The notes under the pieces: generated by a model | Told to the model about the DNA's origin: nothing | Seen by the model: only the letters and a program-made list of their open reading frames with translations | Databases searched by the model: none | Part shown: in pieces, positions 1-64,000 of the stretch | How the letters are laid out: each line of letters starts with the position of its first letter | How positions within the stretch are numbered: the stretch's first letter is position 1 | Assembly (NCBI GenBank): GCA_009773645.1 | Contig: WSYB01000009.1 | Coordinates: forward strand, 1,480 to 65,479 | DNA from: Geobacteraceae bacterium | GTDB taxonomy: Bacteria > Desulfobacterota > Desulfuromonadia > Geobacterales > Geobacteraceae | Length of the DNA: 64,000 nucleotides | Reading direction: 5' to 3' | Program-made: the position numbers and the translations under genes

Positions 1-365
1 TGTCTTATGTCTTATCCTTTCATATGACATACCTCCTTGTTGATAATATAATGCATAACACATCAAGCATGTTATAGCAAGACGGGTTAAATGCATCTAT
101 TCAGTTGTAAGTAGATGAATTGTTACTGATAAGAGGGATGCGGAGTTGTCTGCCAGTGGGAAGCTGCTAAAGAACTTCAGTCTACTGTTGGTGCGAACAA
201 TCAGTACATTTCACCAAAAAATTAAGCGCATTATAACATTCTTGAAGAGATGTGTCAATAATAAATTTTAATTAGTTATGAACAACGTGTCGCTGACAGG
301 GTAATCCCAGGGACAAAATTGAATTAACAAATTTCACCTCTCCGGAAACGCCGTGATTTTTCTTC

Positions 366-400
366 TTGACAGATGACACATTTGTTACGACAATTGTCAT
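366..400 (+). promoter_or_regulatory. Putative sigma70 promoter with overlapping imperfect palindrome (candidate antitoxin operator) upstream of the Xre-RES pair
   Basis: TTGACA at 366-371, 17-nt spacer, GACAAT at 389-394. Arms ATGACACATTTGT (373-385) and ACAATTGTCAT (390-400) form an imperfect inverted repeat about 30 nt upstream of the ATG at 430. Confidence 0.35.
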
Positions 401-429
401 AAAGCAGAGAGTGCAAAAGGGAGGATGCC

Positions 430-849
430 ATGGGAACGCAGGCGCTGGCTGAGATGCTTGGAATTAAAGAGTTTGGCGGGTCTCCGTTGAAGCTTATCGA
501 GTCAACTCGCGCCGGGATCGCAAAAAAAGCGGTGTTTGAGCTGGCCCGGGAAATGGGGCTGGTAATTTCGGATATTTCCCGGTGCCTTCACGTGTCGGTG
601 CGGACCCTGCAGCGGTTTAAGGCCGACGAACGATTGAGCCCCGACCTGTCCGACCACCTTTTGCAGCTCGCCCGGGTCCACGCCCGGACGATTGAGGTGT
701 TCGGCAGCCGGGAGCGGGCGGGAGCGTGGCTCAAGCAGCCGAGCGTCGCTCTCGGCAACATTTCCCCCCTGGAGCTTCTTGACACCTTCACCGGTATCGA
801 GATGGTCCTGGACGAACTGACCCGTATCGAGTACGGCGTTGTTTCCTGA
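430..849 (+). CDS. Xre-family antitoxin with DUF2384-type C-terminal domain (RES-Xre / MbcA-ParS class)
   Basis: 139-aa ORF. The C-terminal WLKQPSVALGNISPLELLDTFTGIEMVLDELTRIEYG resembles DUF2384 antitoxins. Its TGA overlaps the ATG of the RES gene (ATGA at 847-851), the coupling typical of TA pairs. Confidence 0.8.
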   Translation: MGTQALAEMLGIKEFGGSPLKLIESTRAGIAKKAVFELAREMGLVISDISRCLHVSVRTLQRFKADERLSPDLSDHLLQLARVHARTIEVFGSRERAGAWLKQPSVALGNISPLELLDTFTGIEMVLDELTRIEYGVVS

Positions 850-1559
850 TGCGCCTCTTTCGCATCGCCAGAAGCTGCCATGCCGGCGACCTGACCGGCG
901 AGGGGGCGCGTCGAGCCGGGGGGCGCTGGAACCGGAAGGGGACCGCGCTCCTCTACACGGCTGATTCAGCGGCCCTTGCCACCCTGGAGTTGCTGGTCCA
1001 TCTCCCCCTGAATCTTCTGCCCCTTGATTATGGGCTGGCGGTCTTCGAACTGCCGGATGAGCTTCCCGTCACGACCTTTCGCAAGGAGGCGCTTCCCGCT
1101 GAGTGGGCGAGCTACCCCGCACCGCCCGAACTGGCCGATTTGGGAACAGCATGGGTGGAAAAATGTGAAACTGTCGCCCTTAAGGTTCCTTCTGCCGTTA
1201 CCCCTGACGGAGAGGGCTGGAATCTCCTTCTCAACCCCCGCCACCCGGATTTCTCACAGGTTCGCCCCGTGGAGATTGCTCCCTACCGCTTCGATGAACG
1301 GCTGTTCCGGCACGAAATGAGTGCCGCGCCGAGCCGGCTCGTGAGAAATTCCCTCGTCAGGGGAGCGCCGTTCGCCTCTTCTAGGAGTTCCGGTCTTTGC
1401 AGGTCCTCGAATGTATCCACGTCATACCACCGGGGAAGGAGGGAGACCCTGATGCCGGCTTCCGCCGCCTTCTCAAGGCTTTTCTCCAGCACTGCGCCGC
1501 TCGACCAGGGGATACCCTTGAACAATTCCCCCTGCAGCCGTTTCATGGCGATCAGGTAA
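849..1559 (+). CDS. RES-domain toxin; conserved part ends near 1320 and the rest of the ORF reads antisense through the neighbouring gene
   Basis: N-terminal MRLFRIARS..GEGARRAGGRWNRKGTALLYTADSAALATLELLVH and ..LKVPSAV..GWNLLLNP.H..F fit the RES domain. There is no in-frame stop until 1559. The last 80 or so codons are low-complexity translation of the opposite strand of the 1283-1984 gene. Confidence 0.7.
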   Translation: MRLFRIARSCHAGDLTGEGARRAGGRWNRKGTALLYTADSAALATLELLVHLPLNLLPLDYGLAVFELPDELPVTTFRKEALPAEWASYPAPPELADLGTAWVEKCETVALKVPSAVTPDGEGWNLLLNPRHPDFSQVRPVEIAPYRFDERLFRHEMSAAPSRLVRNSLVRGAPFASSRSSGLCRSSNVSTSYHRGRRETLMPASAAFSRLFSSTAPLDQGIPLNNSPCSRFMAIR

Positions 1560-1984
1560 TAGCCGCCGTCCTCACTCGGGCCGAATACAGCGTCGATATC
1601 CCTGCTTTCCAGCATGGCAAAGGCCTCTTCGATGAAGGAGGAGGGGAGGTCCGGGGAATCCGTGCCGATGATGACGGCAGCCTCGTATCCCATTTCCAAT
1701 GTCCGTTTAAAGGCGTTTTCCATCCGTTTTCCCAGGTCGTTTCCCTCCTGGGGACATGTTTCCATTCCTGCTGCGATTCCCTTGAAATAGGCGGCTGCGC
1801 CGGCTGCCGGCTCGTAGAAAACGAGTTTGTCCGGACCGGCCAGCTCTTTAGCCTTGGCCAGCGTGTCAAAGAGCATGCAGCGGTAAAGCTCCGCCGCATC
1901 TTCCGCTGAAAGGGTGGCGGCCAGGCGGGTCTTGACCCGGCCGGGGGTCGGCCTTTTCGCGAATATTATCAGCACGTTCTTCAA
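1283..1984 (-). CDS. DUF2064 / TIGR04282-like glycosyltransferase-fold protein
   Basis: 233-aa ORF: MKNVLIIFAKRPTPGRVKTRLA..., IIGTDSPDLP, FGPSEDGGYYLIAM, WYDVDTFEDL. These are DUF2064 hallmarks as I recall them. Confidence 0.7.
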   Translation of the reverse strand: MKNVLIIFAKRPTPGRVKTRLAATLSAEDAAELYRCMLFDTLAKAKELAGPDKLVFYEPAAGAAAYFKGIAAGMETCPQEGNDLGKRMENAFKRTLEMGYEAAVIIGTDSPDLPSSFIEEAFAMLESRDIDAVFGPSEDGGYYLIAMKRLQGELFKGIPWSSGAVLEKSLEKAAEAGIRVSLLPRWYDVDTFEDLQRPELLEEANGAPLTREFLTSRLGAALISCRNSRSSKR

Positions 1985-2234
1985 AAACCCATACCCGATC
2001 GTCCGCTTTCTTCAATAATTTGACAAAATCCGGGAAAAAATCCATAAAACTGCTGCTGGCGCGGCGTTGAAGAGAAGTGGCGCAAAATAAAAAACTTAGT
2101 TTTTTCCACAATTTAGCGATTTGTTCACAGAGTTATCAACAGGTGTGTCGAAATTTGACTGTCAGCTAAATGACGACATTTAATGAATGTGTCGCACAGA
2201 TTTAGCCAATACTTTGACTCGCAGCGGAAGGTCA

Positions 2235-3062
2235 TCATCTCTTGTCACGTTCGATGGCCGCATAGGCGGAGTGTTTATGGATCGACTCGAAGTTTTCCGC
2301 TTCCACGGCAAACCAGGTAATGTTTTCCATGGCGAGGAGTTTCTGGGTGGCCTCACGGACGATGTCTTCAACAAACTTGGGATTCTCGAAGGCCTGCTCG
2401 GTGACGAACTTCTCATCCTCCCTTTTCAGGAGTGAAAAGACCGGGCTTGAGCCGCACCCTTCGATGATCTCAATCAGGTCCTCGATCCAGATGAATTCCC
2501 GGTAACGGACCCTGACCGTGATGATGCTTCTCTGGTTATGGGCGCCGTAGCGGGAGAGCTCCTTGCTGCAGGGGCAGAGGGACGTGACCGGAATTTTTAT
2601 GCCCAGGACGAAATCGAATGCGGTGGAGAGGGTGGCGATGAATTCGCAGGTATACTCCATGAGGCTTTTAGCGTGTGAGACCGGCGCACTCTTTTCGATG
2701 AAGTAGGGGAACTCGATCTCCAGGTGGGCGCTTCCCGCCCCCAGTTTCTCTTTCATCCGCTCCAGGATGGTCTCCATCTTGTCGAGGGCAATCTCTTCCC
2801 GGTAGGAGTTGAGGATCTCGATGAAGCGGCTCATGTGGGTCCCCTTGAAATGATGGGGAAGGTCCACATACATGTTCACCCGCGCCACGGTATGCTGGAT
2901 CGACTTGTTCTTGTCCATGACCACGATGGGGTAGGAGATGTCCTTCACTCCCACCTTGCTGATGGGGATTTTCCGGGTGTCGCGCGTGGTTTGCATGTCG
3001 GGCATGCAAACCCGTGAGGCGTGAGGGGTGAGGCGTGAGGGTGTGAGTGTTTTTTTTTCCAT
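2235..3062 (-). CDS. folE2: GTP cyclohydrolase FolE2/MptA family (type IB)
   Basis: RKIPISKVGVKDISYPIVVMDK...HMSRFIEIL...SLCPCSKE are FolE2 motifs. Start set at the ATG at 3062 (MEKK...) because GAGGAG lies 9 nt upstream; the alternative starts at 3005 and 2996 lack an RBS. Confidence 0.85.
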   Translation of the reverse strand: MEKKTLTPSRLTPHASRVCMPDMQTTRDTRKIPISKVGVKDISYPIVVMDKNKSIQHTVARVNMYVDLPHHFKGTHMSRFIEILNSYREEIALDKMETILERMKEKLGAGSAHLEIEFPYFIEKSAPVSHAKSLMEYTCEFIATLSTAFDFVLGIKIPVTSLCPCSKELSRYGAHNQRSIITVRVRYREFIWIEDLIEIIEGCGSSPVFSLLKREDEKFVTEQAFENPKFVEDIVREATQKLLAMENITWFAVEAENFESIHKHSAYAAIERDKR

Positions 3063-3097
3063 CGGTTGTTTCTCCTCACTCCTCACTCTTCACTCCT
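3013..3097. repeat. Inverted arrays of degenerate GTGAGG(N) units bracketing the queC stop and folE2 start
   Basis: cgtgaggcgtgaggggtgaggcgtgagggtgtgagtg (3013-3049) faces ctcctcactcctcactcttcactcc (3072-3096). The T-rich loop holds the folE2 ATG (3062). The queC TGA (3083-3085) lies in the right arm. Confidence 0.7.
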
Positions 3098-3772
3098 TAC
3101 GTCGTACCTGACGGGGTCAGGTACGCCCGCCTCGGCGAATCCCTTCAGGCGCAGGCGGCAGGAATCGCACAGGCCGCAGGCGAGCCCTTCCGGGGAGGGG
3201 TCATAACAGGAATGGGTGCAGGAATAATCCACTCCCAGGGAGAGTCCCCTGGCTATGATCTCCCCCTTGGTCAGATGAATGAGGGGGGTGTGGATCTTGA
3301 ACCGGCCGGTCCCTTCCACCCCCGCCTTGGTGGCCAGGTTGGCCATTGTCTCATAGGCGGCGATGTATGCCGGGCGGCAGTCGGGATAGCCGGAATAGTC
3401 CAGGGCGTTCACGCCGATGAAGATGTCGAAGGCGCCGAGCACCTCGGCCCACCCGAGGGCAAAGGAGAGGAAGATGGTGTTTCTGGCCGGTACGTAGGTC
3501 ACCGGGATGTCGCTCCCCACCCCTTCCTTCGGCACTGCAATCTCTGCCGTCAGGGCGCTCCCCCCCATTTTGCGCAGGTCGAACTCCACCACCAGATGTT
3601 CCGCCGCCCCCATCGGCAGGGCGTTGGCCTTGGCGAATTCCAGTTCGGCCTTGTGGCGCTGACCATAGGCGAAGCTGATGGCGTACGGCTCGAACCCCTC
3701 TGCTCTGGCGATCGACAGGCAGGTGGTGGAGTCGAGACCGCCGCTGTAAAGGACGACGACTTTTTTAGACAT
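3083..3772 (-). CDS. queC: 7-cyano-7-deazaguanine synthase
   Basis: [19 protein letters not shown] (PP-loop), [10 protein letters not shown] and a C-terminal [10 protein letters not shown] zinc site. Start trimmed to the ATG at 3772. Confidence 0.9.
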
Positions 3773-3855
3773 GGCTTCAGGTTCCTTTTTCGATGAACGG
3801 CTGGAAGGGATCACCGGAACAATAACATCGGGGATGAGGAATTTACAACGTGAAA

Positions 3856-4938
3856 TTAAAAGAGCGAAAACTTCACGTACCGCTTCGGGTTTTCCTTGAT
3901 GTCCCTGACCAGGGCGTCCAGGTCGCCGACCATCCGGTCGAGTTTTTCGTAGATATCCTTTTCGGTCACGAGCTTGCCGACGGTCCCCTCTCCCCGGTTG
4001 ACCCGGTCGGTGATCTCCTCGAAGGACTTGACCGAGCGGTCGGCCCGGTCGATGAGTGCCATTCCCCTGTCGTAGAACTCCCGGTCGGTAAGAAACTTGC
4101 CGATGGTGCTCTCGCCGGAGGTAAGTTTCCTGTTCAGCTCGCGCACGTCGTCGGCTGCCAGGGAGCTCTTGTCGGCCAGGGCCACCAGCTTGTCGTAGAG
4201 TTGCCGGTCGTAGATCAGTTTGCTCATGGTCCCCTGGGAGTCCTGGATGTCTTTCAGGGTCTCGTCGGCGCGGGTGAGAATGCTCATCAGCCGGTCATAG
4301 GGCTCGCCGCTCCTGGCCAGCTTGCCGAGGGTACCTTCTCCCCGGTTCGCCGTATCGACTAGCGACCGCAGTTCGACGGTAAGCCGGACCATGTTGTCAT
4401 AGAGCTTGGGGTCCTCGGTGAACCTGCCGAAGGTCCCTTCCCCCCGGTTTACTTTCGCTATGATCCGGTTCAGTTGATCAAAGGCGGTCCCTGCCTTGGC
4501 CACGACATCGTCCAGCTTCGCCACCGGCGTCCCGTAGAGTCGCTTCGCGGGAACCTCGGAATAGACCTTGCTCGGGGTGATGTCGACGTATTTTTCCCCC
4601 ATGAGGCCGCGGGTCTTGACGGTGATGACCGAATCGGGACCGATCTTCCTGAGCGCTTCCCGGTCTACTTCGAGGTCGACATCCACCTCATTGCTCTCAC
4701 GGGGCCGCACGAAGCGGATTCGGCTCACCGCCCCCACGTCTACCCCCGCCAGCCAGACGGGGGCACCTTCCTTGAGGCCGGCAACGTCGGTCATGATGAC
4801 CGTAAGCTCTCCCTTGGGGATAAAAAGCTTGGTCTTCTTCCCCATGAGGAGGATTCCCCCCGCCAGGAAGATAAGGGCGCAGATGATGAAGATCCCGACC
4901 TTCACCTGCGACCAGACAATGTTATCGCTTCGCTTCAT
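3856..4938 (-). CDS. mlaD: MlaD/MCE-family protein with repeated C-terminal helical modules
   Basis: N-terminal TM then an MCE domain ([25 protein letters not shown]). About five repeats of G(E/Q)GT.GKL...LYD follow. Start at 4938 has GGAGGGG upstream and overlaps the mlaF stop. Confidence 0.8.
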
Positions 4939-5719
4939 GGGAATCCCCTCCAGGAGGCGTTTTTGGCACTGCAAAGAGCGATGCGTCGCTCGGTTCGAGG
5001 AACTCGCGGATTCCAGGCAACTGGGAGCGCAGCATCTCTTCCCTGGTTCCGTCGAAGATCAGGAGCGCATGGTGGATAAATGAGAAACGTTCCGAGACCG
5101 CGAAGGCGGTGGCCAGATCGTGGGTCACCATGAGGGTCGTTTTCCCATCCCGCTGGAGGAGTTTCATCAGGTGACAGATGTTGTAGACCCCCACCGGATC
5201 CAGGCCGGTGGTCGGCTCGTCGAAGAAGATATAGTCCGGCTCCGAGACGAGCGCCCGCGCAATGGCGACCCGCTTCTTCATCCCCCCCGACAGCTGGGAG
5301 GGGTAATAGTCGATGGTGTCTTCGAGCCCTACGAAACTGAGCTTCTCCAGGACGATCCGCTCAATTTCGCTCTCTTCGAGCTCGCCGTCCTGGAAGAGGC
5401 GGTATCCCACGTTCTCCCCCACGGTCATGGAGTCGAAGAGCGCTCCCCCCTGGAAGACGATGGCTATTTTTCGCCGGAGCCGGATCAGCTCGTTCACGGA
5501 TAGGCCGGCGAGCGGTACCCCGTCGATGAGGACCTCTCCGGCGTCGGGCTTGAGCAGACCGAGCATCAGCTTGAGAATGGTGGTTTTGCCGGCACCGCTG
5601 GCGCCGAGGATGGTCCGGTTGGCCTCTCTTTCCACAAAAAGGGAAACCTTGTGGAGGATTTGTCTCCCCTCCACCGAGTAACTTAGGTCCCTGACCCTGA
5701 TTCCCCGCTCCTCCGTCAC
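4922..5719 (-). CDS. mlaF: ABC transporter ATP-binding protein (MlaF-like)
   Basis: Walker A GASGAGKTT, signature LSGGMKKRVAIARAL and Walker B IFFDEPTTGLD. Confidence 0.85.
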   Translation of the reverse strand: MTEERGIRVRDLSYSVEGRQILHKVSLFVEREANRTILGASGAGKTTILKLMLGLLKPDAGEVLIDGVPLAGLSVNELIRLRRKIAIVFQGGALFDSMTVGENVGYRLFQDGELEESEIERIVLEKLSFVGLEDTIDYYPSQLSGGMKKRVAIARALVSEPDYIFFDEPTTGLDPVGVYNICHLMKLLQRDGKTTLMVTHDLATAFAVSERFSFIHHALLIFDGTREEMLRSQLPGIREFLEPSDASLFAVPKTPPGGDSHEAKR

Positions 5720-5743
5720 GTCCGTCCTTTCCGTTGGCTGCGT

Positions 5744-6514
5744 CTATCTGAATGTTACGAAAATCTTTGCGATAAAGAAGTCGGTTACGAGGATTATGAC
5801 CGATGACAGTACCACGGTCCGCTTGGCGGCTTCGCCGACCCCTGCCGCTCCGCCGCTTGTGTTGAGGCCGTTATAGCACCCCATCATGGCAATGATAAAG
5901 CCGAAAATGAGGGGCTTCACGAGCCCCTCGGCGTAGTCGATGAAGTACATGAACTTGGTGAGGGAGTTGATGTACATGATCGGTTTGATGTCGGATCCCG
6001 CCGCCATTGCATACCCTCCGATGAGGGAGACGGTGTCGGTCACTATTGTAAGTAGCGGCATGGAGATAAGAATTGCCTTGAGGCGCGGCGTTACGAGGCG
6101 CTTGACGATGTCGGTCCCCTCCACCTGCATGGCGTCCACCTGCTCGGTGACCACCATGGTGCCGAGCTCGGCGGTGATGGCCGACCCGACCCGACCTGCC
6201 ACCATAAGGGAGGAGAGGACCGGTCCCAGCTCCTTCACCATGGTTACCGCCACCATCCCCCCCACATAACTCGTGGCGGCAAACGGCTTGAGCTGGGCGA
6301 GGAACTGGAGCGCCATGACCATGCCGGTGAACGTTCCGGTCAGGACGATGATGAAGAGGGAGCCGACCCCGATCTTGTCCATCTGGATGGCGAACTCCCG
6401 GTAGTAGAAGGGGCGTGAGAAAATCTTGCGCACGGCGCTCCACGAGAGGCGCGAGTACTCCTGCACTTCGCCGAAGACCGACTTGAGCATCCCTGACAAA
6501 GCCCGCCCGGTCAT
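5744..6514 (-). CDS. mlaE: ABC transporter permease (MlaE-like)
   Basis: Multi-TM protein with the MlaE-like segment GVGSLFIIVLTGTFTGMVMALQ...ELGPVLSSLMVAGRVGSAITAELGTM. Start trimmed to 6514 so it does not overlap lon. Confidence 0.8.
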   Translation of the reverse strand: MTGRALSGMLKSVFGEVQEYSRLSWSAVRKIFSRPFYYREFAIQMDKIGVGSLFIIVLTGTFTGMVMALQFLAQLKPFAATSYVGGMVAVTMVKELGPVLSSLMVAGRVGSAITAELGTMVVTEQVDAMQVEGTDIVKRLVTPRLKAILISMPLLTIVTDTVSLIGGYAMAAGSDIKPIMYINSLTKFMYFIDYAEGLVKPLIFGFIIAMMGCYNGLNTSGGAAGVGEAAKRTVVLSSVIILVTDFFIAKIFVTFR

Positions 6515-6536
6515 CACCAGTTGATCGCCCCGGCGG

Positions 6537-8876
6537 TCACGCCCTGTCTTCCCCGGAAGAGAGGAGCGCTTCTCCCACCGCCTCGTGCACATCTTCGATA
6601 AACACAAATTCCAGTTCGTGCAGGACATCCTGCGGGATGTCCTCCATATCCTGCCGGTTCCTGCCGGGAATAACCACTTTTTTCACACCGGCGCGGCGGG
6701 CGGCAAGGACCTTCTCTTTGAGGCCGCCGATGGCGAGGACCCGTCCGGTGAGGCTTATTTCGCCGGTCATGGCCACATCGCGGCGGGCGGGGCGGCTGGT
6801 CATCAGAGAGACGATGGAGGTGGCCATGGTGATTCCCGCCGACGGGCCGTCCTTGGGGATGCTCCCTGCCGGCACATGGATATGGATGTTCACCTCGTTG
6901 AATGCATCGGCCGGAATCGCCCATTCGCTGCTGTTGGCCTGTACGTAGGAGAGGGCGGCGCGCGCCGATTCTTTCATGACATCACCCAGTGAGCCGGTAA
7001 GGATCAGGTCTCCCTTCCCTTTCATCCTCGTCGCTTCCACAAAGATGATGTCACCTCCCGTTTCGGTCCAGGCGAGGCCGGTCACTACCCCGACCCGGTC
7101 CTTTTCCGCCGCCACCTCGTTGAAAAACTTCCGCGGGCCCAGGAACGTCTCCACCAGCTCGGGGGTTATGGTTTCCCGCGGCGGCTTGTTCTGGGTTATC
7201 TCCTTGGCCACCTTGCGGCAGACGGAGCCGATGCTGCGCTGCAGGTTGCGCACTCCGGCCTCCCGCGTATAGTCGCTGATGATCTTATGGATCGAGGCTT
7301 TCTCAAAGGCGGGGGGATGCGCCGTCAACCCGTTTTCCTCGATTTCCTTGGGGATGAGGTACCTGGTGGCAATATTCTCCTTCTCCTCGCTGGTATAACC
7401 GGACAGGCCGATCACCTCCATCCGGTCCTTCAGGGCAGGCGGGACGGGATCGAGGAGGTTGGCGGTGGTGATGAACATCACGTTGGAAAGGTCGAAGGGT
7501 ACGTCGAGATAGTGGTCGGTGAACGAAAAGTTCTGTTCCGGGTCGAGCACTTCCAGAAGGGCACTGGCCGGGTCTCCCCGGAAATCCAGGCCGATCTTGT
7601 CCACCTCATCGAGCATAAAGACCGGGTTGTTGGAGCCTGCGCGGTATATTTCCTGGATGATCCGCCCCGGCAGGGCGCCGATATAAGTCCGGCGGTGGCC
7701 GCGAATCTCCGCCTCATCCCGCATCCCGCCCAATGATACCCGGATGAATTTCCTCCCGAGCGCACGGGCAATTGACTTGCCGAGGCTGGTCTTTCCCACG
7801 CCCGGCGGGCCCACAAAACAGAGGATCGGCCCTTTCATCTTCTCCTTCAGGGAGCGGACCGCCAGATACTCCAGAATCCGCTCCTTTACCTTTTCCAGGT
7901 CGTAGTGATCCTCATTGAGAACGTCCTCGGCCTGGTTGATGTCCCGGTTGTCTGTGGTTGAGGCCTTCCAGGGCATGCCGGTCAGATAGTCCAGATAGGT
8001 GCGCGATACGGTGTATTCGGGCGATGCCGAGTTGATCCGCTCCAGCCGCTTCAGTTCCTTGTCGGCTATCTTCCTGACCTCGTCGGGCATTCCGGCGGTT
8101 TCGATCTTCTTTTTCAGTTCGACCATCTCGGCGCTGCGCGAGTCTTCTTCCCCCAGCTCTTCCTGGATCTGCTTCATCTGTTCCCGGAGCAGGTACTCCT
8201 TCTGGGTTTTACCCACCCTTTTCGTGACCTCGGACTGGACCTCGGCCTTTACCTGAAGCCGCTGCACCTCGGCGGTCAGGTACATGTAGACCTTTTTCAG
8301 GCGCTCCAGGGGGTCAACGGTTTCCAGAAGCAGCTGCAGCTCTTCCACCGGCAGGCTGACGTAAAGCGCCACCAGGTCCGAAAGGCGGGCTGGGTTGTCG
8401 ATGTAATCGATCATCTTTAACACATCATCCGGAAGCGGCTTGCCGTAGGAGAGGGCGATCTTCAGCAGGGCATTCAGGCTGCTGACCAGAGCTTCGGAAA
8501 CTATCGATTTTTCGACAAATTCACGAACCAGTTCCACCCTGGCGAGAATGACGGGGGTTTCCTGAACGATTTCCAGCACCCTGACCCTGGCGATCCCTTC
8601 TACAACCGCTTTGCCGCCCCCTTCGGGGAGTTTGTAGTGCTGGTTTACCTTGCAGATGGTCCCGACTTCATGGAGCGCAGGCAACAGACCGCTTTCTGGC
8701 TCCCCCTTCAATTTGATCAGGGCCACCAGATTGTTATAGAGAACGGCTTCTTCAAAGGTGGGAAGCTCCTCGTTCGTCAGAAAAAGCGGGAAGATCATGG
8801 ATGGGAAGGCCACCATGTCCCGGAGCGGATAGAGCGGAACTATTTCAGGGATCGTTATTGTGATATTTTCAGACAT
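6537..8876 (-). CDS. lon: ATP-dependent Lon protease (LonA)
   Basis: 779 aa. N-domain PLYPLRDMVAFP, Walker A GPPGVGKTS and protease site PKDGPSAGITM. Confidence 0.95.
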   Translation of the reverse strand: MSENITITIPEIVPLYPLRDMVAFPSMIFPLFLTNEELPTFEEAVLYNNLVALIKLKGEPESGLLPALHEVGTICKVNQHYKLPEGGGKAVVEGIARVRVLEIVQETPVILARVELVREFVEKSIVSEALVSSLNALLKIALSYGKPLPDDVLKMIDYIDNPARLSDLVALYVSLPVEELQLLLETVDPLERLKKVYMYLTAEVQRLQVKAEVQSEVTKRVGKTQKEYLLREQMKQIQEELGEEDSRSAEMVELKKKIETAGMPDEVRKIADKELKRLERINSASPEYTVSRTYLDYLTGMPWKASTTDNRDINQAEDVLNEDHYDLEKVKERILEYLAVRSLKEKMKGPILCFVGPPGVGKTSLGKSIARALGRKFIRVSLGGMRDEAEIRGHRRTYIGALPGRIIQEIYRAGSNNPVFMLDEVDKIGLDFRGDPASALLEVLDPEQNFSFTDHYLDVPFDLSNVMFITTANLLDPVPPALKDRMEVIGLSGYTSEEKENIATRYLIPKEIEENGLTAHPPAFEKASIHKIISDYTREAGVRNLQRSIGSVCRKVAKEITQNKPPRETITPELVETFLGPRKFFNEVAAEKDRVGVVTGLAWTETGGDIIFVEATRMKGKGDLILTGSLGDVMKESARAALSYVQANSSEWAIPADAFNEVNIHIHVPAGSIPKDGPSAGITMATSIVSLMTSRPARRDVAMTGEISLTGRVLAIGGLKEKVLAARRAGVKKVVIPGRNRQDMEDIPQDVLHELEFVFIEDVHEAVGEALLSSGEDRA

Positions 8877-8928
8877 CGAGTAGTCCTTACGGTCAAAAGG
8901 GATTGGTAAATCCGGATAATTTCTCTCA

Positions 8929-8957
8929 AGAGTAACCAGTTAAAGCCGTCATGTCAA
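8929..8957 (-). promoter_or_regulatory. Possible sigma70 promoter for lon
   Basis: On the minus strand: TTGACA (8952-8957), 17 nt, TACTCT (8929-8934), about 55 nt upstream of the lon ATG. Weak -10. Confidence 0.25.
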
Positions 8958-8972
8958 GGAAAGACAGGAACA

Positions 8973-8994
8973 GGGGACCGGGGACCGGGGACCG
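8973..8994. repeat. Heptanucleotide tandem repeat (GGGGACC)x3
   Basis: ggggaccggggaccggggaccgg, read directly. It lies just upstream of the putative lon -35. Confidence 0.9.
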
Positions 8995-9049
8995 GTAAAA
9001 CCGTGATCGAAATCCTGACCTTTGATGTCTGACCCCATGGCCCTCTTTT

Positions 9050-10984
9050 CTACTGCAGCGCTTCCCATTCCTCGTAGAGTCCGGCGATTCTGGCGGAGAG
9101 GCACGCGTGCTCCTCTCCTACCCGTCGGGCCGTTTCATGGTCCTTGAAAAAGTCGGGATCGGACATCCGCACGTCCAGGGCAGCCAAAAGCCCCTCCAGT
9201 GCTTCAATTTCCCCTTCCAGCTCGGCGAGCCGCTTGAGCCTCTGCCGTTCTTCCTTCTGACGCTGTTTTTCATCTTCCCGCAGCCTTTGCCGCTCCTCTT
9301 TTGAGGCAGGGATCGGGAACCGGGGATCGGGAACCGGGATCCGGGAACCGGGATCCGGGAAGCGGGATTCGGAACAGGGAAGCATCGTCGCTTTCTTGGC
9401 CAGATAATATTCGTAGTCCCCCGGATAGGAGGTTATCATTCCACCTTCCACCTCTACGACGCGGGTAGCCAGGCCGTCGATAAAATGGCGGTCGTGGGAG
9501 ACAAATACCACTGTACCGGCGAAAGCCCTCAGGGCATCCAGCAGCACTTCCTTGCTGAACAGGTCCAGGTGGTTGGTCGGTTCATCCATGAGGAGAAGGT
9601 TGGCGGGACGCAGCAGCATCTTGGCCAGGGCGAGGCGGTTGCGCTCCCCGCCGGAAAGGACCGCGACCTTTTTTTGGATGTCGTCGCCGGAGAAGAGGAA
9701 AGCTCCGAGAATATCGCGTAACTGGGGCACCATGTCGTAAGGGGCGTCGGCCAGGATTTCCTCATAAACGGTCCGTTCAGAGGAGAAGACCTGAGCCTGG
9801 TCCTGGGCAAAGTAGTCGAGCGCCACGTTGTTGCCGGGAATCCTCTCTCCGCTCTGGAATGCCTCCCCTGCCAGCACCCGCATCAGGGTCGATTTGCCCG
9901 CACCGTTGTGTCCTACGAGGGAGAGCCGCTCACCCTTTTCAATGGTGAGATCGATGTTGTCCAGGACCACCCTGTCTCCGTAAGATTTAGTAAGGCCGTG
10001 CATTTCCATGACGACCCGCCCGCTCTTGGGAGGCTCTGGGAAGCGGAACCGGATCTTTTTCCGCTCCGGCGGGAGGGATATCCTCTCGATCTTCTCCAGC
10101 TGTTTAATGCGGGACTGGACCAGCGCCGCCTTGTCCGCCTTGTAACGGAAGCGGGCAATGAAATCCTCGATCTTCTGCACCTCCTCGTCCTGGCGGCGTT
10201 TCGCCTCCCTGAGGGCGAAGACCCTTTCTTCCCGCTCCGAGAGGTACTTGCTGTAATTGCAGTGATAGTCGGTGAGGGTATGGTTCCACACCTCCACGAT
10301 GCGGCTGCAGACCTGGTCCAGGAAAAACCGGTCGTGGGAAACGAGCATGACCGAGTACGGGTATTCCTGCAGGTATCCTTCCAGCCAGTTGCGCGCCTCG
10401 ATGTCCAGGTGATTGGTCGGCTCGTCCAGGAGGAGGACGTTGGGTTTGCGGAGCAGGAGCTTGGCAAGGGCGATCCGCATCTGCCAGCCACCGGAGAATT
10501 CCCCGCACTCCCTTTCCCAGTCGGAGGGGGAGAAGCCGAGTCCGCGCAGCACGTTTCCCACGACCGCCTCCATGGCGTATCCCCCCTTCAGCCTAAACTC
10601 CTCCTGCAGGGTTCCCAAGCGCTCCAGGAGTCCGGCATGGTCGGGTGCGTCGTGGGGGATCGTCTCCAGCCGTTCGGTCAGCTCTTTCTGTTCCTTCTCG
10701 ATCCCTTGCAGCTCGGCAAGGGCGGACATCACCTCGGCAAAGAGGGGCCTCCCCCTGGTGACGATGCCGTCCTGCGGCAGGTAGCCTGTCGTAGCTCCTT
10801 TGGCAAGCAGTATAGATCCGGAAGAGTGTTCCACCTCCCCGGCGATGATCCGCATCAGGGTCGATTTTCCCGCCCCGTTTTCACCGACCAGCCCAACCCG
10901 CTCCCCCTTCTTGAGGTGCCAGTCGATATTTTCAAAAAGCGGTTTCCCCGCAAAATCCTTGGTGAGGTTTTTCAGTTGCAGCAT
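9050..10984 (-). CDS. ABC-F family ATPase (Uup/YheS-like) with C-terminal coiled coil
   Basis: Two ABC cassettes (GENGAGKST and GHNGAGKST; LSGGWQMR and LSGGERNR) and a charged C-terminal tail EERQRLREDEKQRQKEERQRLKRLAELEGEIEALE. Start trimmed to MLQLKNLTKDF (10984). Confidence 0.9.
   Translation of the reverse strand: MLQLKNLTKDFAGKPLFENIDWHLKKGERVGLVGENGAGKSTLMRIIAGEVEHSSGSILLAKGATTGYLPQDGIVTRGRPLFAEVMSALAELQGIEKEQKELTERLETIPHDAPDHAGLLERLGTLQEEFRLKGGYAMEAVVGNVLRGLGFSPSDWERECGEFSGGWQMRIALAKLLLRKPNVLLLDEPTNHLDIEARNWLEGYLQEYPYSVMLVSHDRFFLDQVCSRIVEVWNHTLTDYHCNYSKYLSEREERVFALREAKRRQDEEVQKIEDFIARFRYKADKAALVQSRIKQLEKIERISLPPERKKIRFRFPEPPKSGRVVMEMHGLTKSYGDRVVLDNIDLTIEKGERLSLVGHNGAGKSTLMRVLAGEAFQSGERIPGNNVALDYFAQDQAQVFSSERTVYEEILADAPYDMVPQLRDILGAFLFSGDDIQKKVAVLSGGERNRLALAKMLLRPANLLLMDEPTNHLDLFSKEVLLDALRAFAGTVVFVSHDRHFIDGLATRVVEVEGGMITSYPGDYEYYLAKKATMLPCSESRFPDPGSRIPVPDPRFPIPASKEERQRLREDEKQRQKEERQRLKRLAELEGEIEALEGLLAALDVRMSDPDFFKDHETARRVGEEHACLSARIAGLYEEWEALQ
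9309..9375. repeat. About nine tandem GGGAWCC-type heptamers inside the ABC-F coding sequence
   Basis: gggatcgggaaccggggatcgggaaccgggatccgggaaccgggatccgggaagcgggattcggaac. Translated on the minus strand it gives SESRFPDPGSRIPVPDPRFPIPAS, between the second ABC cassette and the coiled coil. Confidence 0.85.
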
Positions 10985-11003
10985 GGTATTCCTTGTCGGT
11001 ATT

Positions 11004-11032
11004 GCCACGGAGGCACAGAGACACGGAGAAAA
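11004..11032. repeat. CACRGAGN octamer array (single arm) upstream of the ABC-F start
   Basis: gccacggaggcacagagacacggagaaaa. Same word family as the arms at 22709, 27009 and 28516. Confidence 0.7.
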
Positions 11033-11237
11033 CTAGAAGAGAATAAGGTTTTTCTGTGTGACTGGTTTGTTGTTGTGAGATTTTTCAAGTAGAGTAAAGT
11101 GCCATTTTAGGGGGATTATTGCAGTTTTGTCAATTATTTGCATCCGCCTGTTACGGTTTTTTCATGTTCAACGGCCCAAAACTCTGCTATAGTTTCAAGG
11201 TTTTGATAAATGAATACCCGGCATGGGTTCGTATAAA

Positions 11238-11465
11238 TAGTTTCCATCCGGAAAGTCCGGATGAGAAACTATTGGTTTCCAGATAGGAAACGAGGATTTT
11301 TTTGTCCTGGCAAGGAAATCAAGGGATTGCGCGGAGGAGGGAGAGGGATGAACTGTATACCCTCCCCTTCTGGGGGAGGGATAGGGAGAGGGGGTACGCC
11401 GCACAAGCAAGCCAGGCAGATTGACACAGCCAGGGCGAAAAAAGACCGCTTCCGGATGGAAACTA
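11238..11465. repeat. Element bounded by a 17-nt inverted repeat in the rne upstream region
   Basis: tagtttccatccggaaa (11238-11254) and cttccggatggaaacta (11449-11465) match at 16 of 17 positions as reverse complements. The interior has GTTTCC/GGAAAC hairpins and a CCCTCCCC..GGGGAGGG hairpin near 11330-11400. Confidence 0.7.
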
Positions 11466-11597
11466 AACAAAATTTCGCCGCGCAGAACGTTCCTGCAGCA
11501 GGCTGAAAAAATACCACAGGGTTGACGGATTCACGGATATGGGCTCGGAAAAAGTTTTGCCGGGTTCATCGGATCTGCCCCCGCAAAGGATTGATAA

Positions 11598-13979
11598 ATG
11601 TCGAAAAAGATGCTGATTAATGTGATGCATCCGGAAGAGGCGCGGGTGGCCATCGTGGAAGACGGCCGCCTGGTCGAAATGGATATCGAGATCGCCGGGA
11701 GCGAGCAGACCCGCAGTAATGTTTACAAAGGGGTTGTGGTGCGGGTGGAGCCGGGGTTGCAGGCCGCCTTTGTGGACATCGGCCTCAAAAAACTCGGCTT
11801 TCTGCAGATGGGGGAGATTCATCCGGATAACTGGCAGTGGCGGGACGATATCCCGGAAGAGCAAAGAAAACGCCGTCCCCGCATCCAGGAAATACTGCGC
11901 CGCGGCCAGGAGCTCATCGTCCAGGTGGAGAAGGGGGAGCGCGACAACAAAGGGGCGGCGCTTACCACTTACATTTCCCTGCCGGGACGCTACATGGTCA
12001 TCATGCCGGGGAGCGACTCCGCCGGCATCTCCCGCAAGGTCGAGAGCGACAGCGACAGGAAAAAGCTGAAGGAGATGGCGGCCGAGCTCGATATCCCGGA
12101 AGGGATCGGCTATATCCTCAGGACCGAGGCGCTCGGCAAGAAAAAAGGCGAACTTGCCAAGGACCTGGACTATCTCCTGAAACTGCACGACACCATCAAG
12201 GCAAAGGGGGCGCAGCTCAAGGCGCCGACGCTCATCTACCAGGAATCGGATCTGGTTATCCGCACCATCCGGGACTATTTTACCGCCGAGATCGACGAAG
12301 TGCTGGTGGACAGCCAGGAAGTCTACAAACAGGCCAAGGCGTTCTTTAAGGCGACCATGCCGAAATATGAACCTCTCGTGAAACTGCACCAGGAAAAACG
12401 CCCCATTTTTTCCAAATACCAGCTGGAAGAGCAGATCGACCTCATCTACGAGAAGAAGGTGCCGCTCAAGTCGGGTGGCTCCATCGTTATCGATCCTACC
12501 GAGGCGCTGGTGAGCATCGACGTCAATTCCGGGAAGAGCACCGGCGAGAGAGGTGTGGAGGATACCGCCTTCAAGACCAATCTGGAGGCCGCCGAAGAGG
12601 CAGCCCGGCAATTGCGCCTGCGCGACCTTGGAGGGCTCATTGTCATTGACTTCATCGACATGCGCGACCGCAAGCATAATGCGGAGGTGGAAAAAACCCT
12701 GAAAAACGCCCTCAAAGCGGATAAGGCGCGGGTCACCGTGGGTAAAATCTCTCAGTTCGGCCTGCTGGAGATGTCCCGGCAGCGGATCAAGCCGACCCTC
12801 GAGCAGGCCATCTACCTGGAGTGCCCGCACTGCTATGGCCGGGGCAAGGTCAAATCGGTGGAAAGCATGGCGCTGTCGTTTCTGCGCAAGGTCCACGGTG
12901 CAGCCGCCAAGGGAACTGTCGCCGAAGTGCGCGGCGCGCTTCCCCTTGAGGTGGCCTACTATCTGTTGAACCGCAAAAAACAGGACCTGGCGCGGATTGA
13001 GACCGATTACGACATAGAGGTAACCGTCAAGGGTAAACCCTCCTTCCTCATGAACCAGATGGAAGCGGAACTGATCAAGCGGGAAAAACCGCCCCATGTT
13101 GAGGTAACGCCGGAAATGGCAGGAGAGGCGGAGGCGGCCGCGGAAGAGAAACCTGAAGAGGCAAAGGGAGAGGTGTTAGCCGTCCCGGCAGAAGGGGGAG
13201 AGGCCAAGAAGAAGAAACGGCGCAGGGGGAGGAAGAAGCCGAAGGCGGAAGGAGAAGCTCCTTTGGAGGGAATGCCGGAAGAGGCCGCGGCTGAAGGGGA
13301 GCTGCCTGCAGTAGAAGCCCAATGGGAAGCAACCGCTTCGGCTGAACCGGTCACGGCAGAGGGAGAGTTTTCAGGTGAAGCATATCCGGAAGAGGGGAAA
13401 AAGAAGCGGCGGCGGAGAAAACGGCGTGGTGCAAAACCTGCCGCTCCCGAGGGGGTGACGGCGGAAGCAGTTGGCGAACCGTTGCCGGTTGCGGAAGTTC
13501 AGAAAGCGGAAGAAGCGCCGGTCGCGGCCGGTGAAGTAGAGGCCCATCCGGAAGAGGCCAAGAAAAAGCGGCGCCGGAGGAGACGGCGCGGCGCGAAACA
13601 CCATGTTGAAGAAGCGGTGACTCCGGAAGCGGTGGAACAGCCGCCGGCCCCGGCAGTTCCGATGCCGGAAGTAACCCCGGTGTCTGCTGCGCCGGTCCCG
13701 GCGCCTTCCGCTGAGGCGCCGGAGGTCAAGCCGAAGAAACCGGCAAGGCCCCGTAAGAAAAAAGCGGCCGAGGCGGGGGAGGCTGTAGAGGCTCCTGTTT
13801 TTGCCGAAGGGGCCGGGACACAAACTCTACCCCCTGAAAAACCCAAGAGAAAGGCCGGTGGGAAGAAGGCCATCGTCGGGGAAGCTCCTGTGACGCCTGA
13901 ACTACCGGAAACCGGAGAGGAAGAAAAACCGAAAAGAAAACGGGCTCCGCGCAAAAAAAAGGAAGCACCCGCGGAATAG
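11598..13979 (+). CDS. rne: Ribonuclease E with long disordered Arg/Lys/Glu/Pro/Ala-rich C-terminal half
   Basis: MLINVMHPEEARVAIVEDGRLVEMDIE (S1), IVIDFIDM (DNase I-like) and the CPHCYGRGKV Zn-link. From about 13100 the sequence is low-complexity with several KKKRRRR blocks. Confidence 0.9.
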   Translation: MSKKMLINVMHPEEARVAIVEDGRLVEMDIEIAGSEQTRSNVYKGVVVRVEPGLQAAFVDIGLKKLGFLQMGEIHPDNWQWRDDIPEEQRKRRPRIQEILRRGQELIVQVEKGERDNKGAALTTYISLPGRYMVIMPGSDSAGISRKVESDSDRKKLKEMAAELDIPEGIGYILRTEALGKKKGELAKDLDYLLKLHDTIKAKGAQLKAPTLIYQESDLVIRTIRDYFTAEIDEVLVDSQEVYKQAKAFFKATMPKYEPLVKLHQEKRPIFSKYQLEEQIDLIYEKKVPLKSGGSIVIDPTEALVSIDVNSGKSTGERGVEDTAFKTNLEAAEEAARQLRLRDLGGLIVIDFIDMRDRKHNAEVEKTLKNALKADKARVTVGKISQFGLLEMSRQRIKPTLEQAIYLECPHCYGRGKVKSVESMALSFLRKVHGAAAKGTVAEVRGALPLEVAYYLLNRKKQDLARIETDYDIEVTVKGKPSFLMNQMEAELIKREKPPHVEVTPEMAGEAEAAAEEKPEEAKGEVLAVPAEGGEAKKKKRRRGRKKPKAEGEAPLEGMPEEAAAEGELPAVEAQWEATASAEPVTAEGEFSGEAYPEEGKKKRRRRKRRGAKPAAPEGVTAEAVGEPLPVAEVQKAEEAPVAAGEVEAHPEEAKKKRRRRRRRGAKHHVEEAVTPEAVEQPPAPAVPMPEVTPVSAAPVPAPSAEAPEVKPKKPARPRKKKAAEAGEAVEAPVFAEGAGTQTLPPEKPKRKAGGKKAIVGEAPVTPELPETGEEEKPKRKRAPRKKKEAPAE

Positions 13980-14020
13980 TTGCTGATGTCGATTTTTTTC
14001 CGGTCATGGAGGGGAGATTT

Positions 14021-14857
14021 ATGAAGCATATCATCAAGATAATGGCGGTGTTGGGCCTTTTTGCGGCTTCGCCGGCCTTTGCCGCCGGCCTGGAGGAACT
14101 TGCCGTTTATCCTACTTTTCAGTATTTCACCTGGGAGGAGTTCAAGGACGACGGGAGTCGGATTCTCAAGGAGAGCGGCCCGCTCTTCGGCGCCGGAGCG
14201 GCGGGAAGGGTGGACCTGTACGAAAAAACCCTCATGTTGAAGTTCAAGGGGGAGCTCTTCGGCGGCCAGGTGGACTATGACGGACAGACCCAGCAGGACC
14301 CGGACCCGACAGTCAGCGAGCTTCCCGTCAAAACCGACGCATGGTATTTCGGGGCAAAGGCGGAAGCGGACCTGGGGTGGCGGTTCCTTGTGGAAAAAGT
14401 GTCCATCGAACCCTTTGCCGGACTCGGTTACCGGTGGTGGCTGAGGGATATCCAAGGTTCTACCGCCTTAGACAACACCCCTCAACAGAACCTCGTTCAA
14501 GTGGGCGGGGCTAAGGAAATATGGCAGACGCTCTACACGAGGTTCGGCGCCCGCGTGGATTATCTCATTTCAGATGACTGGAAGGTCTTCTGGGAGGCCG
14601 GGGCGAAATATCCGGTCCTCAACCGGAACACCGCCGAAGTATCAGGGTCTGGCGATGTGACCGTGAGGCCTGAGCTCGAATGGTCCGCTTTCGCAGAGGC
14701 GGGCTTCAAGTATAAGCAGTTCCGGCCCAGCTTCTTTTATGAAGGCTTCAGGTTCTCCAGGTCTCCATCGGTTCCGATCGGAGGCGGTGCCGCGGTTTTT
14801 CAGCCCAAGTCGGAATCGGACATTTTCGGGGTCAGCCTCGGGTGGGCTTTCAGATAA
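14021..14857 (+). CDS. Outer-membrane beta-barrel protein (unassigned family)
   Basis: Signal peptide MKHIIKIMAVLGLFAASPAFA. Alternating aromatic/Gly beta-strand pattern and a C-terminal ...GVSLGWAFR. Confidence 0.55.
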   Translation: MKHIIKIMAVLGLFAASPAFAAGLEELAVYPTFQYFTWEEFKDDGSRILKESGPLFGAGAAGRVDLYEKTLMLKFKGELFGGQVDYDGQTQQDPDPTVSELPVKTDAWYFGAKAEADLGWRFLVEKVSIEPFAGLGYRWWLRDIQGSTALDNTPQQNLVQVGGAKEIWQTLYTRFGARVDYLISDDWKVFWEAGAKYPVLNRNTAEVSGSGDVTVRPELEWSAFAEAGFKYKQFRPSFFYEGFRFSRSPSVPIGGGAAVFQPKSESDIFGVSLGWAFR

Positions 14858-14869
14858 GAGGGGACAGAT

Positions 14870-14896
14870 TGGGCGGGCGCAAGGCCCGCCCCTACA
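14870..14896. repeat. GC hairpin GGGCGGGC/GCCCGCCC followed by CTACA (half-copy of the TGTAGGGGC palindrome family)
   Basis: tgggcgggcgcaaggcccgcccctaca, directly after the OMP stop and 17 nt before the crcB ATG. Confidence 0.6.
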
Positions 14897-14912
14897 ATGA
14901 CAGGTTGATTTC

Positions 14913-15287
14913 ATGCAGATGGTTTTCTATATCGCTCTGTTCGGCGCGCTCGGGTGCCTGACCCGTTACTACCTCTCCGGGTGGGTCTACACGCTGTTCG
15001 GCAGAGTCTTCCCCATAGGGACCTTTGCGGTGAATATCGTGGGGGCTTTCTGCATCGGCCTCATCATGGAATTCGGAATAAAGAGCACCCTCATCTCCCC
15101 CACCCTCCGCACCGGGCTCGCCATCGGTTTTCTGGGGGGGCTCACCACATTTTCCACCTTCAGCTACGAAACCTTCCGGCTTCTCGAGGACGGGGAACTC
15201 CTCATCGCGTCGGCAAACGTCCTGTTGAGCGTGCTGGTTTGTCTGATATTCACCTGGCTGGGGATCGTCGCAGCGCGGGCCTTGTAG
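14913..15287 (+). CDS. crcB: Fluoride channel CrcB/FluC
   Basis: 124 aa with 4 TM. Motifs GALGCLTRY, FPIGTFAVNIVGAF and GFLGGLTTFSTF. Confidence 0.9.
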   Translation: MQMVFYIALFGALGCLTRYYLSGWVYTLFGRVFPIGTFAVNIVGAFCIGLIMEFGIKSTLISPTLRTGLAIGFLGGLTTFSTFSYETFRLLEDGELLIASANVLLSVLVCLIFTWLGIVAARAL

Positions 15288-15331
15288 GGGCGCGGTTGCC
15301 GCGCGCTGGGCGGGGAGATCCCGCCCCTACA
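15283..15331. repeat. TGTAGGGGCG...CGCCCCTACA compound palindrome
   Basis: tgtaggggcgcggttgccgcgcgctgggcggggagatcccgcccctaca. The outer arms pair and there are two inner hairpins. The crcB stop TAG (15285-15287) lies inside the left arm. Confidence 0.85.
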
Positions 15332-15365
15332 TGTCAATAAAATGCAATCTTCATGGAGATATTAC

Positions 15366-15710
15366 ATGACCAAATTCATCGGGGAACGGGTGCTGATGCG
15401 GATATTCATCGGTGAAAGCGACAAGCACGGCCATATCCCCCTCTATGAGGCGCTGGTGGAGCTATTGCGAAAAGAGGGGTTTGCGGGGGCAACGGTGCTC
15501 CGGGGAGTTGCCGGGTTCGGTGCCCACAGTGTCTATCATACCGACAAGCTGCTGAGGCTCTCCACAGACCTCCCCGTTATCGTGGAAGCAGTGGAAGAAC
15601 AGGCCAAAATCGATGCCGTTATGCCGAAAATCGACGAGATGATGAGCGGCGGCATGATCACCCTGGAGAAGGCTACCGTTGTCAGGTACAGCCATCACCA
15701 GGAAAAATAA
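15366..15710 (+). CDS. DUF190 (PII-like) protein, common crcB partner
   Basis: MTKFIGERVLMRIFIGESDKHGHIPLYEALVELLRKEGFAGATVLRGVAGFG matches my recollection of DUF190. Co-directional with crcB. Confidence 0.8.
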   Translation: MTKFIGERVLMRIFIGESDKHGHIPLYEALVELLRKEGFAGATVLRGVAGFGAHSVYHTDKLLRLSTDLPVIVEAVEEQAKIDAVMPKIDEMMSGGMITLEKATVVRYSHHQEK

Positions 15711-15809
15711 AAAAAAATTAACGTTTCTCCTTGAACTCCCCACGGACGGTGCTACATTTTTTTCATGCGCTGGTCACATGTGGATCCGACACTATCGGTG
15801 GAGGCTTTG

Positions 15810-16079
15810 ATGGAGAAGCGGTGTGAGATTTCCTGGACAGAGCTGCCGTGGTATCCGCACATCGATGCGGAAAAATGCAGAGGGTGCAAGACCTGCTTCA
15901 AATTCTGCAAATACGGCGCCCTGGCATTCAACATAACCGCACGAAAAGTGCGGGTAAAGTATCCCTCGAGATGTCAGGCCGGATGCCGGATATGCGCCGG
16001 CTTCTGCCCGATACGCGCCATTGCCTTTCCCGATGAAAGCGAGTTCGTCGATTGCTTCATGAAGCGCCTGTCAAACTAG
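15810..16079 (+). CDS. Small 2x[4Fe-4S]-type ferredoxin-like protein
   Basis: CRGCKTCFKFC and CQAGCRICAGFCP cysteine clusters. GGTGGAGG RBS upstream of the ATG at 15810. Confidence 0.6.
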   Translation: MEKRCEISWTELPWYPHIDAEKCRGCKTCFKFCKYGALAFNITARKVRVKYPSRCQAGCRICAGFCPIRAIAFPDESEFVDCFMKRLSN

Positions 16080-16108
16080 TACGTTGTAACTCTTTTTATT
16101 TCGCCTGG

Positions 16109-16204
16109 TCCCCCCTCCCTTGACGGGAGGGGGTCAGGGGGTGGGTGAGGCTGCAACCTTGCGTCTTTGTGGCAACTTCCCCCCCACCCTAACCCTCCCC
16201 CGTT
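16109..16204. repeat. Roughly 100-bp G/C-tract palindromic element, copy 1 (inverted relative to copies 2 and 3)
   Basis: tcccccctcccttgacgggagggggtcagggggtgggtgaggctgcaacc...gtggcaacttcccccccaccctaaccctcccccg. Near-identical to the reverse complement of 57938-58041. Confidence 0.85.
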
Positions 16205-16338
16205 GTATCAAGTGTTACAGGGTACTAGGAATACATTGAAACTTCCCGCCTCTCTGCTATACTTCCCACGTGTCCTTGCCGTATCAGGTATTCAAATGCC
16301 TTCTTCACCCCTTACTTTTCACGCTTCACGGTGTTCAT

Positions 16339-19032
16339 ATGGGCTTTTTAGACAATGTCAGCCCCCAGTGGCTTGAGGAACAGTACCTCGTCTGGCGGGA
16401 GTTTCCGGAACGGGTGACTCCTTCGTTCCGTGCATTTTTCAGCGGCTTTGAACTGGGAGGGGAAGCTGCTGCCCGCCTCCCCGGCGAAGAATGCCCGGCG
16501 CCTGAACTGGCGCTCAAACAGTCCGGCGTCCAGTCCCTTATCTACCGCTACCGGGACATCGGGCATCTCCTTGCCTGCACCGACCCCCTTTCCCCCTGTA
16601 AAACAGACCATCCGCTCCTCAATCTGCGGGCGTTCAACCTGGGCGAACCGGACCTGGACAGGATCTTCCATACCCGACGCTTTATGAAGGAAGCCGCCAC
16701 GCTCCGGGAAATCCTTGAGGTCATGCGCGAGACCTACTGCCGCTCCATCGGTGTGGAGTTCATGCATATCCAGGAACCGTCGGAGCGTCAGTGGCTCATC
16801 GACCGGATGGAGCCGATCCGGAACAGGACTGAATTCAGCGGAGAGGAGAAGCTGACCATCCTCAGGAAGCTCCAGGAGGCGGCGCTGTTCGAGGGATTTC
16901 TTCACCGGAAATTTCCCGGTCAGACCCGTTTCTCCCTGGAAGGGGGTGAGACGCTCATCGCCGTGCTCGATAGTGCCGTCTCCCATGCGGCGCATCTCGG
17001 CATGACCGACCTGATCCTGGGGATGTCCCACCGGGGGAGACTGAACGTCCTGGCCAACGTCTTTGGAAAGCCGCTGGAAAATATCTTTGCCGAGTTTGCG
17101 GATAACGTGGAGCATGGGATTGTGGGTGAGGGGGATGTGAAGTACCACAAGAGTTTTTCCTTCGATGTGGCGCTCCGGGATGGCGGGCGCATTCACCTCA
17201 CCATGGCCGCAAATCCGAGCCACCTGGAGGCGATCGATCCGGTGGTGGAGGGAAAGTCGCGGGCGCGGCAGGACCGGTACGGCTCCGGCGGGGAGAAGAG
17301 GGTGCTCCCCGTCCTCATCCACGGCGACGCAGCCTTTGCCGGACAGGGGGTGGTGGCGGAAACCTTCAATCTCTCCCAGCTTGGGGGTTACAGGACCGGC
17401 GGGACCGTCCACCTTGTCCTCAACAACCAGATCGGTTTTACCACGCTTCCCGCCGATGCACGCTCCTCCCGCTATGCCACGGATGTGGCGAAGATGGTTA
17501 TGGCGCCCATCTTCCACGTCCACGGGGAAGACCCCGAGGCGGCGGTTCACGTGACGAGGCTTGCTCTCCAATACCGGCAAACCTTCGCCCGAGACGTGGT
17601 GGTGGAGGTGATCTGCTACCGCCGTTACGGTCACAACGAGGGGGATGAACCCTATTTCACCCAGCCGCACATGTATGAAAAGATCAAGGAACGCCCGCAG
17701 GTGGCAGATATCTATGCCCGCATGCTCATGGAACAGGGGGTGGCGGAAGAGCGGATTCGGGAGATGGCCAGGGAGATTACCGCTCGTCTGGAGAAGGCGT
17801 TCGGCAGGGAGGCCGCTGTTGCGGACGCCGGATTCAGGGGTGAGTGGAGCAGGTTTCAGCGGGAATACACCCCCATGAAGGTCGAAACCGGGGTGGATAA
17901 AAAGACGCTCCTGGGGCTGGCCGATATGCTGGCACAGGTGCCGGACGGCTTTACCCCCCACCCCAAGGTTGCTGCCCTGCTTGAGAAGAGGCGGGATGCG
18001 GTGGTTAAGGGGGAGGGAATCGACTGGGGCAATGGGGAGGCCCTTGCCTTTGCGACTCTCCTCAGGGAAGGCTCCTCCATCCGCCTTTCGGGACAGGATG
18101 TCCGCCGCGGCACTTTCAGCCAGCGGCACTGCACCCTGTTCGACCTCGCTACGGAGGAGACCTGTCGTCCGCTCGACACAGCGGCATCGAACGGGGCCGT
18201 CTTTCATGTCTATGACAGCATGCTCTCGGAAAACACGGTGCTGGGTTTTGAGTACGGCTATTCCGTTGAGTCGCCCGACAGCCTCACCATCTGGGAGGCC
18301 CAGTATGGGGATTTTGCCAACGGCGCCCAGGTCGTTATCGACCAGTTTGTGGCGTCAGGCGAAACCAAATGGGATCGGGTGAGCGGTCTGGTCATGCTCC
18401 TTCCCCACGGCTACGAGGGTCAGGGGGCAGAGCATTCCAGCGCCAGAATCGAACGTTTTCTGGAACTCTGCGGCGACAACAACATGCAGGTGGCGTATCC
18501 TTCCACGCCGGCCCAGTACTTCCACCTTCTGCGGCGGCAAATAAGGCAGCCGTTCAGAAAACCGCTCGTGGTCTTCACTCCCAAGAGCCTGCTGCGCCAC
18601 CCCCTGTGCGTTTCCAGTCTGGAAGAGATGGCAGCCGGCTGGTTCCGGGAAATCCTCACTTCCGACGAAAATCCTGAAAAGGTCCAAGCGGTTCTCATCT
18701 GTTCTGGTAAAATATTTTATGAGCTCCTGGAGCGAAAGGAGAGGTCCGGTCGGGACGATACTGCGCTCATAAGGGTAGAGCAGCTCTATCCTCTGCGCAC
18801 CGACCTCCTCCGGGATACGCTTAGCCGGTATAACAGGGGGGGTAGTTTTACGTGGGTGCAGGAAGAACCCCGCAACATGGGGGCCTGGAGCTTCATTCGC
18901 CCTTATCTGAGCGAAATCCTGGGTAAAGAGCCGCGCTACGTGGGGCGGCGGGAGAGCGCCGCCCCGGCGGTCGGCTCCCACCGGGTGCATAAGCAGGAGC
19001 AGGAGAGGATTATCGAGGAAGCCTTTGCATGA
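16339..19032 (+). CDS. sucA: 2-oxoglutarate dehydrogenase E1 component
   Basis: MGFLDNVSPQWLEEQY..., HRGRLNVL and GDAAFAGQGVV (TPP site). About 897 aa from the ATG at 16339. Confidence 0.95.
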   Translation: MGFLDNVSPQWLEEQYLVWREFPERVTPSFRAFFSGFELGGEAAARLPGEECPAPELALKQSGVQSLIYRYRDIGHLLACTDPLSPCKTDHPLLNLRAFNLGEPDLDRIFHTRRFMKEAATLREILEVMRETYCRSIGVEFMHIQEPSERQWLIDRMEPIRNRTEFSGEEKLTILRKLQEAALFEGFLHRKFPGQTRFSLEGGETLIAVLDSAVSHAAHLGMTDLILGMSHRGRLNVLANVFGKPLENIFAEFADNVEHGIVGEGDVKYHKSFSFDVALRDGGRIHLTMAANPSHLEAIDPVVEGKSRARQDRYGSGGEKRVLPVLIHGDAAFAGQGVVAETFNLSQLGGYRTGGTVHLVLNNQIGFTTLPADARSSRYATDVAKMVMAPIFHVHGEDPEAAVHVTRLALQYRQTFARDVVVEVICYRRYGHNEGDEPYFTQPHMYEKIKERPQVADIYARMLMEQGVAEERIREMAREITARLEKAFGREAAVADAGFRGEWSRFQREYTPMKVETGVDKKTLLGLADMLAQVPDGFTPHPKVAALLEKRRDAVVKGEGIDWGNGEALAFATLLREGSSIRLSGQDVRRGTFSQRHCTLFDLATEETCRPLDTAASNGAVFHVYDSMLSENTVLGFEYGYSVESPDSLTIWEAQYGDFANGAQVVIDQFVASGETKWDRVSGLVMLLPHGYEGQGAEHSSARIERFLELCGDNNMQVAYPSTPAQYFHLLRRQIRQPFRKPLVVFTPKSLLRHPLCVSSLEEMAAGWFREILTSDENPEKVQAVLICSGKIFYELLERKERSGRDDTALIRVEQLYPLRTDLLRDTLSRYNRGGSFTWVQEEPRNMGAWSFIRPYLSEILGKEPRYVGRRESAAPAVGSHRVHKQEQERIIEEAFA

Positions 19033-19049
19033 ATTAGGCAGCTTTTTTA

Positions 19050-19136
19050 AGTCCCCCTTTTTGTAAAGGGGGATTGAGGGGGATTTAGCACCGGTGATCA
19101 AATCCCCCCTTGCCCCCCTTTACGAAAGGGGGGATG
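19050..19136. repeat. CCCCCTTT(N)AAAGGGGG multi-hairpin element, copy 1
   Basis: agtccccctttttgtaaagggggattgagggggatttagca...aaatccccccttgcccccctttacgaaagggggga. It fills the sucA-sucB gap. Confidence 0.85.
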
Positions 19137-19158
19137 AAAATCTTTGAAAGGCATAATT

Positions 19159-20352
19159 ATGGAAATTAAAGTTCCCGAAGTGGGCGAATCGGTATTTGAG
19201 GCGCTCGTGGCCAGGTGGTACAAAAAGGATGGCGAGCGGGTGGCTAAAGACGAGCCTCTCTGTGAGGTGGAGACCGACAAGATCACCTTCGAGATCAGCG
19301 CCGAAGCTGCCGGCATCCTTTCCATCGGTGTGCCGGAGGGGACGACGGTCAAGATCGGCAGCGTTATCGGAGCTATAGAGGAGAAAGCCCCGCTGGAAAC
19401 GACTCCGCGGGAAGAAAAGAAGGAGACCGTTCTCCCGGCCGTCTCTCCAGCGGAGCCGGCGCGGCGCGTTCCTCCCTCGGAGCGAAAGGCTGCCCGTGAA
19501 AAGGAAATAGAGGCGGAAAAGCCGGGAAGCGGGAAGCGGGAAGCGGGAAGCGGGGAACAACAAGCGGGGACCGGGGACCGGGGACCGGGGATCGGCAAAG
19601 CGAAGGAGCAAATCTTAAGCCTCGAACCTCGAACTTCGGACCTCAAGGCCGAAGGCCGCGAAACCCGCAAGCCGATGACGCCCATTCGGCGGCGGATCGC
19701 GGAACGGTTGCTTTCGGCGCGCCAGCAGACTGCCATGCTCACCTCCTTCAACGAGGCGGATATGAGCGGGGTGGCCGCCCTGCGGCAGAAACACAGGGAG
19801 GATTTCAAGAAGAAGCACGGCGTTTCCCTGGGGCTCATGCCGTTTTTCGTCAAGGCCTGCGTTGAGGCGCTCCAGGAGTTTCCCCAGGTCAACGCCCGGA
19901 TCGACGGGGACGACATCGTTTATCATCATTTCTACGACATCGGCATTGCCGTCAGCGGGGAAAAGGGGCTGGTGGTGCCGGTGCTGCGGGACGCCGACCG
20001 GCTCCATTTTGCCGGGATCGAGAAGACCATCGAGGACTTCGTGGAACGGATCAGGACCAATAAATTGAACATTTCCGACCTGGAGGGAGGAACCTTCACC
20101 ATCACCAACGGCGGCGTGTTCGGCTCGCTCCTCAGCACCCCCATCATCAATCCCCCGCAGAGCGCGGTTCTGGGGATGCACGCCATTCAGGACCGTCCGG
20201 TGGCGCGAGACGGCAAGGTGGTGATCCAGCCGATGATGTACCTGGCCCTTTCCTATGACCATCGGATCATCGACGGCCGTGAGGCGGTGCAGTTCCTGAA
20301 AAAGGTCAAGGATTATATCGAAGAGCCGGTGGAGATGCTGCTGGAGGGGTGA
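19159..20352 (+). CDS. sucB: Dihydrolipoamide succinyltransferase (2-oxoglutarate dehydrogenase E2)
   Basis: Lipoyl domain [12 protein letters not shown]...[12 protein letters not shown] and catalytic domain ending [15 protein letters not shown]. The middle region is repeat-derived. Confidence 0.9.
19523..19594. repeat. Two heptanucleotide microsatellites, (GGGAAGC)x4 and (GGGGACC)x3.5, inside sucB
   Basis: cgggaagcgggaagcgggaagcgggaagcggggaacaacaagcggggaccggggaccggggaccggggatcgg. It encodes [25 protein letters not shown]. Confidence 0.9.
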
Positions 20353-20383
20353 AAACCAACGATAAGCAAAGAGGGCAAAGAAA

Positions 20384-21211
20384 ATGTTTACTAAACGCCA
20401 TGCAATCCTATGCAGCGTTTTTGCAGTGTGCATGTTTACAGGATGTGTCACAACTCCATTTCCGCAGTTAGTAGAAGCTGAAAAAAAGCAGGCGGCCGCG
20501 ATGAATATCGCTTCATACGAGCAAATTCGGCCTGCGATTGAGAAAATTCAGGCAGGAGACACTCGAGACAAAGTACTGGGTATTGTAAAACCAAAAAAAG
20601 ATGAGGGAAATTATATTTCTATAACTCAACGGGGAGTAGTCACAGGTATTTACATTTACCATAATTGGCCCGGTGTACTGACTACTTTTGATAGAGCGGG
20701 TTACTTCGAACCCGAAAAGCTCAGGGAGATACATTTGGGTTACCTGGAAGGACAGATGCTGAGACCGAGAAAGATCATAATCTTCGAGAAAGACAAGGTA
20801 TCGCAAATTCTAGACGTGCCCGATCCTTTGGCTCTGGCACTGGAGCCAGGTGTGACAATCAAGAAACTGGATTGGTTGTCCTTTATGCGCAAGGAAGCCT
20901 ATACAGGATTGTTCTTGCCCAAAAAAGACCGTATCGTCCGTGGAATGCACAGGTGGGAACTCTTTATCCTTCTGGGGGCAAATTACATGATGAGTACTGA
21001 CTGGCAATCCTTCACGATCATGTGTCCCGGTTTTTTGAACTACAGTCGTAGCGAATTTTCTAAGGAAACCCAGGAGGGCATCCGCACGGTTTATCCCTTT
21101 GGGTACCTGGATGGAGATAGAGAGGTCATAGAGTGGGAAGTGGAACTGCTAAACTTCCGTGTCACAGATGTGAGGCCATACCGGGATGAAACAAAGAATA
21201 AATTCCACTAG
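20384..21211 (+). CDS. Hypothetical lipoprotein, visibly lower GC than its neighbours
   Basis: Signal plus lipobox-like MFTKRHAILCSVFAVCMFTGC. I recognise no family. AT-rich codon usage contrasts with sucB and lpd. Confidence 0.6.
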   Translation: MFTKRHAILCSVFAVCMFTGCVTTPFPQLVEAEKKQAAAMNIASYEQIRPAIEKIQAGDTRDKVLGIVKPKKDEGNYISITQRGVVTGIYIYHNWPGVLTTFDRAGYFEPEKLREIHLGYLEGQMLRPRKIIIFEKDKVSQILDVPDPLALALEPGVTIKKLDWLSFMRKEAYTGLFLPKKDRIVRGMHRWELFILLGANYMMSTDWQSFTIMCPGFLNYSRSEFSKETQEGIRTVYPFGYLDGDREVIEWEVELLNFRVTDVRPYRDETKNKFH

Positions 21212-21214
21212 GTA

Positions 21215-21237
21215 ATCCCCCGGCTCTGCCGGGGGAT
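21215..21237 (+). terminator. GC hairpin after the lipoprotein gene (weak terminator or attenuator)
   Basis: atcccccgg-ctctg-ccgggggat, but with no clear T-tract after it. Confidence 0.3.
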
Positions 21238-21279
21238 GTCTTACTAGAATGATGAAAAGAATTTAGGAGGCCATACTGC

Positions 21280-22704
21280 ATGCCCGAAGAAATCTACGAC
21301 CTGATCGTTATCGGCGCCGGTCCCGGCGGTTACGTGGCCGCCATCCGCGCTGTCCAGCTGGGGATGAAAGTCGCTGTGGTGGAGCGGAACGAGTGGCTTG
21401 GCGGGGTCTGCCTCAACGAGGGGTGCATCCCGAGCAAGGCGCTCCTCGACTCCAGCGAGATGTTTGCCTTGGCGCGGGACAAGTTCGCCAGCCACGGTAT
21501 CGACATCAGTCCTCCTTCCCTTAACCTGGCGCGGATGATGGCGCGCAAGGACGATGTGGTGAAAAAGCTCACCGATGGTATTGCCTTTCTTTTCAAGAAG
21601 AACAGGATCACCCGTTTCCAGGGGACTGCCAAGCTCGGCGGAGCTCGCAAGGACGGCATGCAGGTGGTAGAGGTGCTGACCCCCGCAATGCCGGCCATTC
21701 CTCAACTTGTGAACGGCAGGCGGGTGCTGCTGGCAACGGGGAGCCAGGCGGTGGAGGTCCCGGCGTTTCCCTTTGACGGCGATACCGTGGTCAGTGCCCG
21801 AGAGGCCCTTGCCTTCAGCGTCGTGCCGGTACATCTGCTCGTCGTCGGCGGCGGCTACATCGGCCTGGAGCTCGGTTCGGTCTGGTTGCGCCTCGGCAGC
21901 AAGGTCACCGTGGCGGAGATGCTCCCCGGCATCCTCCCCAACACAGACCGGCAGGTGGCGGAAACGCTGCTGCGCTCCCTGAAAAAGCAGGGGATGACCT
22001 TTCACCTTGAAACAAAGGTTTCTTCAATCGAGAAACGGGACGGCAAGGCTTATGTGCAGCTGGTCAGCGGCGATAAAATTGATGAAATAATCTGCGACAA
22101 GGTTCTCGTGGCGGTCGGCCGTAAGCCGCTGACAGCCGGACTCGGTCTCGAACAGTTGGGGGTCGCCCCGGACGCAAACGGCCGGATAACGGTAAACGAT
22201 AATTACGAGACCGCCGTTTCGGGCATCTACGCCATCGGTGATCTGATCCAGGGGCCGATGCTGGCCCACAAGGCGATGGAAGAGGGGGTGGTGTTTGCGG
22301 AGCGGCTTGCAGGGCAGGCCTCCGTGGTCGAATACGACTACGTTCCCGGTATCGTCTATACCTGGCCGGAGGCGGCGTCTGTGGGAAAAACTGAAGAGCA
22401 GTTGACGGATGAGGGCATCCCGTACGCCGCCGGGAGGTTCAACTTCATGGGCAACGGCCGGGCCAGATGCCTGGACGAGACCGAGGGGTTTGTGAAAATC
22501 CTTGCCCACCGGGAGACCGGCCGGGTCCTCGGCATCCATGTCATCGGCCCGCGGGCCTCGGATATGATCGCCGAGGCGGTGACGGTCATGACTTACGGAG
22601 GGAGCGCCCAGGACATCGCCATGACCTTCCATGCCCATCCGACCCTGTCGGAGGCGGTAAAGGAGGCGGCGCTGGACGTGGAAAAGAGAGCGATTCATTC
22701 TTGA
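21280..22704 (+). CDS. lpdA: Dihydrolipoyl dehydrogenase (E3)
   Basis: GAGPGGY FAD site, redox-active GGVCLNEGCIPSK, a second GGGYIGLE dinucleotide fold and a C-terminal HAHPTLSE. Confidence 0.95.
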   Translation: MPEEIYDLIVIGAGPGGYVAAIRAVQLGMKVAVVERNEWLGGVCLNEGCIPSKALLDSSEMFALARDKFASHGIDISPPSLNLARMMARKDDVVKKLTDGIAFLFKKNRITRFQGTAKLGGARKDGMQVVEVLTPAMPAIPQLVNGRRVLLATGSQAVEVPAFPFDGDTVVSAREALAFSVVPVHLLVVGGGYIGLELGSVWLRLGSKVTVAEMLPGILPNTDRQVAETLLRSLKKQGMTFHLETKVSSIEKRDGKAYVQLVSGDKIDEIICDKVLVAVGRKPLTAGLGLEQLGVAPDANGRITVNDNYETAVSGIYAIGDLIQGPMLAHKAMEEGVVFAERLAGQASVVEYDYVPGIVYTWPEAASVGKTEEQLTDEGIPYAAGRFNFMGNGRARCLDETEGFVKILAHRETGRVLGIHVIGPRASDMIAEAVTVMTYGGSAQDIAMTFHAHPTLSEAVKEAALDVEKRAIHS

Positions 22705-22708
22705 TCTT

Positions 22709-22939
22709 TGCCACAGAGACACAGAGCCACGGAGATAAATGCAGAAAAAACCGGTTTTTTGCTTTTCGATTACCCCAAGATTACCTCAGATTTTAAACCT
22801 TATGTAAGGTGGTATTGGAATTACGAAGTAATCGTGAAGTAATCGTGAAGTAATCGTGAGGTAATCGTGAGGTAATCGTGAGGTCGAAGAAAGTTTTTAA
22901 AATTTTTTTCCTTCTCTGTGCCTCTGTGTCTCTGTGGCA
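22709..22939. repeat. Nested long inverted repeat built from octamer arrays (CACRGAGN arms), filling the lpd-aconitase gap
   Basis: The left arm tgccacagagacacagagccacggagataaa pairs with the right arm ttccttctctgtgcctctgtgtctctgtggca. The inner left segment cgattaccccaagattacctcag is complementary to the 11-mer array. Confidence 0.85.
22825..22885. repeat. 11-bp tandem repeat, about 5.5 copies (GARGTAATCGT)
   Basis: gaagtaatcgt x3 then gaggtaatcgt x2 then gaggtc, read directly. Confidence 0.95.
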
Positions 22940-22962
22940 GAAGTTAGGTAAGGAGGTATGTC

Positions 22963-24897
22963 ATGGGTAAGAACCTTGCAACAAAAATTCTTGAAGCCCA
23001 CCTCGTCGAAGGGGAACTGATTCCCGGCAAAGAGATCGCCATCAAGATCGACCACACCCTCCTCCAGGACGCCACCGGCACCATGGCGATGCTGGAGTTC
23101 ATGGCCATGGGGGCGCCGCGGGCAAAGGTGGAACTGGCGGCCCAGTACATCGACCATAATCTCCTCCAGACCGACAGCAAGAATGCCGACGACCACGTCT
23201 TCCTGATGACGGCGGCGCAGAAGTTCGGCATTCACCTATCCAAGCCTGGAAACGGCGTCTCCCACCAGGTGCACCTGGAGCGCTTCGGCGCGCCGGGCAA
23301 GGTAATGCTCGGCGCAGACTCCCATACCCCGACGGCGGCGGGCCTTGCCATGCTCGCCATCGGCGCCGGCGGGCTCGATGTGGCCATGGCCATGGCCGGT
23401 CATCCGTTCCATCTCCCCTGTCCGCGGATTTGGGGGGTGAAGCTCACGGGAAAGCTCCCCGACTGGGTTTCCGGCAAGGATGTGATCCTGGAGATGCTGC
23501 GCCGTCATACGGTCAAGGGGGGGGTCGGGAAGATCATCGAATACTACGGGCCGGGGGTGGAGACCCTGTCGGCAACCGACCGGGGGACCATCGGCAACAT
23601 GGGAGCAGAGCTTGGAGCGACCACCTCCGTCTTCCCTTCGGACCACCGCACCAGGGAATTTCTCGAAGCCCAGGGGAGGGGGGAATGCTGGCAGCCTCTG
23701 ACAGCCGATCCGGATGCCGCGTACGACGAATACGACGAGATCGACCTTTCCGCTCTGGAGCCGCTCATCGCTTGTCCTTCTTCGCCCGATAACGTGGTGA
23801 AGGTCAAGGATGTGGAGGGGGTAAAGGTGGACCAGGTCATAGTGGGGAGTTCGGTAAACTCATCGTTCCGCGACCTGATGGTCGTCTGCAGGATATTGGA
23901 CGGGAAGCGGGTCGCCCCCCACGTCTCCTTCAACATCAATCCGGGGAGCCGCCAGGTACTGGAAAACGTCGCAGCCCAGAGCGGCTTCATGTCGCTGCTA
24001 CTGGCCGGAGCGCAGGTCCACCAGCCCGGCTGCCTGGGGTGCATCGGCATGGGGCAGGCGCCCGGAACCAACCAGGTGTCCCTTCGCACCTTCCCGCGCA
24101 ATTTCCCCGGCCGAAGCGGCGTGAAGAACGACCGGGTCTACCTCTGCTCTCCGGAAACCGCGGCGGCGGCCGGCATCTACGGGGTCATCACCGATCCGCG
24201 CAAGCTCGGGGAATTCGGTCCTTGTCCGCGGGTGGAAAACCCGCAGAAATACCTGCTGGACGACTCCAGTATCATCCCCCCGCTGGAGGATACCAGCGGG
24301 GTGGAGATCGTCACCGGTCCGAATATCGTTCCCTTCCCGGAATTCGAGGAGCTGCCCGGGGAACTCACCGCGGAGGTCATCATCAAGGTAGAAGACAACA
24401 TCTCCACCGATACCATCATGCCGGCAGGCAACCGGGTCCTCCCGTTCCGGAGCAACATCCCGGCCATAAGCCAGTTTGTCTTCGAGCAGATCGACCCGGA
24501 CTTCCACAAGCGGGCAAAAGAAAAGGGGAACGGTGTTGTTGTAGGCGGCGAGAATTACGGCCAGGGGTCATCCCGCGAGCATGCGGCCCTGGCGCCCCGC
24601 TATCTGGGTATCCGCGCCAAGATCGCCAAGAGTTTCGCCCGCATCCACAAGGCGAACCTGATCAACTTCGGCATCCTCCCGCTCACCTTCGAGAACCCGG
24701 CCGATTATGGCCTGGTGAAACAGGGGGACAAGGTCACCTTCAAAAACCTCCGGGACCTCATCGCTTCCGGCGCGAAGGAGATACCGGTGCAGGTGGACGG
24801 GAGGGAGATCGTCACCATCCTGGAAGTTTCCGAGCGAGAGCGACAGGACCTGCTTGCGGGTGGGACGCTTAATTATGTGAAAAAGGGGAATTTGTAG
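22963..24897 (+). CDS. Aconitate hydratase (short, about 645-aa type)
   Basis: IDHTLLQDATG, GADSHT, cluster ligands ..QPGCLGCIGMG.., and the swivel domain GENYGQGSSREHAA. AGGAGG RBS upstream. Confidence 0.9.
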   Translation: MGKNLATKILEAHLVEGELIPGKEIAIKIDHTLLQDATGTMAMLEFMAMGAPRAKVELAAQYIDHNLLQTDSKNADDHVFLMTAAQKFGIHLSKPGNGVSHQVHLERFGAPGKVMLGADSHTPTAAGLAMLAIGAGGLDVAMAMAGHPFHLPCPRIWGVKLTGKLPDWVSGKDVILEMLRRHTVKGGVGKIIEYYGPGVETLSATDRGTIGNMGAELGATTSVFPSDHRTREFLEAQGRGECWQPLTADPDAAYDEYDEIDLSALEPLIACPSSPDNVVKVKDVEGVKVDQVIVGSSVNSSFRDLMVVCRILDGKRVAPHVSFNINPGSRQVLENVAAQSGFMSLLLAGAQVHQPGCLGCIGMGQAPGTNQVSLRTFPRNFPGRSGVKNDRVYLCSPETAAAAGIYGVITDPRKLGEFGPCPRVENPQKYLLDDSSIIPPLEDTSGVEIVTGPNIVPFPEFEELPGELTAEVIIKVEDNISTDTIMPAGNRVLPFRSNIPAISQFVFEQIDPDFHKRAKEKGNGVVVGGENYGQGSSREHAALAPRYLGIRAKIAKSFARIHKANLINFGILPLTFENPADYGLVKQGDKVTFKNLRDLIASGAKEIPVQVDGREIVTILEVSERERQDLLAGGTLNYVKKGNL

Positions 24898-24952
24898 GGG
24901 CGGCCCTGTGTGGCCGCCCGAGGCAGGGCACCCACACGGGGGTGCCCCTACA
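24893..24952. repeat. TGTAGGGGC...GCCCCTACA compound palindrome
   Basis: tgtaggggcggccctgtgtggccgcccgaggcagggcacccacacgggggtgcccctaca. The aconitase stop TAG (24895-24897) lies in the left arm. Confidence 0.85.
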
Positions 24953-24975
24953 TTCCCCAACCAGATGAGGTTTTT

Positions 24976-25953
24976 ATGGAATCCAAATTACGCGCCATCC
25001 TGCCCGACCACGACCTGTTAAAGATGTACGAACAGATGGTGCTATGCCGCGAGTTTGAGGAGTCGTGCGCGGAACAGTACACCAAGGGGCACATCACGGG
25101 CTTCCTCCATCTATACAGCGGCCAGGAGGCGGTGGCGGTGGGGGCGACCCACGCCCTCCACAAGGACGACTACGTGGTCTCCGCCTACCGCGAGCACGCC
25201 CAGGCCATCGTCCGGGGGGCGGACCCGAAAAGGGTCATGGCCGAGCTGTTCGGGAAGGCGACCGGCATCTGCAAGGGGAAAGGGGGCTCCATGCACCTCT
25301 TTGACCCGGACCTTTCCTTCATGGGGGGCTATGCCATCGTCGGCGGGCAGTTCCCCATCGCCTGCGGGCTGGCCTTCGCCTCCAAGTTCCGCCAGGAGGG
25401 GCGGGTCACCGCCTGCTTTTTCGGCGATGGGGCGGTGAATCAGGGGAATTTCCACGAGGGGCTCAACTGGGCACGCCTCTGGGAGTTGCCGGTCCTCTAT
25501 GTCTGCGAGAACAACTTCTACGGGATCGGCACCGAGGTGCACCGCGCATCGGCCCTTCCCGACATCCACAAGCGGACCTGCGGCTACGATATCCCCTCGG
25601 AGCAGGTGGACGGCATGGATGCGCCGGCCGTTTACCAGGCGGTAAAGCATGCGGCGGAGTGGGTGCGGGAGCACAGCTCCCCCTATCTGATCGAGGCGAT
25701 AACCTACCGCTTCCGCGGCCACTCCATGGCCGATCCGGGGAAATACCGTAGCGCGGCGGAGGTGGAGCTCTGGAAGGAGCGGGACCCGATCCCGAACTTC
25801 GGGAAGCGCCTCATTGAGGAAGGGATTGTAGCCGCCGGGAGGCTCAAGGAGATGCAGGTGGAGACGCAGGCGGTAGTCAAGGAGGCGGTGCGGTTCGCCG
25901 AGGAGTCGCCGTGGCCGGAGGATGCGGAAGTCTTTAACGACATTTTTGTTTGA
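24976..25953 (+). CDS. pdhA: Pyruvate (2-oxoacid) dehydrogenase E1 alpha subunit
   Basis: GFLHLYSGQEAVAVG, GKGGSMH, TPP motif GDGAVNQGNFHEGLNWA...CENNFYG and YRFRGHSMAD. Confidence 0.9.
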   Translation: MESKLRAILPDHDLLKMYEQMVLCREFEESCAEQYTKGHITGFLHLYSGQEAVAVGATHALHKDDYVVSAYREHAQAIVRGADPKRVMAELFGKATGICKGKGGSMHLFDPDLSFMGGYAIVGGQFPIACGLAFASKFRQEGRVTACFFGDGAVNQGNFHEGLNWARLWELPVLYVCENNFYGIGTEVHRASALPDIHKRTCGYDIPSEQVDGMDAPAVYQAVKHAAEWVREHSSPYLIEAITYRFRGHSMADPGKYRSAAEVELWKERDPIPNFGKRLIEEGIVAAGRLKEMQVETQAVVKEAVRFAEESPWPEDAEVFNDIFV

Positions 25954-25958
25954 AAGAA

Positions 25959-26016
25959 CGTAGGGTGCGTTCCACGCACCAATGACAACCATTTGGTGCG
26001 GAAGCCGCACCCTACG
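25959..26016. repeat. CGTAGGGTGCG...CGCACCCTACG palindrome (variant of the TGTAGGGGC family)
   Basis: cgtagggtgcgttccacgcaccaatgacaaccatttggtgcggaagccgcaccctacg, lying between pdhA and pdhB. Confidence 0.8.
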
Positions 26017-26047
26017 AGCTGTAAATCCAGTTTTAAGAGGTTTAAAA

Positions 26048-27004
26048 ATGCCCGAAATGACGTATAGAGACGCCCTCAACCTCGCCCTGAAGGAGGAAAT
26101 GCGCCGCGACCCGTCCGTGGTCATGTGGGGGGAGGACGTGGCGCTGTACGAGGGGTCGTTCAAGGTGACGCGCGGCCTTCTGGCCGAGTTCGGCGAGATG
26201 CGGGTGAAGGACACGCCCATTTCCGAGAACACAATCGTCGTGCGGCCCATTGCGGAGCTGATGACGGTCAACTTCGCGCTGCTGGCTATGGACCAGATCG
26301 TGAACCACATGACCAAGATCCGCTACATGTTCGGCGGCCAGGTCAATCTTCCCATGGTGATCCGGGCGCCGGGAGGAGGGGGGAGCCAGCTTGCCGCCCA
26401 GCATTCCCAGAGCCTGGAGACTTTTTTCATGCATGCTCCCGGCATGTACGTGGCCGTGCCGGCCACTCCGGCCGACGCCAAGGGACTATTAAAGACCGCC
26501 ATCCGCGACAACAATCCGGTCATGTTCCTGGAGCACGAGCTTCTCTACAACAGCAAGGGGGAGGTGCCGGCGGACCCGGAATTCACGTTGCCGTTAGGGA
26601 AGTGCGATGTCAAGCGGGAGGGGAAGGACGTCACCATCGTCGCCTATTCGCGCATGACGGTCCTGTCGCTCATGGCGGCGGCGGAGCTTGAAAAGGAGGG
26701 GATTTCCTGCGAGGTGGTGGACCTCCGGACCCTGAGCCCCCTTGATACGGAGACCTTCACGGCTTCGGCGAAAAAGTGCGGTCGCGCCGTGGTCGTTGAA
26801 GAGTGCTGGCACACCTGCGGGCTGGGGGCCGAAATCGCCTCGCGCATTTACGAGAACTGTTTCGACAGCCTCCACGCGCCGGTGCAGCGGGTTTCCGGCC
26901 TCGATGTGCCGATGCCCTATTCGAGAAAGCTCGAAAAGCTCTGCATCCCGCAGGTGGAGGATATCGTCAAGGCGGTGAAGGAGACATTGGCTGCAAAATA
27001 TTAA
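26048..27004 (+). CDS. pdhB: Pyruvate dehydrogenase E1 beta subunit with an apparent 10-residue internal gap
   Basis: MPEMTYRDALNLALKEEM..., AAQHSQSLE and a C-terminal transketolase-like domain. The DTPISE...RPIAELM spacing is shorter than in family members I recall. Confidence 0.85.
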   Translation: MPEMTYRDALNLALKEEMRRDPSVVMWGEDVALYEGSFKVTRGLLAEFGEMRVKDTPISENTIVVRPIAELMTVNFALLAMDQIVNHMTKIRYMFGGQVNLPMVIRAPGGGGSQLAAQHSQSLETFFMHAPGMYVAVPATPADAKGLLKTAIRDNNPVMFLEHELLYNSKGEVPADPEFTLPLGKCDVKREGKDVTIVAYSRMTVLSLMAAAELEKEGISCEVVDLRTLSPLDTETFTASAKKCGRAVVVEECWHTCGLGAEIASRIYENCFDSLHAPVQRVSGLDVPMPYSRKLEKLCIPQVEDIVKAVKETLAAKY

Positions 27005-27008
27005 CATC

Positions 27009-27215
27009 TGCCACAGAGCCACGGAGACGCAGAGAAATCTGAAAAACCTAAAACATGAAACAGTTCACGCAAAGGCGCAAAGGCGCAAAGAAAGACAAAA
27101 ACCTTAAGAAATTTTGGTTTTAAACCCAAAAGACTGAATCTTTGATTTTCCTTTGCGTCTTGGCGTCTTTGCGTGAAAAAGGTTTGCTTTCTCCGTGTCT
27201 CTGTGGCTCTGTGGC
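27009..27215. repeat. Nested long inverted repeat (CACRGAGN outer arms, GCGCAAAG inner arms), filling the pdhB-E2 gap
   Basis: Outer arms gccacagagccacggagacgcagagaaa / tttctccgtgtctctgtggctctgtggc. Inner arms tcacgcaaaggcgcaaaggcgcaaag / cctttgcgtcttggcgtctttgcgtga. Confidence 0.9.
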
Positions 27216-27230
27216 AAGAAAGGTTTTAAA

Positions 27231-28496
27231 ATGGCGACAGAAATAACGATGCCGAAGCTCTCCGACACCATGACGGAGGGGAGGCTCGTCTCCTGGAAAA
27301 AGAGCGTGGGCGAGCGGGTCGAGCGGGGGGATATCATCGCCGAGGTGGAGACCGACAAGGCGAACATGGAACTGGAGGCTTTCGCCTCAGGCGTGCTGCT
27401 GGAGACCAGGGTAAAGGCGGGGGATCTGGTCCCTGTTGGGACCGTCATCGGGATCATCGGCGAGGCGGGGGAGGCCGTGGCGGTCCCGCCGGCCGGGGCG
27501 GCGGTTCGTGAAGCGGAAGCCGCAAAGGAGAAACCGATAAAGGAAATCCCCGCCGAAAAGGAGAAACTACCCCCGGAAGAGCCGAAGGAGGCGGTTTCCC
27601 CCCCCGTTCAGCCGGTCGAAGCCGCCGAAGCGGTGGAGATCGAGAAGGCGTCTCCCCTGGTGCGCCGTCTTGCCCGCGAACAGGGGATCGACCTTAAACT
27701 GGTCAAGGGGAGCGGACCGGAAGGGAGAATCCTCCAGGAGGACCTGGAAAGGTTCATAAAGGAGCGGGAGTCGGGAACCGGGACGCGGGAACAGGAAAAG
27801 GCCAAGGTCCAACAGCCGCCGGTTGGGGGCACGCAGCCCCTTTCCCGGATGCGGGCGGCCATTGCCAGGACCGTATCCGAGGCATGGCGGACCATTCCCC
27901 ATTTTGCCGTGACCGATGCAATTGAGATGGGGGAGGCGGAGAGGATGCGCCGTGAACTCAAGGAGGCCGGTACTCCCCTCACCATCAACGATCTGATCGT
28001 CAAGGCCGCGGCCATGGCCCTGGCGAAGTTTCCCCTGGTGAACGCCTCCTTTGCCGGGGACGGAATACTCCTCCATGGGGAGGTCAACATCGGTATTGCC
28101 GTCGGTCTCGAAGAGGGACTTCTGGTGCCGGTCATCAAAGGATGCCAGAATCTTTCACTCCGGGAGACAGCGGAAAAAAGCCGGGCATTGATCGCTCTGG
28201 CCCAGAGCGGCAGGATCAGTGAAACGGATATCGCCGGTGGAACTTTCTCAATCTCCAACCTTGGCATGTTCGGGGTGGAAGAGTTCATGGCGGTGATTCT
28301 CCCTCCCCAGGGGGCCATTCTGGCGGTGGGGGCGATCATCGACCAGCCGGCGGTAAAGGATGGCCGCATAGTTCCGATACGTATGATGAAGGCGACCCTT
28401 TCAGCCGACCACCGGCTGCTGGACGGCCTTTATGCGGCGCGGTTCATGGCCGAGCTGAAGAGGGTGCTGGAAAATCCTGTTGTGATGCTGGTATGA
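27231..28496 (+). CDS. pdhC: Dihydrolipoamide acetyltransferase (PDH E2)
   Basis: Lipoyl domain MATEITMPKLSDTMTEG...AEVETDKANMELEA, PSBD ASPLVRRLAREQGIDLKLVKGSGPEGRILQEDL and catalytic LSADHRLLDG. Confidence 0.9.
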   Translation: MATEITMPKLSDTMTEGRLVSWKKSVGERVERGDIIAEVETDKANMELEAFASGVLLETRVKAGDLVPVGTVIGIIGEAGEAVAVPPAGAAVREAEAAKEKPIKEIPAEKEKLPPEEPKEAVSPPVQPVEAAEAVEIEKASPLVRRLAREQGIDLKLVKGSGPEGRILQEDLERFIKERESGTGTREQEKAKVQQPPVGGTQPLSRMRAAIARTVSEAWRTIPHFAVTDAIEMGEAERMRRELKEAGTPLTINDLIVKAAAMALAKFPLVNASFAGDGILLHGEVNIGIAVGLEEGLLVPVIKGCQNLSLRETAEKSRALIALAQSGRISETDIAGGTFSISNLGMFGVEEFMAVILPPQGAILAVGAIIDQPAVKDGRIVPIRMMKATLSADHRLLDGLYAARFMAELKRVLENPVVMLV

Positions 28497-28515
28497 ACCT
28501 GAAAGGCATAACCTT

Positions 28516-28742
28516 GCCACAGAGAACACAGAGGGCACAGAGAAAAACTGCATGCATAAAATCCGTTAGTAATCTGCGAAGAACAGAAATGACACAAAGT
28601 TAAATCCTTGAAAAAAAGAATTAACTCAAGGGTTTTTCAACTAATAAAGATTTTCCGGTTTTGCTTTTCTTCGTGTTCCTTCGTGGATAAAGAAGTTTTC
28701 TAACAGAAGATTTATCTCTGTGACCTCTGTGGTCTCTGTGGC
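28516..28742. repeat. Nested long inverted repeat (CACAGAGN outer arms), filling the E2-lipB gap
   Basis: Outer arms gccacagagaacacagagggcacagagaaaaa / atctctgtgacctctgtggtctctgtggc. Inner arms atctgcgaagaacagaaatgacac / cttttcttcgtgttccttcgtggat are partly complementary. Confidence 0.85.
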
Positions 28743-28765
28743 TGAGAGCTTTTGGCGTGATTTTT

Positions 28766-29422
28766 ATGAATGTCATCGACCTCGATCTGATCGATTTTGC
28801 GGAGGCCTACGCCATCCAGGAACGTCTGGCCGCGGATGTTTTTGCCGGGCAGGCCCCGGAAACGCTCCTTCTCCTGGAACATCCCCCGGTTTATACAATC
28901 GGCAGCGGCGGCAGGGAGGAGAACATCCTGGACCACGGGGTTTCGGCCGTGCGCATCAACCGGGGGGGAGATGTCACCTTTCACGGGCCGGGGCAACTGG
29001 TGGGGTATCCGATCATCGATCTGGGCAGGCGCAGCCGGGATCTGCACCGCTACCTCCGCTTTCTGGAGGAGATGCTCATTCTGGCAGCGGCAGACTACGG
29101 GGTTAATGCATGCCGGGTGGCGGGACGCACCGGAGTCTGGACCGGACGGGGTAAGATCGCTTCCATTGGGGTGGGGGTGCGGCGCTGGATAACCATGCAC
29201 GGCTTTGCGCTCAATGTGGCGCCCGACCTGGCCGGGTTTGCCCGGATCAATCCCTGTGGCATGGCCAATTGCCCGATAACTTCGCTGTCACTTGAGAACG
29301 GTGCTTTCGTGCCGATAAGTGATGTTAAGGCCCGGATCGGCGCGCGGTTTGAAACGATGCTGAATGCATGGCTTCCTCTCAGAAGAGACCGTGACGCAGG
29401 GGCGTATGGCCGGCAATATTGA
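28766..29422 (+). CDS. lipB: Octanoyltransferase LipB
   Basis: EHPPVYTIG, RGGDVTFHGPGQLVGYPI, GKIASIGVGVRRWITMHGFALN and NPCG. A GTG at 28757 is an alternative start. Confidence 0.85.
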   Translation: MNVIDLDLIDFAEAYAIQERLAADVFAGQAPETLLLLEHPPVYTIGSGGREENILDHGVSAVRINRGGDVTFHGPGQLVGYPIIDLGRRSRDLHRYLRFLEEMLILAAADYGVNACRVAGRTGVWTGRGKIASIGVGVRRWITMHGFALNVAPDLAGFARINPCGMANCPITSLSLENGAFVPISDVKARIGARFETMLNAWLPLRRDRDAGAYGRQY

Positions 29423-29447
29423 TATGATAATACAAAAGGAGGCTAAG

Positions 29448-31895
29448 GTGTCGAACGACAATTTCAAGGTACCGGTGGAACAGCTCAGATGGGAGTGCGA
29501 CACGAACCAGTTTGATTTCAACACCACCGATGAATTGCATGAACTGGAAGGGACAATCGGTCAGCAGCGCGCGCTCAAATCCATAGAATTCGGCCTTGAT
29601 ATCAAGGATAACGGCTTCAACCTGTATGTTTCCGGCGAAACCGGAACGGGCCGAAACTCCAGCATCAGGAATCTCTTAAAGAAGCGCGCCAAAGGGGAAC
29701 CTCATCCCCACGACTGGTGTTACGTCTACAATTTCAAGGACCCTGATAATCCCGTCTCCCTGGTCCTTTCCGCCGGTCGGGGAAGTGAACTTGCCAAGGA
29801 CATGAAGGAACTTCTGGACGCAGTGCGGGCGGACATTCCCAAGGCACTCGACAGCAAGGAGTACGAGACCAACAAGTCGCACATCATCGAAGGGTATCAG
29901 GAGAAAAACGGCGAGCTTTTCGCCGTCCTGGAGAAGGAGGCGACTGAAAAGGAATTTGCCCTGCAAAGAACGGTTTCCGGTCTGGTCATGGTGCCCCAGA
30001 AGGAGGGGCGCAATTACACCCAGGAGGAGTACGAAGCCCTTTCCAAAGAGGAGCAGAAAAAGCTCGACGAGGTAGGACAGGAATTGACCGATAAGCTCAA
30101 CGATGTCCTGCGGCAGGTGCGGGAAAACGAGAAGGCGACCAAGGATGCCCTGGCCCAGCTTGACCGGGACCTGGGACTGTCCGCCGTGGGGCATCACATT
30201 GATCCCCTGCAGGAGAAATACGCTGAGTCCGACAAGGTCGTCAAGTATCTGGAATCGGTAAAGGAGGATATCCTGCTGAACCTGGAGGACTTCAAACCTC
30301 AGCCGCCGGCGCCCCAGATCCCGGGCTTAAGGCTTCCCAAGCAGGAGCCGTCCTTTGAGCGCTACGAGGTGAATGTCCTTGTGGACAACAAGGAGACTGC
30401 CGGTGCGCCGGTGGTGTTCGAGGCCAATCCCACCTACAACAACCTCTTCGGCCGCATCGAGCATGTCATGCAGATGGGGGGAGCCGCCATAACCAGCTTT
30501 ACCATGATCAAACCGGGGGCTCTCCACCGGGCCAACGGCGGCTATCTCATCCTCGACGCCCGGGAGGTACTGACCAACCCCTTTTCCTGGGACGCCTTGA
30601 AGCGCTGCATAAGGAACGGCGAGATCAAGGTCGAGGATGTGCTGGAACAGTATCGTTTCATGACCGTTGTGTCGCTAAAACCCGAGCCGGTGCCGCTCCA
30701 GGCGAAGATCATCATGATCGGCTCCCCCTGGATATATTACCTCCTCTACTACCTGGAGCCGGACTACCGGAAATTCTTCAAGGTCAAGGCCGATTTCGAC
30801 AGCCGTATCTCCCGTAATCCGGAGATCATGAAGGATTACGCGCTGTTCGTGGCGACCCACTGCAAGAACGAAAAGCTCATCCCCTTTGACCGGAGCGCTG
30901 TAGGCGGGCTCCTGGAGTATTCGTCGCGCCTGGTGGAGGACCAGGAGAAGCTTTCGTCCCAATTCATGGAGATCGCCGACCTGATCCGGGAGGCGAGCTA
31001 CTGGGCCGGCAAGGAGCAGAGCCCGATCGTGACCAGGGATTTCGTCAAGCGCGCCATCGAGGAAAAGATTTACCGGAGTAACCGGATCGAAGAGCGGATG
31101 CAGGAGATGTTCGAAGAAGGGACCATCCTGGTGGACACCGCCGGGACCGAAGTGGGGCAGATCAACGGTCTGTCGGTCCTTACCCTGGGCGATTACATGT
31201 TCGGCAGACCGTCGCGGGTCACGGCCCGGGTCTATATGGGGCGCGCCGGGATGGTCAATATCGAACGGGAGGTGAAACTCTCCGGCCCGATCCATGACAA
31301 GGGGATGATGATCCTCTCCGGCTACCTGGGGGGGAAATTCGCCCACGACAAGCCGCTCTCATTCTCGGCGTCCATCTGCTTCGAACAGTCATACGAAGGG
31401 GTGGAAGGTGACAGCGCTTCTTCCACCGAGCTGTACGCGCTCCTCTCGGCCCTTTCCGGCATGCCGCTCAGGCAGGGGATAGCGGTAACCGGCAGCGTGA
31501 ACCAGTTGGGGAAGGTCCAGCCCATAGGCGGGGTCAATTATAAGATCGAGGGGTTCTATGCCGTTTGCAAGGCCAAGGGGCTCGATGGCTCCCAGGGAGT
31601 GATGATCCCTAAAACCAATGAGCGGCACCTGATGCTGAAGGACGAGGTGGTGGAAGCGGTGAGGGATGGAAAATTCCACATCTGGAGCGTGGAAACCATC
31701 GACCAGGGGATCGAGATATTGACCTCCGTTCCGGCGGGTGAGCGGCAGGAGGACGGGAGTTACCCGGAGGGGACCATCAACCACCTGGTAAACAAGCGAC
31801 TCCGTGAGATGGGGGAGAGCATGAAGAAATTCTCCGCACCGGAGAAGGAGGAGAAGAAGGAGTCTGAGGGCGCAAAGGCCATCGAGGAAAAGTAA
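29448..31895 (+). CDS. Lon-like protease (AAA-like N-terminal region plus Lon proteolytic domain) with Walker-A Lys replaced by Arg
   Basis: GETGTGRNS in the P-loop position. Lon_C motifs VEGDSASSTELYALLSAL (Ser) and IGGVNYKIEGF (Lys). GTG start at 29448 with AAGGAGG 8 nt upstream. Confidence 0.8.
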   Translation: MSNDNFKVPVEQLRWECDTNQFDFNTTDELHELEGTIGQQRALKSIEFGLDIKDNGFNLYVSGETGTGRNSSIRNLLKKRAKGEPHPHDWCYVYNFKDPDNPVSLVLSAGRGSELAKDMKELLDAVRADIPKALDSKEYETNKSHIIEGYQEKNGELFAVLEKEATEKEFALQRTVSGLVMVPQKEGRNYTQEEYEALSKEEQKKLDEVGQELTDKLNDVLRQVRENEKATKDALAQLDRDLGLSAVGHHIDPLQEKYAESDKVVKYLESVKEDILLNLEDFKPQPPAPQIPGLRLPKQEPSFERYEVNVLVDNKETAGAPVVFEANPTYNNLFGRIEHVMQMGGAAITSFTMIKPGALHRANGGYLILDAREVLTNPFSWDALKRCIRNGEIKVEDVLEQYRFMTVVSLKPEPVPLQAKIIMIGSPWIYYLLYYLEPDYRKFFKVKADFDSRISRNPEIMKDYALFVATHCKNEKLIPFDRSAVGGLLEYSSRLVEDQEKLSSQFMEIADLIREASYWAGKEQSPIVTRDFVKRAIEEKIYRSNRIEERMQEMFEEGTILVDTAGTEVGQINGLSVLTLGDYMFGRPSRVTARVYMGRAGMVNIEREVKLSGPIHDKGMMILSGYLGGKFAHDKPLSFSASICFEQSYEGVEGDSASSTELYALLSALSGMPLRQGIAVTGSVNQLGKVQPIGGVNYKIEGFYAVCKAKGLDGSQGVMIPKTNERHLMLKDEVVEAVRDGKFHIWSVETIDQGIEILTSVPAGERQEDGSYPEGTINHLVNKRLREMGESMKKFSAPEKEEKKESEGAKAIEEK

Positions 31896-31930
31896 ATAGA
31901 AAAGTTTGCGTTAATTGTGGAGAGGGGAAG

Positions 31931-32248
31931 ATGAAAAGGGGACTTGCGGTGGTGCTGGTTGTAACGGCGTGCTTTGCGTCCATTCAAGTGCTTCATGGGG
32001 CGGAGAAGTCGGGCGAGGCGCTCTTCAATGAGTACTGCTCCGCCTGTCACGCCCAGGGCGGGAACATCATCAACCCCCAGAAGACCCTTTACAGGATCGA
32101 CCGCATGGCGAGCGGCATCGGGAAACCGCAGGACATCGTGAAGAAGATGAGGAGTCCCGGCCCGAGGATGCCGCGCTTTAACAGGAACATGATCTCCGAT
32201 GGGGACGCGCTGAAGATCGGAGAGTATATCGTCAAGACGTTCAACTAA
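31931..32248 (+). CDS. Small periplasmic class I c-type cytochrome
   Basis: Signal peptide, a single CSACH haem motif and a distal GPRMPRF Met ligand region. 105 aa. Confidence 0.8.
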   Translation: MKRGLAVVLVVTACFASIQVLHGAEKSGEALFNEYCSACHAQGGNIINPQKTLYRIDRMASGIGKPQDIVKKMRSPGPRMPRFNRNMISDGDALKIGEYIVKTFN

Positions 32249-32279
32249 AGTATCTTCAAGTCTTCACCGGAGGAGTGCA

Positions 32280-33152
32280 TTGGCGGATTTCTGCGCCCTT
32301 ATCATAAACCCCGTATCGGGTCACTATTCGGAACGGAAGATTCGGGAGATCGCGGCGATGCTCGTGTCGCACGGCCTTAATCCCGAACTTCTTCTTACCC
32401 GGGGACCGGACGATGCGACCCGCTTTTCCCGGCGGATCTGCGAGGAGCATGGGGAGCCGCTGATTATCGCCGGCGGAGGCGATGGAACCGTCAACGGGGT
32501 GGTCAACGGCCTTGTGCCCGGCAAGGCGACCATAGCGGTGCTCCCCCTCGGCACCGCCAATGTGCTGGCCAAGGAGCTGGGTATCCGTTCCATTGACGAT
32601 GCGGTGCGGAGGATCGTCCGGGGTGAAACGCGTCCCCTTTCGGCGGGCCTTCTGAAGGCAGGCGGGCTGAAGAGGTATTTTCTCCTGATGGCGGGAATAG
32701 GCTTTGACGGCTTCGTTGTGGAAGGGGTGCGGGGGAATGAAAAGAAGCTCCTGAAAGAGGGGGCATATATCCTTTCCGCCTTAAGGCGTCTCCGTAACTG
32801 GGAAAAGGGGCAATTGGAGGTCCTTGCCGATGGGCGGAGAATGGAGTGCCATTCCTTGATCATCTGTAATGCGGCAAAATACGGCGGTAAATTCCTCCTG
32901 GCGCCCCGGGCGGATATTTTTTCCCCGGAGTTTCAGGTGGTCTGCATCAAGAGCGATGCCAGAACGGCATTATTGAAACTGGTGCTCAGCACGCTCCTGG
33001 GAAAAACGGGCGAAACCGGGGATGTCCTCAGATTCACCACCAGCGAACTGGCCATTTCCGGCGCCAAAGCGGTGCAGGTGGACGGGGACTTCTGCTGTTA
33101 CTCCCCGGTAAAGATACGGGCAGTGGCGGGTTTTGCGCGCCTGGTAATCTAA
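32280..33152 (+). CDS. Diacylglycerol/lipid kinase family protein (YegS/DAGK catalytic domain)
   Basis: IINPVSG, IIAGGGDGTVNGVVNGL and LPLGTANVLAKELG. TTG start with GGAGG upstream. Confidence 0.85.
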   Translation: MADFCALIINPVSGHYSERKIREIAAMLVSHGLNPELLLTRGPDDATRFSRRICEEHGEPLIIAGGGDGTVNGVVNGLVPGKATIAVLPLGTANVLAKELGIRSIDDAVRRIVRGETRPLSAGLLKAGGLKRYFLLMAGIGFDGFVVEGVRGNEKKLLKEGAYILSALRRLRNWEKGQLEVLADGRRMECHSLIICNAAKYGGKFLLAPRADIFSPEFQVVCIKSDARTALLKLVLSTLLGKTGETGDVLRFTTSELAISGAKAVQVDGDFCCYSPVKIRAVAGFARLVI

Positions 33153-33311
33153 ATCAAGCTATAAGATATTCCTTCATCCGGGATGGTAGGATGGGGCTCC
33201 AATGATGGAGAGACGAAACAATAAAACACTGGACTGGTGGATTATCTTGGTTTATATAGATGATTAATCCAGGTCGAAAGTTCAACAAAGCAAGGAAAAG
33301 GAGGCAGAAAA

Positions 33312-33683
33312 ATGAAAAGATTTGCAGTTGCTCTTCTGACGGTTGTGACTATGGGGGTTGCCGGTTTGGCTGTTGCCGAGGAAATGGGCAAATCGGCACT
33401 CAAGGCCGGTGATGAGATTTATGTCTGCAATTGCGGTGAAGGATGCCAATGCGGCTCTGTGGCACGAAAGGCCAGCAATTGTGCGTGCAACAAGGAGATG
33501 GCGAAGGTCAAGGTGACCAAAGTCGAAGAGGCCAAGGCGTATTACATGGCGAATGGCAAGGAAAGGTCTGTTGCGACAACAGGGAAGTATGCCTGTGCCT
33601 GCGGCAGCAGGTGCGACTGCGGCTATATCAGCCAAAAGCCGGGCAAGTGCGCATGCGGTAAAGAGTTGAAAAAAGTGGAATGA
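33312..33683 (+). CDS. Secreted Cys-rich miniprotein with two CxCGxxCxCG...CAC(G/N)KE modules
   Basis: Signal peptide MKRFAVALLTVVTMGVAGLAVA. Modules YVCNCGEGCQCGSVARKASNCACNKEMAKV and YACACGSRCDCGYISQKPGKCACGKELKKV. Strong AAGGAGG RBS. Confidence 0.65.
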   Translation: MKRFAVALLTVVTMGVAGLAVAEEMGKSALKAGDEIYVCNCGEGCQCGSVARKASNCACNKEMAKVKVTKVEEAKAYYMANGKERSVATTGKYACACGSRCDCGYISQKPGKCACGKELKKVE

Positions 33684-33768
33684 TCTTTCAGCAATGACTT
33701 TCGTGCTGTCGGGAAACAGGCGACGCCCTTTGCGTCGCCTGTTTCTGTTTGCGGGCGCGCAGTCTGTG

Positions 33769-34857
33769 CTAATACCCCTTCCCTTTGACAACCGTATAGA
33801 GACGGGTAACCCGAAACCAGAGCCAGGTGAGACAAGCCGCGGCCAGCCGGCCGGGAGGATGGTCGGTGAGGAGGTCGAGGTAGCGGTCATAAAAGGCCAG
33901 GATGGGGGTGTTCCCTTCACCCGGCGGGAGGCCGCGCCGGAAATTGCGCCGCACATCAAAGAAAAACGCCAGTTGCCAGGCGTTACGCCGCACATAGGCG
34001 CCCGTGGTATGCCAGAGGGAGAACCGCTCCCGGAGGGGCAAGGCATGTATTAGCCTGCTGATTTCAAGGAGCAGAGGAAAGAGCTGCAGCCGCCTTGTGC
34101 GGTCCTGAACCTGGTAAAGTCGAGGTATTTCCCGGAAAAACGGCTCCCATCCCATGGCGGCGAAGTTCATCAGGATGGCGTTCAGGGTCTGGCGCTCCCA
34201 GAGTCCTTCCGTTTCCAGTCTGCGGGCTGAAGTGTTTATCTCGGCCGGGAGCAGCAGCCACTTCCCCCGGAGGCGAATCGCCTCGGCGAGGCGCGTCTCT
34301 GCCACCATGGGGAGCGATTCATCAAAAGGTCCCACACACTGAAAAAACCCGCGCCGCATTAAAAACCCTTGGTCGCCGTGGGTGCATTCCCGAAGGTCAA
34401 GGCGGGCTTTGCATTCGTAATAGTAATATCCCAGGGAAGGCGTGCCGGTGCTGCGATTGAAACGAAGGGCAAAGTGTCCCGCCACCCCCTCGGACCCCTG
34501 TGCCGCTACCGCCGCGTCAAGGGCATCCAGCCCCTTGCGCAGGGCAAAGCTGTCGGTGAAGGTGGAGTCGGCATGGAGGAACAGAAGGGTCGGTCCGCGG
34601 CTGACGGCGGCGCCGGCATTCATCTGTCGTCCGCGCCCTTGCCCTCCTGAAACCACAGTCACCGACAGCCGGTGCTCTTCGGCCAGCCGGCGCGCCAGTT
34701 CCGGTGTTCCGTCCGTCGATCCTCCGTCACTTATGGCGACTTCCAGGGTCACGTCCTTCTGGCCTGCCAGGGTGCGGAAAAGTTCAGGCAGGAGTTGCGC
34801 CTCGTTCAGGACGGGGACAATGACCGAGATGTGCGGGTTGCTATCGAATGGTGTCAT
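33769..34857 (-). CDS. Family 2 glycosyltransferase with a C-terminal extension of about 130 aa
   Basis: ISVIVPVLNE, ISDGGSTDGT and FLHADS (DxD-like region). The C-terminal third is hydrophobic/Arg-rich with no family I recognise. Confidence 0.8.
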   Translation of the reverse strand: MTPFDSNPHISVIVPVLNEAQLLPELFRTLAGQKDVTLEVAISDGGSTDGTPELARRLAEEHRLSVTVVSGGQGRGRQMNAGAAVSRGPTLLFLHADSTFTDSFALRKGLDALDAAVAAQGSEGVAGHFALRFNRSTGTPSLGYYYYECKARLDLRECTHGDQGFLMRRGFFQCVGPFDESLPMVAETRLAEAIRLRGKWLLLPAEINTSARRLETEGLWERQTLNAILMNFAAMGWEPFFREIPRLYQVQDRTRRLQLFPLLLEISRLIHALPLRERFSLWHTTGAYVRRNAWQLAFFFDVRRNFRRGLPPGEGNTPILAFYDRYLDLLTDHPPGRLAAACLTWLWFRVTRLYTVVKGKGY

Positions 34858-34998
34858 GGGCGCCGATGGAAGATTTGGGCTAAATTTTTTCCCTGCCGGA
34901 CCGAATAGTAATGCAGAACGCAGACGATATAAAGCAAATTTGCAGGGATTTCCCGTAGAGCAGGTGGAATCCCCGGACGCTGCTGGTGGAGGGATTAT

Positions 34999-35709
34999 AT
35001 GAGTAAGCCGAAAATTCTTCTGGTGGATGACGTAAATCTGATACTGGAGCTGGAGAAGAGTTTCCTGAGATATTCGCCGGTGCGCATCTTTACCGCCCGT
35101 GACGGGGAGGAAGCCCTGGCGGCTGTAAAGCGTGAACGTCCCAATCTGATCTTCATGGACCTGAATATGCCGAAGATGGACGGCCCTACGTGCTGTGCAA
35201 CCCTTAAAGCGGATCCGGAATTCCGTTCCATACCGGTCATCATGGTCACGACCGCCGGAAAAGAAGAGGACGAGGCCCTTTGCAGGCAGGCCGGCTGTGA
35301 TGATTACCTGACCAAGCCGATAGATCGGCGGATTTTTCTGGAGAAGGGGCGCAGGTTCCTCCCCTATATTGACCGGCGCGAGTTGAGAGCCCCCTGCAGG
35401 ACACAGGTCAGTTTCCAGCGGGGCGATGAGGCACGGGTCGGGATAAGCGAGGATATCAGCGTCGGGGGCATTTACGTGGTCGCTGACGGAACCCCCGAGG
35501 CGGAAAGCCGGCTCTTTCTTTCATTTGTCCTGCCTGACGCCATCGGGACGCCGATCGAGGCGAAAGGCCGCGTTGCCTGGGAGAACGGCAGTGACAAGCG
35601 GAAAAAGCCCCAGCTGCCGTCCGGCTTCGGTGTGGAGTTTACCGATATCGAGGAGGATGCGGTCGGTTTCATCAGGGCTTTCGTGGAAGGGACGAAGTTC
35701 AAGCCCTGA
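34999..35709 (+). CDS. Response-regulator receiver fused to a PilZ domain
   Basis: REC: KILLVDD...IFMDLNMPKMDG...TKP. C-terminal RRELRAP...ISEDISVGGIYV... fits the PilZ RxxxR / DxSxxG pattern. Confidence 0.85.
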   Translation: MSKPKILLVDDVNLILELEKSFLRYSPVRIFTARDGEEALAAVKRERPNLIFMDLNMPKMDGPTCCATLKADPEFRSIPVIMVTTAGKEEDEALCRQAGCDDYLTKPIDRRIFLEKGRRFLPYIDRRELRAPCRTQVSFQRGDEARVGISEDISVGGIYVVADGTPEAESRLFLSFVLPDAIGTPIEAKGRVAWENGSDKRKKPQLPSGFGVEFTDIEEDAVGFIRAFVEGTKFKP

Positions 35710-35742
35710 TCGAAAAACACCGCTCACAACAGTAACAACACC

Positions 35743-35776
35743 AAAAAGGCCGCCGGAAGAATCCGGCGGCCTTTTT
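35743..35776. terminator. Bidirectional rho-independent terminator
   Basis: aaaaaggccgccgga-agaa-tccggcggccttttt. Perfect 10-bp GC stem flanked by an A-run and a T-run. Confidence 0.85.
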
Positions 35777-35813
35777 GCTTGCCCGGTACGGCGGTTCCTG
35801 TTATAAATTCCCC

Positions 35814-36368
35814 ATGAAACAGCAGGTGCGGGTATCCCTCTGGGAAATATTCAAGGCGTTCTTTTTCATCGGCGCCACCGGTTTTGGCGGCGGGATGGCG
35901 ATAGTTTCCCTTACCGAGCGCTACTGCGTGCATGAAAAGAAATGGATCGGCCTGGATGAATTCATGCACGGCCTCGCATTCGGGCAGATACTCGGCCCCT
36001 TTTCCCTCAACACCTCCACCTTCGTCGGCTGCTATCTTCGCGGCGGGGTTGGCGGCATAACCGCGGCAGTCGGTTTCATACTCCCGTCCTTCTGTCTCAT
36101 CTCCCTCCTCTCCTGGCTCTATTTCAGGTTCCATGAAGTGCCGGAGCTCCAATCAGCGCTGCGGGGGACAAATCCGGTAATCATCGGCCTTATTCTGGTG
36201 GCTGCAGCGGGCATGACAAAGGCCAAGGTGAAGGGGGCCGGCGGCTGGTCCATGGCGCTCATCGCCTTTGCTGCCGCGGCTTTCTTCAAGATCAGCGCCC
36301 TGACCATTCTGGTGCTGGCCGGCCTCTGGTCCCTGATAAAAGCGTACTACCTGCGGGAGCACGCCTGA
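35814..36368 (+). CDS. chrA: Chromate transporter family protein, half-size, first of a pair
   Basis: FFFIGATGFGGGMAIV CHR-domain signature. Multi-TM. Confidence 0.85.
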   Translation: MKQQVRVSLWEIFKAFFFIGATGFGGGMAIVSLTERYCVHEKKWIGLDEFMHGLAFGQILGPFSLNTSTFVGCYLRGGVGGITAAVGFILPSFCLISLLSWLYFRFHEVPELQSALRGTNPVIIGLILVAAAGMTKAKVKGAGGWSMALIAFAAAAFFKISALTILVLAGLWSLIKAYYLREHA

Positions 36369-36889
36369 TGGCCGGAATAGTGAAGCTGGCGTGGGTCTTC
36401 CTGAAGATCGGTCTGATCTTCTTCGGCGGCGGTTATGTCCTCATTCCGCTCCTGCACCGCATCATGGTCGATCAGTTCCATTGGCTGACGCTGAAGGAGT
36501 TCCTGGACGGCCTGGCCCTGTCTCAGCTTACCCCCGGCCCCCTCGCCATGCTTGCGACCTTTACCGGTTACAAAGCCGGCGGCCTTGCCGGGGCGCTGGT
36601 TGCCACGGTGTTCATCTTCCTTCCCTGCACGGTTCTGATGCTCGCCATTTCAAACAGGTATGAGAAATTTCGCAATATCGACCTGATTAAAAACACCCTG
36701 GACGGCATCCTGCCGGCAATCGTCGGTCTGGTGGCGGCTGCTGCCTACAGCCTGGGGAAGACATCGCTTTTTACCGCGCGGGATTTTGTCCTGCTGGTGG
36801 CCGGTTTCCTTATTCTCCAATTCACCAGGGTAAGCCCGATGTTTGTGATCCTGGGCGCGGGTGCGGTGGGACTGGTTTTTCATTTCTAG
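36368..36889 (+). CDS. chrA: Chromate transporter family protein, half-size, second of a pair
   Basis: FLKIGLIFFGGGYVLIPLL and QLTPGP motifs. Its ATG overlaps the upstream TGA (TGATG). Confidence 0.85.
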   Translation: MAGIVKLAWVFLKIGLIFFGGGYVLIPLLHRIMVDQFHWLTLKEFLDGLALSQLTPGPLAMLATFTGYKAGGLAGALVATVFIFLPCTVLMLAISNRYEKFRNIDLIKNTLDGILPAIVGLVAAAAYSLGKTSLFTARDFVLLVAGFLILQFTRVSPMFVILGAGAVGLVFHF

Positions 36890-37105
36890 CCCCGCTTTTC
36901 TCCCGAGGCGCATTCCGCCGGCTATTCCTGCCCGATGTACCACCCTCTTTGGCCTGCCTGTACAGTTGTTTCCGCAGATATGAGACATTATTAAAACGTT
37001 GCATAAAAAATTTGAAAATATGTTAAAATGTGTAAGTTCAGTAAAGGGAAAACGGGTATTATCCGATACGATATTAAAAACCATAAAAATGAAATTGGAG
37101 AAGAT

Positions 37106-39187
37106 ATGACGAGCCCAAAGAGTTCAAAACCCAATCAAAGGAATTCCGCACTCAACCATCACCTGACCGCCGTCAAGGAAGGGAGCCGGCGCTTTGAAAA
37201 CGCTTTCCAGGGGGTGGCCCGGATGATCCTGGATGACGAGATCGAAAAGGTCGTCGTGAACGGCAAGACCACGTACGACTTCAAGATATTCCGTACCGGG
37301 AAAAAGCACACCATCGGCATGTACGACGAAATCAACAGCTTCGTTTCCTTCGCCAAGGATTCAGCCGAGGGGGGATCATCCAAGGAAATGGCCTTTGTCC
37401 TCGTCGGCGAACCGGGAAACGGCAAGACCTTCTTTGTGGAGCTGCTCTGTGCCAAGTATCGCGCGTTCATTTCCCGTGATGAAAACCGCAGGTACACCTT
37501 CAGGTTCATCAATATGGATAAGCTTGGTCATTACGGGAGAATCACCACCATCGAATCCCAGACCTATGAAGATCCCATGATCCTTGCCATGAACCTCTTT
37601 GAGGAGCGGGACCGGAATACGGCCTATCTTGCCGAACATGGCGGTTTTACGGACGGGGAAATCGAGAAGCTCTACGAGAACTACCGCCCCATGGGGGCCT
37701 GCAGCGGCTACATCTGGAACGATATCCGCACCTTCACCGATGGCGACATCAACGAGATGCTCTCGTTCATCGAGATCATCCCGGTACCCCTGAGCGAGAG
37801 CCTGGGGACCGTAACCGGAAAATATCCGGCGAAGGACAAGATCACCTCCTCCGCCGTGGACCTCCTCGGGGAAGAGTCGATCCAGCGCCTTTTGCACATC
37901 ACCGACACCAACAACCCGTACCGCTTCGATCTGCGACGTGGCGCCCTGGCACGGGTAGCAGGCGGAGGGATTCATTTCAGCGACGAGATATTCAAGAACA
38001 AGAAGGACCTGGTCCAGGTCTACCTTGGGGTGATCCAGAACCGCGCCATTGAAATCGACGGTTACAAATGGCCCATCGATACCCTGATCATAGCCACCAG
38101 CAACAACTCCGAGTTCAACCGGTTCCTGGCCGAAAAGGAAGAAGCGCCGATCGTGGACCGGTGCCGGATCTGCTATGTGTCCCACAACACCAACTACCGG
38201 ATGCAGGAAGGTTTGACCGCCTATGCCATCGGGAGCGAAGCCAAGACCACCTTGACCAAGGAAGCGCTCCACCAGGACCCCAACCTGAATTACGCGGCGT
38301 CGGTGGCGGTGGTCCTGACCCGTCTTCCCCGCTCCGAAAAGCTCACCCCCATCGAGACCATGAAGCTGGCCGCCGGTGAAGTGGCCGGGGAAAAGAGCAT
38401 CAAGACACTGGCCGAGGTCATCGACACCCTGAGCCAGGACCCGGATATCACGAAACGTTTCGGGCAGAAGGGGATGGGACACCGGAACCTCGGTCGGGCC
38501 ATCCAGCTGCTGGGCGAAAGCTCCGAGACCAACGAGGGGCGGTGCATGGTCGCCTATGATGTCTTCAAGACCGTCGAACGGGTGGTCCTGGATTATGTGG
38601 TGGATGCCAATGAGCGGGCCAAGTACCTGGATGACCTCAAGATAGCGAAGGGGATGTATCGCGAACGGATCATGACCGAGATGTTCAACGCGTATATGGA
38701 TGAGCCGTTTGCCATTCGCAAGGATGTCATGAACTATGTGAACATGATCATCGGCATTGACGCGGAAAACCTGGGGCCGGACAAGATGTGGAAATACAAA
38801 GACCCCCAGAGCGGAGAGCTGAAAGCGCTCAAAATCGACGAACGTTACGTGAAGAGCGTCGAAGAGCGGATCGGGCTCAAGACCGAGGAGCAGCGCGAGT
38901 CGTTCCGGACGTCCATCCGGAAAATTTACGGGCAGCGGATATCCGTCGATCCCAACTATGATTTCATGGACAACCTGGAGCTGGTCAAGGCGGTCACCGA
39001 TGTCCGGCTCAAATCGGACATCGCCGGGGCAGGGAGCCTCATCGGCGCGCTGGCCAACCGCACCAACGAGGAAAACCAGAAGCTGTACGACCGGATGATC
39101 ACTACCATGCTGAACAAGCTGGGCTATTGTCGGACCTGCGCGCAGAAGACCATAGAATACTTCTGCACGCAAGAAGACGAAGCTTAA
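37106..39187 (+). CDS. prkA: PrkA-family AAA+ serine protein kinase
   Basis: P-loop GEPGNGKTFF. C-terminal PrkA-type region. Followed by yeaH-like and spoVR genes. [10 protein letters not shown] upstream of the ATG at 37106. Confidence 0.9.
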   Translation: MTSPKSSKPNQRNSALNHHLTAVKEGSRRFENAFQGVARMILDDEIEKVVVNGKTTYDFKIFRTGKKHTIGMYDEINSFVSFAKDSAEGGSSKEMAFVLVGEPGNGKTFFVELLCAKYRAFISRDENRRYTFRFINMDKLGHYGRITTIESQTYEDPMILAMNLFEERDRNTAYLAEHGGFTDGEIEKLYENYRPMGACSGYIWNDIRTFTDGDINEMLSFIEIIPVPLSESLGTVTGKYPAKDKITSSAVDLLGEESIQRLLHITDTNNPYRFDLRRGALARVAGGGIHFSDEIFKNKKDLVQVYLGVIQNRAIEIDGYKWPIDTLIIATSNNSEFNRFLAEKEEAPIVDRCRICYVSHNTNYRMQEGLTAYAIGSEAKTTLTKEALHQDPNLNYAASVAVVLTRLPRSEKLTPIETMKLAAGEVAGEKSIKTLAEVIDTLSQDPDITKRFGQKGMGHRNLGRAIQLLGESSETNEGRCMVAYDVFKTVERVVLDYVVDANERAKYLDDLKIAKGMYRERIMTEMFNAYMDEPFAIRKDVMNYVNMIIGIDAENLGPDKMWKYKDPQSGELKALKIDERYVKSVEERIGLKTEEQRESFRTSIRKIYGQRISVDPNYDFMDNLELVKAVTDVRLKSDIAGAGSLIGALANRTNEENQKLYDRMITTMLNKLGYCRTCAQKTIEYFCTQEDEA

Positions 39188-39211
39188 AAAGATAGGCTTA
39201 ATCAACCAAAA

Positions 39212-39327
39212 GCTAAATCCCCCCCCGGCCCCCCTTTCCAAAAGGGGGGGTATTTAGCTTTCCCCTTTACAAAAAGGGGATTACTTTAACTTCCCCCTTT
39301 CGTAAAGGGGGATTGAGGGGGATTTAA
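39212..39327. repeat. CCCCCTTT(N)AAAGGGGG multi-hairpin element, copy 2 (three hairpins)
   Basis: gctaaatccccccccggcccccctttccaaaagggggggtatttagc, then tttcccctttacaaaaagggga, then ttccccctttcgtaaagggggattgagggggattt. Confidence 0.85.
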
Positions 39328-39346
39328 AATAGGCGCAATAATCACT

Positions 39347-40708
39347 ATGAACCCGAAACTCATTGAATTATTTAACAAAATAAAAGAAAAAGGCCTTACC
39401 CCCGAGCGGGAAGAACGGCTTCTGGCGGAGCTCCATTTCGAAGGGGCTCACGGAATTCCGGGGAAACCGGCCGGCGGGGGGATCGTTCCCAGTATATATG
39501 AGCAGAACGATCTGTCCGTGCTGCAAGAGATGCCGGCGCCCCATGCCGCTTACACGACCTGTCTCCACTCCCTGGATGAGCTGCTGGAGCGGGATCTGCG
39601 GCGTGAAGAAGACGGATTCCCGCGGAAAATAAGGGTGGGACGTTTGATCAAGCCCGGCAGGGGGGGGAAGGACAAGGTTGTGGTCGTCCCCACCACGGTG
39701 GAGGAAAAATTTATCCACGATAACGTCATTGCCCCTTCTGAAGAAGGCGGCGCCTCGGGCGGGACGGGAGAAGGCGAAGAGGGAGAAATCATAGGCGAGC
39801 AGCCGGTGCGTCCCACAGAGGAGCCCGGCGCGGGCGGTGCCGGACAAGGGGAAGGGGAGTCGCATGAGATGGAGTCCAGCGCCTATGAGCTGGGGAGGAT
39901 CCTCACGGAAAAATTCCAGCTCCCCAACCTCAAGGAGAAGGGGAAAAAGCGTTCCTTCACCCGTTATACCTACGACCTGACCGACAGGAACCGCGGATTC
40001 GGCCAGGTTCTCGATAAAAAGGCGACGCTGCGCAAGATTCTGGAAACCAACATCAATCTGGGGAATATCCCCGATGTGGGGGATGTCGATACGACCCGTT
40101 TCCTGGTCTCCCCCCGCGACAGGATTTATCGCATCCTCTCCCGTGAAAAGGATTACGAGTCCCAGGCCATGGTCTTTTTCCTGAGGGACTACTCCGGCTC
40201 CATGATGGGCAAGGTCACCGAACTGGTGGCGACCCAGCACGTGATGATCTACAGCTGGCTTCTCTATCAGTATGCCCGGCAGGTGGAATCGCGCTTCATC
40301 CTCCATGATACCGAGGCCAAGGAAGTGCCGGACTTCTACACCTATTACAACTCGAAAGTGGCCGGCGGAACGCAGGTGTCCTCTGCCTACCGTCTGGTGA
40401 ACGAAATCGTGGCGAAGGAAAACCTGGCAAGGGACTACAATGTCTACGTTTTCCACGGCACCGACGGCGATGACTGGGACAGCGGAGGGGAAGAGGCCAT
40501 TCCTGAGCTGAAAAAGATGCTCACCTATACGAGCAGGGTCGGCGTTACCATCGCGGAGCACGGTTACAGCCATAACACCGAAGTGGAGAATTATCTGAAG
40601 GGTTCGGGGCTTCTGAACGAGAAGCCGGACCTCCTCCGGCTCGATGTCATGGGGGAAGACTCGGATGAGCCGAGGCTTATCGAGGGAATAAAGAAGCTTA
40701 TTTCTTAG
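39347..40708 (+). CDS. YeaH/YhbH family protein (DUF444, vWA-like)
   Basis: Acidic Gly-rich insert, then RDYSGSMMG (MIDAS-like DxSxS region) and HGTDGDDWD. Position between prkA and spoVR. Confidence 0.85.
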   Translation: MNPKLIELFNKIKEKGLTPEREERLLAELHFEGAHGIPGKPAGGGIVPSIYEQNDLSVLQEMPAPHAAYTTCLHSLDELLERDLRREEDGFPRKIRVGRLIKPGRGGKDKVVVVPTTVEEKFIHDNVIAPSEEGGASGGTGEGEEGEIIGEQPVRPTEEPGAGGAGQGEGESHEMESSAYELGRILTEKFQLPNLKEKGKKRSFTRYTYDLTDRNRGFGQVLDKKATLRKILETNINLGNIPDVGDVDTTRFLVSPRDRIYRILSREKDYESQAMVFFLRDYSGSMMGKVTELVATQHVMIYSWLLYQYARQVESRFILHDTEAKEVPDFYTYYNSKVAGGTQVSSAYRLVNEIVAKENLARDYNVYVFHGTDGDDWDSGGEEAIPELKKMLTYTSRVGVTIAEHGYSHNTEVENYLKGSGLLNEKPDLLRLDVMGEDSDEPRLIEGIKKLIS

Positions 40709-40793
40709 GAGCGAGGAATGAGGAACGAGGAGCCAGGAATAAGGAACAAGGAACAAGAAAAGCCTTTAACCTCGATCCTTTTGCCTCGAACCT
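40708..40793. repeat. Degenerate GAGGAAN/AAGGAAC array facing CCTCGANCC units (intercistronic hairpin-type repeat)
   Basis: ggagcgaggaatgaggaacgaggagccaggaataaggaacaaggaacaag ... cctcgatccttttgcctcgaacc. Begins at the last base of the yeaH-like stop codon. Confidence 0.6.
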
Positions 40794-40803
40794 GATCTTA
40801 ATT

Positions 40804-42438
40804 ATGGAACTGATCAATCAGCATACGAAAAATATCATGGAAGGGTGCAAGGAGAGGGCGCGCAAGGCGGGCCTTTCCTTTCAGGACGAAACCCTGGAAT
40901 ATATCGTGACCAACCGCGACCTCCTGGAGCTCTCGCCCAAGGTGATGATCCCGACCCTTTACGACTACTGGGTGCACGACGTTGACGTCCTGAAAGAAAA
41001 GGGGAAGTACGAGCTGTATCCCCACAATCCCTATGAAACCGTCATCAACACCCGGCCCCCCATCTCCTTTTACAATGACAACAACCCGGACTGGCTGAAC
41101 GTGATGATCTTTTACCACGTCCTGGCCCATATCGATTTTTTCCAGAACAATCTCTATTTCCGCCATACCTGGGACTACGATTTTAACGGCCAGGCACTTT
41201 CGGACAAACGGACCATCGCCAAGCTCAGGGCGGAAAAGGGGCGGTGGGTGGACTACGTGATCGAATTTGCGCGCGGCATTGATAATCTCGTGGGGTATCA
41301 CAGCGAGTTGTCGCGGCTCCACCGTCCCCCCGCGACCAACCGGTCAAAACGTCTCGATTTTTACTTCGACGTCTTCCTGCAGTCCGTGAAAAAAGTGTCT
41401 GTCACCGAATATGTCAAGGAAATAGAGAGGTACAACGACAGTATCAAGAACTTCGGAAAGCAGGGGGAGAAGACGTTCTTCGCCGACGCGGAGCGGAAAT
41501 ACCCTGAACTGGAGGCGCTTTTCACCAGGAGCCTGGGTGAAAAAGCGAACCACCGAAGGGATCTGATGCAGTTCATGATGGACCATTCCGAGTTCCTGAA
41601 GAAGGATGCGAATACGTGGATGAAATCGGTAATGGAGGTGGTGCGCAAGACCTCCATCTTTTTCCAGCCGCAGATCCGGACGAAGATCATGAATGAAGGG
41701 TGGGCCAGTTACTGGCATGACCGGCTCTTCATGCAGGATGACCGTATCCGGGGGCATGAGGTGGATTATGCCCGGATCAATGCCGGGGTCACCGCCATGC
41801 CGCGCGTGGGACTGAACCCCTATGCGCTCGGGATGCGCCTCTTTTCCCATATTGAAGAAACAGCCGATAAGGGGAGATACACCTTTGACTTCCTGCGACT
41901 CTCTGACGCGGAAGCGCGGGAAGAGTTCGATACCGTCACCGGCGAGGGACAAAAGTATATCTTCAGTGTCCGGGAAAATCTGTGCGACTTCACGTTTATA
42001 AAGACCTTTGTGGAGCAGGATTTCATCAACGAGCACAAACTGTTTGTGGCCGGGAAGAGGTTGAACCAGGGGAGGATGGTGTGGGAGTATTATGTCAAGA
42101 GCCGCAAAGCGGATGTGTATCGCCGGATGGTTCTCGATTCACTCTATCATCCCCCATTCATTGAGGTGGACCCGAAAAAAACCGCCGGCAACACCCTCTA
42201 TCTCGTCCATCACTTCGAGGGGAAACCGCTGGTAAAGGAATACATCGCCAATACCATGATGGGGATCGAATATCTCTGGGGCGGCCCGGTCCAGTTGGAG
42301 ACGAGCGTGGTAGAGGCCGAATTGCCGGCGCAGGAGTCGGCTGCGATGGTGGAAGAGACGGAACCCCGCATAAAATGGTGCCGGGTCCTGTATACCATGA
42401 AGGAGCGGCAGCTTTCGCAACAACAAATAGAAACGTGA
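40804..42438 (+). CDS. spoVR: SpoVR family protein
   Basis: 544 aa. YHVLAHIDFFQNN, NEGWASYWH and a conserved C-terminal LYLVHHFEGKPL-type region. Confidence 0.9.
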   Translation: MELINQHTKNIMEGCKERARKAGLSFQDETLEYIVTNRDLLELSPKVMIPTLYDYWVHDVDVLKEKGKYELYPHNPYETVINTRPPISFYNDNNPDWLNVMIFYHVLAHIDFFQNNLYFRHTWDYDFNGQALSDKRTIAKLRAEKGRWVDYVIEFARGIDNLVGYHSELSRLHRPPATNRSKRLDFYFDVFLQSVKKVSVTEYVKEIERYNDSIKNFGKQGEKTFFADAERKYPELEALFTRSLGEKANHRRDLMQFMMDHSEFLKKDANTWMKSVMEVVRKTSIFFQPQIRTKIMNEGWASYWHDRLFMQDDRIRGHEVDYARINAGVTAMPRVGLNPYALGMRLFSHIEETADKGRYTFDFLRLSDAEAREEFDTVTGEGQKYIFSVRENLCDFTFIKTFVEQDFINEHKLFVAGKRLNQGRMVWEYYVKSRKADVYRRMVLDSLYHPPFIEVDPKKTAGNTLYLVHHFEGKPLVKEYIANTMMGIEYLWGGPVQLETSVVEAELPAQESAAMVEETEPRIKWCRVLYTMKERQLSQQQIET

Positions 42439-42469
42439 AGAATGAAGGGTGAAGTTTCACCATTCACGA
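42435..42469. repeat. GTGAAG-unit hairpin between spoVR and the prkA-like gene
   Basis: gtgaagaatgaagggtgaag-ttt-caccattcacg. The spoVR TGA (42436-42438) lies within the first unit. Confidence 0.6.
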
Positions 42470-42482
42470 GGATTACATAGAT

Positions 42483-44807
42483 ATGTCAAACATTGAAAAA
42501 GCCCTGCAGAGTCTGAACCGCACCATAAGCGAACGGGACCACGCGACGTCCATCTCTTTTGAAGAGTTTCTCAATTTGATGGCCGCCAAACCCGCCGTCG
42601 TGATACGCAACGTTTTCCAGGTGTTTCACGACATGATCAAGACCTACGTGGGGGAAGGGGTCGATGAGTATCCCGACGATCCCGAAACCATCAACTACGT
42701 AAACTACGACTGCAGCCGGCTCTTTGTGGAAAACTCGGACCACCCGTTCTTCGCCGACAGGCTTTTCGCCAACCGGTTGATCAACCATGTGGAAGCGATG
42801 AAGCGCGGGAAACAGCAGAACAAGATTTACATCTTCGAGGGGCCTCCCGGAAGCGGCAAGAGCACATTCCTCAATAATCTCCTCTTGAAATTCGAAGAGT
42901 ACGCCAATACTGAGGCGGGGGCCAGATATGAAACGGTCTGGAGGCTGGATCGGAAAATACTGGGGAGGTTTGCGGAACACGAGGTCACCCATTTCCTGGA
43001 CAAATTATCCAACCTGCTCGATGAATACGAATTCGACCAGCAGGAAGTGGCGGAAGCGAAGAGCTCGCTGCACTTGGCCGAAGAGTTCATCGAGGTCCCC
43101 TGTCCCAGCCATGACAACCCTATTCTGATGATCCCCAAGCATTACCGCCGCCCTTTTTTCGACGACCTGTTCAAAAACGACGAATTCAAGTGGAAACTGT
43201 TCACGGACAAGGAGTACGACTGGGTGTTCAGGGAGAATTCCTGCACCATCTGCAGCTCCCTCTATCAGGCCCTCCTTTCCAGGATGAACAGCCCCCAGGA
43301 CGTTTTCCGCATGGTCTTCGCGCGCCCTTACCGGTTCAACAGGCGGCTGGGGGAGGGGATCAGCGTCTTCAACCCCGGCGATAAACCGATGAAACAGAAC
43401 ATCCTGACCAATGACATGCTGCAAAAACGGATCAACGATCTGCTCAAGGACAGCAACCAGGTTAAATACGTCTATTCACAATACGCAAAGACCAACAACG
43501 GCATCTATGCCCTCATGGACATCAAGTCCCACAATGCGGAGCGGCTCCTTGAGCTCCATAATGTCATCAGCGAGGGGCTCCACAAGGTGGAAGACATCGA
43601 GGAGAACGTCAATTCCCTCTTAATCGCCCTCATGAACCCTGAAGACGAAAAAGCCATTCAAGGTTTTCCATCGTTTTCCGACCGCATCGAATTTATCCAT
43701 ATCCCCTACGTCATGGACCTCAATACGGAAGTGGAAATCTACCGCAACATCTTCGGCAGGCATATCGACGAAAGCTTCCTCCCGCGGGTTCTGCACAATT
43801 TTGCCAGGATCATCATCTCCACCCGGATGGACACCAAGTCCGACGCCCTGCTGGAATGGATCGGCAATCCCGAAAAATACCGCCTCTATTGCGACGAGAA
43901 CCTCCAGATACTCAAGATGGAAATCTACACGGGGCATATTCCCACTTGGCTGTTGGAGGAGGACCGGAAACGGCTCACGGCGAAAAGAAGGCGGAAAATC
44001 ATCGCGGAATCCGAGACGGAAGGTGAACAAGGCTTTTCCGGACGCGACTCCATCAAAATTTTCAATGACTTTTATTCCGCCTACGCCGGGAGAGACAAAC
44101 TCATCACCATGTCGATCCTGTGCAATTTCTTCGTCAAATGGCGCAAAGACCTGAACATGTCGATACCCAGGGGGTTTCTCGACTCACTGCTGTGCAATTA
44201 CGACTACACGGTCCTGCAGGAAGTGAAGGAGTCTCTCTACTATTACAACGAGGAACAGATTGCCAAGGATCTGATGAATTACATGTTCGCCGTCAACTTT
44301 GAGCCGGGGAGGGTCGAGATCTGTAAATTTACCGGGGAAAAGCTTGAAATTTCCGAAGATTTCCTGACGGGGATCGAGAACCACCTGCTGGGAAGTAAGG
44401 TTGATGGCGACAAGCGGCTCGCCTTCAGAAAAGAGACCCAGAAGGAATACACATCCAAGACACTGACTCAGGAAATTATGGTTGAAGGAAAGCTTGTTAC
44501 CGAAACAAAGCTTTATCACTCCCTCCATGAACGCTACGTGTACAACCTGAAGGAAAAGGTGCTCGACCCCTTCCTGGAGAACGTCAACTTCCGCCGCGCC
44601 ATCAAGGACTTCGACACGGAGGGCTTCAAAACCTACGACAAGCGGATCAAGGCCGACGTGACCTTCCTGATAAACAATCTCTGCGCCAAATACCGCTATA
44701 CCAAGCAGGGAGCGAAGGAAGTCTGCATCTACGTCATCGACAACGACCTGGCAAAGAAGTTTGTCGAACCCGAACCTGTGGAAACGCAAGACCTCCGTTC
44801 CGATTGA
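42483..44807 (+). CDS. Divergent PrkA-like P-loop protein (second PrkA paralogue in the cluster)
   Basis: N-terminal layout mirrors PrkA (SISFEEFLNLM..., ...NKIYIFEGPPGSGKSTFLNNLL). 774 aa. The C-terminal two thirds are not assignable by eye. Confidence 0.65.
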   Translation: MSNIEKALQSLNRTISERDHATSISFEEFLNLMAAKPAVVIRNVFQVFHDMIKTYVGEGVDEYPDDPETINYVNYDCSRLFVENSDHPFFADRLFANRLINHVEAMKRGKQQNKIYIFEGPPGSGKSTFLNNLLLKFEEYANTEAGARYETVWRLDRKILGRFAEHEVTHFLDKLSNLLDEYEFDQQEVAEAKSSLHLAEEFIEVPCPSHDNPILMIPKHYRRPFFDDLFKNDEFKWKLFTDKEYDWVFRENSCTICSSLYQALLSRMNSPQDVFRMVFARPYRFNRRLGEGISVFNPGDKPMKQNILTNDMLQKRINDLLKDSNQVKYVYSQYAKTNNGIYALMDIKSHNAERLLELHNVISEGLHKVEDIEENVNSLLIALMNPEDEKAIQGFPSFSDRIEFIHIPYVMDLNTEVEIYRNIFGRHIDESFLPRVLHNFARIIISTRMDTKSDALLEWIGNPEKYRLYCDENLQILKMEIYTGHIPTWLLEEDRKRLTAKRRRKIIAESETEGEQGFSGRDSIKIFNDFYSAYAGRDKLITMSILCNFFVKWRKDLNMSIPRGFLDSLLCNYDYTVLQEVKESLYYYNEEQIAKDLMNYMFAVNFEPGRVEICKFTGEKLEISEDFLTGIENHLLGSKVDGDKRLAFRKETQKEYTSKTLTQEIMVEGKLVTETKLYHSLHERYVYNLKEKVLDPFLENVNFRRAIKDFDTEGFKTYDKRIKADVTFLINNLCAKYRYTKQGAKEVCIYVIDNDLAKKFVEPEPVETQDLRSD

Positions 44808-44818
44808 GCAAAATGCGG

Positions 44819-46534
44819 CTAATTCCCTCCCGTTATGGTAATGACCTGCACCTGAAGCCCCCGGCCCGGATGTGAGATGTAGACGAAGAGGAGCTCCACG
44901 TCCCCTTTTCCCCACGGCGTACGATTGTAATCCCTGCTGAACCTTCCGGCGAAGGTCCTCACCCGACTCCCGACCTCTATTCCGAGTTGCTGGACGACCG
45001 CGCTGACATCCATCTTTTCATGTCTTCCCGTTCCCCGGTACCCTTCGAAAAAGCCCGGAAACCTCCCCCCCGCCGGATATTCGGCGCGGCAGTAATCATA
45101 ACGGAGCGCATCGCGAACCTTTTCCGCTTCATTTTCGTGGACGGAGCATTCGACAAAGGTCCACAAAACCTCGAAGAGCCTTGTCTGGGAAAGATGGGAG
45201 GTTATTTCTTCCTCCTCCCAATAGCGGCCGAGCATGGCAAAAAACCGGGAGAGCGGGATCGCTTCCGCCAGAGTCGTGAGGGTTGCGGCGAACCTGCCGC
45301 TGTTATAATAGAGGTCGAGAAGGCGGGCGATGGTGTCGATCTTCCCGATTTCCATAAATGATAGCCAGGGTGTTTGCAGGATCTTGTAGGGCGGGGCATC
45401 GGAGAATGCGTAACCCTCGTCGGCGGCAATCCTTCGCATGGGGGAACCCTTGAGCACTTTGAGCGGCTCCACCTGAATATGATGCGGATTCACTTCCAGC
45501 ACCCTCTGCAGCGACCCGAGAAAGCCGTCAAAATCCTCGTGGGGGAGGCCGGCCACCAGGTCCAGGTGGAGGGTCACCCCGGTTTCCTCCTTAAGCCGTG
45601 CGACATTGGCAAAGAGCCTTGCCAGATCAGACTTGCGGCCGACCTTTGCCAGGGTTGCCTCCCCTTCCGACTGCACCCCGATCTCGAAGCGGAACATACC
45701 GGCCGGCACTTCACGCAACAGCCGGATGTTTTCCTCCGTCAAAAGGTCCGCGGCGATTTCGAAATGGAAGCGGCTCTCCCCGTTCTGCCGGAGGATGAAC
45801 TCCCATATCCTGTTGGCGCGGGGGGCGTCGTAGTTGAAGGTCCGGTCCACCAGCTTGACGGTCTGTACCTTCTGCGACATGAGAATCTTCAGGTCATCCT
45901 CTATCCGCGCCATGGAGAACGACCGCACCCCCTGTTCCAGCGACGACATGCAGAAGGCGCAGGAGAAGGGGCAGCCGCGGGAGGTCTCGTAGTACACGAG
46001 AGGTTTTGTCAGGTCCGCCATCCCGGCGGAGAAGGGGGAGGAGGTGGTGTCCAGATCGGAAATCAGCGCCTGCGGAGGCAGAGCGATGATCTCATCGTTG
46101 TCCCGATAGGTGATCCCCTGCAGCCCGTCAAGGCGGCCTTCGGCCTGCGCAAGGGCTGCCACGAGTTCTTTGAACGCCTCTTCACCTTCACCCCTGACCA
46201 CGCAATCGATGGCCGGGTGCCGTTCCATGAGCTCGAACACGCCGAAGCCGGCTTCCGGCCCTCCCAGCACGATGAACGTCTGCGGCCGGACCTTTTTCAG
46301 GTCGGAGGCCAGGCGAAGGGTCTGTTCGATATTCCAGATGTAGCAGGAAAAGGCCACCATGTCCGCCTCTTCCGCGACGATGGAGCGGAGCACCCGGTCG
46401 GCCGGTTCGTTGATCGTGAATTCACGGATGACCGTTCCGATTCCGTCGAGATCCTTACAGGCTGCGGAAAGGTAGGGGAGGGCGAGTGATGCGTGGACAT
46501 ATTTGGCGTGGAGGGTGGCGAGGAGTATCTTCAT
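44819..46534 (-). CDS. B12-binding-domain radical SAM protein (DUF4080-type)
   Basis: N-terminal MKILLATLHAKYVHASLALPYL...FSCYIWN, radical SAM cluster ETSRGCPFSCAFC and a C-terminal DUF4080-like tail. Confidence 0.85.
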   Translation of the reverse strand: MKILLATLHAKYVHASLALPYLSAACKDLDGIGTVIREFTINEPADRVLRSIVAEEADMVAFSCYIWNIEQTLRLASDLKKVRPQTFIVLGGPEAGFGVFELMERHPAIDCVVRGEGEEAFKELVAALAQAEGRLDGLQGITYRDNDEIIALPPQALISDLDTTSSPFSAGMADLTKPLVYYETSRGCPFSCAFCMSSLEQGVRSFSMARIEDDLKILMSQKVQTVKLVDRTFNYDAPRANRIWEFILRQNGESRFHFEIAADLLTEENIRLLREVPAGMFRFEIGVQSEGEATLAKVGRKSDLARLFANVARLKEETGVTLHLDLVAGLPHEDFDGFLGSLQRVLEVNPHHIQVEPLKVLKGSPMRRIAADEGYAFSDAPPYKILQTPWLSFMEIGKIDTIARLLDLYYNSGRFAATLTTLAEAIPLSRFFAMLGRYWEEEEITSHLSQTRLFEVLWTFVECSVHENEAEKVRDALRYDYCRAEYPAGGRFPGFFEGYRGTGRHEKMDVSAVVQQLGIEVGSRVRTFAGRFSRDYNRTPWGKGDVELLFVYISHPGRGLQVQVITITGGN

Positions 46535-46742
46535 GGAAAAAATTGTAGCTAATCGAAGGGAATTAGGCCAGAGAAACTTGCAAAGAAGATGTGTTTTTTC
46601 CGACCGGTTTCGCCGGCCGGCGGCGAGCTTCAAATTCTTTCCGGTTACTTCGGAATGTCAAAGGTAAAGGTCTTTTTGCCGGTTCCCCCGGCACCGAGGC
46701 GTCCCGTCCCCTTACGTCCCCCTCTGCCCTACGGTGACGCCT

Positions 46743-48209
46743 CTAGGGGCTGCGCCGGAAACCGCAGAGCAGTGCCGCGATCCGATCCTGTACCTCCCGG
46801 GCCTGCCGCCCGGAACCGGCATAATTCTGGATGATGATGGAAAAGGCGAACGGTTCCCCGTCGGCGCTGCTGGCGTACCCCGATAGGGCGGAGACGCCCC
46901 TCATGTTCCCGGTTTTTCCGCGCAGGTTCCCTTCGGCGCAGCTCCCCTTCATGCGGCCCTTCAGCGTGCCGTCTTTACCGGCAATGGGAAGGGATTCCTG
47001 GAAGATGCGGTACAGCTCCGGGTCCCGGTGGATGGCTCGCAGCGTCTGGGTCATGGTTTCCGCGCTGGAGAGGTTGTAACGCGAGAGGCCGGAGCCGTCT
47101 GCCAGGACCAGGTTTTCGGTCGCAATGCCCTGCCTTCCCAGGTATCCGCGCATCGCGACGCTCCCGGCCTCCCCCGATCCCGGCTGCCCGCTGGCGTGCA
47201 GGCCCAGCAGTTTCAGCAGGCTCTCGGCTGTCAGGTTGTCGCTGGTCTTCAGCGCGAACCGGACCAACTCCTCCAGGCGGCGGGGGGCGCGCGCCACCAC
47301 GGTTGCTCCCGCCGGAGTGGGTGCCGTGGTCATGGTGGTGACCTTCACCCCCTGCGCCCGGAGCGCATCCCGGAACAGGGTGAGCGCCATGAGTTCCGGC
47401 CGCCAGACGCTGGCCTGTTTTACCAGGGGAGCGCTCCCCAACGCTATCACCCCGGTCACCGTGACCACGTTGTCCTGCTCGCCGGGGCGCCTGGAGGCCT
47501 GGATGCTGCTTGGCTCCTTGGCGGTACCGGTCCTGGCCAGGTTTTCTAGAGTGTAGTAGGAGGTGCGCGGCTCCGCCGTGACAACTGCCGGTGCCCCCTC
47601 CCTGGGGCCAGGCTGCACCAGCACCGAGACGGCATTCTGGTTGACCGACAAGGGGGAGATGAGCATCTCGTCGTCGTCCCACATCCACCCCGTGCCCCGG
47701 TAGAGGTCGTCAAAGCAGGAGAGGTCGGCGGCCAGGCTGTACTCCCTGCCCCTGTCCATCTTTGGGCCCACAGCCGCGGCCAGGGCCGCCAAGTCCGCCC
47801 CGGACAGCAGGCTGTCGCCGCATCCTTTGAGGTAGACCCTCGCCCCGGCCGCATCGAGCGCAACAGTGGTGGCTACCTCCCGGTCCGGTCCTAGGAGGGA
47901 CAAGGCAGCGGCCGCGGTGAAGAGCTTCTGGGTGGACGCGGGAACCAGCAGAAGCCGCGGGTTGAACTCGTAGATGGTGTCGCCTTCCTTGAGCGACATC
48001 ACCTTGATGCCTGCGTTGGTGAAGGGGAGAAACTCCCGGGCCAGGATGGCGTCGATCTCCCTCTTTAGGCGAGCGGTGGAATTGCTGGTGACGCCCAGTT
48101 CGGCTCGTGCAGGGGGAGCAGCTTGTCCGGCAAAGGTGGTGACAGGCGAACCGGTGGCGATAATGAGGAATGAAAGCACAGCCCCTATGACCTTGCGAAG
48201 ATGCGGCAT
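46743..48209 (-). CDS. dacB: D-alanyl-D-alanine carboxypeptidase/endopeptidase (PBP4 family)
   Basis: Signal peptide, PASTQKLFT (SxxK), SDN and KTGN(M) motifs. Confidence 0.85.
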   Translation of the reverse strand: MPHLRKVIGAVLSFLIIATGSPVTTFAGQAAPPARAELGVTSNSTARLKREIDAILAREFLPFTNAGIKVMSLKEGDTIYEFNPRLLLVPASTQKLFTAAAALSLLGPDREVATTVALDAAGARVYLKGCGDSLLSGADLAALAAAVGPKMDRGREYSLAADLSCFDDLYRGTGWMWDDDEMLISPLSVNQNAVSVLVQPGPREGAPAVVTAEPRTSYYTLENLARTGTAKEPSSIQASRRPGEQDNVVTVTGVIALGSAPLVKQASVWRPELMALTLFRDALRAQGVKVTTMTTAPTPAGATVVARAPRRLEELVRFALKTSDNLTAESLLKLLGLHASGQPGSGEAGSVAMRGYLGRQGIATENLVLADGSGLSRYNLSSAETMTQTLRAIHRDPELYRIFQESLPIAGKDGTLKGRMKGSCAEGNLRGKTGNMRGVSALSGYASSADGEPFAFSIIIQNYAGSGRQAREVQDRIAALLCGFRRSP

Positions 48210-48525
48210 CCTATTTACCGTCCCCTTTCACATCAGAAAAAGCAGTCGGGCCCCTAGACTTCCTGTTCATGGATATACATAACCATGGAGTGATACACCG
48301 GTTCCAAATTGCTACCAAACCAACGGTCACCTGATATCTTAACCAGTCGAAATGTATAGTACTTAATGGCGCTTGTCAAAGGAGATGTTTATGCTTCTCA
48401 TCCCGAATGCTGAGTTTATCTGAACGCTTGGGGTTCGTGGGTAGCCAGGAGGAGAAACCCGCTCGATTTCTGAAAGAATCAGCAGCCCTTGGCAGCCGCT
48501 GGCGGTTTGTGGTAAGGTACGAGAC

Positions 48526-49854
48526 ATGAAACGTAAATCCCTACCCAAACTCCTCTACGCGGACAGCAAGGGGAACATCTTCGACCATCCCCGGCTCGAC
48601 ATGGCGGGGATGAACGGCACCGAGGCGGTCCTCCCCGAGGGGGTGGAACTGATTCCCTTGCCCTCCGACAGCCGTCTCTTCACCATCCCCGATACCCCGC
48701 CGGTGGCCTGGGATGCGAAGCTGCGGAAATTCGTCACCGTCGATACGGTCCGGGAGGGGCGAAAAGAGATAAAGGTCCAGGCAGTCTCCGCCTTCATGGC
48801 CCCCGGCTATGTGCGTACCCTGCTCCCCGCCTGCGACTACACGCGGAAGAAGGTCCACCTTCCCTTGTGGTCCTATACCGCCGTGGGATGGGACGAAGAG
48901 CAGGAATGCTTCGTGGTTGCCGCAAGCCGGGTTGATGCAAACGAGAACTGGCTTCCCCGCAACTACGACGACCGGAAGCTCGATCCCCTGGTACGGCAGC
49001 GGGTCAAGGAATTTCCCGACAACCGGCTCCTCGTGCAGTTGGCCCGCTGTGCCGTGGATTACCACTGCTTTGCCGCCAAAAACCTCTTCTTCCGCCGCTG
49101 GGAAGCGCCGATTCCCACGTCCCCTTCCTGCAATTCCCGCTGTCTCGGCTGCATCAGCCTGCAACCGTCCGACTGCTGCCCTTCGAATCAAGAACGGATC
49201 GGCTTCGTCCCCACCCCGCAAGAGATCGTGGAACTCATGCTTCCCCACCTCCTGGAAGCGCCTGAGCCGATTGTCTCATACGGCCAGGGGTGCGAAGGGG
49301 ACCCGATCATGCAGGCAGATACCATTGCAGAGGCGACACGAAGGCTGAAAAGCGCCACCAGCCGTGGCACCGTCAACTTCAACTCCAACGGTTCGTTCCC
49401 CGACCGTATCCGGATGCTGTGCGATGCCGGGATGGACTCGTTCCGCTTCTCCATGAATTCGGTGCGCGAAGAGATCTACAACAGCTATTACAGGCCCGTG
49501 AATTACAGTTTCTCGGCGGTGGAGGAGTCGCTGAAGATGGCGAAGGATGCCGGGTGTTTCACAATGATCAACTACCTGGTTTCACCCGGGGTCTCCGATC
49601 ACCCCGACGAGGTCACAGAGTTGTTGAAATTCATCGAGCGGACCGGAGTGGACATGATCCAGATGCGGAATCTGTCCATAGACCCCGACTTCTACAACAA
49701 GCGGATGGGGATAAAAGGAAAAGGAATCGGCATGTACCGGCTGCTGGAGACCATAAAGAGGGAGTTTCCGCGGGTCCAGTTCGGTTACTTCAACCGGACC
49801 AGGGAGAAGTTCTATCCGGAGGGGTATGAGAGAGGGTGGCCGATTTCCAGATGA
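48526..49854 (+). CDS. Radical SAM protein with an N-terminal domain of about 200 aa and unknown function
   Basis: CNSRCLGC (CX3CX2C), followed by GQGCEGDP and a TIM-barrel-like pattern. Confidence 0.75.
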   Translation: MKRKSLPKLLYADSKGNIFDHPRLDMAGMNGTEAVLPEGVELIPLPSDSRLFTIPDTPPVAWDAKLRKFVTVDTVREGRKEIKVQAVSAFMAPGYVRTLLPACDYTRKKVHLPLWSYTAVGWDEEQECFVVAASRVDANENWLPRNYDDRKLDPLVRQRVKEFPDNRLLVQLARCAVDYHCFAAKNLFFRRWEAPIPTSPSCNSRCLGCISLQPSDCCPSNQERIGFVPTPQEIVELMLPHLLEAPEPIVSYGQGCEGDPIMQADTIAEATRRLKSATSRGTVNFNSNGSFPDRIRMLCDAGMDSFRFSMNSVREEIYNSYYRPVNYSFSAVEESLKMAKDAGCFTMINYLVSPGVSDHPDEVTELLKFIERTGVDMIQMRNLSIDPDFYNKRMGIKGKGIGMYRLLETIKREFPRVQFGYFNRTREKFYPEGYERGWPISR

Positions 49855-49866
49855 TGGTTTTATTAC

Positions 49867-49902
49867 AAAAAAATCCCCCGGTTGTGCCGGGGGATTTTTT
49901 TT
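49867..49902. terminator. Bidirectional rho-independent terminator between convergent genes
   Basis: aaaaaaatcccccgg-ttgtg-ccgggggatttttttt. Confidence 0.9.
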
Positions 49903-49910
49903 AGGAGATA

Positions 49911-52766
49911 TTAATACCCACCCGAATGGCACTCCCAGCAGACATAATCAATGCCGTTCCATGCCTGATAGCCGCGGTAGGTCTTGCCCCACTTTACCGT
50001 TGTCTGCCCAAGGTGGCAGGAAACCGAATTACAGCTCTTAGTCTCTTTATCATACGTGGCACCGGTGAGACTGAAATCTGTACGCGTGATATTTCCCCAC
50101 CAGTCAGCGCGCTCCATCGTAAATGGTTTGGTCTTCTCAAAGGCAACATCTTTTTTACCATTGACATGCTTGGAGAAACCGGCAATCGGCACACTGCTGA
50201 AATTGGTGTAGAAAGGTGGATTTGAGCGCCACCATTTGCTGTCTGCCTTAACAGTATCATTATGGCAATAGTTGCAGGTAATGGGGTTCATGTTAAACCA
50301 TTCCTTGTTGAAATGCCCCTGTTCATAATCCCATGGGTTCCCCCATGCATGGCTGTCGCCAGTCATGCCGTCGTTGGTAGTGTAATCGGTTCTTGGCGCA
50401 TTGGCATGACAACCACTGCAACCGTCCGGCAGTGATGAGTTCCAGGTAACATCACGGTAGACACGGGTGACCTGGAGATTGGCCTGGGCATAACCGTCAC
50501 AGTAGCGCGATCCGGATTCGTTCGTGAAGGTGCAGTCTGTCGGCGTGGTAAATGAATTGTAGCTGTGGCAGTAGATGTTGCTGCAGGTGCCGTTGGTATA
50601 GGCGAATCCCCTGCTGTCGGTGTGACTGCTGGTGCCGTTGGTATAGGCGGCTGTTGCCGGGTTCATGGCCTTCAAAGAGCCTGCCGCAGATTGAGAGTTG
50701 TAAAGTTCCACATCGATGACCCCGTTGCCGTGCCTTGCCCGATCGATGGGGTGACAGTTGCCGCAGTTCATGATGTAGCCGGTGGCATCGGGCGTGAAGT
50801 CCTGGGCGATCCTGACATCGCCATAGGCTGCCTGGACCACGGTTCCGGAGAAATGCTTCCGGTGTGCCACGGTATCCGGCGGGGCATCGTGACATTCGTC
50901 GCAGGGGAGGGTGGTCCCCCAGGTTGCGTTTCTGCCGCCATGACAGCTGATATTGCTGCATACCCCACCTGGAGCCGCATAGGAGTAAGCAAAGGTAACC
51001 CCACTGCCTGCAGTGACATCATAAGCCTTGTTGACGTGGAGGGTGATGCTGGAGATGGCCGAGCCGGAGGTGGTCGTGCCGAAGTGGCAGCGGTTGCAGC
51101 CGGCCCCGCTGTGCTGGATATGGCTGTTGGCCTTGGATGAACCGGTGCCGTATCCCGGCGGATAGCCGTGACAGGAGCTGCAGGCAACTGCACCGCTCCC
51201 CCAGTTGGTGGTGGCGCTGGAGGGGATGGTGCCTGTCGATATCGAGGTGCCGTTACTGTGGCAATAGGTGTTGGTGCAGTTGGCATAGCCGTTGCCCGGC
51301 TCCGGGCTCCCCAGGTAGGCACTCATGTTGCCGAAGGTGGGGTCGAGCCTGACATCAATCTTGCCGTTGGCATGCTTTACGGAGGTGCCTGAGGCATGGC
51401 AGATGATGTTGCCGTAGGGGTTGCCGAAGCAGCTGGTGACGAACGGGTAGTCGGTGTATTTGTGGCAGATCATGCACTTGACGGTATTGGTCGTAGTGGT
51501 GAAGCTGTAGGAAAGATGCTTGATATGGCTTCCTGTGGCCATTTGGGATGTGGAGCCATGACCATGACCGCCGGTGGCATGGCAGCCGCCGCAGCCGATC
51601 GAGTTGGCGGCCCCCCAGGTGGGGTTGTCATAAGATGTCGGTCCGCCGATCCCGCCATCGGGCTGAACATCGGAGTGGCAGTAGACGTTGGCGCATTGTC
51701 CCACTGTTCCGCCGGGATCATGACCGCTGACTGTGTAACTTCCGCCAAAGATCGGACTCAGCGCTACGTCGATTTTTGTGTTGACATGGTTGGCAGGATT
51801 TACAACCGTTATGTTACCGGTAGCAGTCGTATAGTGGCAGGTACCGCATGGGTAGACGTACTGGCCATAGTAGTCACGGCCGGTATGCATGGTGTGGGAA
51901 CCGCTGGTGATCTCAGTGGCTGTGCCGTGGCCGTTGCCATGGCACCCCGTGCAGTCTGGCGGAAGTGGTGTCCCCCAAACAGGAACAATATTTGAAACGA
52001 AGGTACTTTTGCTGTCCCCCTTGCTGTGGCAGTAGACATTGCTGCAGTTGCCGAACTGGTTGGTCTGGCTTTTGGGGAGATAATCGTCCAGAGCTCCGGA
52101 ATACGAGCCGTTTGCGGAGGAAAACGGGTTCTGGACGGCTAGGATGAGGTTCCGTCCGGCGCTTGTCGCGTGACCAAAGGGGGGGCTGTCGGTACGGTGA
52201 TCGGTATGGCACTTCGCGCAGCCGGCCGTACCGGAATAGTACAGATCATGCTTTGCGTGACTCCCGGCCGCGCCGCTGTCACCACCCCCCGGCGGCGAAC
52301 CGTGGCATTGCGCACAGCTGTCCGGTACCGTAAATGCCGGTCCGCCCCAGGTCGGGGTCTCACGTTCGAAGTGGCAGTTCACGTTGCTGCAACTTCCCAG
52401 TCTTGGAGTGGTCCGCTGCGGGAAGGCGGTTGAGCCGTTCCTGTAAACGGCTGTCAGGGGGGAATTGTTGATGTTCAGGGAGATTTCTATCAGTGAGTTG
52501 CGGTGACCGGGGCCGTATTCCGCCGTTTCCTGATGGCACTTGGAGCATGAAGAGGCACCGGCTGCCGGAACCATGTGAGTCCGGTGGTTCCCCTGGAATC
52601 CGCCGCTGGAGATGTTGCGGTAGGGAGAATCAACGGGCCGGTAATCCGGCGGGTTGGTAACCCCGTGGCACTGGTAACATTCCATGGCGAGAACCGGAAT
52701 GGGTGATAATAGGAAAAAAAACGTAGCAATGCAGGCAAATCGCGGAACCGGCTTCAATCGTAACAT
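49911..52766 (-). CDS. Large secreted multihaem c-type cytochrome built of CX4CH...CXXCH...CXXCH modules
   Basis: Signal peptide. By my count 15 CXXCH and 7 CX4CH motifs (CSNVNCH, CSNVYCH, CANVYCH, CTNTYCH, CSNISCH, CSNIYCH, CNSVSCH), plus one CX9CH-like site (CFGNPYGNIICH). Confidence 0.9.
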   Translation of the reverse strand: MLRLKPVPRFACIATFFFLLSPIPVLAMECYQCHGVTNPPDYRPVDSPYRNISSGGFQGNHRTHMVPAAGASSCSKCHQETAEYGPGHRNSLIEISLNINNSPLTAVYRNGSTAFPQRTTPRLGSCSNVNCHFERETPTWGGPAFTVPDSCAQCHGSPPGGGDSGAAGSHAKHDLYYSGTAGCAKCHTDHRTDSPPFGHATSAGRNLILAVQNPFSSANGSYSGALDDYLPKSQTNQFGNCSNVYCHSKGDSKSTFVSNIVPVWGTPLPPDCTGCHGNGHGTATEITSGSHTMHTGRDYYGQYVYPCGTCHYTTATGNITVVNPANHVNTKIDVALSPIFGGSYTVSGHDPGGTVGQCANVYCHSDVQPDGGIGGPTSYDNPTWGAANSIGCGGCHATGGHGHGSTSQMATGSHIKHLSYSFTTTTNTVKCMICHKYTDYPFVTSCFGNPYGNIICHASGTSVKHANGKIDVRLDPTFGNMSAYLGSPEPGNGYANCTNTYCHSNGTSISTGTIPSSATTNWGSGAVACSSCHGYPPGYGTGSSKANSHIQHSGAGCNRCHFGTTTSGSAISSITLHVNKAYDVTAGSGVTFAYSYAAPGGVCSNISCHGGRNATWGTTLPCDECHDAPPDTVAHRKHFSGTVVQAAYGDVRIAQDFTPDATGYIMNCGNCHPIDRARHGNGVIDVELYNSQSAAGSLKAMNPATAAYTNGTSSHTDSRGFAYTNGTCSNIYCHSYNSFTTPTDCTFTNESGSRYCDGYAQANLQVTRVYRDVTWNSSLPDGCSGCHANAPRTDYTTNDGMTGDSHAWGNPWDYEQGHFNKEWFNMNPITCNYCHNDTVKADSKWWRSNPPFYTNFSSVPIAGFSKHVNGKKDVAFEKTKPFTMERADWWGNITRTDFSLTGATYDKETKSCNSVSCHLGQTTVKWGKTYRGYQAWNGIDYVCWECHSGGY

Positions 52767-52822
52767 GGGTATGCACCCCCTGAAATGCCATCAAAGCGCG
52801 CTCTTGACCAAGCGGCAAACAA

Positions 52823-52857
52823 ATTATATAAAAGTGTTTAATAATGGTGTTTAATAA
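52823..52857 (-). promoter_or_regulatory. Possible promoter for the cytochrome gene with an 11-nt direct repeat over the -35 region
   Basis: Minus-strand TATAAT (52823-52828). GTGTTTAATAA occurs twice (52834-52844 and 52847-57) with 13-nt periodicity. Confidence 0.3.
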
Positions 52858-52892
52858 ACAGGCAATTTTTGTGCCCTCCCAGGCTGAATATG

Positions 52893-52923
52893 CCAAAAAA
52901 AGCCCCTGAAAAATCAGAGGCTT
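52893..52923 (-). terminator. Rho-independent terminator (minus strand) upstream of the cytochrome promoter
   Basis: Minus-strand reading: aagcctctga-tttt-tcaggggctt followed by ttttttt. Confidence 0.75.
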
Positions 52924-53101
52924 GACTCATTAATAACAGTATTACAATGTTGTTATGAATTAAACAGTTTAATGAAGTAATGGGAACCGGGGAGGGTGAA
53001 GCAGGGGTGGTCCATCATTTGATACGAGTCCGTCGGTGTTTTTTACACTTATTGTCGGATTTATTTACAATTAAAGGACCCTAATGACGGTTGCCGATGT
53101 A

Positions 53102-53338
53102 CTACCTGTGAGCTCCTATTTTCTGCAGCCGGGCATATGCCCTCTTTCCGTAAGTATTCATCAGTATGTCCATGGTGCCGAAAACGATCACCCCGGCAAG
53201 GCAGCTGACGGTAAGGGCCAAATCCTCCCACAGGTAGCGCTCCAGCAGTTTCATAAAGGGAAGAGCGCTTTGCAGCGAAATGGCCACCAAAACCGCGTAA
53301 ATCAGTACGTATTTCGTAATATGTGTGACATTCTTCAT
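53102..53338 (-). CDS. Hypothetical small membrane protein (2 predicted TM) in an AT-rich stretch
   Basis: 78-aa ORF with two hydrophobic segments (YVLIYAVLVAISL and LALTVSCLAGVIVFG), followed by the terminator at 52893-52923. No family recognised. Confidence 0.35.
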   Translation of the reverse strand: MKNVTHITKYVLIYAVLVAISLQSALPFMKLLERYLWEDLALTVSCLAGVIVFGTMDILMNTYGKRAYARLQKIGAHR

Positions 53339-53695
53339 GGCGGCACCCCACTTTCTTTACATCTTTTCGGCATCGGCGGCGGTATTGTTCCCGGTGTAGC
53401 CATCCGGGAGCCGCTCGCCTGTTTATTCTAATGAAAGCATAAACCGCGCCAACTTTGCATGGTCATCTGCGCATCTCTGATCCCCTGTAACGATGCGATC
53501 TCACGTATGGTTATATATGACTCTCTGGTGGTGTGGGAGACGAAATGTAAAATCTTCGTACATGTCTGTCGGAATTTTTTACAGACCAGAAACAGGAACT
53601 CCTGCAAGTGCTTCCTTTTTTTCCATCCGCTTGCCGCTTAAGAACCTATTAGCACGTTTCCGGATGCTGTCAAGAAAATGGCCTGAACGGTAACG

Positions 53696-54994
53696 TTAAC
53701 GAGTTGGAGGTGCAGTGTCGTCGCTGAGCAAAAAATACCTGTCGATATATACCTGCATCATCTCTTTGAGCACCCTTTCTTCCGCCATGTTCAGTTCATC
53801 ATAGAGCTGCCGCGCTATCCCCTGGAACACCTGTACCAGCAAGGGATCGAAGAGTGAACCCTTGTGGGATTCCAGGTACTCCATGCTTTCCCGGAAGGAG
53901 AAAGGTTCCTTGTAGGGACGCTTCGAGGTAAGGGCGTCAAAGACGTCACTGATGGCGAAGATACGGGCGTTCAAGGGGATCGCTTCCCCCTTGAGCCCCT
54001 GCATGTAACCACTCCCGTCGTATCGTTCATGATGGCAGCGCACCACATCCACGGCATCCTGGAGCCACTGGTAATTCTTGATGATATCAACGCCGTGGAT
54101 AACATGGCTTTTCATCACCGTACGATCTTTCTCGGTAAGTTTTGCCGCTTTGAGGAGGATGGTGTCGCTGATGCCGATCTTCCCCACGTCGTGGAGGAAA
54201 GAGCCCTTTATCAGTCCCTGTGTGGCTTCTTTCCCAAGCCCTACGGTCTCCGCCAGCTTAATGGAATAAAGGGTGACCCGGTAGTTATGGAGATTGGTAT
54301 CGCTGTCCCTTTTGGCGACAGCGTTGCCGAGAACCTCGAGCATGCCGATGTTCGCATGGGAGAGATCGAGGGAGAATTTTATGAGGTCCTTGTTGAGGGC
54401 GATGATGGTCGGATAGAGGGTTACGGTGGTGATAAGCGCCACGAGAAGCGCCACGACGATGGAGCGGCCGACCCTTCTCTCTATAAGTTCCATGGTATGC
54501 GCGTCCACCTGGTAGACCCCTTCAAAATAGCCTATGGTTGGGCCGCCATTGGCCTTCAGGGGCACCAGTATCTGCAGGTAGATATTGCCGGAATTGTAAT
54601 ATTTACGGTATGACGCGGCGTCCTTATGGGGGAAGCCGTGGCCGGTCCGGTTAAGCAGGTCTTCAATCTGCTCCGTTCCCGCCTTTGTTACCTCGACTAT
54701 CTGCTGCTTGTTCCGGTCGTACAGTTCAACAACGATAAAATGTCCCTTTTCGATATGCTTTTCGCTTTGCCGGAAGAGATAAGCCCGGTCTGCCGGATTT
54801 GCACTGTTCAGATGATCCCTCTCCGTGCTCAGGAACGTCTTTGACTCCTCTGTTGCGAGCTTTACCACCAGGTCGTCCACCGTCTCCATTTCAATAAAAT
54901 AGACGACAGTGCCGATGACGAGAGAGAGGAGGCAGTAGGTCAGCAGCAGTCTTTTTATCAGCCGCCGGTGGATGTGTGGGTGTATCTGTGCCAT
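53696..54994 (-). CDS. HD-GYP domain phosphodiesterase with a membrane-anchored periplasmic sensor region
   Basis: HDVGKIG...HHERYDGSGYMQGL...DVFDALTSKRPYK. Two TM segments flank an N-terminal domain of about 150 aa. Confidence 0.85.
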   Translation of the reverse strand: MAQIHPHIHRRLIKRLLLTYCLLSLVIGTVVYFIEMETVDDLVVKLATEESKTFLSTERDHLNSANPADRAYLFRQSEKHIEKGHFIVVELYDRNKQQIVEVTKAGTEQIEDLLNRTGHGFPHKDAASYRKYYNSGNIYLQILVPLKANGGPTIGYFEGVYQVDAHTMELIERRVGRSIVVALLVALITTVTLYPTIIALNKDLIKFSLDLSHANIGMLEVLGNAVAKRDSDTNLHNYRVTLYSIKLAETVGLGKEATQGLIKGSFLHDVGKIGISDTILLKAAKLTEKDRTVMKSHVIHGVDIIKNYQWLQDAVDVVRCHHERYDGSGYMQGLKGEAIPLNARIFAISDVFDALTSKRPYKEPFSFRESMEYLESHKGSLFDPLLVQVFQGIARQLYDELNMAEERVLKEMMQVYIDRYFLLSDDTAPPTR

Positions 54995-55200
54995 GCCGTC
55001 GCCTTTATGCACAACGTCATATTTGAGCGCTCACTTCGTTGGCTCGCAATATGTCGCAGTTGTATAAGCTGGATAGATATAGCCTGCAGGCGGTGAAAGG
55101 GTGTTATTGCAGAAATTGTTCATCAAAAGGAGGGATTGTCAATAGGCAGAAAGGTGCCGGGGGCAATAAACCTGCCCCCCGGCCCTTGACACGTTTCGTC

Positions 55201-55992
55201 TTATTGGATAACGATTTCCGTCTTTTCCATAATCACCTCGTATTTGTACCCGCCGCCGAAGTCCTTGTCTTTATAGAGGGTGCCGCTGGCGGTCACAATG
55301 TCCCCCACCGACGGGAGGGCCTTGGAGGTCACCACCAGATTGTTCGTCGCTTTTTTCGGGTCCCCGCTGCCGTCCTGGATGTGGATCCAGTTTCTGTCCA
55401 TGATGCCGGCGGAAACCTTGACGACTTTTCCCCTGACGGCAACTTTTTTCTTGTCGAGCTTCGCCTTGAGCTTGTAGATGTCTGCAACCCTGTAGGCATT
55501 GGGGCCCGAAGCTTTCTCCACCTTTATCTTCTCACCGGCGGCGATTACTGCGCCTTTGCTTCCAGGGGATTTTTTCTCCCCCTTTTTTTCTCCCTTGGTT
55601 CCCTTTTGCTCAAGGGGCCCCTGGGAGAAGATGATCTTGTCGAAGGTGCGGTTAAGGCTCTTGCTCTGGAAATTGATCATTTCCATCCCGCCGCCGAAGG
55701 TCATCTGTTCCCCGACGACCACCTGGGTCTGCGGTATGGCCAGCCATATTTTTTCTTCCCCCTTCTGCTTGACGAGAACATAGCTGTACCCGCCGCTGTT
55801 CATGGTTTGCACCACCCGGCCGGAGATGGGTGCCGCTTCCTGGGGAGGTTTTGCTTCATGGGGGGGGATGGCCGCGGGGCGCGCCGAGGAAACCGGGGGG
55901 TGCACCGGCTTCACGGCGTCGTCAGCACAGCGACCGGCGGCCGGAAGGATGAGCATGAGGCCGGCGGCGAAAAGCGTTAATAATCGTGTCAT
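55201..55992 (-). CDS. Secreted protein with two OB-fold-like beta modules separated by a Lys/Gly-rich linker
   Basis: Signal peptide MTRLLTLFAAGLMLILPAAG. Two modules begin GRVVQT...GGYSYVLV..IWL and RGKVVKV...NWIHIQDGSG. AAGGAG RBS upstream. Confidence 0.55.
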   Translation of the reverse strand: MTRLLTLFAAGLMLILPAAGRCADDAVKPVHPPVSSARPAAIPPHEAKPPQEAAPISGRVVQTMNSGGYSYVLVKQKGEEKIWLAIPQTQVVVGEQMTFGGGMEMINFQSKSLNRTFDKIIFSQGPLEQKGTKGEKKGEKKSPGSKGAVIAAGEKIKVEKASGPNAYRVADIYKLKAKLDKKKVAVRGKVVKVSAGIMDRNWIHIQDGSGDPKKATNNLVVTSKALPSVGDIVTASGTLYKDKDFGGGYKYEVIMEKTEIVIQ

Positions 55993-56057
55993 GGCAGTGC
56001 TCCTTATGTTGATGCATGAATGGTGAAAAGTGAAGGGTGAAAGAGGCGTTTTTGACC

Positions 56058-56072
56058 TGCAAATGCATGGCC
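56058..56072 (-). promoter_or_regulatory. Sigma54-like -24/-12 element upstream of the secreted OB-fold protein gene
   Basis: Minus strand GGCCATGCATTTGCA has GG-N10-GC spacing and a TTGCA -12 box. The -24 box is only partly consensus. Confidence 0.25.
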
Positions 56073-56163
56073 GTATCTACTTTTATAGAGAATAGCGTTT
56101 CCGTTGTCAAATGTAACTTTGATGGTAAACTGAGGAAAACAACACCGATTCGAGGCAACCGTC

Positions 56164-57171
56164 ATGACACCCCAGTTCCATCCAACTCTCATAAACGGCC
56201 CCTTTGACGATCCGGGGGTTTATATAGATTTTCTTTTTGAGAGAAGGGCGCTCCTCTTCGATCTGGGGGAGATCGGCTCGCTCACACCCCGGAAGATACT
56301 GCGGACGAGCCATATCTTCATCTCCCACACCCACGTGGATCATTTCATCGGCTTCGATCACCTGGTGCGGATCTGCCTGGGGCGGGAGAAGAAGCTCCAC
56401 CTTTTCGGGCCGCCGGGATTCGTCGACCAGGTATGGCACCGGCTTGCCTCTTATACGTGGAACCTGGTGCAGAACTATCCGACCGACTTTACCATCGTTG
56501 CTTCAGAGGTGCATCCGGATGGGAAGGCGCTCGCGGCGGAGTTCCACTGCCTGAAGGGCTTCCCGCCGGAGGGGGTCACCTCATATCCCGTCGCGGATGG
56601 AGTTATTCTCGACGAAGAGACCTTCCGGATTCGCACCGTCTTTCTCGACCACAAGACCCCCTGTCTCGCCTTTTCCCTGGAGGAGAAGAACCACGTGAAC
56701 ATCATGAAGAACCGGTTGGACGAGCTGGGACTTCCGGTCGGACCGTGGCTTGCGGAGCTGAAACGGGCCGTGCTGCGCGGAGAACCGGATGATGCGCCGT
56801 TCAGGGCCTGGTGGCACGAAAAGGGGATGTCCCGCGAGCGGCAGATGCCGCTTCGGGAGTTGAAGGAGACCGTACTCCGCATCGTTCCCGGCCAGAAGAT
56901 CACCTATGTGACCGACACGGTCTACACCCCGGAGAATGCGGCACGGATTGTGGAGCTTGCGCGAGGGTCCGATTACCTCTTCATCGAGGCGACCTTCCTC
57001 CATGAAGAGGCGGACCGGGCGGCGGAAAAATACCACCTGACGGCGCACCAGGCGGGACTCCTTGCCCGCGAGGCGGAGGTCGGACGGGTGACCCCTTTCC
57101 ACTTCTCGCCGAAATACAAGGGGATGGAGGAATTGCTCAGGAGGGAGATGGAGGAGGCGTTTGCCGGCTAG
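56164..57171 (+). CDS. MBL-fold metallo-hydrolase (RNase Z / beta-lactamase superfamily)
   Basis: ISHTHVDHFIGFDHL (HxHxDH) and a C-terminal ...HLTAHQAG...VTPFHFSPKY. Confidence 0.85.
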   Translation: MTPQFHPTLINGPFDDPGVYIDFLFERRALLFDLGEIGSLTPRKILRTSHIFISHTHVDHFIGFDHLVRICLGREKKLHLFGPPGFVDQVWHRLASYTWNLVQNYPTDFTIVASEVHPDGKALAAEFHCLKGFPPEGVTSYPVADGVILDEETFRIRTVFLDHKTPCLAFSLEEKNHVNIMKNRLDELGLPVGPWLAELKRAVLRGEPDDAPFRAWWHEKGMSRERQMPLRELKETVLRIVPGQKITYVTDTVYTPENAARIVELARGSDYLFIEATFLHEEADRAAEKYHLTAHQAGLLAREAEVGRVTPFHFSPKYKGMEELLRREMEEAFAG

Positions 57172-57197
57172 AATATATCCGTAAATACGCCACTGTT

Positions 57198-57278
57198 GCT
57201 AAATCCCCCCTCGCCCCCCTTTACGAAAGGGGGGTAAAGCTCCTCCCTTTTGTAAAGGGAGGTTGGGAGGGATTTAGC
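57198..57278. repeat. CCCCCTTT(N)AAAGGGGG multi-hairpin element, copy 3
   Basis: gctaaatcccccctcgcccccctttacgaaaggggggtaaagctcctcccttttgtaaagggaggttgggagggatttagc. Confidence 0.85.
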
Positions 57279-57323
57279 TCGGATGCAAGAATGGAAAAGT
57301 CAGAAATTTGTATGCAGCGTTAT

Positions 57324-57785
57324 TTACGGATCGTTTTTCCCGCATTCGGCGTCGGCGATCGACTCCAGCCGCGAATTAATCGGGATATCCTCCCATGCGG
57401 TTTTTTCCGCCAGATTGAATTCTTTTATGCGGTTTCCTTTGTTGTCGTAATGGACTATCTGTTTGAGGTGACTCTTCATCCCCTTGCAGTCGATGTCGTA
57501 CAAATACAGGCTGTAGGCGAGGTTCTCATAGGCCTTTGCCTTCAAAATCCGCAGGGTGTCGGCTTTCCCCTCCTCCGTATATGCCACCTTCGCCCATACG
57601 CTGGTTATCCCCTCCGGCGACCGGGAGATTGAGGATTTGTTGTAGTAAAAATCCGAATGGTCGGGTTCGGAGTCCAGCAGTTCCCAGTTTGCCTCCTCTC
57701 CCCGGGAGAGGCTATGGCTCCCCAGAATGCCGATCGCAACCAGCACCAGTAATGTCTTTCGCACTGCGTTTCCAGTCATGGCCAT
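57324..57785 (-). CDS. Secreted protein resembling the surface-adhesin-E-like family
   Basis: Signal peptide MAMTGNAVRKTLLVLVAIGILG, then W.LL....D..FYYNKSSI....G.TSVWAKV.Y...LYDIDCKG. GAGGAGG RBS upstream of the ATG at 57785. Confidence 0.55.
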   Translation of the reverse strand: MAMTGNAVRKTLLVLVAIGILGSHSLSRGEEANWELLDSEPDHSDFYYNKSSISRSPEGITSVWAKVAYTEEGKADTLRILKAKAYENLAYSLYLYDIDCKGMKSHLKQIVHYDNKGNRIKEFNLAEKTAWEDIPINSRLESIADAECGKNDP

Positions 57786-57937
57786 TCTTTTCCTCCTCTG
57801 TGGATCAGTTCTCCGCATGTCTTCCAGTATAGCCCCCTTTTCCGGACTCGCAACGGGAGGACCGTGAAACTTTAGTACAATCCGGTTTGACACACCGATA
57901 TCAGATGTTATGATTTGCTAATGCAGTCGCAAGCAAT

Positions 57938-58041
57938 CCCTCCCCCTTGACGGGGGAGGGTTAGGGTGGGGGTGAAAGTGCCATGCTTTAAGCCGTTGCA
58001 GCTTCACCCTCCCCCTGACCCCCTCCCGTCAAGGGAGGGGG
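57938..58041. repeat. Roughly 100-bp G/C-tract palindromic element, copy 2
   Basis: ccctcccccttgacgggggagggttagggtgggggtgaaagtgcc...gttgcagcttcaccctccccctgaccccctcccgtcaagggaggggg. Confidence 0.85.
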
Positions 58042-58143
58042 AAAAGGCTTTTTCGAATGCTTCTATTTTTACTCTTCACGATGTTCCCATGGCTTCATGT
58101 TTCTTGCGAGGTGTGAAAATTATCGATTGGAGGAGAGAAGATC

Positions 58144-58653
58144 ATGCGCAGAATGATTATGGTTGTTGTTGCAACGGTAGGGTTGCTGGTCCCCGTGGTG
58201 GCATTATCGGTAATGGAAGATGTCAAGGCCCATCAGAGCTGCACGTATTGCGGCATGGACCGGGAGAAGTTCGCCCACAGCAGGGTGCTAATTGAATATG
58301 AAGACGGAACCTCAACAGGGCTGTGCAGTATCCGCTGTGCTGCGGTGGAGCTTGCCAATGCGCTCGACAAGACCCCGAAATCCATCAAGGTGGGCGATTT
58401 CGGGAGCAAGGATCTGATAGAGGCCGAAAAAGCATCCTGGGTCATAGGCGGCACCAAGCAGGGGGTAATGACCCGCCAGGCCAAATGGGCATTTGCGCAG
58501 AAGGCCGATGCCGAGCGCTTCATGAAGGAAAACGGCGGTCGTCTCGCATCGTTCGATGAGGTGATGAAAGCCGCTTACGAGGACCTCTCCCAGGATACGA
58601 AGATGATCCGCGAAAAACGGAAGATGAAGCGCATGCAGATGGAGAAAAAATAG
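58144..58653 (+). CDS. NosL-family protein (putative copper-binding accessory protein)
   Basis: Signal peptide, then CTYCGMDREKFAHSR...GLCSIRC...WAFAQKADAERFMKENGG, which fits NosL-like proteins as I recall them. Confidence 0.7.
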   Translation: MRRMIMVVVATVGLLVPVVALSVMEDVKAHQSCTYCGMDREKFAHSRVLIEYEDGTSTGLCSIRCAAVELANALDKTPKSIKVGDFGSKDLIEAEKASWVIGGTKQGVMTRQAKWAFAQKADAERFMKENGGRLASFDEVMKAAYEDLSQDTKMIREKRKMKRMQMEKK

Positions 58654-58674
58654 AATCGGGGGGCGGCCTGTCAT

Positions 58675-60300
58675 ATGAATATCCGGGAAAAGCTCAGCAC
58701 CATATTCCCCACGGCAGACGGGATACCCGCGGAATTCCTGATGCCGGCAACCGTCGAGCAGACAACCTGTCTGGTCAACGGCGAACTCCTTGAGTGGCGC
58801 GGCCCCATGGAGGAGGTCCTGTCGCCCGTCTGCACGGCGGGGCCTTCCGGCCCTTCCCGTCAGTTGATCGGGAGGTTTCCTCTCCTTTCGGAGAAGGAGG
58901 CGCTATCCGCCCTCGATGCAGCATGTGAAGCCTACGACTCCGGCAGGGGAAAGTGGCCGACCATGACCGTGGGGGAGAGGATCGCTTGCGTGCAGGAGTT
59001 TGCCTGGCGGATGAAGGCAAAGAGGAGCGAGGTGGTGAGGCTCCTCATGTGGGAGATCGGCAAATCGCTCAAGGACTCCGAAAAGGAGTTCGACCGGACG
59101 GTGGAATACATCGGGGACACCGTCGATGCGCTGAAGGAGCTGGACCGGGTTTCGTCCCGCTTTGTCATCGAACAGGGAATCATCGGGCAGATCCGCCGTG
59201 CCCCGCTCGGGGTTGCCCTCTGCATGGGGCCTTACAACTATCCACTGAACGAAACGTTTGCCACGCTGATCCCGGCGCTCATCATGGGGAATACGGTCAT
59301 CCTGAAGCCGCCGCGCCACGGAGTCCTTCTCTTTACCCCCCTCATCGAGGCGTTCCGTGACTCCTTCCCTCCCGGGGTGGTCAACACGGTCTACGGCGCA
59401 GGGCGAACGGTCATTCCCCCCCTCATGGCGTCAGGCCGTGTGGATGTCCTCGCCTTCATCGGCACGAGCAAGGCCGCGGACTTACTCCAGACGGCGCATC
59501 CCAAGCCGCACCGGCTCCGGTCGGTGCTGGGGCTGGAGGCGAAGAACCCCGCCATCGTCCTGCCGGACGCCGATCTTAACCTGGCGGTCGAGGAATGCAT
59601 CGCGGGGAGCCTGTCGTTTAACGGCCAGCGCTGCACCGCCATCAAGATCATCTTTGTCCATGCACGGGTTGCCGACGAATTCCTCGCGCTCTTTTCCCGG
59701 GCGATTTCCGCGCTCGGCTGCGGCATGCCGTGGGAGCCGGGGGTCGTGATTACCCCCCTGCCCGAACCGGGGAAGCAGGAGTACTTGGCGGGGCTCTTGG
59801 AGGACGCTGCAAAATTCGGCGGCCGGGTGGTCAACGAGGCGGGGGGAACGGTCAACTCCACGTTTTTCTTTCCCGCGCTGGTCTATCCGGTCAATGACCG
59901 GATGCGGCTCTACAGGGAAGAGCAGTTCGGCCCGGTTGTGCCGGTCCTCCCCTTCGAGGAGATCGAGACGCCGATAAACTATATTGTCGCATCCGACTAC
60001 GGGCAGCAGGTGAGCGTCTTCGGCCGGGACCCGCTCCTTTTGGCCGGGCTCATCGATCCCCTGGTCAACCAGGTGAGCCGCGTGAACATCAACAGCCAGT
60101 GCCAGCGCGGCCCCGACATCTTTCCGTTCACCGGCCGGAAGGATTCGGCGGTCGGGACACTGTCGGTCTCCGACGCCCTGCGCGCCTTTTCCATCCGGAC
60201 CCTGGTGGCGGCCAAGGAGACGGGCCTCAACAAGGAGATCATCACGCGCATCGTCCGGGAACGGAAGTCGAACTTCCTCTCCACCGACTTTATCCTCTGA
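58675..60300 (+). CDS. Aldehyde dehydrogenase family protein, GapN-like (non-phosphorylating NADP-dependent GAPDH type)
   Basis: GPYNYPLNE, LGLEAKNP (catalytic Glu) and FNGQRCTAIK (catalytic Cys). 541 aa, longer than the GapN proteins I know. Confidence 0.8.
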   Translation: MNIREKLSTIFPTADGIPAEFLMPATVEQTTCLVNGELLEWRGPMEEVLSPVCTAGPSGPSRQLIGRFPLLSEKEALSALDAACEAYDSGRGKWPTMTVGERIACVQEFAWRMKAKRSEVVRLLMWEIGKSLKDSEKEFDRTVEYIGDTVDALKELDRVSSRFVIEQGIIGQIRRAPLGVALCMGPYNYPLNETFATLIPALIMGNTVILKPPRHGVLLFTPLIEAFRDSFPPGVVNTVYGAGRTVIPPLMASGRVDVLAFIGTSKAADLLQTAHPKPHRLRSVLGLEAKNPAIVLPDADLNLAVEECIAGSLSFNGQRCTAIKIIFVHARVADEFLALFSRAISALGCGMPWEPGVVITPLPEPGKQEYLAGLLEDAAKFGGRVVNEAGGTVNSTFFFPALVYPVNDRMRLYREEQFGPVVPVLPFEEIETPINYIVASDYGQQVSVFGRDPLLLAGLIDPLVNQVSRVNINSQCQRGPDIFPFTGRKDSAVGTLSVSDALRAFSIRTLVAAKETGLNKEIITRIVRERKSNFLSTDFIL

Positions 60301-60312
60301 ATTCCCTTCATA

Positions 60313-60342
60313 ACAAAAAAGACAGGGCCGTTGCCGGCCCTG
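60313..60342 (-). terminator. Rho-independent terminator for the oxidase / PEP-CTERM operon (minus strand)
   Basis: Minus-strand reading: cagggccg-gcaa-cggccctg followed by tctttttt. Confidence 0.7.
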
Positions 60343-60368
60343 CCTTTGAACACCATCGGGTGAATCAC

Positions 60369-60923
60369 TCAAACCTTCTGGAATTTTCTCCTGAAGCCGT
60401 ACAGCCCGGCCAGCCCCGCCCCGAGAAGCAGGAAGGTGCCGGGCTCGGGGACGACTTCCACCCTGCCACTGGCGGCGACATCTACTAAGCCGGTGGCAGG
60501 GTCAAGGTCAAGCACCGTGCCCGTCAGATCGAGGGGGCTGATGCCGACGCCGATGCCGGTAAAGGAGAGGGTGGCAAGGGTGAACGCCCCATTTGTCAGC
60601 GCGGTGCCCAGGTCTAATGCGCCGTCGAAGGTCACCTGATCAGGGGTGTCCGCTGTCGGTGGATCGAAGCCGGTGATATAATTGGACAAAACCGGGTTGA
60701 ACAGCAGGTCGTTAAAACCCAGAATCGCCGGGGCAAAAGTGAGGGCAAAGTTAAACCCGAAAAGCGATTCAGTAGAGCCAACCGCCAGGTTCACGTCCAC
60801 CTGGGCGCTATCCCCGACCAGAATCGTCTGTGAAGCGGGAGTGAGAGAGACGCTGTACGCCATGGCCTGGCCGGCGAGGGCAAGGGAGCAGAGCAGGCTG
60901 AGCAGATAGACAAATTTCTTCAT
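60369..60923 (-). CDS. PEP-CTERM-anchored secreted protein with a cohesin-like beta-sandwich domain
   Basis: Signal peptide MKKFVYLLSLLCSLALAGQAMA. C-terminal VPEPGTFLLLGAGLAGLYGFRRK (PEP-CTERM). The body has a cohesin-like pattern: VGDSAQVDVNL...LFGFNFALTFAPAIL...GAFTLATLSFTGIGVG. Confidence 0.75.
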   Translation of the reverse strand: MKKFVYLLSLLCSLALAGQAMAYSVSLTPASQTILVGDSAQVDVNLAVGSTESLFGFNFALTFAPAILGFNDLLFNPVLSNYITGFDPPTADTPDQVTFDGALDLGTALTNGAFTLATLSFTGIGVGISPLDLTGTVLDLDPATGLVDVAASGRVEVVPEPGTFLLLGAGLAGLYGFRRKFQKV

Positions 60924-61025
60924 GTTGATCCTCCTTATTTCATTTGTTGAACGGAATTCATCCTTCGCACTTTCTACTCGGAAACGGCGGGCGCCCCGGT
61001 GTGAGGCGCCCGCCAGGCACGGCCG

Positions 61026-63542
61026 TTAAAGCGTATTTCTAACATTGAAAAAGAACCTGGCGTCGAGCAGGTCGACCTTTCCGTCATCGTTGAGATCGAA
61101 GCCGGGGTTACGGGGAGCCGGCTTGCGGATCTCTTTCAGGAGAATGATGTAATCCGCGTCGTTCACGGCCCCGTCCAGGTTGAAGTCGGGGAACGCGGGA
61201 TTAACCCGGACTACGTAGGGCCTCATCATCTCGTTGTCCTCATGCTCGACGATATGGCAGTGCCAGACGTAGAGACCGGGGATGTCGAACTTGGCCTTGA
61301 TCCGGGTGACCTCGCCCGGCAGAGAAACGACGGTGTCCTTGAATCCCGTCTCCCAGGGTTGCGGAGGCGCCGCTGGGGAGTTGGCATCGGCCTGGGGCAA
61401 GAAGGTAGCACCGGTGGGGTCCGTGGGGTCCAGTGCAAGGGGCTGGCGGCTGACCACCTGGAAGCGCACCAGGTGCAGATGGATCGGGTGTGCGTCCGCC
61501 GTCAGGTTGAAGAGCTCCCACTCCTCCGTGTCTCCCAGAATCGGTTTCTCCGTGACGGGGTCCATGAATTGCAGCGCGGTTGCCGCCCCTGCCGAAACCG
61601 TACCCAGGAGGGCCGCCCTGGGACCCATCGGCTCGCCGCCGGCCGCCGCGCAGTCGGCAGCGAAGTTCGGACCGGACGCGACGCCGGTGACCTGGGTGAT
61701 GCTGAGCAGGGTGGTGCCTGCGGCATCGAAGTTGAAGCTGACGCAGACCGTATGCGACCCGTCTTCGTTGAGGGAGAGCTGCCGCGTTTTTGGAGGGTTA
61801 TTAGGATCTACAATGTTGCCTTCAAAGGCGGTCGAGAGATCAAGGTTCCTTGGGAGAGTGGTGTTGGCGTCAGAGGGTTTCAGCAGCGCGCCGTTGACCA
61901 CGAACTCCATCACCTGGCCGGTAGTGTCGGGGTCGGCCGGGACGTCCGGGAAACCGCCGAAGGGGGTGTCAGGCGCGGTGTTGAGCATCCTCACTCTGAC
62001 CGTGCCGGCCGGGAGGTTCGAGAAATCGACGATGACGTCGGCCCTCTCCGCAAGCCCCATCAACAGGGCCGGGGCCGTGCCTGGCGCCGGGAATGTCGTG
62101 GGCAGTGCCGGTTCGGCAGCACCCGGTGTAAGCTGGACCTGCTCGCCGGACACGATCCGGACGACCTGCGGCAGGAAGCCCTGCTCGGCGCCGATCTGAT
62201 AGAAGGGGACCTCGCCCAGCGAACCGCCGTTGGCGCTAAAGGCCACCAGGCTCAGGTTGAGGAACCGGGAGTTGCAGCCGTTCAACAGCCGGAGCCGGTA
62301 ACGGGCTGGGGCCACTTCAAGCTTCGGCCAGGTGGTGCCGTTGACCACCATGGTATTGAAGAAGGCCTCCGGGTTCCAGATGGGGGAAATATCGCTGAGA
62401 ACGGTCGATGACACGCCAAAGTCGGCCAACTGGGGAATGAGCGGAATCTGGAGATCGGCCGGGGCCAGCCCCTCGAAGAAGGCCCGGTTGTCCGGGTAGA
62501 AGAGCGAGCCGTCGGCTTTGAAGGAGCGGTCCTGGATCGCGATCGGAATCTCGCGGATCGTGGTCCGGACGGCGGAATTGAAGTTGGGATCACCCCCACC
62601 TGCCTTTGGAGCGGGGCCGGGAAGCATGGCGGTGTTCCCGGTATTGTCCTTCACGTTGGCATCGCCGTTCGCCCCGCCCCGAACGAGCCAGAAGCCGGCC
62701 GGTCCGGCATAGACGTTGGAGCGCGTCATGCCCATGGCGTGGTCGTGATACCAGAGAGTGGTCGCGGGCTGTTTGTTTTCATAGCCGTAAAACGCGGACC
62801 CGGGGACGTTGTTGTTACGGTTGAACTGGTCGAACTTCGGACCCCGCTTGGCGAAGCCGGTCAGGTTGTTCGCGGCGGGGAGCCACCATGCCTCGGGGTA
62901 GCCGTCGCTCTCCGGGTTCACATGGGCGCCGTGCACATGGGTGACGATGGGGACCGGACCGGTGTAAGGCTTCTGGCATTCGACCGTGTTGTTCACGTTT
63001 GTGCAGTCGAGGTTCCCAGGGTTCGCCCAGTGGAGGGTCTGGTCCACGGGTAGCAGGTGGGGCAGGAAGTTACCGGTCACCGGGTCCTTCAGGTCGTTGA
63101 TCCACCTTACCTTGGTCAACAATCCCGAGGTGGCCTCCACGGTGAATGCCGGGTAGTTGAAGGATGTGTTCGGAGCCGGAGCAATTGCCGGCGCCTGGTC
63201 CTGCGCCCGGCCGTAACTCCAGATGGTGGTCGCCCCGAACGGGTCAGTCCGGCCGTTTAACGTATTCCATATCCCGCCGGGCAGGATCTGCTGCTTGAAC
63301 TGCCGGACCGCGATGTTGTAGTCGGCCGGGAGAGTGGGCTGGGGCTGGACGGTGCTCTTCGGCATCGGCGGCGGAATGACCAGCGGGGTCACGTACTTCG
63401 GGATAATGAGCGGGTCGAGCCCGTTAACCGGGTCGCCCGGCACAGGTGCAGCGGACGCGCCCTGCAAGTTCCCCTGCGCAAGCAGGAACAGTGCCGCTCC
63501 AACTGTGACGACTGCTTTTCTTAGCATGTTTCTTTCTGCCAT
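61026..63542 (-). CDS. Secreted multicopper oxidase (CotA/bilirubin-oxidase-like, OmpB-like) with a C-terminal dockerin module
   Basis: Cu sites HVHGAH, WYHDHAMG, HPIHLHL and HCHIVEHEDNEMM. C-terminal DFNLDGAVNDAD...DLNDDGKVDLLD forms two dockerin/EF-hand-like repeats. Start at 63542 with AGGAGG 9 nt upstream. Confidence 0.9.
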   Translation of the reverse strand: MAERNMLRKAVVTVGAALFLLAQGNLQGASAAPVPGDPVNGLDPLIIPKYVTPLVIPPPMPKSTVQPQPTLPADYNIAVRQFKQQILPGGIWNTLNGRTDPFGATTIWSYGRAQDQAPAIAPAPNTSFNYPAFTVEATSGLLTKVRWINDLKDPVTGNFLPHLLPVDQTLHWANPGNLDCTNVNNTVECQKPYTGPVPIVTHVHGAHVNPESDGYPEAWWLPAANNLTGFAKRGPKFDQFNRNNNVPGSAFYGYENKQPATTLWYHDHAMGMTRSNVYAGPAGFWLVRGGANGDANVKDNTGNTAMLPGPAPKAGGGDPNFNSAVRTTIREIPIAIQDRSFKADGSLFYPDNRAFFEGLAPADLQIPLIPQLADFGVSSTVLSDISPIWNPEAFFNTMVVNGTTWPKLEVAPARYRLRLLNGCNSRFLNLSLVAFSANGGSLGEVPFYQIGAEQGFLPQVVRIVSGEQVQLTPGAAEPALPTTFPAPGTAPALLMGLAERADVIVDFSNLPAGTVRVRMLNTAPDTPFGGFPDVPADPDTTGQVMEFVVNGALLKPSDANTTLPRNLDLSTAFEGNIVDPNNPPKTRQLSLNEDGSHTVCVSFNFDAAGTTLLSITQVTGVASGPNFAADCAAAGGEPMGPRAALLGTVSAGAATALQFMDPVTEKPILGDTEEWELFNLTADAHPIHLHLVRFQVVSRQPLALDPTDPTGATFLPQADANSPAAPPQPWETGFKDTVVSLPGEVTRIKAKFDIPGLYVWHCHIVEHEDNEMMRPYVVRVNPAFPDFNLDGAVNDADYIILLKEIRKPAPRNPGFDLNDDGKVDLLDARFFFNVRNTL

Positions 63543-63900
63543 GGCTTTTTTTCCTCCTTTCGAAAGTTTTCCGCAATCATCCATGATATGTTTTTTCATT
63601 ACCTGCCTGTAAATCCTGATTGATCTTTTTTTCTGTCTCTCTGTCTCCTTTCCTTTGGTTTTATAGTCCTGTTAAAAACAAAGTGGCCGGACATGCCATC
63701 AGGAAAAATCCTTCGGCAGCCCGGCCATCTTCCATTGCGAAGACCCGCGGCATTCCGCCTCCGCCTCACGACGGGTTCGGCCTTTCGGGATAATAAAGAG
63801 AAACCGACTTAATTTGTCTGATCCAGATAAAACCGACTCAAGACACTTCAACCCTATATTTCTTCTACTTGTGATGCTCTCGCAAATTCTCAAAAATAGT

Positions 63901-64000
63901 CCCCTCCCCCCTGGCGGGGGAGGGTCAGGGTGGGGGGAAAATTGCCACGATTTCAGCAGGTTGCAGCTTCACCCACCCCCTGACCCCCTCCCGTCGAGGG
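63901..64000. repeat. Roughly 100-bp G/C-tract palindromic element, copy 3 (runs to the window edge)
   Basis: cccctcccccctggcgggggagggtcagggtggggggaaaattgccacg...gttgcagcttcacccaccccctgaccccctcccgtcgaggg. Confidence 0.8.

What the first reader, a model, noticed from the sequence alone, without database searches (positions are those of the whole stretch)
22709..22939. Long nested hairpin built from degenerate octamer arrays plus an 11-bp tandem repeat exactly fills the lpd-aconitase intercistronic gap
The element starts 5 nt after the lpd stop and ends 24 nt before the aconitase ATG, leaving only the AGGAGG RBS. The outer arms are three CACRGAGN units each and are mutually complementary. Inside, cgattaccccaagattacctcag on the left is complementary to 5.5 copies of GARGTAATCGT on the right (22825-22885), so the right arm has expanded asymmetrically. 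The same architecture recurs at 27009-27215, 28516-28742, 3013-3097, 40708-40793 and 42435-42469, with different inner words. This looks like a family of transcribed structured spacers that grow by tandem unit duplication rather than a conventional REP or MITE. They could set differential mRNA stability, processing or translational coupling within a long central-metabolism operon.
Basis: seen in the sequence. Interest (0 to 1): 0.62.

Follow-up and report, generated by a model that had tools for sequence, protein, structure and literature searches.

The report
Gene-less copy of nuclease hairpin cassette
The long hairpin between the lpd and aconitase genes is real. It is one of about 50 gene-less copies of a dispersed inverted-repeat element whose full-length form carries a small uncharacterised nuclease gene, so it looks like a tolerated genomic parasite or symbiont rather than a purpose-built regulator of this operon.

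Summary
Window 22709-22939 is a nested palindrome. Its outer arms are 3x CACRGAGN facing 3x NCTCYGTG (27 nt, 93% complementary). Inside, 5.2 copies of GARGTAATCGT face 2 complementary units. It fills the lpd-aconitase gap.

It is not special to this operon. The genome is a groundwater Geobacteraceae MAG with about 50 CACRGAG-armed copies and about 660 heptamer or octamer arrays. 90% of paired elements lie in co-directional gaps, about 13 nt after a stop codon and about 20 nt before a start codon.

The arms are the "class 2 global-regulator sites" (TCTCCGTS x3, paired) that Aklujkar et al. 2009 listed in G. metallireducens.

New here:
- The same arms bracket a GxxExxY/PDDEXK_3 gene (a Cas4/RecB-like nuclease fold) at contig C60 of this genome and in at least 7 relatives.
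- 24 of 26 such genes have array arms, against 2 of 200 control genes.
- Arm word tracks protein clade.
- Genomes rich in a given word carry a gene armed with that word.
- A filled/empty site pair shows a ~197-nt insertion between TAG and ATG, with at most 2 nt duplicated.

G·U versus A·C mismatches are symmetric (67:71), and orthologous gaps hold different elements. The RNA hairpin is therefore probably a by-product.

The parts
22709..22735 (.). Left outer arm: TGC + CACAGAGA CACAGAGC CACGGAGA (three octamers)
   Evidence: The consensus of 66 genome-wide ends is AAATYTGC|CACRGAGA CACRGAGA CACGGAGA AAA.
22913..22939 (.). Right outer arm: TCTCTGTG CCTCTGTG TCTCTGTG + GCA. It is the reverse complement of the left arm (93%).
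22745..22760 (.). Small AT-rich palindrome AAAAAACC/GGTTTTTT in the left spacer
   Evidence: I12; paired in the fold.
22767..22788 (.). Inner left arm: two units CGATTACCCCA / AGATTACCTCA. This is the arm of a second, nested mini-element.
   Evidence: I3-I6. The same module is present in four other CACRGAG elements of the genome.
22789..22824 (.). Central loop region with a small hairpin (AAACCTTATGTAAGGT)
   Evidence: fold.
22825..22884 (.). Inner right arm: 5.2 tandem copies of GARGTAATCGT. It has expanded from the 2-3 units seen in paralogous copies.
   Evidence: (D1).
22890..22907 (.). AT-rich palindrome AAAGTTTTTAAAATTTTT in the right spacer
   Evidence: I10.
22950..22965 (+). Shine-Dalgarno AAGGAGG and the aconitase ATG (22963), immediately after the element
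21280..22704 (+). lpd (dihydrolipoyl dehydrogenase). Its stop codon lies 4 nt before the element.
27009..27216 (.). Second copy (pdhB-E2 gap): CACRGAG arms enclosing a CGCAAAGG array pair. The pdhB stop codon TAA abuts the terminal extension TAACATCTGC.
   Evidence: CGCAAAG arms bracket another GxxExxY gene at C20:39941-40291.
28516..28742 (.). Third copy (E2-lipB gap): 9-mer CACAGAGNN arms, 32 nt, 91% complementary
11006..11028 (+). Solo left arm CACGGAGG CACAGAGA CACGGAG with no partner arm

Best explanation
The element is a gene-less miniature copy of an inverted-repeat cassette family. The family's full-length members enclose a ~123-aa GxxExxY (PDDEXK_3) nuclease gene between the same tandem-octamer arms. 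More precisely, it is two such mini-cassettes nested: an inner CACGATTAC-type pair inside an outer CACRGAG-type pair.

Shown:
- Family membership.
- Shared arms with an ORF-bearing copy in the same genome.
- Copying of the composite as a unit.
- Presence/absence at one orthologous site.
- Local expansion of one array by unit duplication.

Inferred:
- The conserved octamers are recognition sites for the cognate nuclease, acting in trans from contig C60:5098-5613. That nuclease, or a host pathway it triggers, copies the arms into new sites without a target-site duplication.
- Copies survive almost only at operon junctions. There the self-folding insert loops itself out of the mRNA, and its ends supply a stop-proximal A/T stretch and an AAAGG-type ribosome-binding sequence. 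Expression of the flanking genes is therefore little disturbed.
- The long RNA hairpin is thus a by-product. It may still alter mRNA processing by double-strand-specific RNases.
For: Family and earlier description:
- About 50 copies in the genome always show the polarity CACRGAG...CTCYGTG and never the reverse.
- The core octamer positions are 97-100% conserved, while interiors of the same subfamily are only 50-71% identical.
- The same arms were catalogued as class 2 paired sites (three TCTCCGTS[Y], 21 pairs) in G. metallireducens (PMC2700814).

Link to the nuclease gene:
- A GxxExxY gene lies between CACGGAG x3 arms in this genome at C60. These are the best-paired arms of all copies (32 of 34 Watson-Crick).
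- The same holds in G001, G016, G025, G027, G031, G032 and G035.
- 24 of 26 PDDEXK_3 genes of the order are flanked by an inverted repeat of at least 16 nt, against 2 of 200 control small genes (P = 7e-28).
- Arm word classes need only 12 changes on the protein tree, which is the minimum. Shuffled labels need 19.1, and 0 of 200 shuffles are as low.
- Genomes richest in CACGGAT arrays (G033 77 hits, G027, G003) or CACGAAG arrays (G007 88 hits, G014, G029, G035) each carry a PDDEXK_3 gene armed with that word.
- 11 of 23 genomes with PDDEXK_3 have at least 9 CACRGAG arms, against 0 of 8 genomes without it (P = 0.03).

The protein:
- It has invariant E27, D67, E77-x-K79 and Q91xxxY95.
- A confident model (pLDDT 96) is closest to Cas4 SSO0001, AddAB/AdnAB nuclease domains and lambda exonuclease.

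Mobility and tolerance:
- In G032, ~197 nt lie exactly between TAG and ATG. Congener G029 has TAGATG at the same site, with at most 2 nt duplicated, and the insert supplies AAAAAAGG 9 nt before the ATG.
- The same arm word occurs patchily across the phylum, in 19 of 401 genomes, with up to 53 hits in a distant family.
- 94 of 104 paired elements are in co-directional gaps (P = 2e-5 to 4e-9).
- The median distance from stop codon to arm is 13 nt, and from arm to start codon 20 nt.
Against: - No biochemical or genetic test links the nuclease to the arms.
- Co-variation of protein clade and arm word could reflect co-inheritance of gene plus arms rather than recognition. Five of the tree's rows are one orthologous locus (the mutase-epimerase gap).
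- The gene might be a passenger that homes into hairpin centres. The unrelated 23S-rRNA-IVS protein genes sit in heptamer-array pairs in the same way.
- For three CACRGAG-rich genomes (G012, G026, G029) I did not verify a CACRGAG-armed gene.
- The one filled/empty pair could be a precise deletion rather than an insertion.
- The two metagenome assemblies holding this organism show no variation in the element, but they are contigs from the same study and drop rare variants.
- The paralogous copies are 30-50% diverged, so recent activity in this genome is not shown.
Confidence: 0.65

Rival explanations
1. A selected cis-acting RNA element. The transcribed hairpin would be maintained because it sets differential mRNA stability, RNase III processing or translational coupling between lpd and aconitase and in other operons.
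For: - It lies inside operons at a tight register to stop and start codons.
- The predicted RNA fold is extremely stable.
- Contigs from runs labelled RNA-Seq run through a CACRGAG element into nuoE in a relative (weak, because these are 'RNA?' metagenomic libraries kept as contigs).
- REP hairpins are known to stabilise upstream mRNA in E. coli (own knowledge).
- Rehm et al. 2015 report that most heptamer arrays in Xanthomonas are transcribed (PMC4692102).
Against: - Arm mismatches show no transcript-strand bias: G·U 67 against A·C 71, P = 0.8.
- Arms co-vary only weakly.
- The - strand folds as well as the + strand.
- Orthologous gaps in relatives with 86% amino-acid identity carry different interiors, other palindromes or no spacer at all.
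- Four congeners hold four different module combinations at one site.
- There is no Rfam match and no terminator-like site.
Confidence: 0.12
2. Arrays of binding sites for a chromosomal protein, as Aklujkar et al. proposed (a global regulator or an IHF/HU-type nucleoid protein). The paired arms would organise DNA or regulate transcription, and the nuclease gene would be unrelated.
For: - Core octamer positions are almost invariant, while only the R and N positions vary. That is the pattern of a protein-recognition motif.
- The two arms are largely independent at variable positions.
- The hypothesis was published in PMC2700814.
Against: - The elements are depleted from divergent, promoter-bearing gaps (4 of 104).
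- Dozens of different words share the same architecture, which would need dozens of regulators.
- The word tracks the enclosed nuclease clade.
- Distribution across the phylum is patchy.
Confidence: 0.1
3. Local genesis without mobility. Slippage would create tandem arrays, and hairpin-templated repair would copy them to the other arm, so each gap grows its own palindrome in place.
For: - Unit-number asymmetries exist: 5.2 against 2 units here, and 6 against 3 at C27:68434.
- One orthologous site differs in module content among four congeners.
Against: - Every word family has a fixed polarity.
- The same word and the same terminal extension occur at about 50 unlinked sites and in distant families.
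- Five composite copies align end to end.
- A clean filled/empty site exists.
Confidence: 0.05

Closest known systems
Class 2 'predicted global regulator binding sites' of Geobacter metallireducens (Gmet_I2xxA/B; Aklujkar et al. 2009, PMC2700814)
   Same: - The word is identical: three tandem TCTCCGTS[Y], the reverse complement of CACGGAGA.
- Sites are paired on opposite strands at variable distance.
- They are intergenic and in the same bacterial family.
- Classes 1 and 3 of that paper (GTTGCTYN, MTYCTGA) and the in-gene heptamers also have counterparts here.
   Different: - The paper treats the two arms as separate protein-binding sites unique to that species.
- The text I read mentions no nested modules and no link to a nuclease gene.
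- Here the family is found in 17 of 41 genomes of the order and 19 of 401 genomes of the phylum.
REP/REPIN elements and their RAYT transposases (Bertels and Rainey 2011, PMC3116915; PMC3337134)
   Same: - Short, gene-less, palindromic intergenic copies in tens per genome.
- About one enzyme gene per genome is flanked by the same repeats.
- No target-site duplication.
- Long persistence.
   Different: - The arms are tandem octamer arrays, not a single GTAG-type imperfect palindrome.
- The associated gene is a PD-(D/E)XK (Cas4/RecB-like) nuclease, not an HUH Y1 transposase.
- The RAYT genes of this genome are flanked by classical REPs, not by arrays.
MITEs (miniature inverted-repeat transposable elements)
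   Same: Terminal inverted repeats of about 35-40 nt, a variable interior, and non-autonomous copies that outnumber the full-length form.
   Different: - No target-site duplication (at most 2 nt).
- No DDE transposase parent.
- Nested modular interiors.
Heptamer simple-sequence repeats of Xanthomonas (GGGAATC) and Nostoc (GGGGAYT) (Rehm et al. 2015, PMC4692102), and TAACTGA repeats of Beggiatoaceae (PMC4679880)
   Same: - Tandem 7-nt arrays are abundant.
- They are enriched between aligned ORFs and depleted between divergent ORFs.
- They lie within about 50 bp of stop or start codons.
- They are mostly transcribed.
   Different: - Those papers interpret the arrays as G-quadruplex or regulatory repeats.
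- No cargo gene was reported in the abstracts I read.
- The present arms are octamers that cannot form G4.
23S rRNA intervening sequences carrying an S23p/IVP ORF (own knowledge: Leptospira, Coxiella)
   Same: A stem-forming inverted-repeat insert that may carry a small ORF. In this order, IVP genes are likewise bracketed by inverted heptamer arrays.
   Different: This element is in an mRNA spacer, not in rRNA. It carries no ORF, and its arm type goes with GxxExxY rather than IVP.

Membership tests
Aklujkar class 2 paired sites | Three tandem repeats of consensus TCTCCGTS[Y] per site | tested here: met
   The right arm is TCTCTGTG CCTCTGTG TCTCTGTG and the left arm is its complement. Genome-wide consensus. 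Definition quoted.
Aklujkar class 2 paired sites | Sites occur in pairs on opposite strands at variable distance, between genes | tested here: met
   33 strict pairs plus about 15 pairs with a degenerate partner, with interiors of 3-470 nt. 29 of the 32 CACRGAG-type elements classified lie in co-directional intergenic gaps.
GxxExxY (PDDEXK_3) array-armed cassette, gene-less form | Inverted arms made of tandem 8-10-nt units of the C[AG]C.GA.. type, with GCCAC...GTGGC ends | tested here: met
   The arms of 24 of 26 PDDEXK_3 genes are of this type, with periods of 8-10.
GxxExxY (PDDEXK_3) array-armed cassette, gene-less form | A full-length copy with the same arm word and a PDDEXK_3 gene exists in the same genome | tested here: met
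   C60:5098-5613 has CACGGAGA x3 arms around a 123-aa TIGR04256/PF13366 protein.
GxxExxY (PDDEXK_3) array-armed cassette, gene-less form | No ORF between the arms of this copy | tested here: met
   The interior is 177 nt of nested repeats. The only ORFs listed across it are read-throughs on other frames or strands.
GxxExxY (PDDEXK_3) array-armed cassette, gene-less form | The nuclease recognises and mobilises its own arm word | not testable with these tools
   Only correlative support: tree clustering and word/gene co-occurrence.
REP/REPIN-RAYT | The repeats flank a Y1 (RAYT) transposase gene | tested here: not met
   None of the nine PF01797 hits in the genome has arrays nearby. Three (C32, C23, C4) are flanked by classical GTAGG-type REPs.
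MITE | Target-site duplication flanking the terminal inverted repeats | tested here: not met
   No offset/length combination exceeds shuffled flanks. The filled/empty pair allows at most 2 nt.
Intrinsic terminator | GC-rich short stem followed by a T run | tested here: not met
   0 terminator-like sites in 22500-23100. Paired elements are rare in convergent gaps (6 of 104).
Curated structured RNA (Rfam 15) | Match to a covariance model | tested here: not met
   No match at gathering score. Only chance plant-miRNA hits at E 0.3-0.6.

The most novel reading that the evidence does not exclude
GxxExxY/PDDEXK_3 mini-nucleases and their tandem-octamer arms may form an undescribed class of ultra-compact (~0.5 kb) self-propagating cassette.
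- Its gene-less copies, including this one, would be mobilised in trans.
- Copies would nest inside one another.
- They would be built to be harmless in operons: a palindromic insert lands between a stop and a start codon, loops itself out of the mRNA and brings its own ribosome-binding sequence.
- A parallel system may pair 23S-rRNA-IVS-type four-helix proteins with heptamer arrays. That would explain the roughly 560 heptamer arrays of this genome and possibly the origin of rRNA intervening sequences.
Probability: 0.35. Interest if true: 0.8.

Novelty: new variant of a known kind. Interest (0 to 1): 0.55.

Why it matters
These arrays fill a large share of the intergenic DNA of Geobacter and many other environmental bacteria. 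They have been read as regulator sites, G-quadruplexes or RNA switches.

If they are instead the footprints of a nuclease-borne cassette, several things follow:
- Many 'regulatory' annotations need revision.
- A protein family of unknown function, found in many phyla, gains a testable role.
- Bacteria gain a second repeat-plus-enzyme partnership beside REPIN-RAYT, built on a different enzyme fold.

For this operon, the practical message is that the hairpin should not be assumed to be a designed control element of TCA-cycle gene expression.

Tried and rejected
- Target-site duplication: none at any offset or length.
- RAYT link: rejected.
- Rfam families and terminator/promoter scans: nothing.
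- Transcript-strand asymmetry of wobble pairs: absent.
- Unit-number polymorphism in close strains: the two metagenomes that hold this organism are identical over the element, but they are assembler contigs from one study.
- Exact-protein look-up of lpd in other assemblies: not on record.
- RNA runs for this organism: none. A relative gave none either (L007). Another (L008) gave only contigs of uncertain RNA origin.
- rRNA genes, sought to test for array-armed intervening sequences: absent from this assembly.
- Single-sequence structure prediction of the nuclease failed (pLDDT 33). The 26-sequence alignment then succeeded.
- The PDB holds no sequence relative of the nuclease.
- CsrA-type GGA sites were considered and dropped, because the CACAGAG variant lacks GGA.

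Full report
**1. The observation**

The sequence is as described.
- Window 22709-22939 has outer arms of 27 nt at 93% complementarity. Each arm is three octamers, CACRGAGN on the left and NCTCYGTG on the right, ending TGCCAC...GTGGCA.
- Inside, Tandem Repeats Finder gives 5.2 copies of an 11-mer (GARGTAATCGT, 97% matches, 22828-22884). These are 91% complementary to two units at 22767-22788.
- The lpd stop codon is 4 nt upstream. The aconitase ATG is 23 nt downstream, after AAGGAGG.
- The double-octamer pattern occurs 10 times in the window, against 0.06 expected.
- The gap folds at -100.6 kcal/mol (z = -10) on the + strand. It folds almost as well on the - strand (-91.5 kcal/mol, z = -11).

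- 27009-27216 and 28516-28742 are the same family.
- 3013-3101 has the same architecture with another word.
- 40707-40754 is a one-sided array.
- 42434-42468 is a weak 13-nt hairpin.

**2. Genome-wide picture**

The window lies in a 4.74-Mb, 78-contig, 55% G+C assembly. The assembly belongs to the Geobacteraceae near Geotalea and comes from groundwater metagenomes.
- There are 33 strict CACRGAG pairs plus 20 'orphans', most of which have a degenerate partner. That makes about 50 elements.
- The order is always CACRGAG...CTCYGTG and never the reverse.
- The 66 ends give the consensus AAATYTGC|CACRGAGA CACRGAGA CACGGAGA AAA(A)CC. Six of eight positions in the outer two units are 97-100% conserved.
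- More broadly, the genome has 564 heptamer and 94 octamer arrays of at least 2.8 copies. About three quarters are intergenic. Each word family has its own fixed polarity when paired.
- Of 104 intergenic paired elements, 94 lie between co-directional genes, 6 between convergent genes and 4 between divergent genes. The background share of co-directional gaps is 66-74% (P = 2e-5 to 4e-9).
- For the CACRGAG family, the median distance from the upstream stop codon to the arm is 13 nt. From the arm to the downstream start codon it is 20 nt.

**3. Prior description**

Aklujkar et al. 2009 (PMC2700814) catalogued, in G. metallireducens, 'class 2 predicted global regulator binding sites'. These are 21 paired sites of three tandem TCTCCGTS[Y] on opposite strands at variable distance. 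The paper also lists class 1 (GTTGCTYN x4), class 3 (MTYCTGA x5) and GGACCGG heptamers within and between genes. It proposed IHF/HU-type binding and called the sets unique to that species. TCTCCGTG is the complement of CACGGAGA, so the outer arms here are that class.

The G. bemidjiensis paper (PMC2996986) notes that multicopy sequences occupy 12% of intergenic regions and that insertion is not random. Neither text links the sites to a gene.

The arms are not unique to one species. 17 of 41 genomes of the order and 19 of 401 of the phylum carry the triple octamer. The distribution is patchy, with up to 53 hits in a distant family.

**4. Interiors are modular and nested**

The copies share inner modules:
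- GGGACGCGGATCAAATCTGAAAAGGCGGAT...
- AACAGGGATAAACAGGAT...
- CGCAAAGG arrays
- the CGATTACC/GTAATCG module
- a central TTTGG-TTAAA-CCAAA hairpin

These modules also occur without CACRGAG arms.

The composite 'CACRGAG arms + GTAATCG module' exists in five copies that align end to end at 50-71% identity, spacers included. The composite has therefore been copied as a unit. The other four copies have 2-3 inner units per arm, so the 5.2 units on the right arm here are a local expansion.

**5. Orthologous gaps**

Synteny sucAB-lpd-acn-pdhAB-E2-lipB is kept in three relatives.
- lpd-acn gap: Geobacter sp. H2geo (86% aconitase identity) has a degenerate left CACRGAG arm with a different inner module and no right arm. 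Geotalea SG265 has an unrelated palindrome. Two uncultured Geobacter have other heptamer arrays.
- pdhB-E2 gap: H2geo has only the CGCAAAG pair without outer arms. SG265 has overlapping stop and start codons.
- E2-lipB gap: H2geo has CACRGAG arms with an ACAGGAT interior. SG265 has 11 nt.

In another genus, one orthologous site in four species holds outer arms only, the inner module only, both, or the inner module plus one outer arm.

Such turnover argues against a conserved operon-specific function.

**6. Tests for RNA-level selection**

For the 31 CACRGAG elements in co-directional gaps, I oriented each by transcription and paired 34 positions from the ends.
- The counts were 795 Watson-Crick pairs, 67 G·U, 71 A·C and 121 other. 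There is no excess of wobble pairs in the transcript strand (P = 0.8).
- At the R positions the two arms agree in 60 of 99 cases, against 46 expected from shuffles (P = 0.0035). At the N positions they agree in 37 of 66 against 31.

The arms are therefore mostly independent realisations of a conserved motif, with only weak coupling. This fits recognition of the motif itself better than selection for a helix.

No RNA run exists for this organism. In a relative, contigs of libraries labelled RNA-Seq run through a CACRGAG element in the nuoD-nuoE gap into nuoE. This is weak support for co-transcription.

**7. The link to a nuclease gene**

One CACRGAG pair in this genome (C60:5098-5613) has a 470-nt interior that encodes a 123-aa protein. 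The protein matches PF13366 PDDEXK_3 and TIGR04256 'GxxExxY'. Its arms are the best paired in the genome.

The other PDDEXK_3 genes of the genome sit between other array pairs: CACAGATGA and CGCAAAG. The latter word forms the inner arms of the window's second element.

Across 30 relatives:
- 24 of 26 PDDEXK_3 genes have a flanking inverted repeat of at least 16 nt made of 8-10-nt units of the C[AG]C.GA.. type, against 2 of 200 control small genes (P = 7e-28).
- CACRGAG-armed genes occur in G001, G016, G025, G027, G031, G032 and G035.
- On a protein tree, the 13 arm-word classes need 12 changes, the minimum possible. Shuffled labels need 19.1 (0 of 200 as low). Caveat: five rows are one orthologous locus.
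- Two predictions were then tested. CACGGAT arrays peak in G033 (77 hits), G027 and G003. CACGAAG arrays peak in G007 (88), G035, G014 and G029. Each of these genomes has a PDDEXK_3 gene bracketed by that word.
- Genomes without PDDEXK_3 have no CACRGAG arms, with one exception at 85% completeness.

**8. The protein**

- The 26-sequence alignment has invariant G24, E27, Y30 (the GxxExxY motif), D67, E77, K79, Q91 and Y95. This is a complete PD-(D/E)XK site with the QxxxY motif of RecB-type nucleases.
- No PDB sequence relative exists.
- The AlphaFold model built on the alignment is confident (pLDDT 96.2).
- Its best Foldseek matches are Cas4 SSO0001 (E = 4e-4), AdnAB/AddAB nuclease domains, lambda exonuclease and RecE, at modest TM-scores of 0.4-0.5.
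- The 2012 survey of the superfamily lists PDDEXK_3 as of unknown function with multiple transfers (PMC3424549).
- I found no paper tying it to repeats.

**9. Evidence of insertion**

In G032 a CACRGAG element lies between two genes. Congener G029, with about 90% identical flanks, has ...AAGGTGATGTAGATGCAAA... at the same place, with stop and start codons adjacent.
- The difference is about 197 nt placed exactly between TAG and ATG.
- At most a 2-nt (TC) repeat is present at the junctions.
- The inserted DNA extends 13-14 nt beyond each arm and supplies AAAAAAGG 9 nt before the ATG. It replaces the ribosome-binding sequence that, in the empty site, lies in the end of the upstream gene.

The terminal extension (T)AAAAYCTGC|CAC...GTG|GCARAAAGG(T) recurs in this genome. 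In the window's second copy, the pdhB stop codon TAA abuts the extension, and AAAGGTTTTAAA precedes the E2 ATG. No target-site duplication is detectable genome-wide.

**10. What it is not**

- The nine Y1/RAYT-type genes of the genome have no arrays nearby, and those with visible flanking repeats carry classical REPs.
- Rfam has no model for the element.
- There is no terminator-like or promoter-like site in the gap.

**11. Reading**

The best-supported account is that 22709-22939 is a gene-less copy of the CACRGAG-armed GxxExxY cassette. A second gene-less mini-cassette is nested in its centre, and one array has since expanded by slippage.
- Shown: the family, the shared arms, the copying of the composite, the site polymorphism and the lack of RNA-strand asymmetry.
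- Inferred: that the nuclease recognises the octamers and drives copying; that the palindromic design and the end sequences make the insert tolerable inside operons; and that the RNA hairpin may nevertheless be cut or may stabilise neighbouring mRNA.

**12. Earlier notes of this scan**

I consulted these by words only. They report the same GxxExxY-cassette reading in at least eight other genomes. They are AI notes and do not count as independent support, but they agree with what I derived and tested here.

This report adds:
- the identification with Aklujkar's class 2 sites;
- the strand-asymmetry and arm-coupling tests;
- the nesting of one cassette type in another;
- the register to stop and start codons;
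- the TAG|ATG filled/empty site;
- the split between octamer arms with GxxExxY genes and heptamer arms with IVP genes.

**13. Scores**

- The specific element is an ordinary member of a repeat family whose arms were listed in 2009.
- The family's biology is unexplained in the literature I could search, and it points to a testable role for a large protein family.
- Interest is 0.55. Novelty is 'new variant of a known kind' (a repeat-plus-enzyme partnership of the REPIN-RAYT type with different parts).

Noticed in passing
G000 C20:77686-77979, C36:12007-12321, C47:63054-63365; loci L121-L150: Genes of the 23S-rRNA-intervening-sequence protein family (PF05635, four-helix bundle) are bracketed by inverted arrays of heptamers (GTGAGGG, GGAGTTT, CGGGAAG, GGGGACC and others). 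A crude test finds this in 15 of 23 loci, with period 7. GxxExxY genes have 8-10-nt units instead. This suggests two parallel protein/array pairings.
   Followed up: partly
window 19523-19644: Three heptamer arrays (CGGGAAG x4.6, CGGGGAC x4.4, CCTCGAA x3.6) lie inside the sucB reading frame, in the linker between the lipoyl and catalytic domains. This matches the in-gene heptamer family that Aklujkar et al. reported for G. metallireducens.
   Followed up: no
window 19033-19143 and 39230-39324: A different palindromic repeat built on CCCCCTTT..AAAGGGGGATT fills the sucA-sucB gap and another gap. The core AAAGGGGGATT occurs at 21 loci in the genome and is once nested inside a CACRGAG element (C36:95549).
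   Followed up: partly
window 63712-63791 (- strand): c-di-GMP-I riboswitch aptamer (RF01051, 49 bits, gathering score 35).
   Followed up: no
window 20384-21211: A 275-aa ORF between sucB and lpd has no Pfam match. The sucB-lpd spacing varies from 23 to 1325 nt among relatives.
   Followed up: no
L012 7932-8754 (Geobacter sp. H2geo): A GGDEF-type (diguanylate cyclase-like) gene is inserted between aconitase and pdhA. The window has only 12 nt there.
   Followed up: no
G000 C4:220977 and L008 1420-1527: The nuoD-nuoE gap carries a CACRGAG element in two different genera. In this genome only a left arm is left there. The cause could be an old insertion or a recurrent target.
   Followed up: partly
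G000 C32:48559-48786, C23:30361-30591; L016 2305-3091: RAYT-type Y1 transposase genes flanked by classical GTAGGAGCG... REP palindromes coexist with the array elements, so the genome hosts both repeat systems.
   Followed up: partly
loci L091, L105, L106, L116, L119, L125: The gap between a methylmalonyl-CoA-mutase-like gene and an epimerase-like gene holds a GxxExxY cassette in three families of the order and an IVP cassette in a fourth genome. This is a conserved 'landing site'.
   Followed up: no

Follow-up and report, generated by a model that had tools for sequence, protein, structure and literature searches.

A putative cohesin-dockerin module linking a multicopper oxidase to a PEP-CTERM protein in Geobacteraceae

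Organization of the two-gene locus

The window (the whole 64-kb stretch of DNA analysed) carries on its minus strand a multicopper oxidase gene followed by a gene for a small secreted protein. The longest possible open reading frame of the oxidase extends over 61026-63599(-) and encodes 857 aa. An ATG at 63542, with the RBS AAAGGAGGA just before it, gives a gene at 61026-63542(-) and a product of 838 aa, in agreement with the 838-aa NCBI record FD174_1285; Pfam and a PDB match to CotA also support the gene. The second gene was located at 60369-60923(-), and its 184-aa product matches FD174_1284, from a Geobacteraceae MAG, at 100% identity.

The spacer between the two genes measures 102 nt. It contains a GC-rich hairpin with 13 bp and no U-tract (60985-61015(-)), recognized from the sequence and the RNA fold (-40.5 kcal/mol; z = -2.98), after which come only GUUUCC and the RBS of the second gene (AAGGAGGA, 60929-60937(-)). 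This hairpin may serve as an attenuator or mRNA stabiliser, and such a strong stem could reduce read-through. The two-gene unit is closed by an intrinsic terminator (60308-60347(-); 13-bp stem; fold z = -3.6), a canonical structure at 60347-60318 with a T-run after it. The same terminator sequence lies directly 3' of the oxidase in a related locus from which the second gene is absent (L053). Both genes and the spacer hairpin were found where the initial annotation had placed them, and the terminator that it reported was present with coordinates off by about 5 nt.

Upstream of the oxidase gene, no convincing match to a sigma-54 or sigma-70 promoter was obtained. Co-transcription of the two genes is nevertheless plausible from the sequence at this locus, because they share a strand, no promoter-like site was found between them, and the intergenic gaps amount to only 14 to 30 nt in several relatives, which indicates operons there. 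Cohesin, double-loop dockerin and PEP-CTERM tail each occur exactly once in the whole window. A NosL-like gene had also been described nearby, and Pfam bore this out (58144-58653; 2.3e-17); it is carried by the other strand, and downstream of it comes an aldehyde dehydrogenase gene convergent with the gene for the 184-aa protein.

The oxidase ends in a dockerin

The oxidase is a CotA-like three-domain enzyme with large insertions, a Sec-type signal peptide and a C-terminal dockerin. It matched Cu-oxidase_2 (8.5e-22) and Cu-oxidase_3 (5.9e-5) in Pfam and CotA chains in PDB (1.4e-57). Three-domain oxidases of the CotA or bilirubin oxidase type are defined here by the copper ligands HxH, HxH, HxxHxH and HCHxxxHxxxxM. 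As had been claimed for this protein, all four histidine motifs could be located: HVHG at 62939-62928, WYHDH at 62753-62739, HPIHLH at 61490-61473, and HCHIVEHEDNEM at 61262-61227.

The last ~57 aa (61029-61199(-)) form the dockerin module, which was detected by Pfam, AF2 and Foldseek. Two calcium loops, DFNLDGAVNDAD at 61187-61152 and DLNDDGKVDLLD at 61097-61062, lie 30 residues apart; both are of the F-hand type (D1, N/D3, D/N5, D12), and each is followed by a helix (model residues 20-31 and 50-62). The Pfam Dockerin_1 profile (PF00404) gave 23.0 bits, only 0.1 bit above the cutoff of 22.9, while orthologs scored 27.6 to 28.8 bits and the partners in other loci 27.6 to 30.5 bits. The AF2 model reached a pLDDT of 94.7, and the best 24 Foldseek matches in PDB were all dockerins (TM 0.56 to 0.74), with weak E values (0.07 to 4) due to the module being only 63 aa long. 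Thus, the reading of the C-terminal repeats as a dockerin, first made from the sequence alone, was upheld by profile and fold alike.

The small protein is a cohesin with a PEP-CTERM tail

Three elements make up the whole 184-aa protein: a signal peptide, a single cohesin domain and the PEP-CTERM signal. The signal peptide (aa 1-22; 60858-60923(-)) was assigned by inspection as MKKFVYLLSLLCSLALAGQAMA, ending in GQAMA before YS; it forms an N-terminal helix in the AF2 model, and its A-x-A motif is conserved in the family alignment. The sorting signal at the extreme C terminus (60372-60452(-)) combines VPEP, a TM helix and the basic cluster RRKFQK (VPEPGTFLLLGAGLAGLYGFRRKFQKV). As the initial annotation had proposed, this is a PEP-CTERM tail, with scores above the curated cutoffs for both PF07589 (32.9 bits; cutoff, 20.7) and TIGR02595 (26.0 bits; cutoff, 16). 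No exosortase (EpsH/Xrt) was seen among the 14 neighboring proteins scanned in the window.

The domain between these signals (aa 23-157; 60453-60857(-)) was identified as a cohesin from AF2, Foldseek, the family profile, a subthreshold Pfam match and its composition. It is all-beta and very acidic, and the AF2 model (pLDDT 91.4) is a nine-stranded beta jelly roll. Its best 31 Foldseek matches in PDB were all cohesins (E 3.6e-11; target-normalised TM up to 0.82), and when the family profile was compared with PDB sequences, cohesin chains came first (E 6.5e-4). The Pfam Cohesin profile (PF00963) gave only 15.8 bits (E 0.016) for the window protein, below the cutoff of 24.1; singly, 12/22 family members matched it at E<0.1, the best at 2.6e-5. 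The earlier description of this protein as cohesin-like is therefore borne out by its fold but not by the Pfam HMM.

A weak similarity to YcnI (Foldseek ranks 46 to 48) raised the copper chaperone as a candidate function. It was rejected, since His, Cys and Met are all absent from the mature domain, which is thus not a metal-binding partner.

The cohesin family comprises 181 clusters at E<=1e-30. A PEP or VPxP motif was present in 21/22 members, and PxP tails were found in 124 short representatives.

Cohesin and dockerin genes stay together while the cargo changes

From the cohesin side, a dockerin gene was immediately adjacent in 10/10 cases with readable gene context. At least five classes of dockerin-bearing cargo were distinguished: multicopper oxidases (the window, Pelotalea and Nitrospirae); an unknown protein of 535 to 621 aa (three loci, Syntrophorhabdus among them); a PKD/Big_1 protein in a betaproteobacterial MAG, where the whole pair occurs as a tandem duplicate; and two proteins whose dockerin is N-terminal, namely an EGF-repeat protein and a CxxCH protein. 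The adjacency was kept despite replacement of the cargo and flanking genes, the N-terminal position of the dockerin and an inverted gene order.

From the oxidase side, the cohesin gene lay directly downstream in 7/10 dockerin-bearing oxidases and in 0/55 evaluable dockerin-less relatives (Fisher p = 1.7e-7, a value that the common ancestry of the loci inflates). The co-occurrence of the two genes beyond the window thus held from both sides. The three dockerin-bearing oxidases with no adjacent cohesin gene (L052 from Geotalea, L053 and L133) indicate that the linkage is not obligatory; their partner, if any, is encoded elsewhere in those genomes. Cohesin and dockerin pairs fall into distinct diverged clades, and pairwise identities of the two modules were correlated over 11 pairs (r = 0.91; Mantel p ~1e-4, likewise inflated by shared ancestry).

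Two scans looked for further loci. The profile scan of genome contigs was seeded on the generic PEP-CTERM motif; 35/37 loci shared only the tail, and just two (L013 and L020) belonged to the family, so that the scan contributed little to the statistics. The metagenome scan was seeded on the copper site and returned nearly exclusively dockerin-less oxidases, which served as negative controls; it added two dockerin-positive loci. Locus L017 was excluded as a further pair, as its dockerin-like loops sit inside the PEP-CTERM protein itself. Charge complementarity between dockerin and cohesin was also discarded, since it does not hold in every clade; the dockerins of group C keep a net negative charge with two Ca2+ bound.

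The gene context points to copper handling

The initial annotation had linked the oxidase to the OmpB and OmpC proteins of Geobacter. In Geobacter sulfurreducens, OmpB and OmpC (presumably GSU2657) are likewise secreted proteins of the multicopper oxidase family, from the same order. This link was not supported by a comparison made with an OmpB-type protein. We take the OmpB type to be a protein of ~1300 aa with C-terminal fibronectin type III domains. The window oxidase has 838 aa and no fn3 match, and its identity to an OmpB-type 1295-aa fn3 oxidase is a patchy 26%; assignment to this type was therefore rejected. The 1295-aa protein is without dockerin loops and is encoded as a separate gene beside the oxidase ortholog in Geotalea; an OmpB-type gene also lies near the ortholog in L133. 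No G. sulfurreducens protein was among the best 120 homologs listed for the oxidase. Instead, genes for a CopA-type ATPase/HMA, NosL, YtkA, FKBP and a MauG-type peroxidase recur as neighbors in related loci, which suggests a context of copper handling and not one of reducing Fe(III) oxides.

A tethering module as the preferred explanation

The match of both folds, together with an adjacency conserved across phyla and cargo types, strongly supports a cognate module. We propose, with a probability of roughly 0.7, that the two genes form a tethering module, that is, a cohesin-dockerin pair adapted to a double-membraned bacterium. The oxidase would be exported via Sec, carrying its C-terminal dockerin with two Ca2+-binding loops, and the Ca2+-loaded dockerin would bind the cohesin. 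Through its PEP-CTERM tail, the cohesin protein would at first be held in the inner membrane. Processing by an exosortase of the EpsH/Xrt family would follow, and the protein would then reach the cell surface or the exopolysaccharide matrix, a fate that has been proposed for PEP-CTERM proteins in general. Bound to the sorted cohesin, the oxidase would thus be retained at the cell envelope or matrix and would not diffuse away.

An anchoring module of two genes dedicated to the oxidase had been put forward for this locus. The two-gene tether agrees with the folds and the adjacency, but its dedication to the oxidase does not stand, since the cargo is of five or more types. The module is generic: in other bacteria, the same cohesin/sorting-tail gene accompanies genes for dockerin-tagged proteins whose functions are unrelated.

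The complex might also stay in the periplasm, with an uncleaved C-terminal helix keeping the cohesin protein in the inner membrane and, through it, the oxidase on the periplasmic side of that membrane, without surface display. The Sec signal peptide of the oxidase, the lack of any sign of outer-membrane translocation in the window, and the periplasmic copper-handling neighbors of related loci (CopA-type ATPase with HMA, NosL and YtkA) would suit such a location, and as long as it is uncleaved, the TM helix with its basic cluster anchors the protein in the membrane. However, the PEP/VPxP motif and PxP tails are conserved in nearly all family members, which argues for recognition by a sorting enzyme and not for a plain anchor, and PEP-CTERM proteins have been proposed to leave the inner membrane (PMC1569441). 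We therefore regard periplasmic retention as unlikely. Were it to apply, a possible role would be Cu(I) detoxification beside a copper-exporting ATPase.

In a variant that we consider quite improbable, the cohesin protein is a carrier that takes dockerin-tagged cargo from the periplasm via an exosortase-associated route, so that the dockerin acts as a transferable secretion tag. The dockerin is the sole feature common to the diverse cargo, which has Sec signal peptides but no recognizable outer-membrane export signal, and one-to-one operon pairing with co-diverging modules would fit a dedicated carrier. Yet such piggyback export would be unprecedented, how PEP-CTERM proteins are exported is not established, the adjacent carrier gene is missing at the three oxidase loci named above, and the outcome overlaps largely with that of tethering. 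Those three loci would also be compatible with no specific interaction at all, the dockerin being a Ca2+-binding stabilising or matrix-binding element and the small protein an unrelated Ig-like PEP-CTERM matrix protein, conserved in gene order but functionally unrelated. Pfam support is marginal for both modules in the window proteins, and for many dockerin-like modules outside cellulosomes no partner is known, as stated in PMC5244752 (citing Peer et al. 2009). Against this, the adjacency outlasts every rearrangement listed above, the cohesin neighbor never accompanies the 55 dockerin-less oxidases, and both folds match cohesin and dockerin specifically, which leaves the absence of an interaction highly improbable.

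Implications of the proposed tether

The recurrence of the pairing in several phyla with varied cargo suggests an undescribed tethering route for secreted proteins of double-membraned bacteria. More broadly, we give an even chance to the idea that single-cohesin PEP-CTERM/VPxP proteins are widespread, undescribed exosortase-sorted "sockets" in diderms of several phyla, which plug dockerin-tagged proteins into the surface or matrix. Oxidases, cytochrome-like proteins and adhesin-like repeat proteins would be the cargo in that reading.

Exosortase substrates are mostly proteins without known function, and their destination is unproven. A large PEP-CTERM substrate family with a binding domain and a partner offers a handle for tracking where they go. 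Similarly, genomes commonly encode cohesin and dockerin modules unconnected with cellulosomes, whose function is obscure, and one-to-one operon pairs provide cognate pairs to test directly. If the sockets are real, they would give PEP-CTERM/exosortase sorting, and likewise noncellulosomal cohesin-dockerin pairs, a first concrete function open to testing, and metal-cycling bacteria would have a concrete mechanism for keeping secreted oxidases or redox proteins on the cell or biofilm matrix. Should the diverged clades not cross-react, they could serve as a natural set of independent Ca2+-dependent tags for surface display in Gram-negative hosts.

Comparison with known systems

The pair shares its two folds, and the duplicated Ca loops of the dockerin, with the type I pairs of clostridial cellulosomes. 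The closest arrangement is that of OlpA/OlpC of C. thermocellum (PDB 3ul4 and 4dh2), where a single-cohesin anchor tethers a dockerin-bearing enzyme to the envelope, as predicted here. Unlike the clostridial systems, this one occurs in a diderm and has a PEP-CTERM (exosortase) signal as the anchor in place of SLH domains or a sortase signal; its partners are encoded by adjacent genes, paired one to one. The module is not a cellulosome: each protein has one cohesin, there is no multi-cohesin scaffoldin and no CBM, and the cargo comprises an oxidase and other non-CAZyme proteins. Sequence identity between the window cohesin and solved cohesins is only 11 to 20%.

Cohesin-dockerin pairs also occur outside cellulose degradation, and 2xdh, 2jh2 and 2vo8 were among the best structural matches of the cohesin. 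We take 2xdh to be an Archaeoglobus fulgidus cohesin and 2ozn to be the C. perfringens NagH/NagJ complex; these cases come from archaea and Gram-positives and lack an exosortase-type anchor. Peer et al. 2009 reportedly surveyed noncellulosomal cohesin and dockerin modules, and may list Geobacter proteins. We found no paper tying cohesin-dockerin to PEP-CTERM/exosortase. In ANME archaea, cohesin/dockerin proteins have been hypothesised to hold multiheme cytochromes (PMC5244752). There, too, cohesin-dockerin is proposed as an organizer of extracellular redox proteins, likewise as a hypothesis, but the system is archaeal, with no PEP-CTERM anchor and, as far as described, no two-gene operon pairs.

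PEP-CTERM/exosortase (EpsH, Xrt) sorting was predicted in 2006 by Haft et al. (PMC1569441), who listed Geobacter species among the organisms with EpsH exosortases and for whom the fate of PEP-CTERM proteins was itself only a proposal. The small protein has the same tripartite C-terminal signal and N-terminal signal peptide. The words cohesin and dockerin have 0 occurrences in that text, by whose account PEP-CTERM proteins show little homology to known proteins and have been assigned no role; in the present case, by contrast, the passenger is a recognizable protein-binding module with an identifiable partner.

Organization of the oxidase locus

Two open reading frames (ORFs) were called on the minus strand at 60369-63599. 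The upstream one encodes an 838-aa CotA-like multicopper oxidase (61026-63542), and the one directly downstream encodes a 184-aa protein with a signal peptide, a cohesin, and a PEP-CTERM tail (60369-60923). The start of the 838-aa version, at 63542, has AAAGGAGGA directly on its 5' side. The 102-nt spacer (60924-61025) contains a 13-bp GC hairpin (60985-61015; fold z = -3.0), followed by GUUUCC alone and then, in the 3' part of the spacer, by a strong ribosome-binding site for the cohesin gene. No promoter-like site was found when this spacer was scanned, and a canonical terminator with a T-run (60347-60318, minus strand) lies 3' of the small gene. The ORFs, start, spacer hairpin, and terminator described in the initial annotation were thus confirmed. 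A Geobacteraceae metagenome-assembled genome (MAG) encodes proteins with 100% identity to both, FD174_1285 (838 aa) for the oxidase and FD174_1284 (184 aa) for the small protein, and each is annotated there as "hypothetical protein."

The spacer is also in frame with both genes, so that a single TAA parts the dockerin from an open frame entering the cohesin gene. Stop-codon read-through, if it occurs, would give a fused dockerin-cohesin protein; the shared frame is probably coincidental. A 951-aa multiheme c-type cytochrome (49911-52766, minus strand) lies about 8 kb from the oxidase and has the Geobacter CxxxxCH...CxxCH motif, an MtrC/MtrF-like domain, and cytochrome c7-like features. Between a metallo-beta-lactamase-fold gene and the NosL-like gene lies a gene (57324-57893, minus strand) whose 189-aa product has a Surface-adhesin protein E domain (Pfam, 2.5e-7). 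SpoVR-like and PrkA-type serine kinase genes stand side by side at 40804-44807 (plus strand) and belong to the conserved PrkA/YeaH/SpoVR stress module.

Identification of the dockerin and the cohesin

The oxidase matched Cu-oxidase_2 (8.5e-22) and Cu-oxidase_3 (5.9e-5) in Pfam, all four copper-ligand motifs were present, and CotA-type laccases were its best solved relatives (PDB, 1.4e-57). Its Dockerin_1 score was 23.0 bits, against a cutoff of 22.9. Because this score lies at the threshold, the last 63 residues were modeled together with 34 homologs. The model (pLDDT 94.7) consisted of two loop-helix units, and its 24 best PDB fold matches were all dockerins (TM 0.56-0.74), with E-values that were weak because the module is small. 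The tails of orthologous oxidases scored 27.6-28.8 bits. The dockerin proposed for the oxidase C terminus was therefore upheld by both the Pfam score and the fold matches. Across the wider oxidase family, the C-terminal module was a dockerin, FG-GAP/VCBS, Y_Y_Y, or Big domains, or was missing, which indicates that the dockerin is one of several swappable appendages.

The PEP-CTERM signal claimed for the small protein was clear (PF07589, 32.9 bits; TIGR02595, 26.0 bits). The cohesin claim stood at the level of fold and family profile but not in Pfam, where the protein itself was below threshold (15.8 versus 24.1). When a profile of 22 family members was compared with the PDB, cohesin chains ranked first (5lxv, E 6.5e-4), and 12 of the 22 matched Pfam Cohesin individually (best, 2.6e-5). 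The Pelotalea chapellei member is already named "cohesin domain-containing protein" at NCBI. For the AF2 model (pLDDT 91.4), the 31 top-ranking PDB matches were all cohesins (E 3.6e-11; TM up to 0.82). Together, the profile, memberwise Pfam matches, NCBI name, and predicted fold support a divergent cohesin. The mature domain is devoid of His, Cys, and Met and has a net charge of -13, which rules out a role as a copper chaperone.

Conservation of the dockerin-cohesin pair

The surroundings of every cohesin family member on a usable contig were surveyed, and a dockerin gene was immediately adjacent in all 10 distinct cases. The cargo was a multicopper oxidase in the window, L001 (Pelotalea), and L002 (Nitrospirae GWD2), and a 535- to 621-aa protein with no assigned function in L005, L010 (Syntrophorhabdus), and L012. 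A PKD/Big_1 cargo was found in a betaproteobacterial MAG (L020), where the whole pair is tandemly duplicated; in Nitrospirales MAG L013, a 580-aa cargo (3165-4907) combined three CxxCH motifs with an N-terminal dockerin-like module. In L008, an uncalled plus-strand ORF downstream of the cohesin gene (7127-8752) encoded nine EGF repeats and, at the N terminus, a Dockerin_1 module (23.6 bits). Flanking genes differed in every locus, and the adjacency was kept despite changes in cargo, dockerin position, and even gene order.

Several of these loci had further features. In each tandem copy in L020 (417-6467), the gene for a 715/721-aa PKD/Big_1 and dockerin protein precedes that for a cohesin/PEP-CTERM protein, and the two cohesin copies are identical. 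The CxxCH motifs of the L013 partner are of the heme-binding type; a 901-aa paralog on the opposite strand (6652-9357) shares its conserved central block (ATVAME...FFVFDKDG...LDG.GAK). The EGF repeats in L008 are teneurin-like (E 2.8e-48). The gene caller had placed two minus-strand genes over this ORF; given its domain content, those calls are probably wrong, and the ORF is probably the partner of the upstream cohesin. L017 (3364-5951) encodes three PEP-CTERM proteins in succession, the first with a dockerin-like double Ca loop inside and its own PEP-CTERM tail; unlike in the window, both elements are thus combined within one protein.

Seen from the oxidases, long contigs carried 10 that bear a dockerin, and 7 of these had a cohesin-family gene directly downstream (window, L001, L002, L050 [Geobacter sp. 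SVR], L051, L134, and L135), whereas no cohesin-family ORF was found in 55 evaluable loci of dockerin-less relatives, which came from scanning metagenomes with the copper site as seed, blind to the C terminus (Fisher p = 1.7e-7, a figure inflated by kinship among loci). The gene-pair co-occurrence expected from the initial annotation was thus observed. In addition, dockerin and cohesin identities correlated over 11 pairs (r = 0.91; Mantel p ~1e-4), which shows that dockerin and cohesin have been passed on and have diverged together; correlation alone is no proof of binding.

The directly downstream cohesin gene was not found at L052, L133, and L053, and the Ca loops were intact in all three oxidases. 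In L052 (Geotalea toluenoxydans), the oxidase adjoins an OmpB-type gene. L053 holds the closest relative of the window oxidase (in the copper-site segment, the two are 77% identical). When L053:4480-4600 was set against window positions 60308-61025, the oxidase stop was followed by a hairpin and then by the window's terminator sequence (GGGCCGGCAACGGCCCTG plus T-run), with the cohesin gene absent. By this comparison, the cohesin gene is a clean presence/absence polymorphism between relatives.

Oxidase type and neighboring genes

A link to OmpB had been suggested, but it did not hold: fn3 domains are absent from the oxidase, and its match to an OmpB-like protein of 1295 aa is patchy, with just 26% identity, which rules out an OmpB-type identity. 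The OmpB-like protein, unlike the window oxidase, lacks dockerin loops. Neighbors recurring at dockerin oxidases were a CopA-type ATPase with an HMA protein, NosL, YtkA, an FKBP isomerase, and a MauG-type peroxidase. Such a neighborhood would fit copper handling or the oxidation of metals better than Fe(III) oxide reduction. In the flanks of L051, L133, L134, L135, and L002, the FKBP-type peptidyl-prolyl isomerase occurred in four loci. The CopA-type P-type ATPase with an HMA protein occurred near dockerin oxidases in two loci, and NosL was present in two copies in L133 and one in the window; YtkA and CCP_MauG peroxidase (two) were also among the flanks.

Breadth of the cohesin family

The family profile, searched against 1.84 billion representatives, matched 181 proteins at E<=1e-30 and 4,576 at E<=1e-10. 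Among the best 149 matches, 124 were single-cohesin proteins of about 180 to 240 aa and 25 were long. Of these 124 short proteins, 54 ended in a PEP-type tail and 50 in a PVP/VPLPA-like one, so different exosortase subtypes may act on a single kind of passenger domain. The partners in L051 and L134 have a VPLPA-like tail below the threshold of TIGR03370. Of the long matches, 23 had 3 to 7 cohesin repeats together with anchors of other kinds; these proteins look like scaffoldins of uncultured, probably nonclostridial organisms. They include P0146, P0149, P0156, P0190, and P0245, and some have an apparent T9SS-type C-terminal domain, others a transmembrane helix and basic tail. Public sources were checked for names of 10 family representatives, and none was found.

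Proposed mechanism and comparison with known systems

Two mutually binding fold types are encoded here as a conserved unit, one on a secreted enzyme and the other on a protein whose sole further features are export and sorting signals. The dockerin would bind the cohesin in a Ca2+-dependent manner. An exosortase would process the PEP-CTERM tail, and the protein would reach the cell surface or the exopolysaccharide layer, a route that follows the proposal of Haft et al. (PMC1569441), who list Geobacter as an EpsH carrier. Hence, the oxidase would be tethered. Periplasmic retention of the complex and its piggyback export are live alternatives, which differ from tethering mainly in the final location of the complex.

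In the literature searched, which did not extend to a key 2009 survey of noncellulosomal modules, we found no paper that combines cohesin/dockerin with PEP-CTERM/exosortase or reports a multicopper oxidase that naturally bears a dockerin and has a cohesin partner. A review of ANME archaea (PMC5244752) gives cohesin/dockerin and PEP-CTERM/exosortase only as separate domain counts, and one metatranscriptome paper (PMC6199725) mentions in passing Geobacter genes annotated as dockerin, cupredoxin, and laccase. Thus, the components are known, and their combination, which is computationally well supported and directly testable, appears undescribed: one-to-one pairs in operons of diderm hosts, with an anchor of the exosortase type and cargo other than CAZymes.
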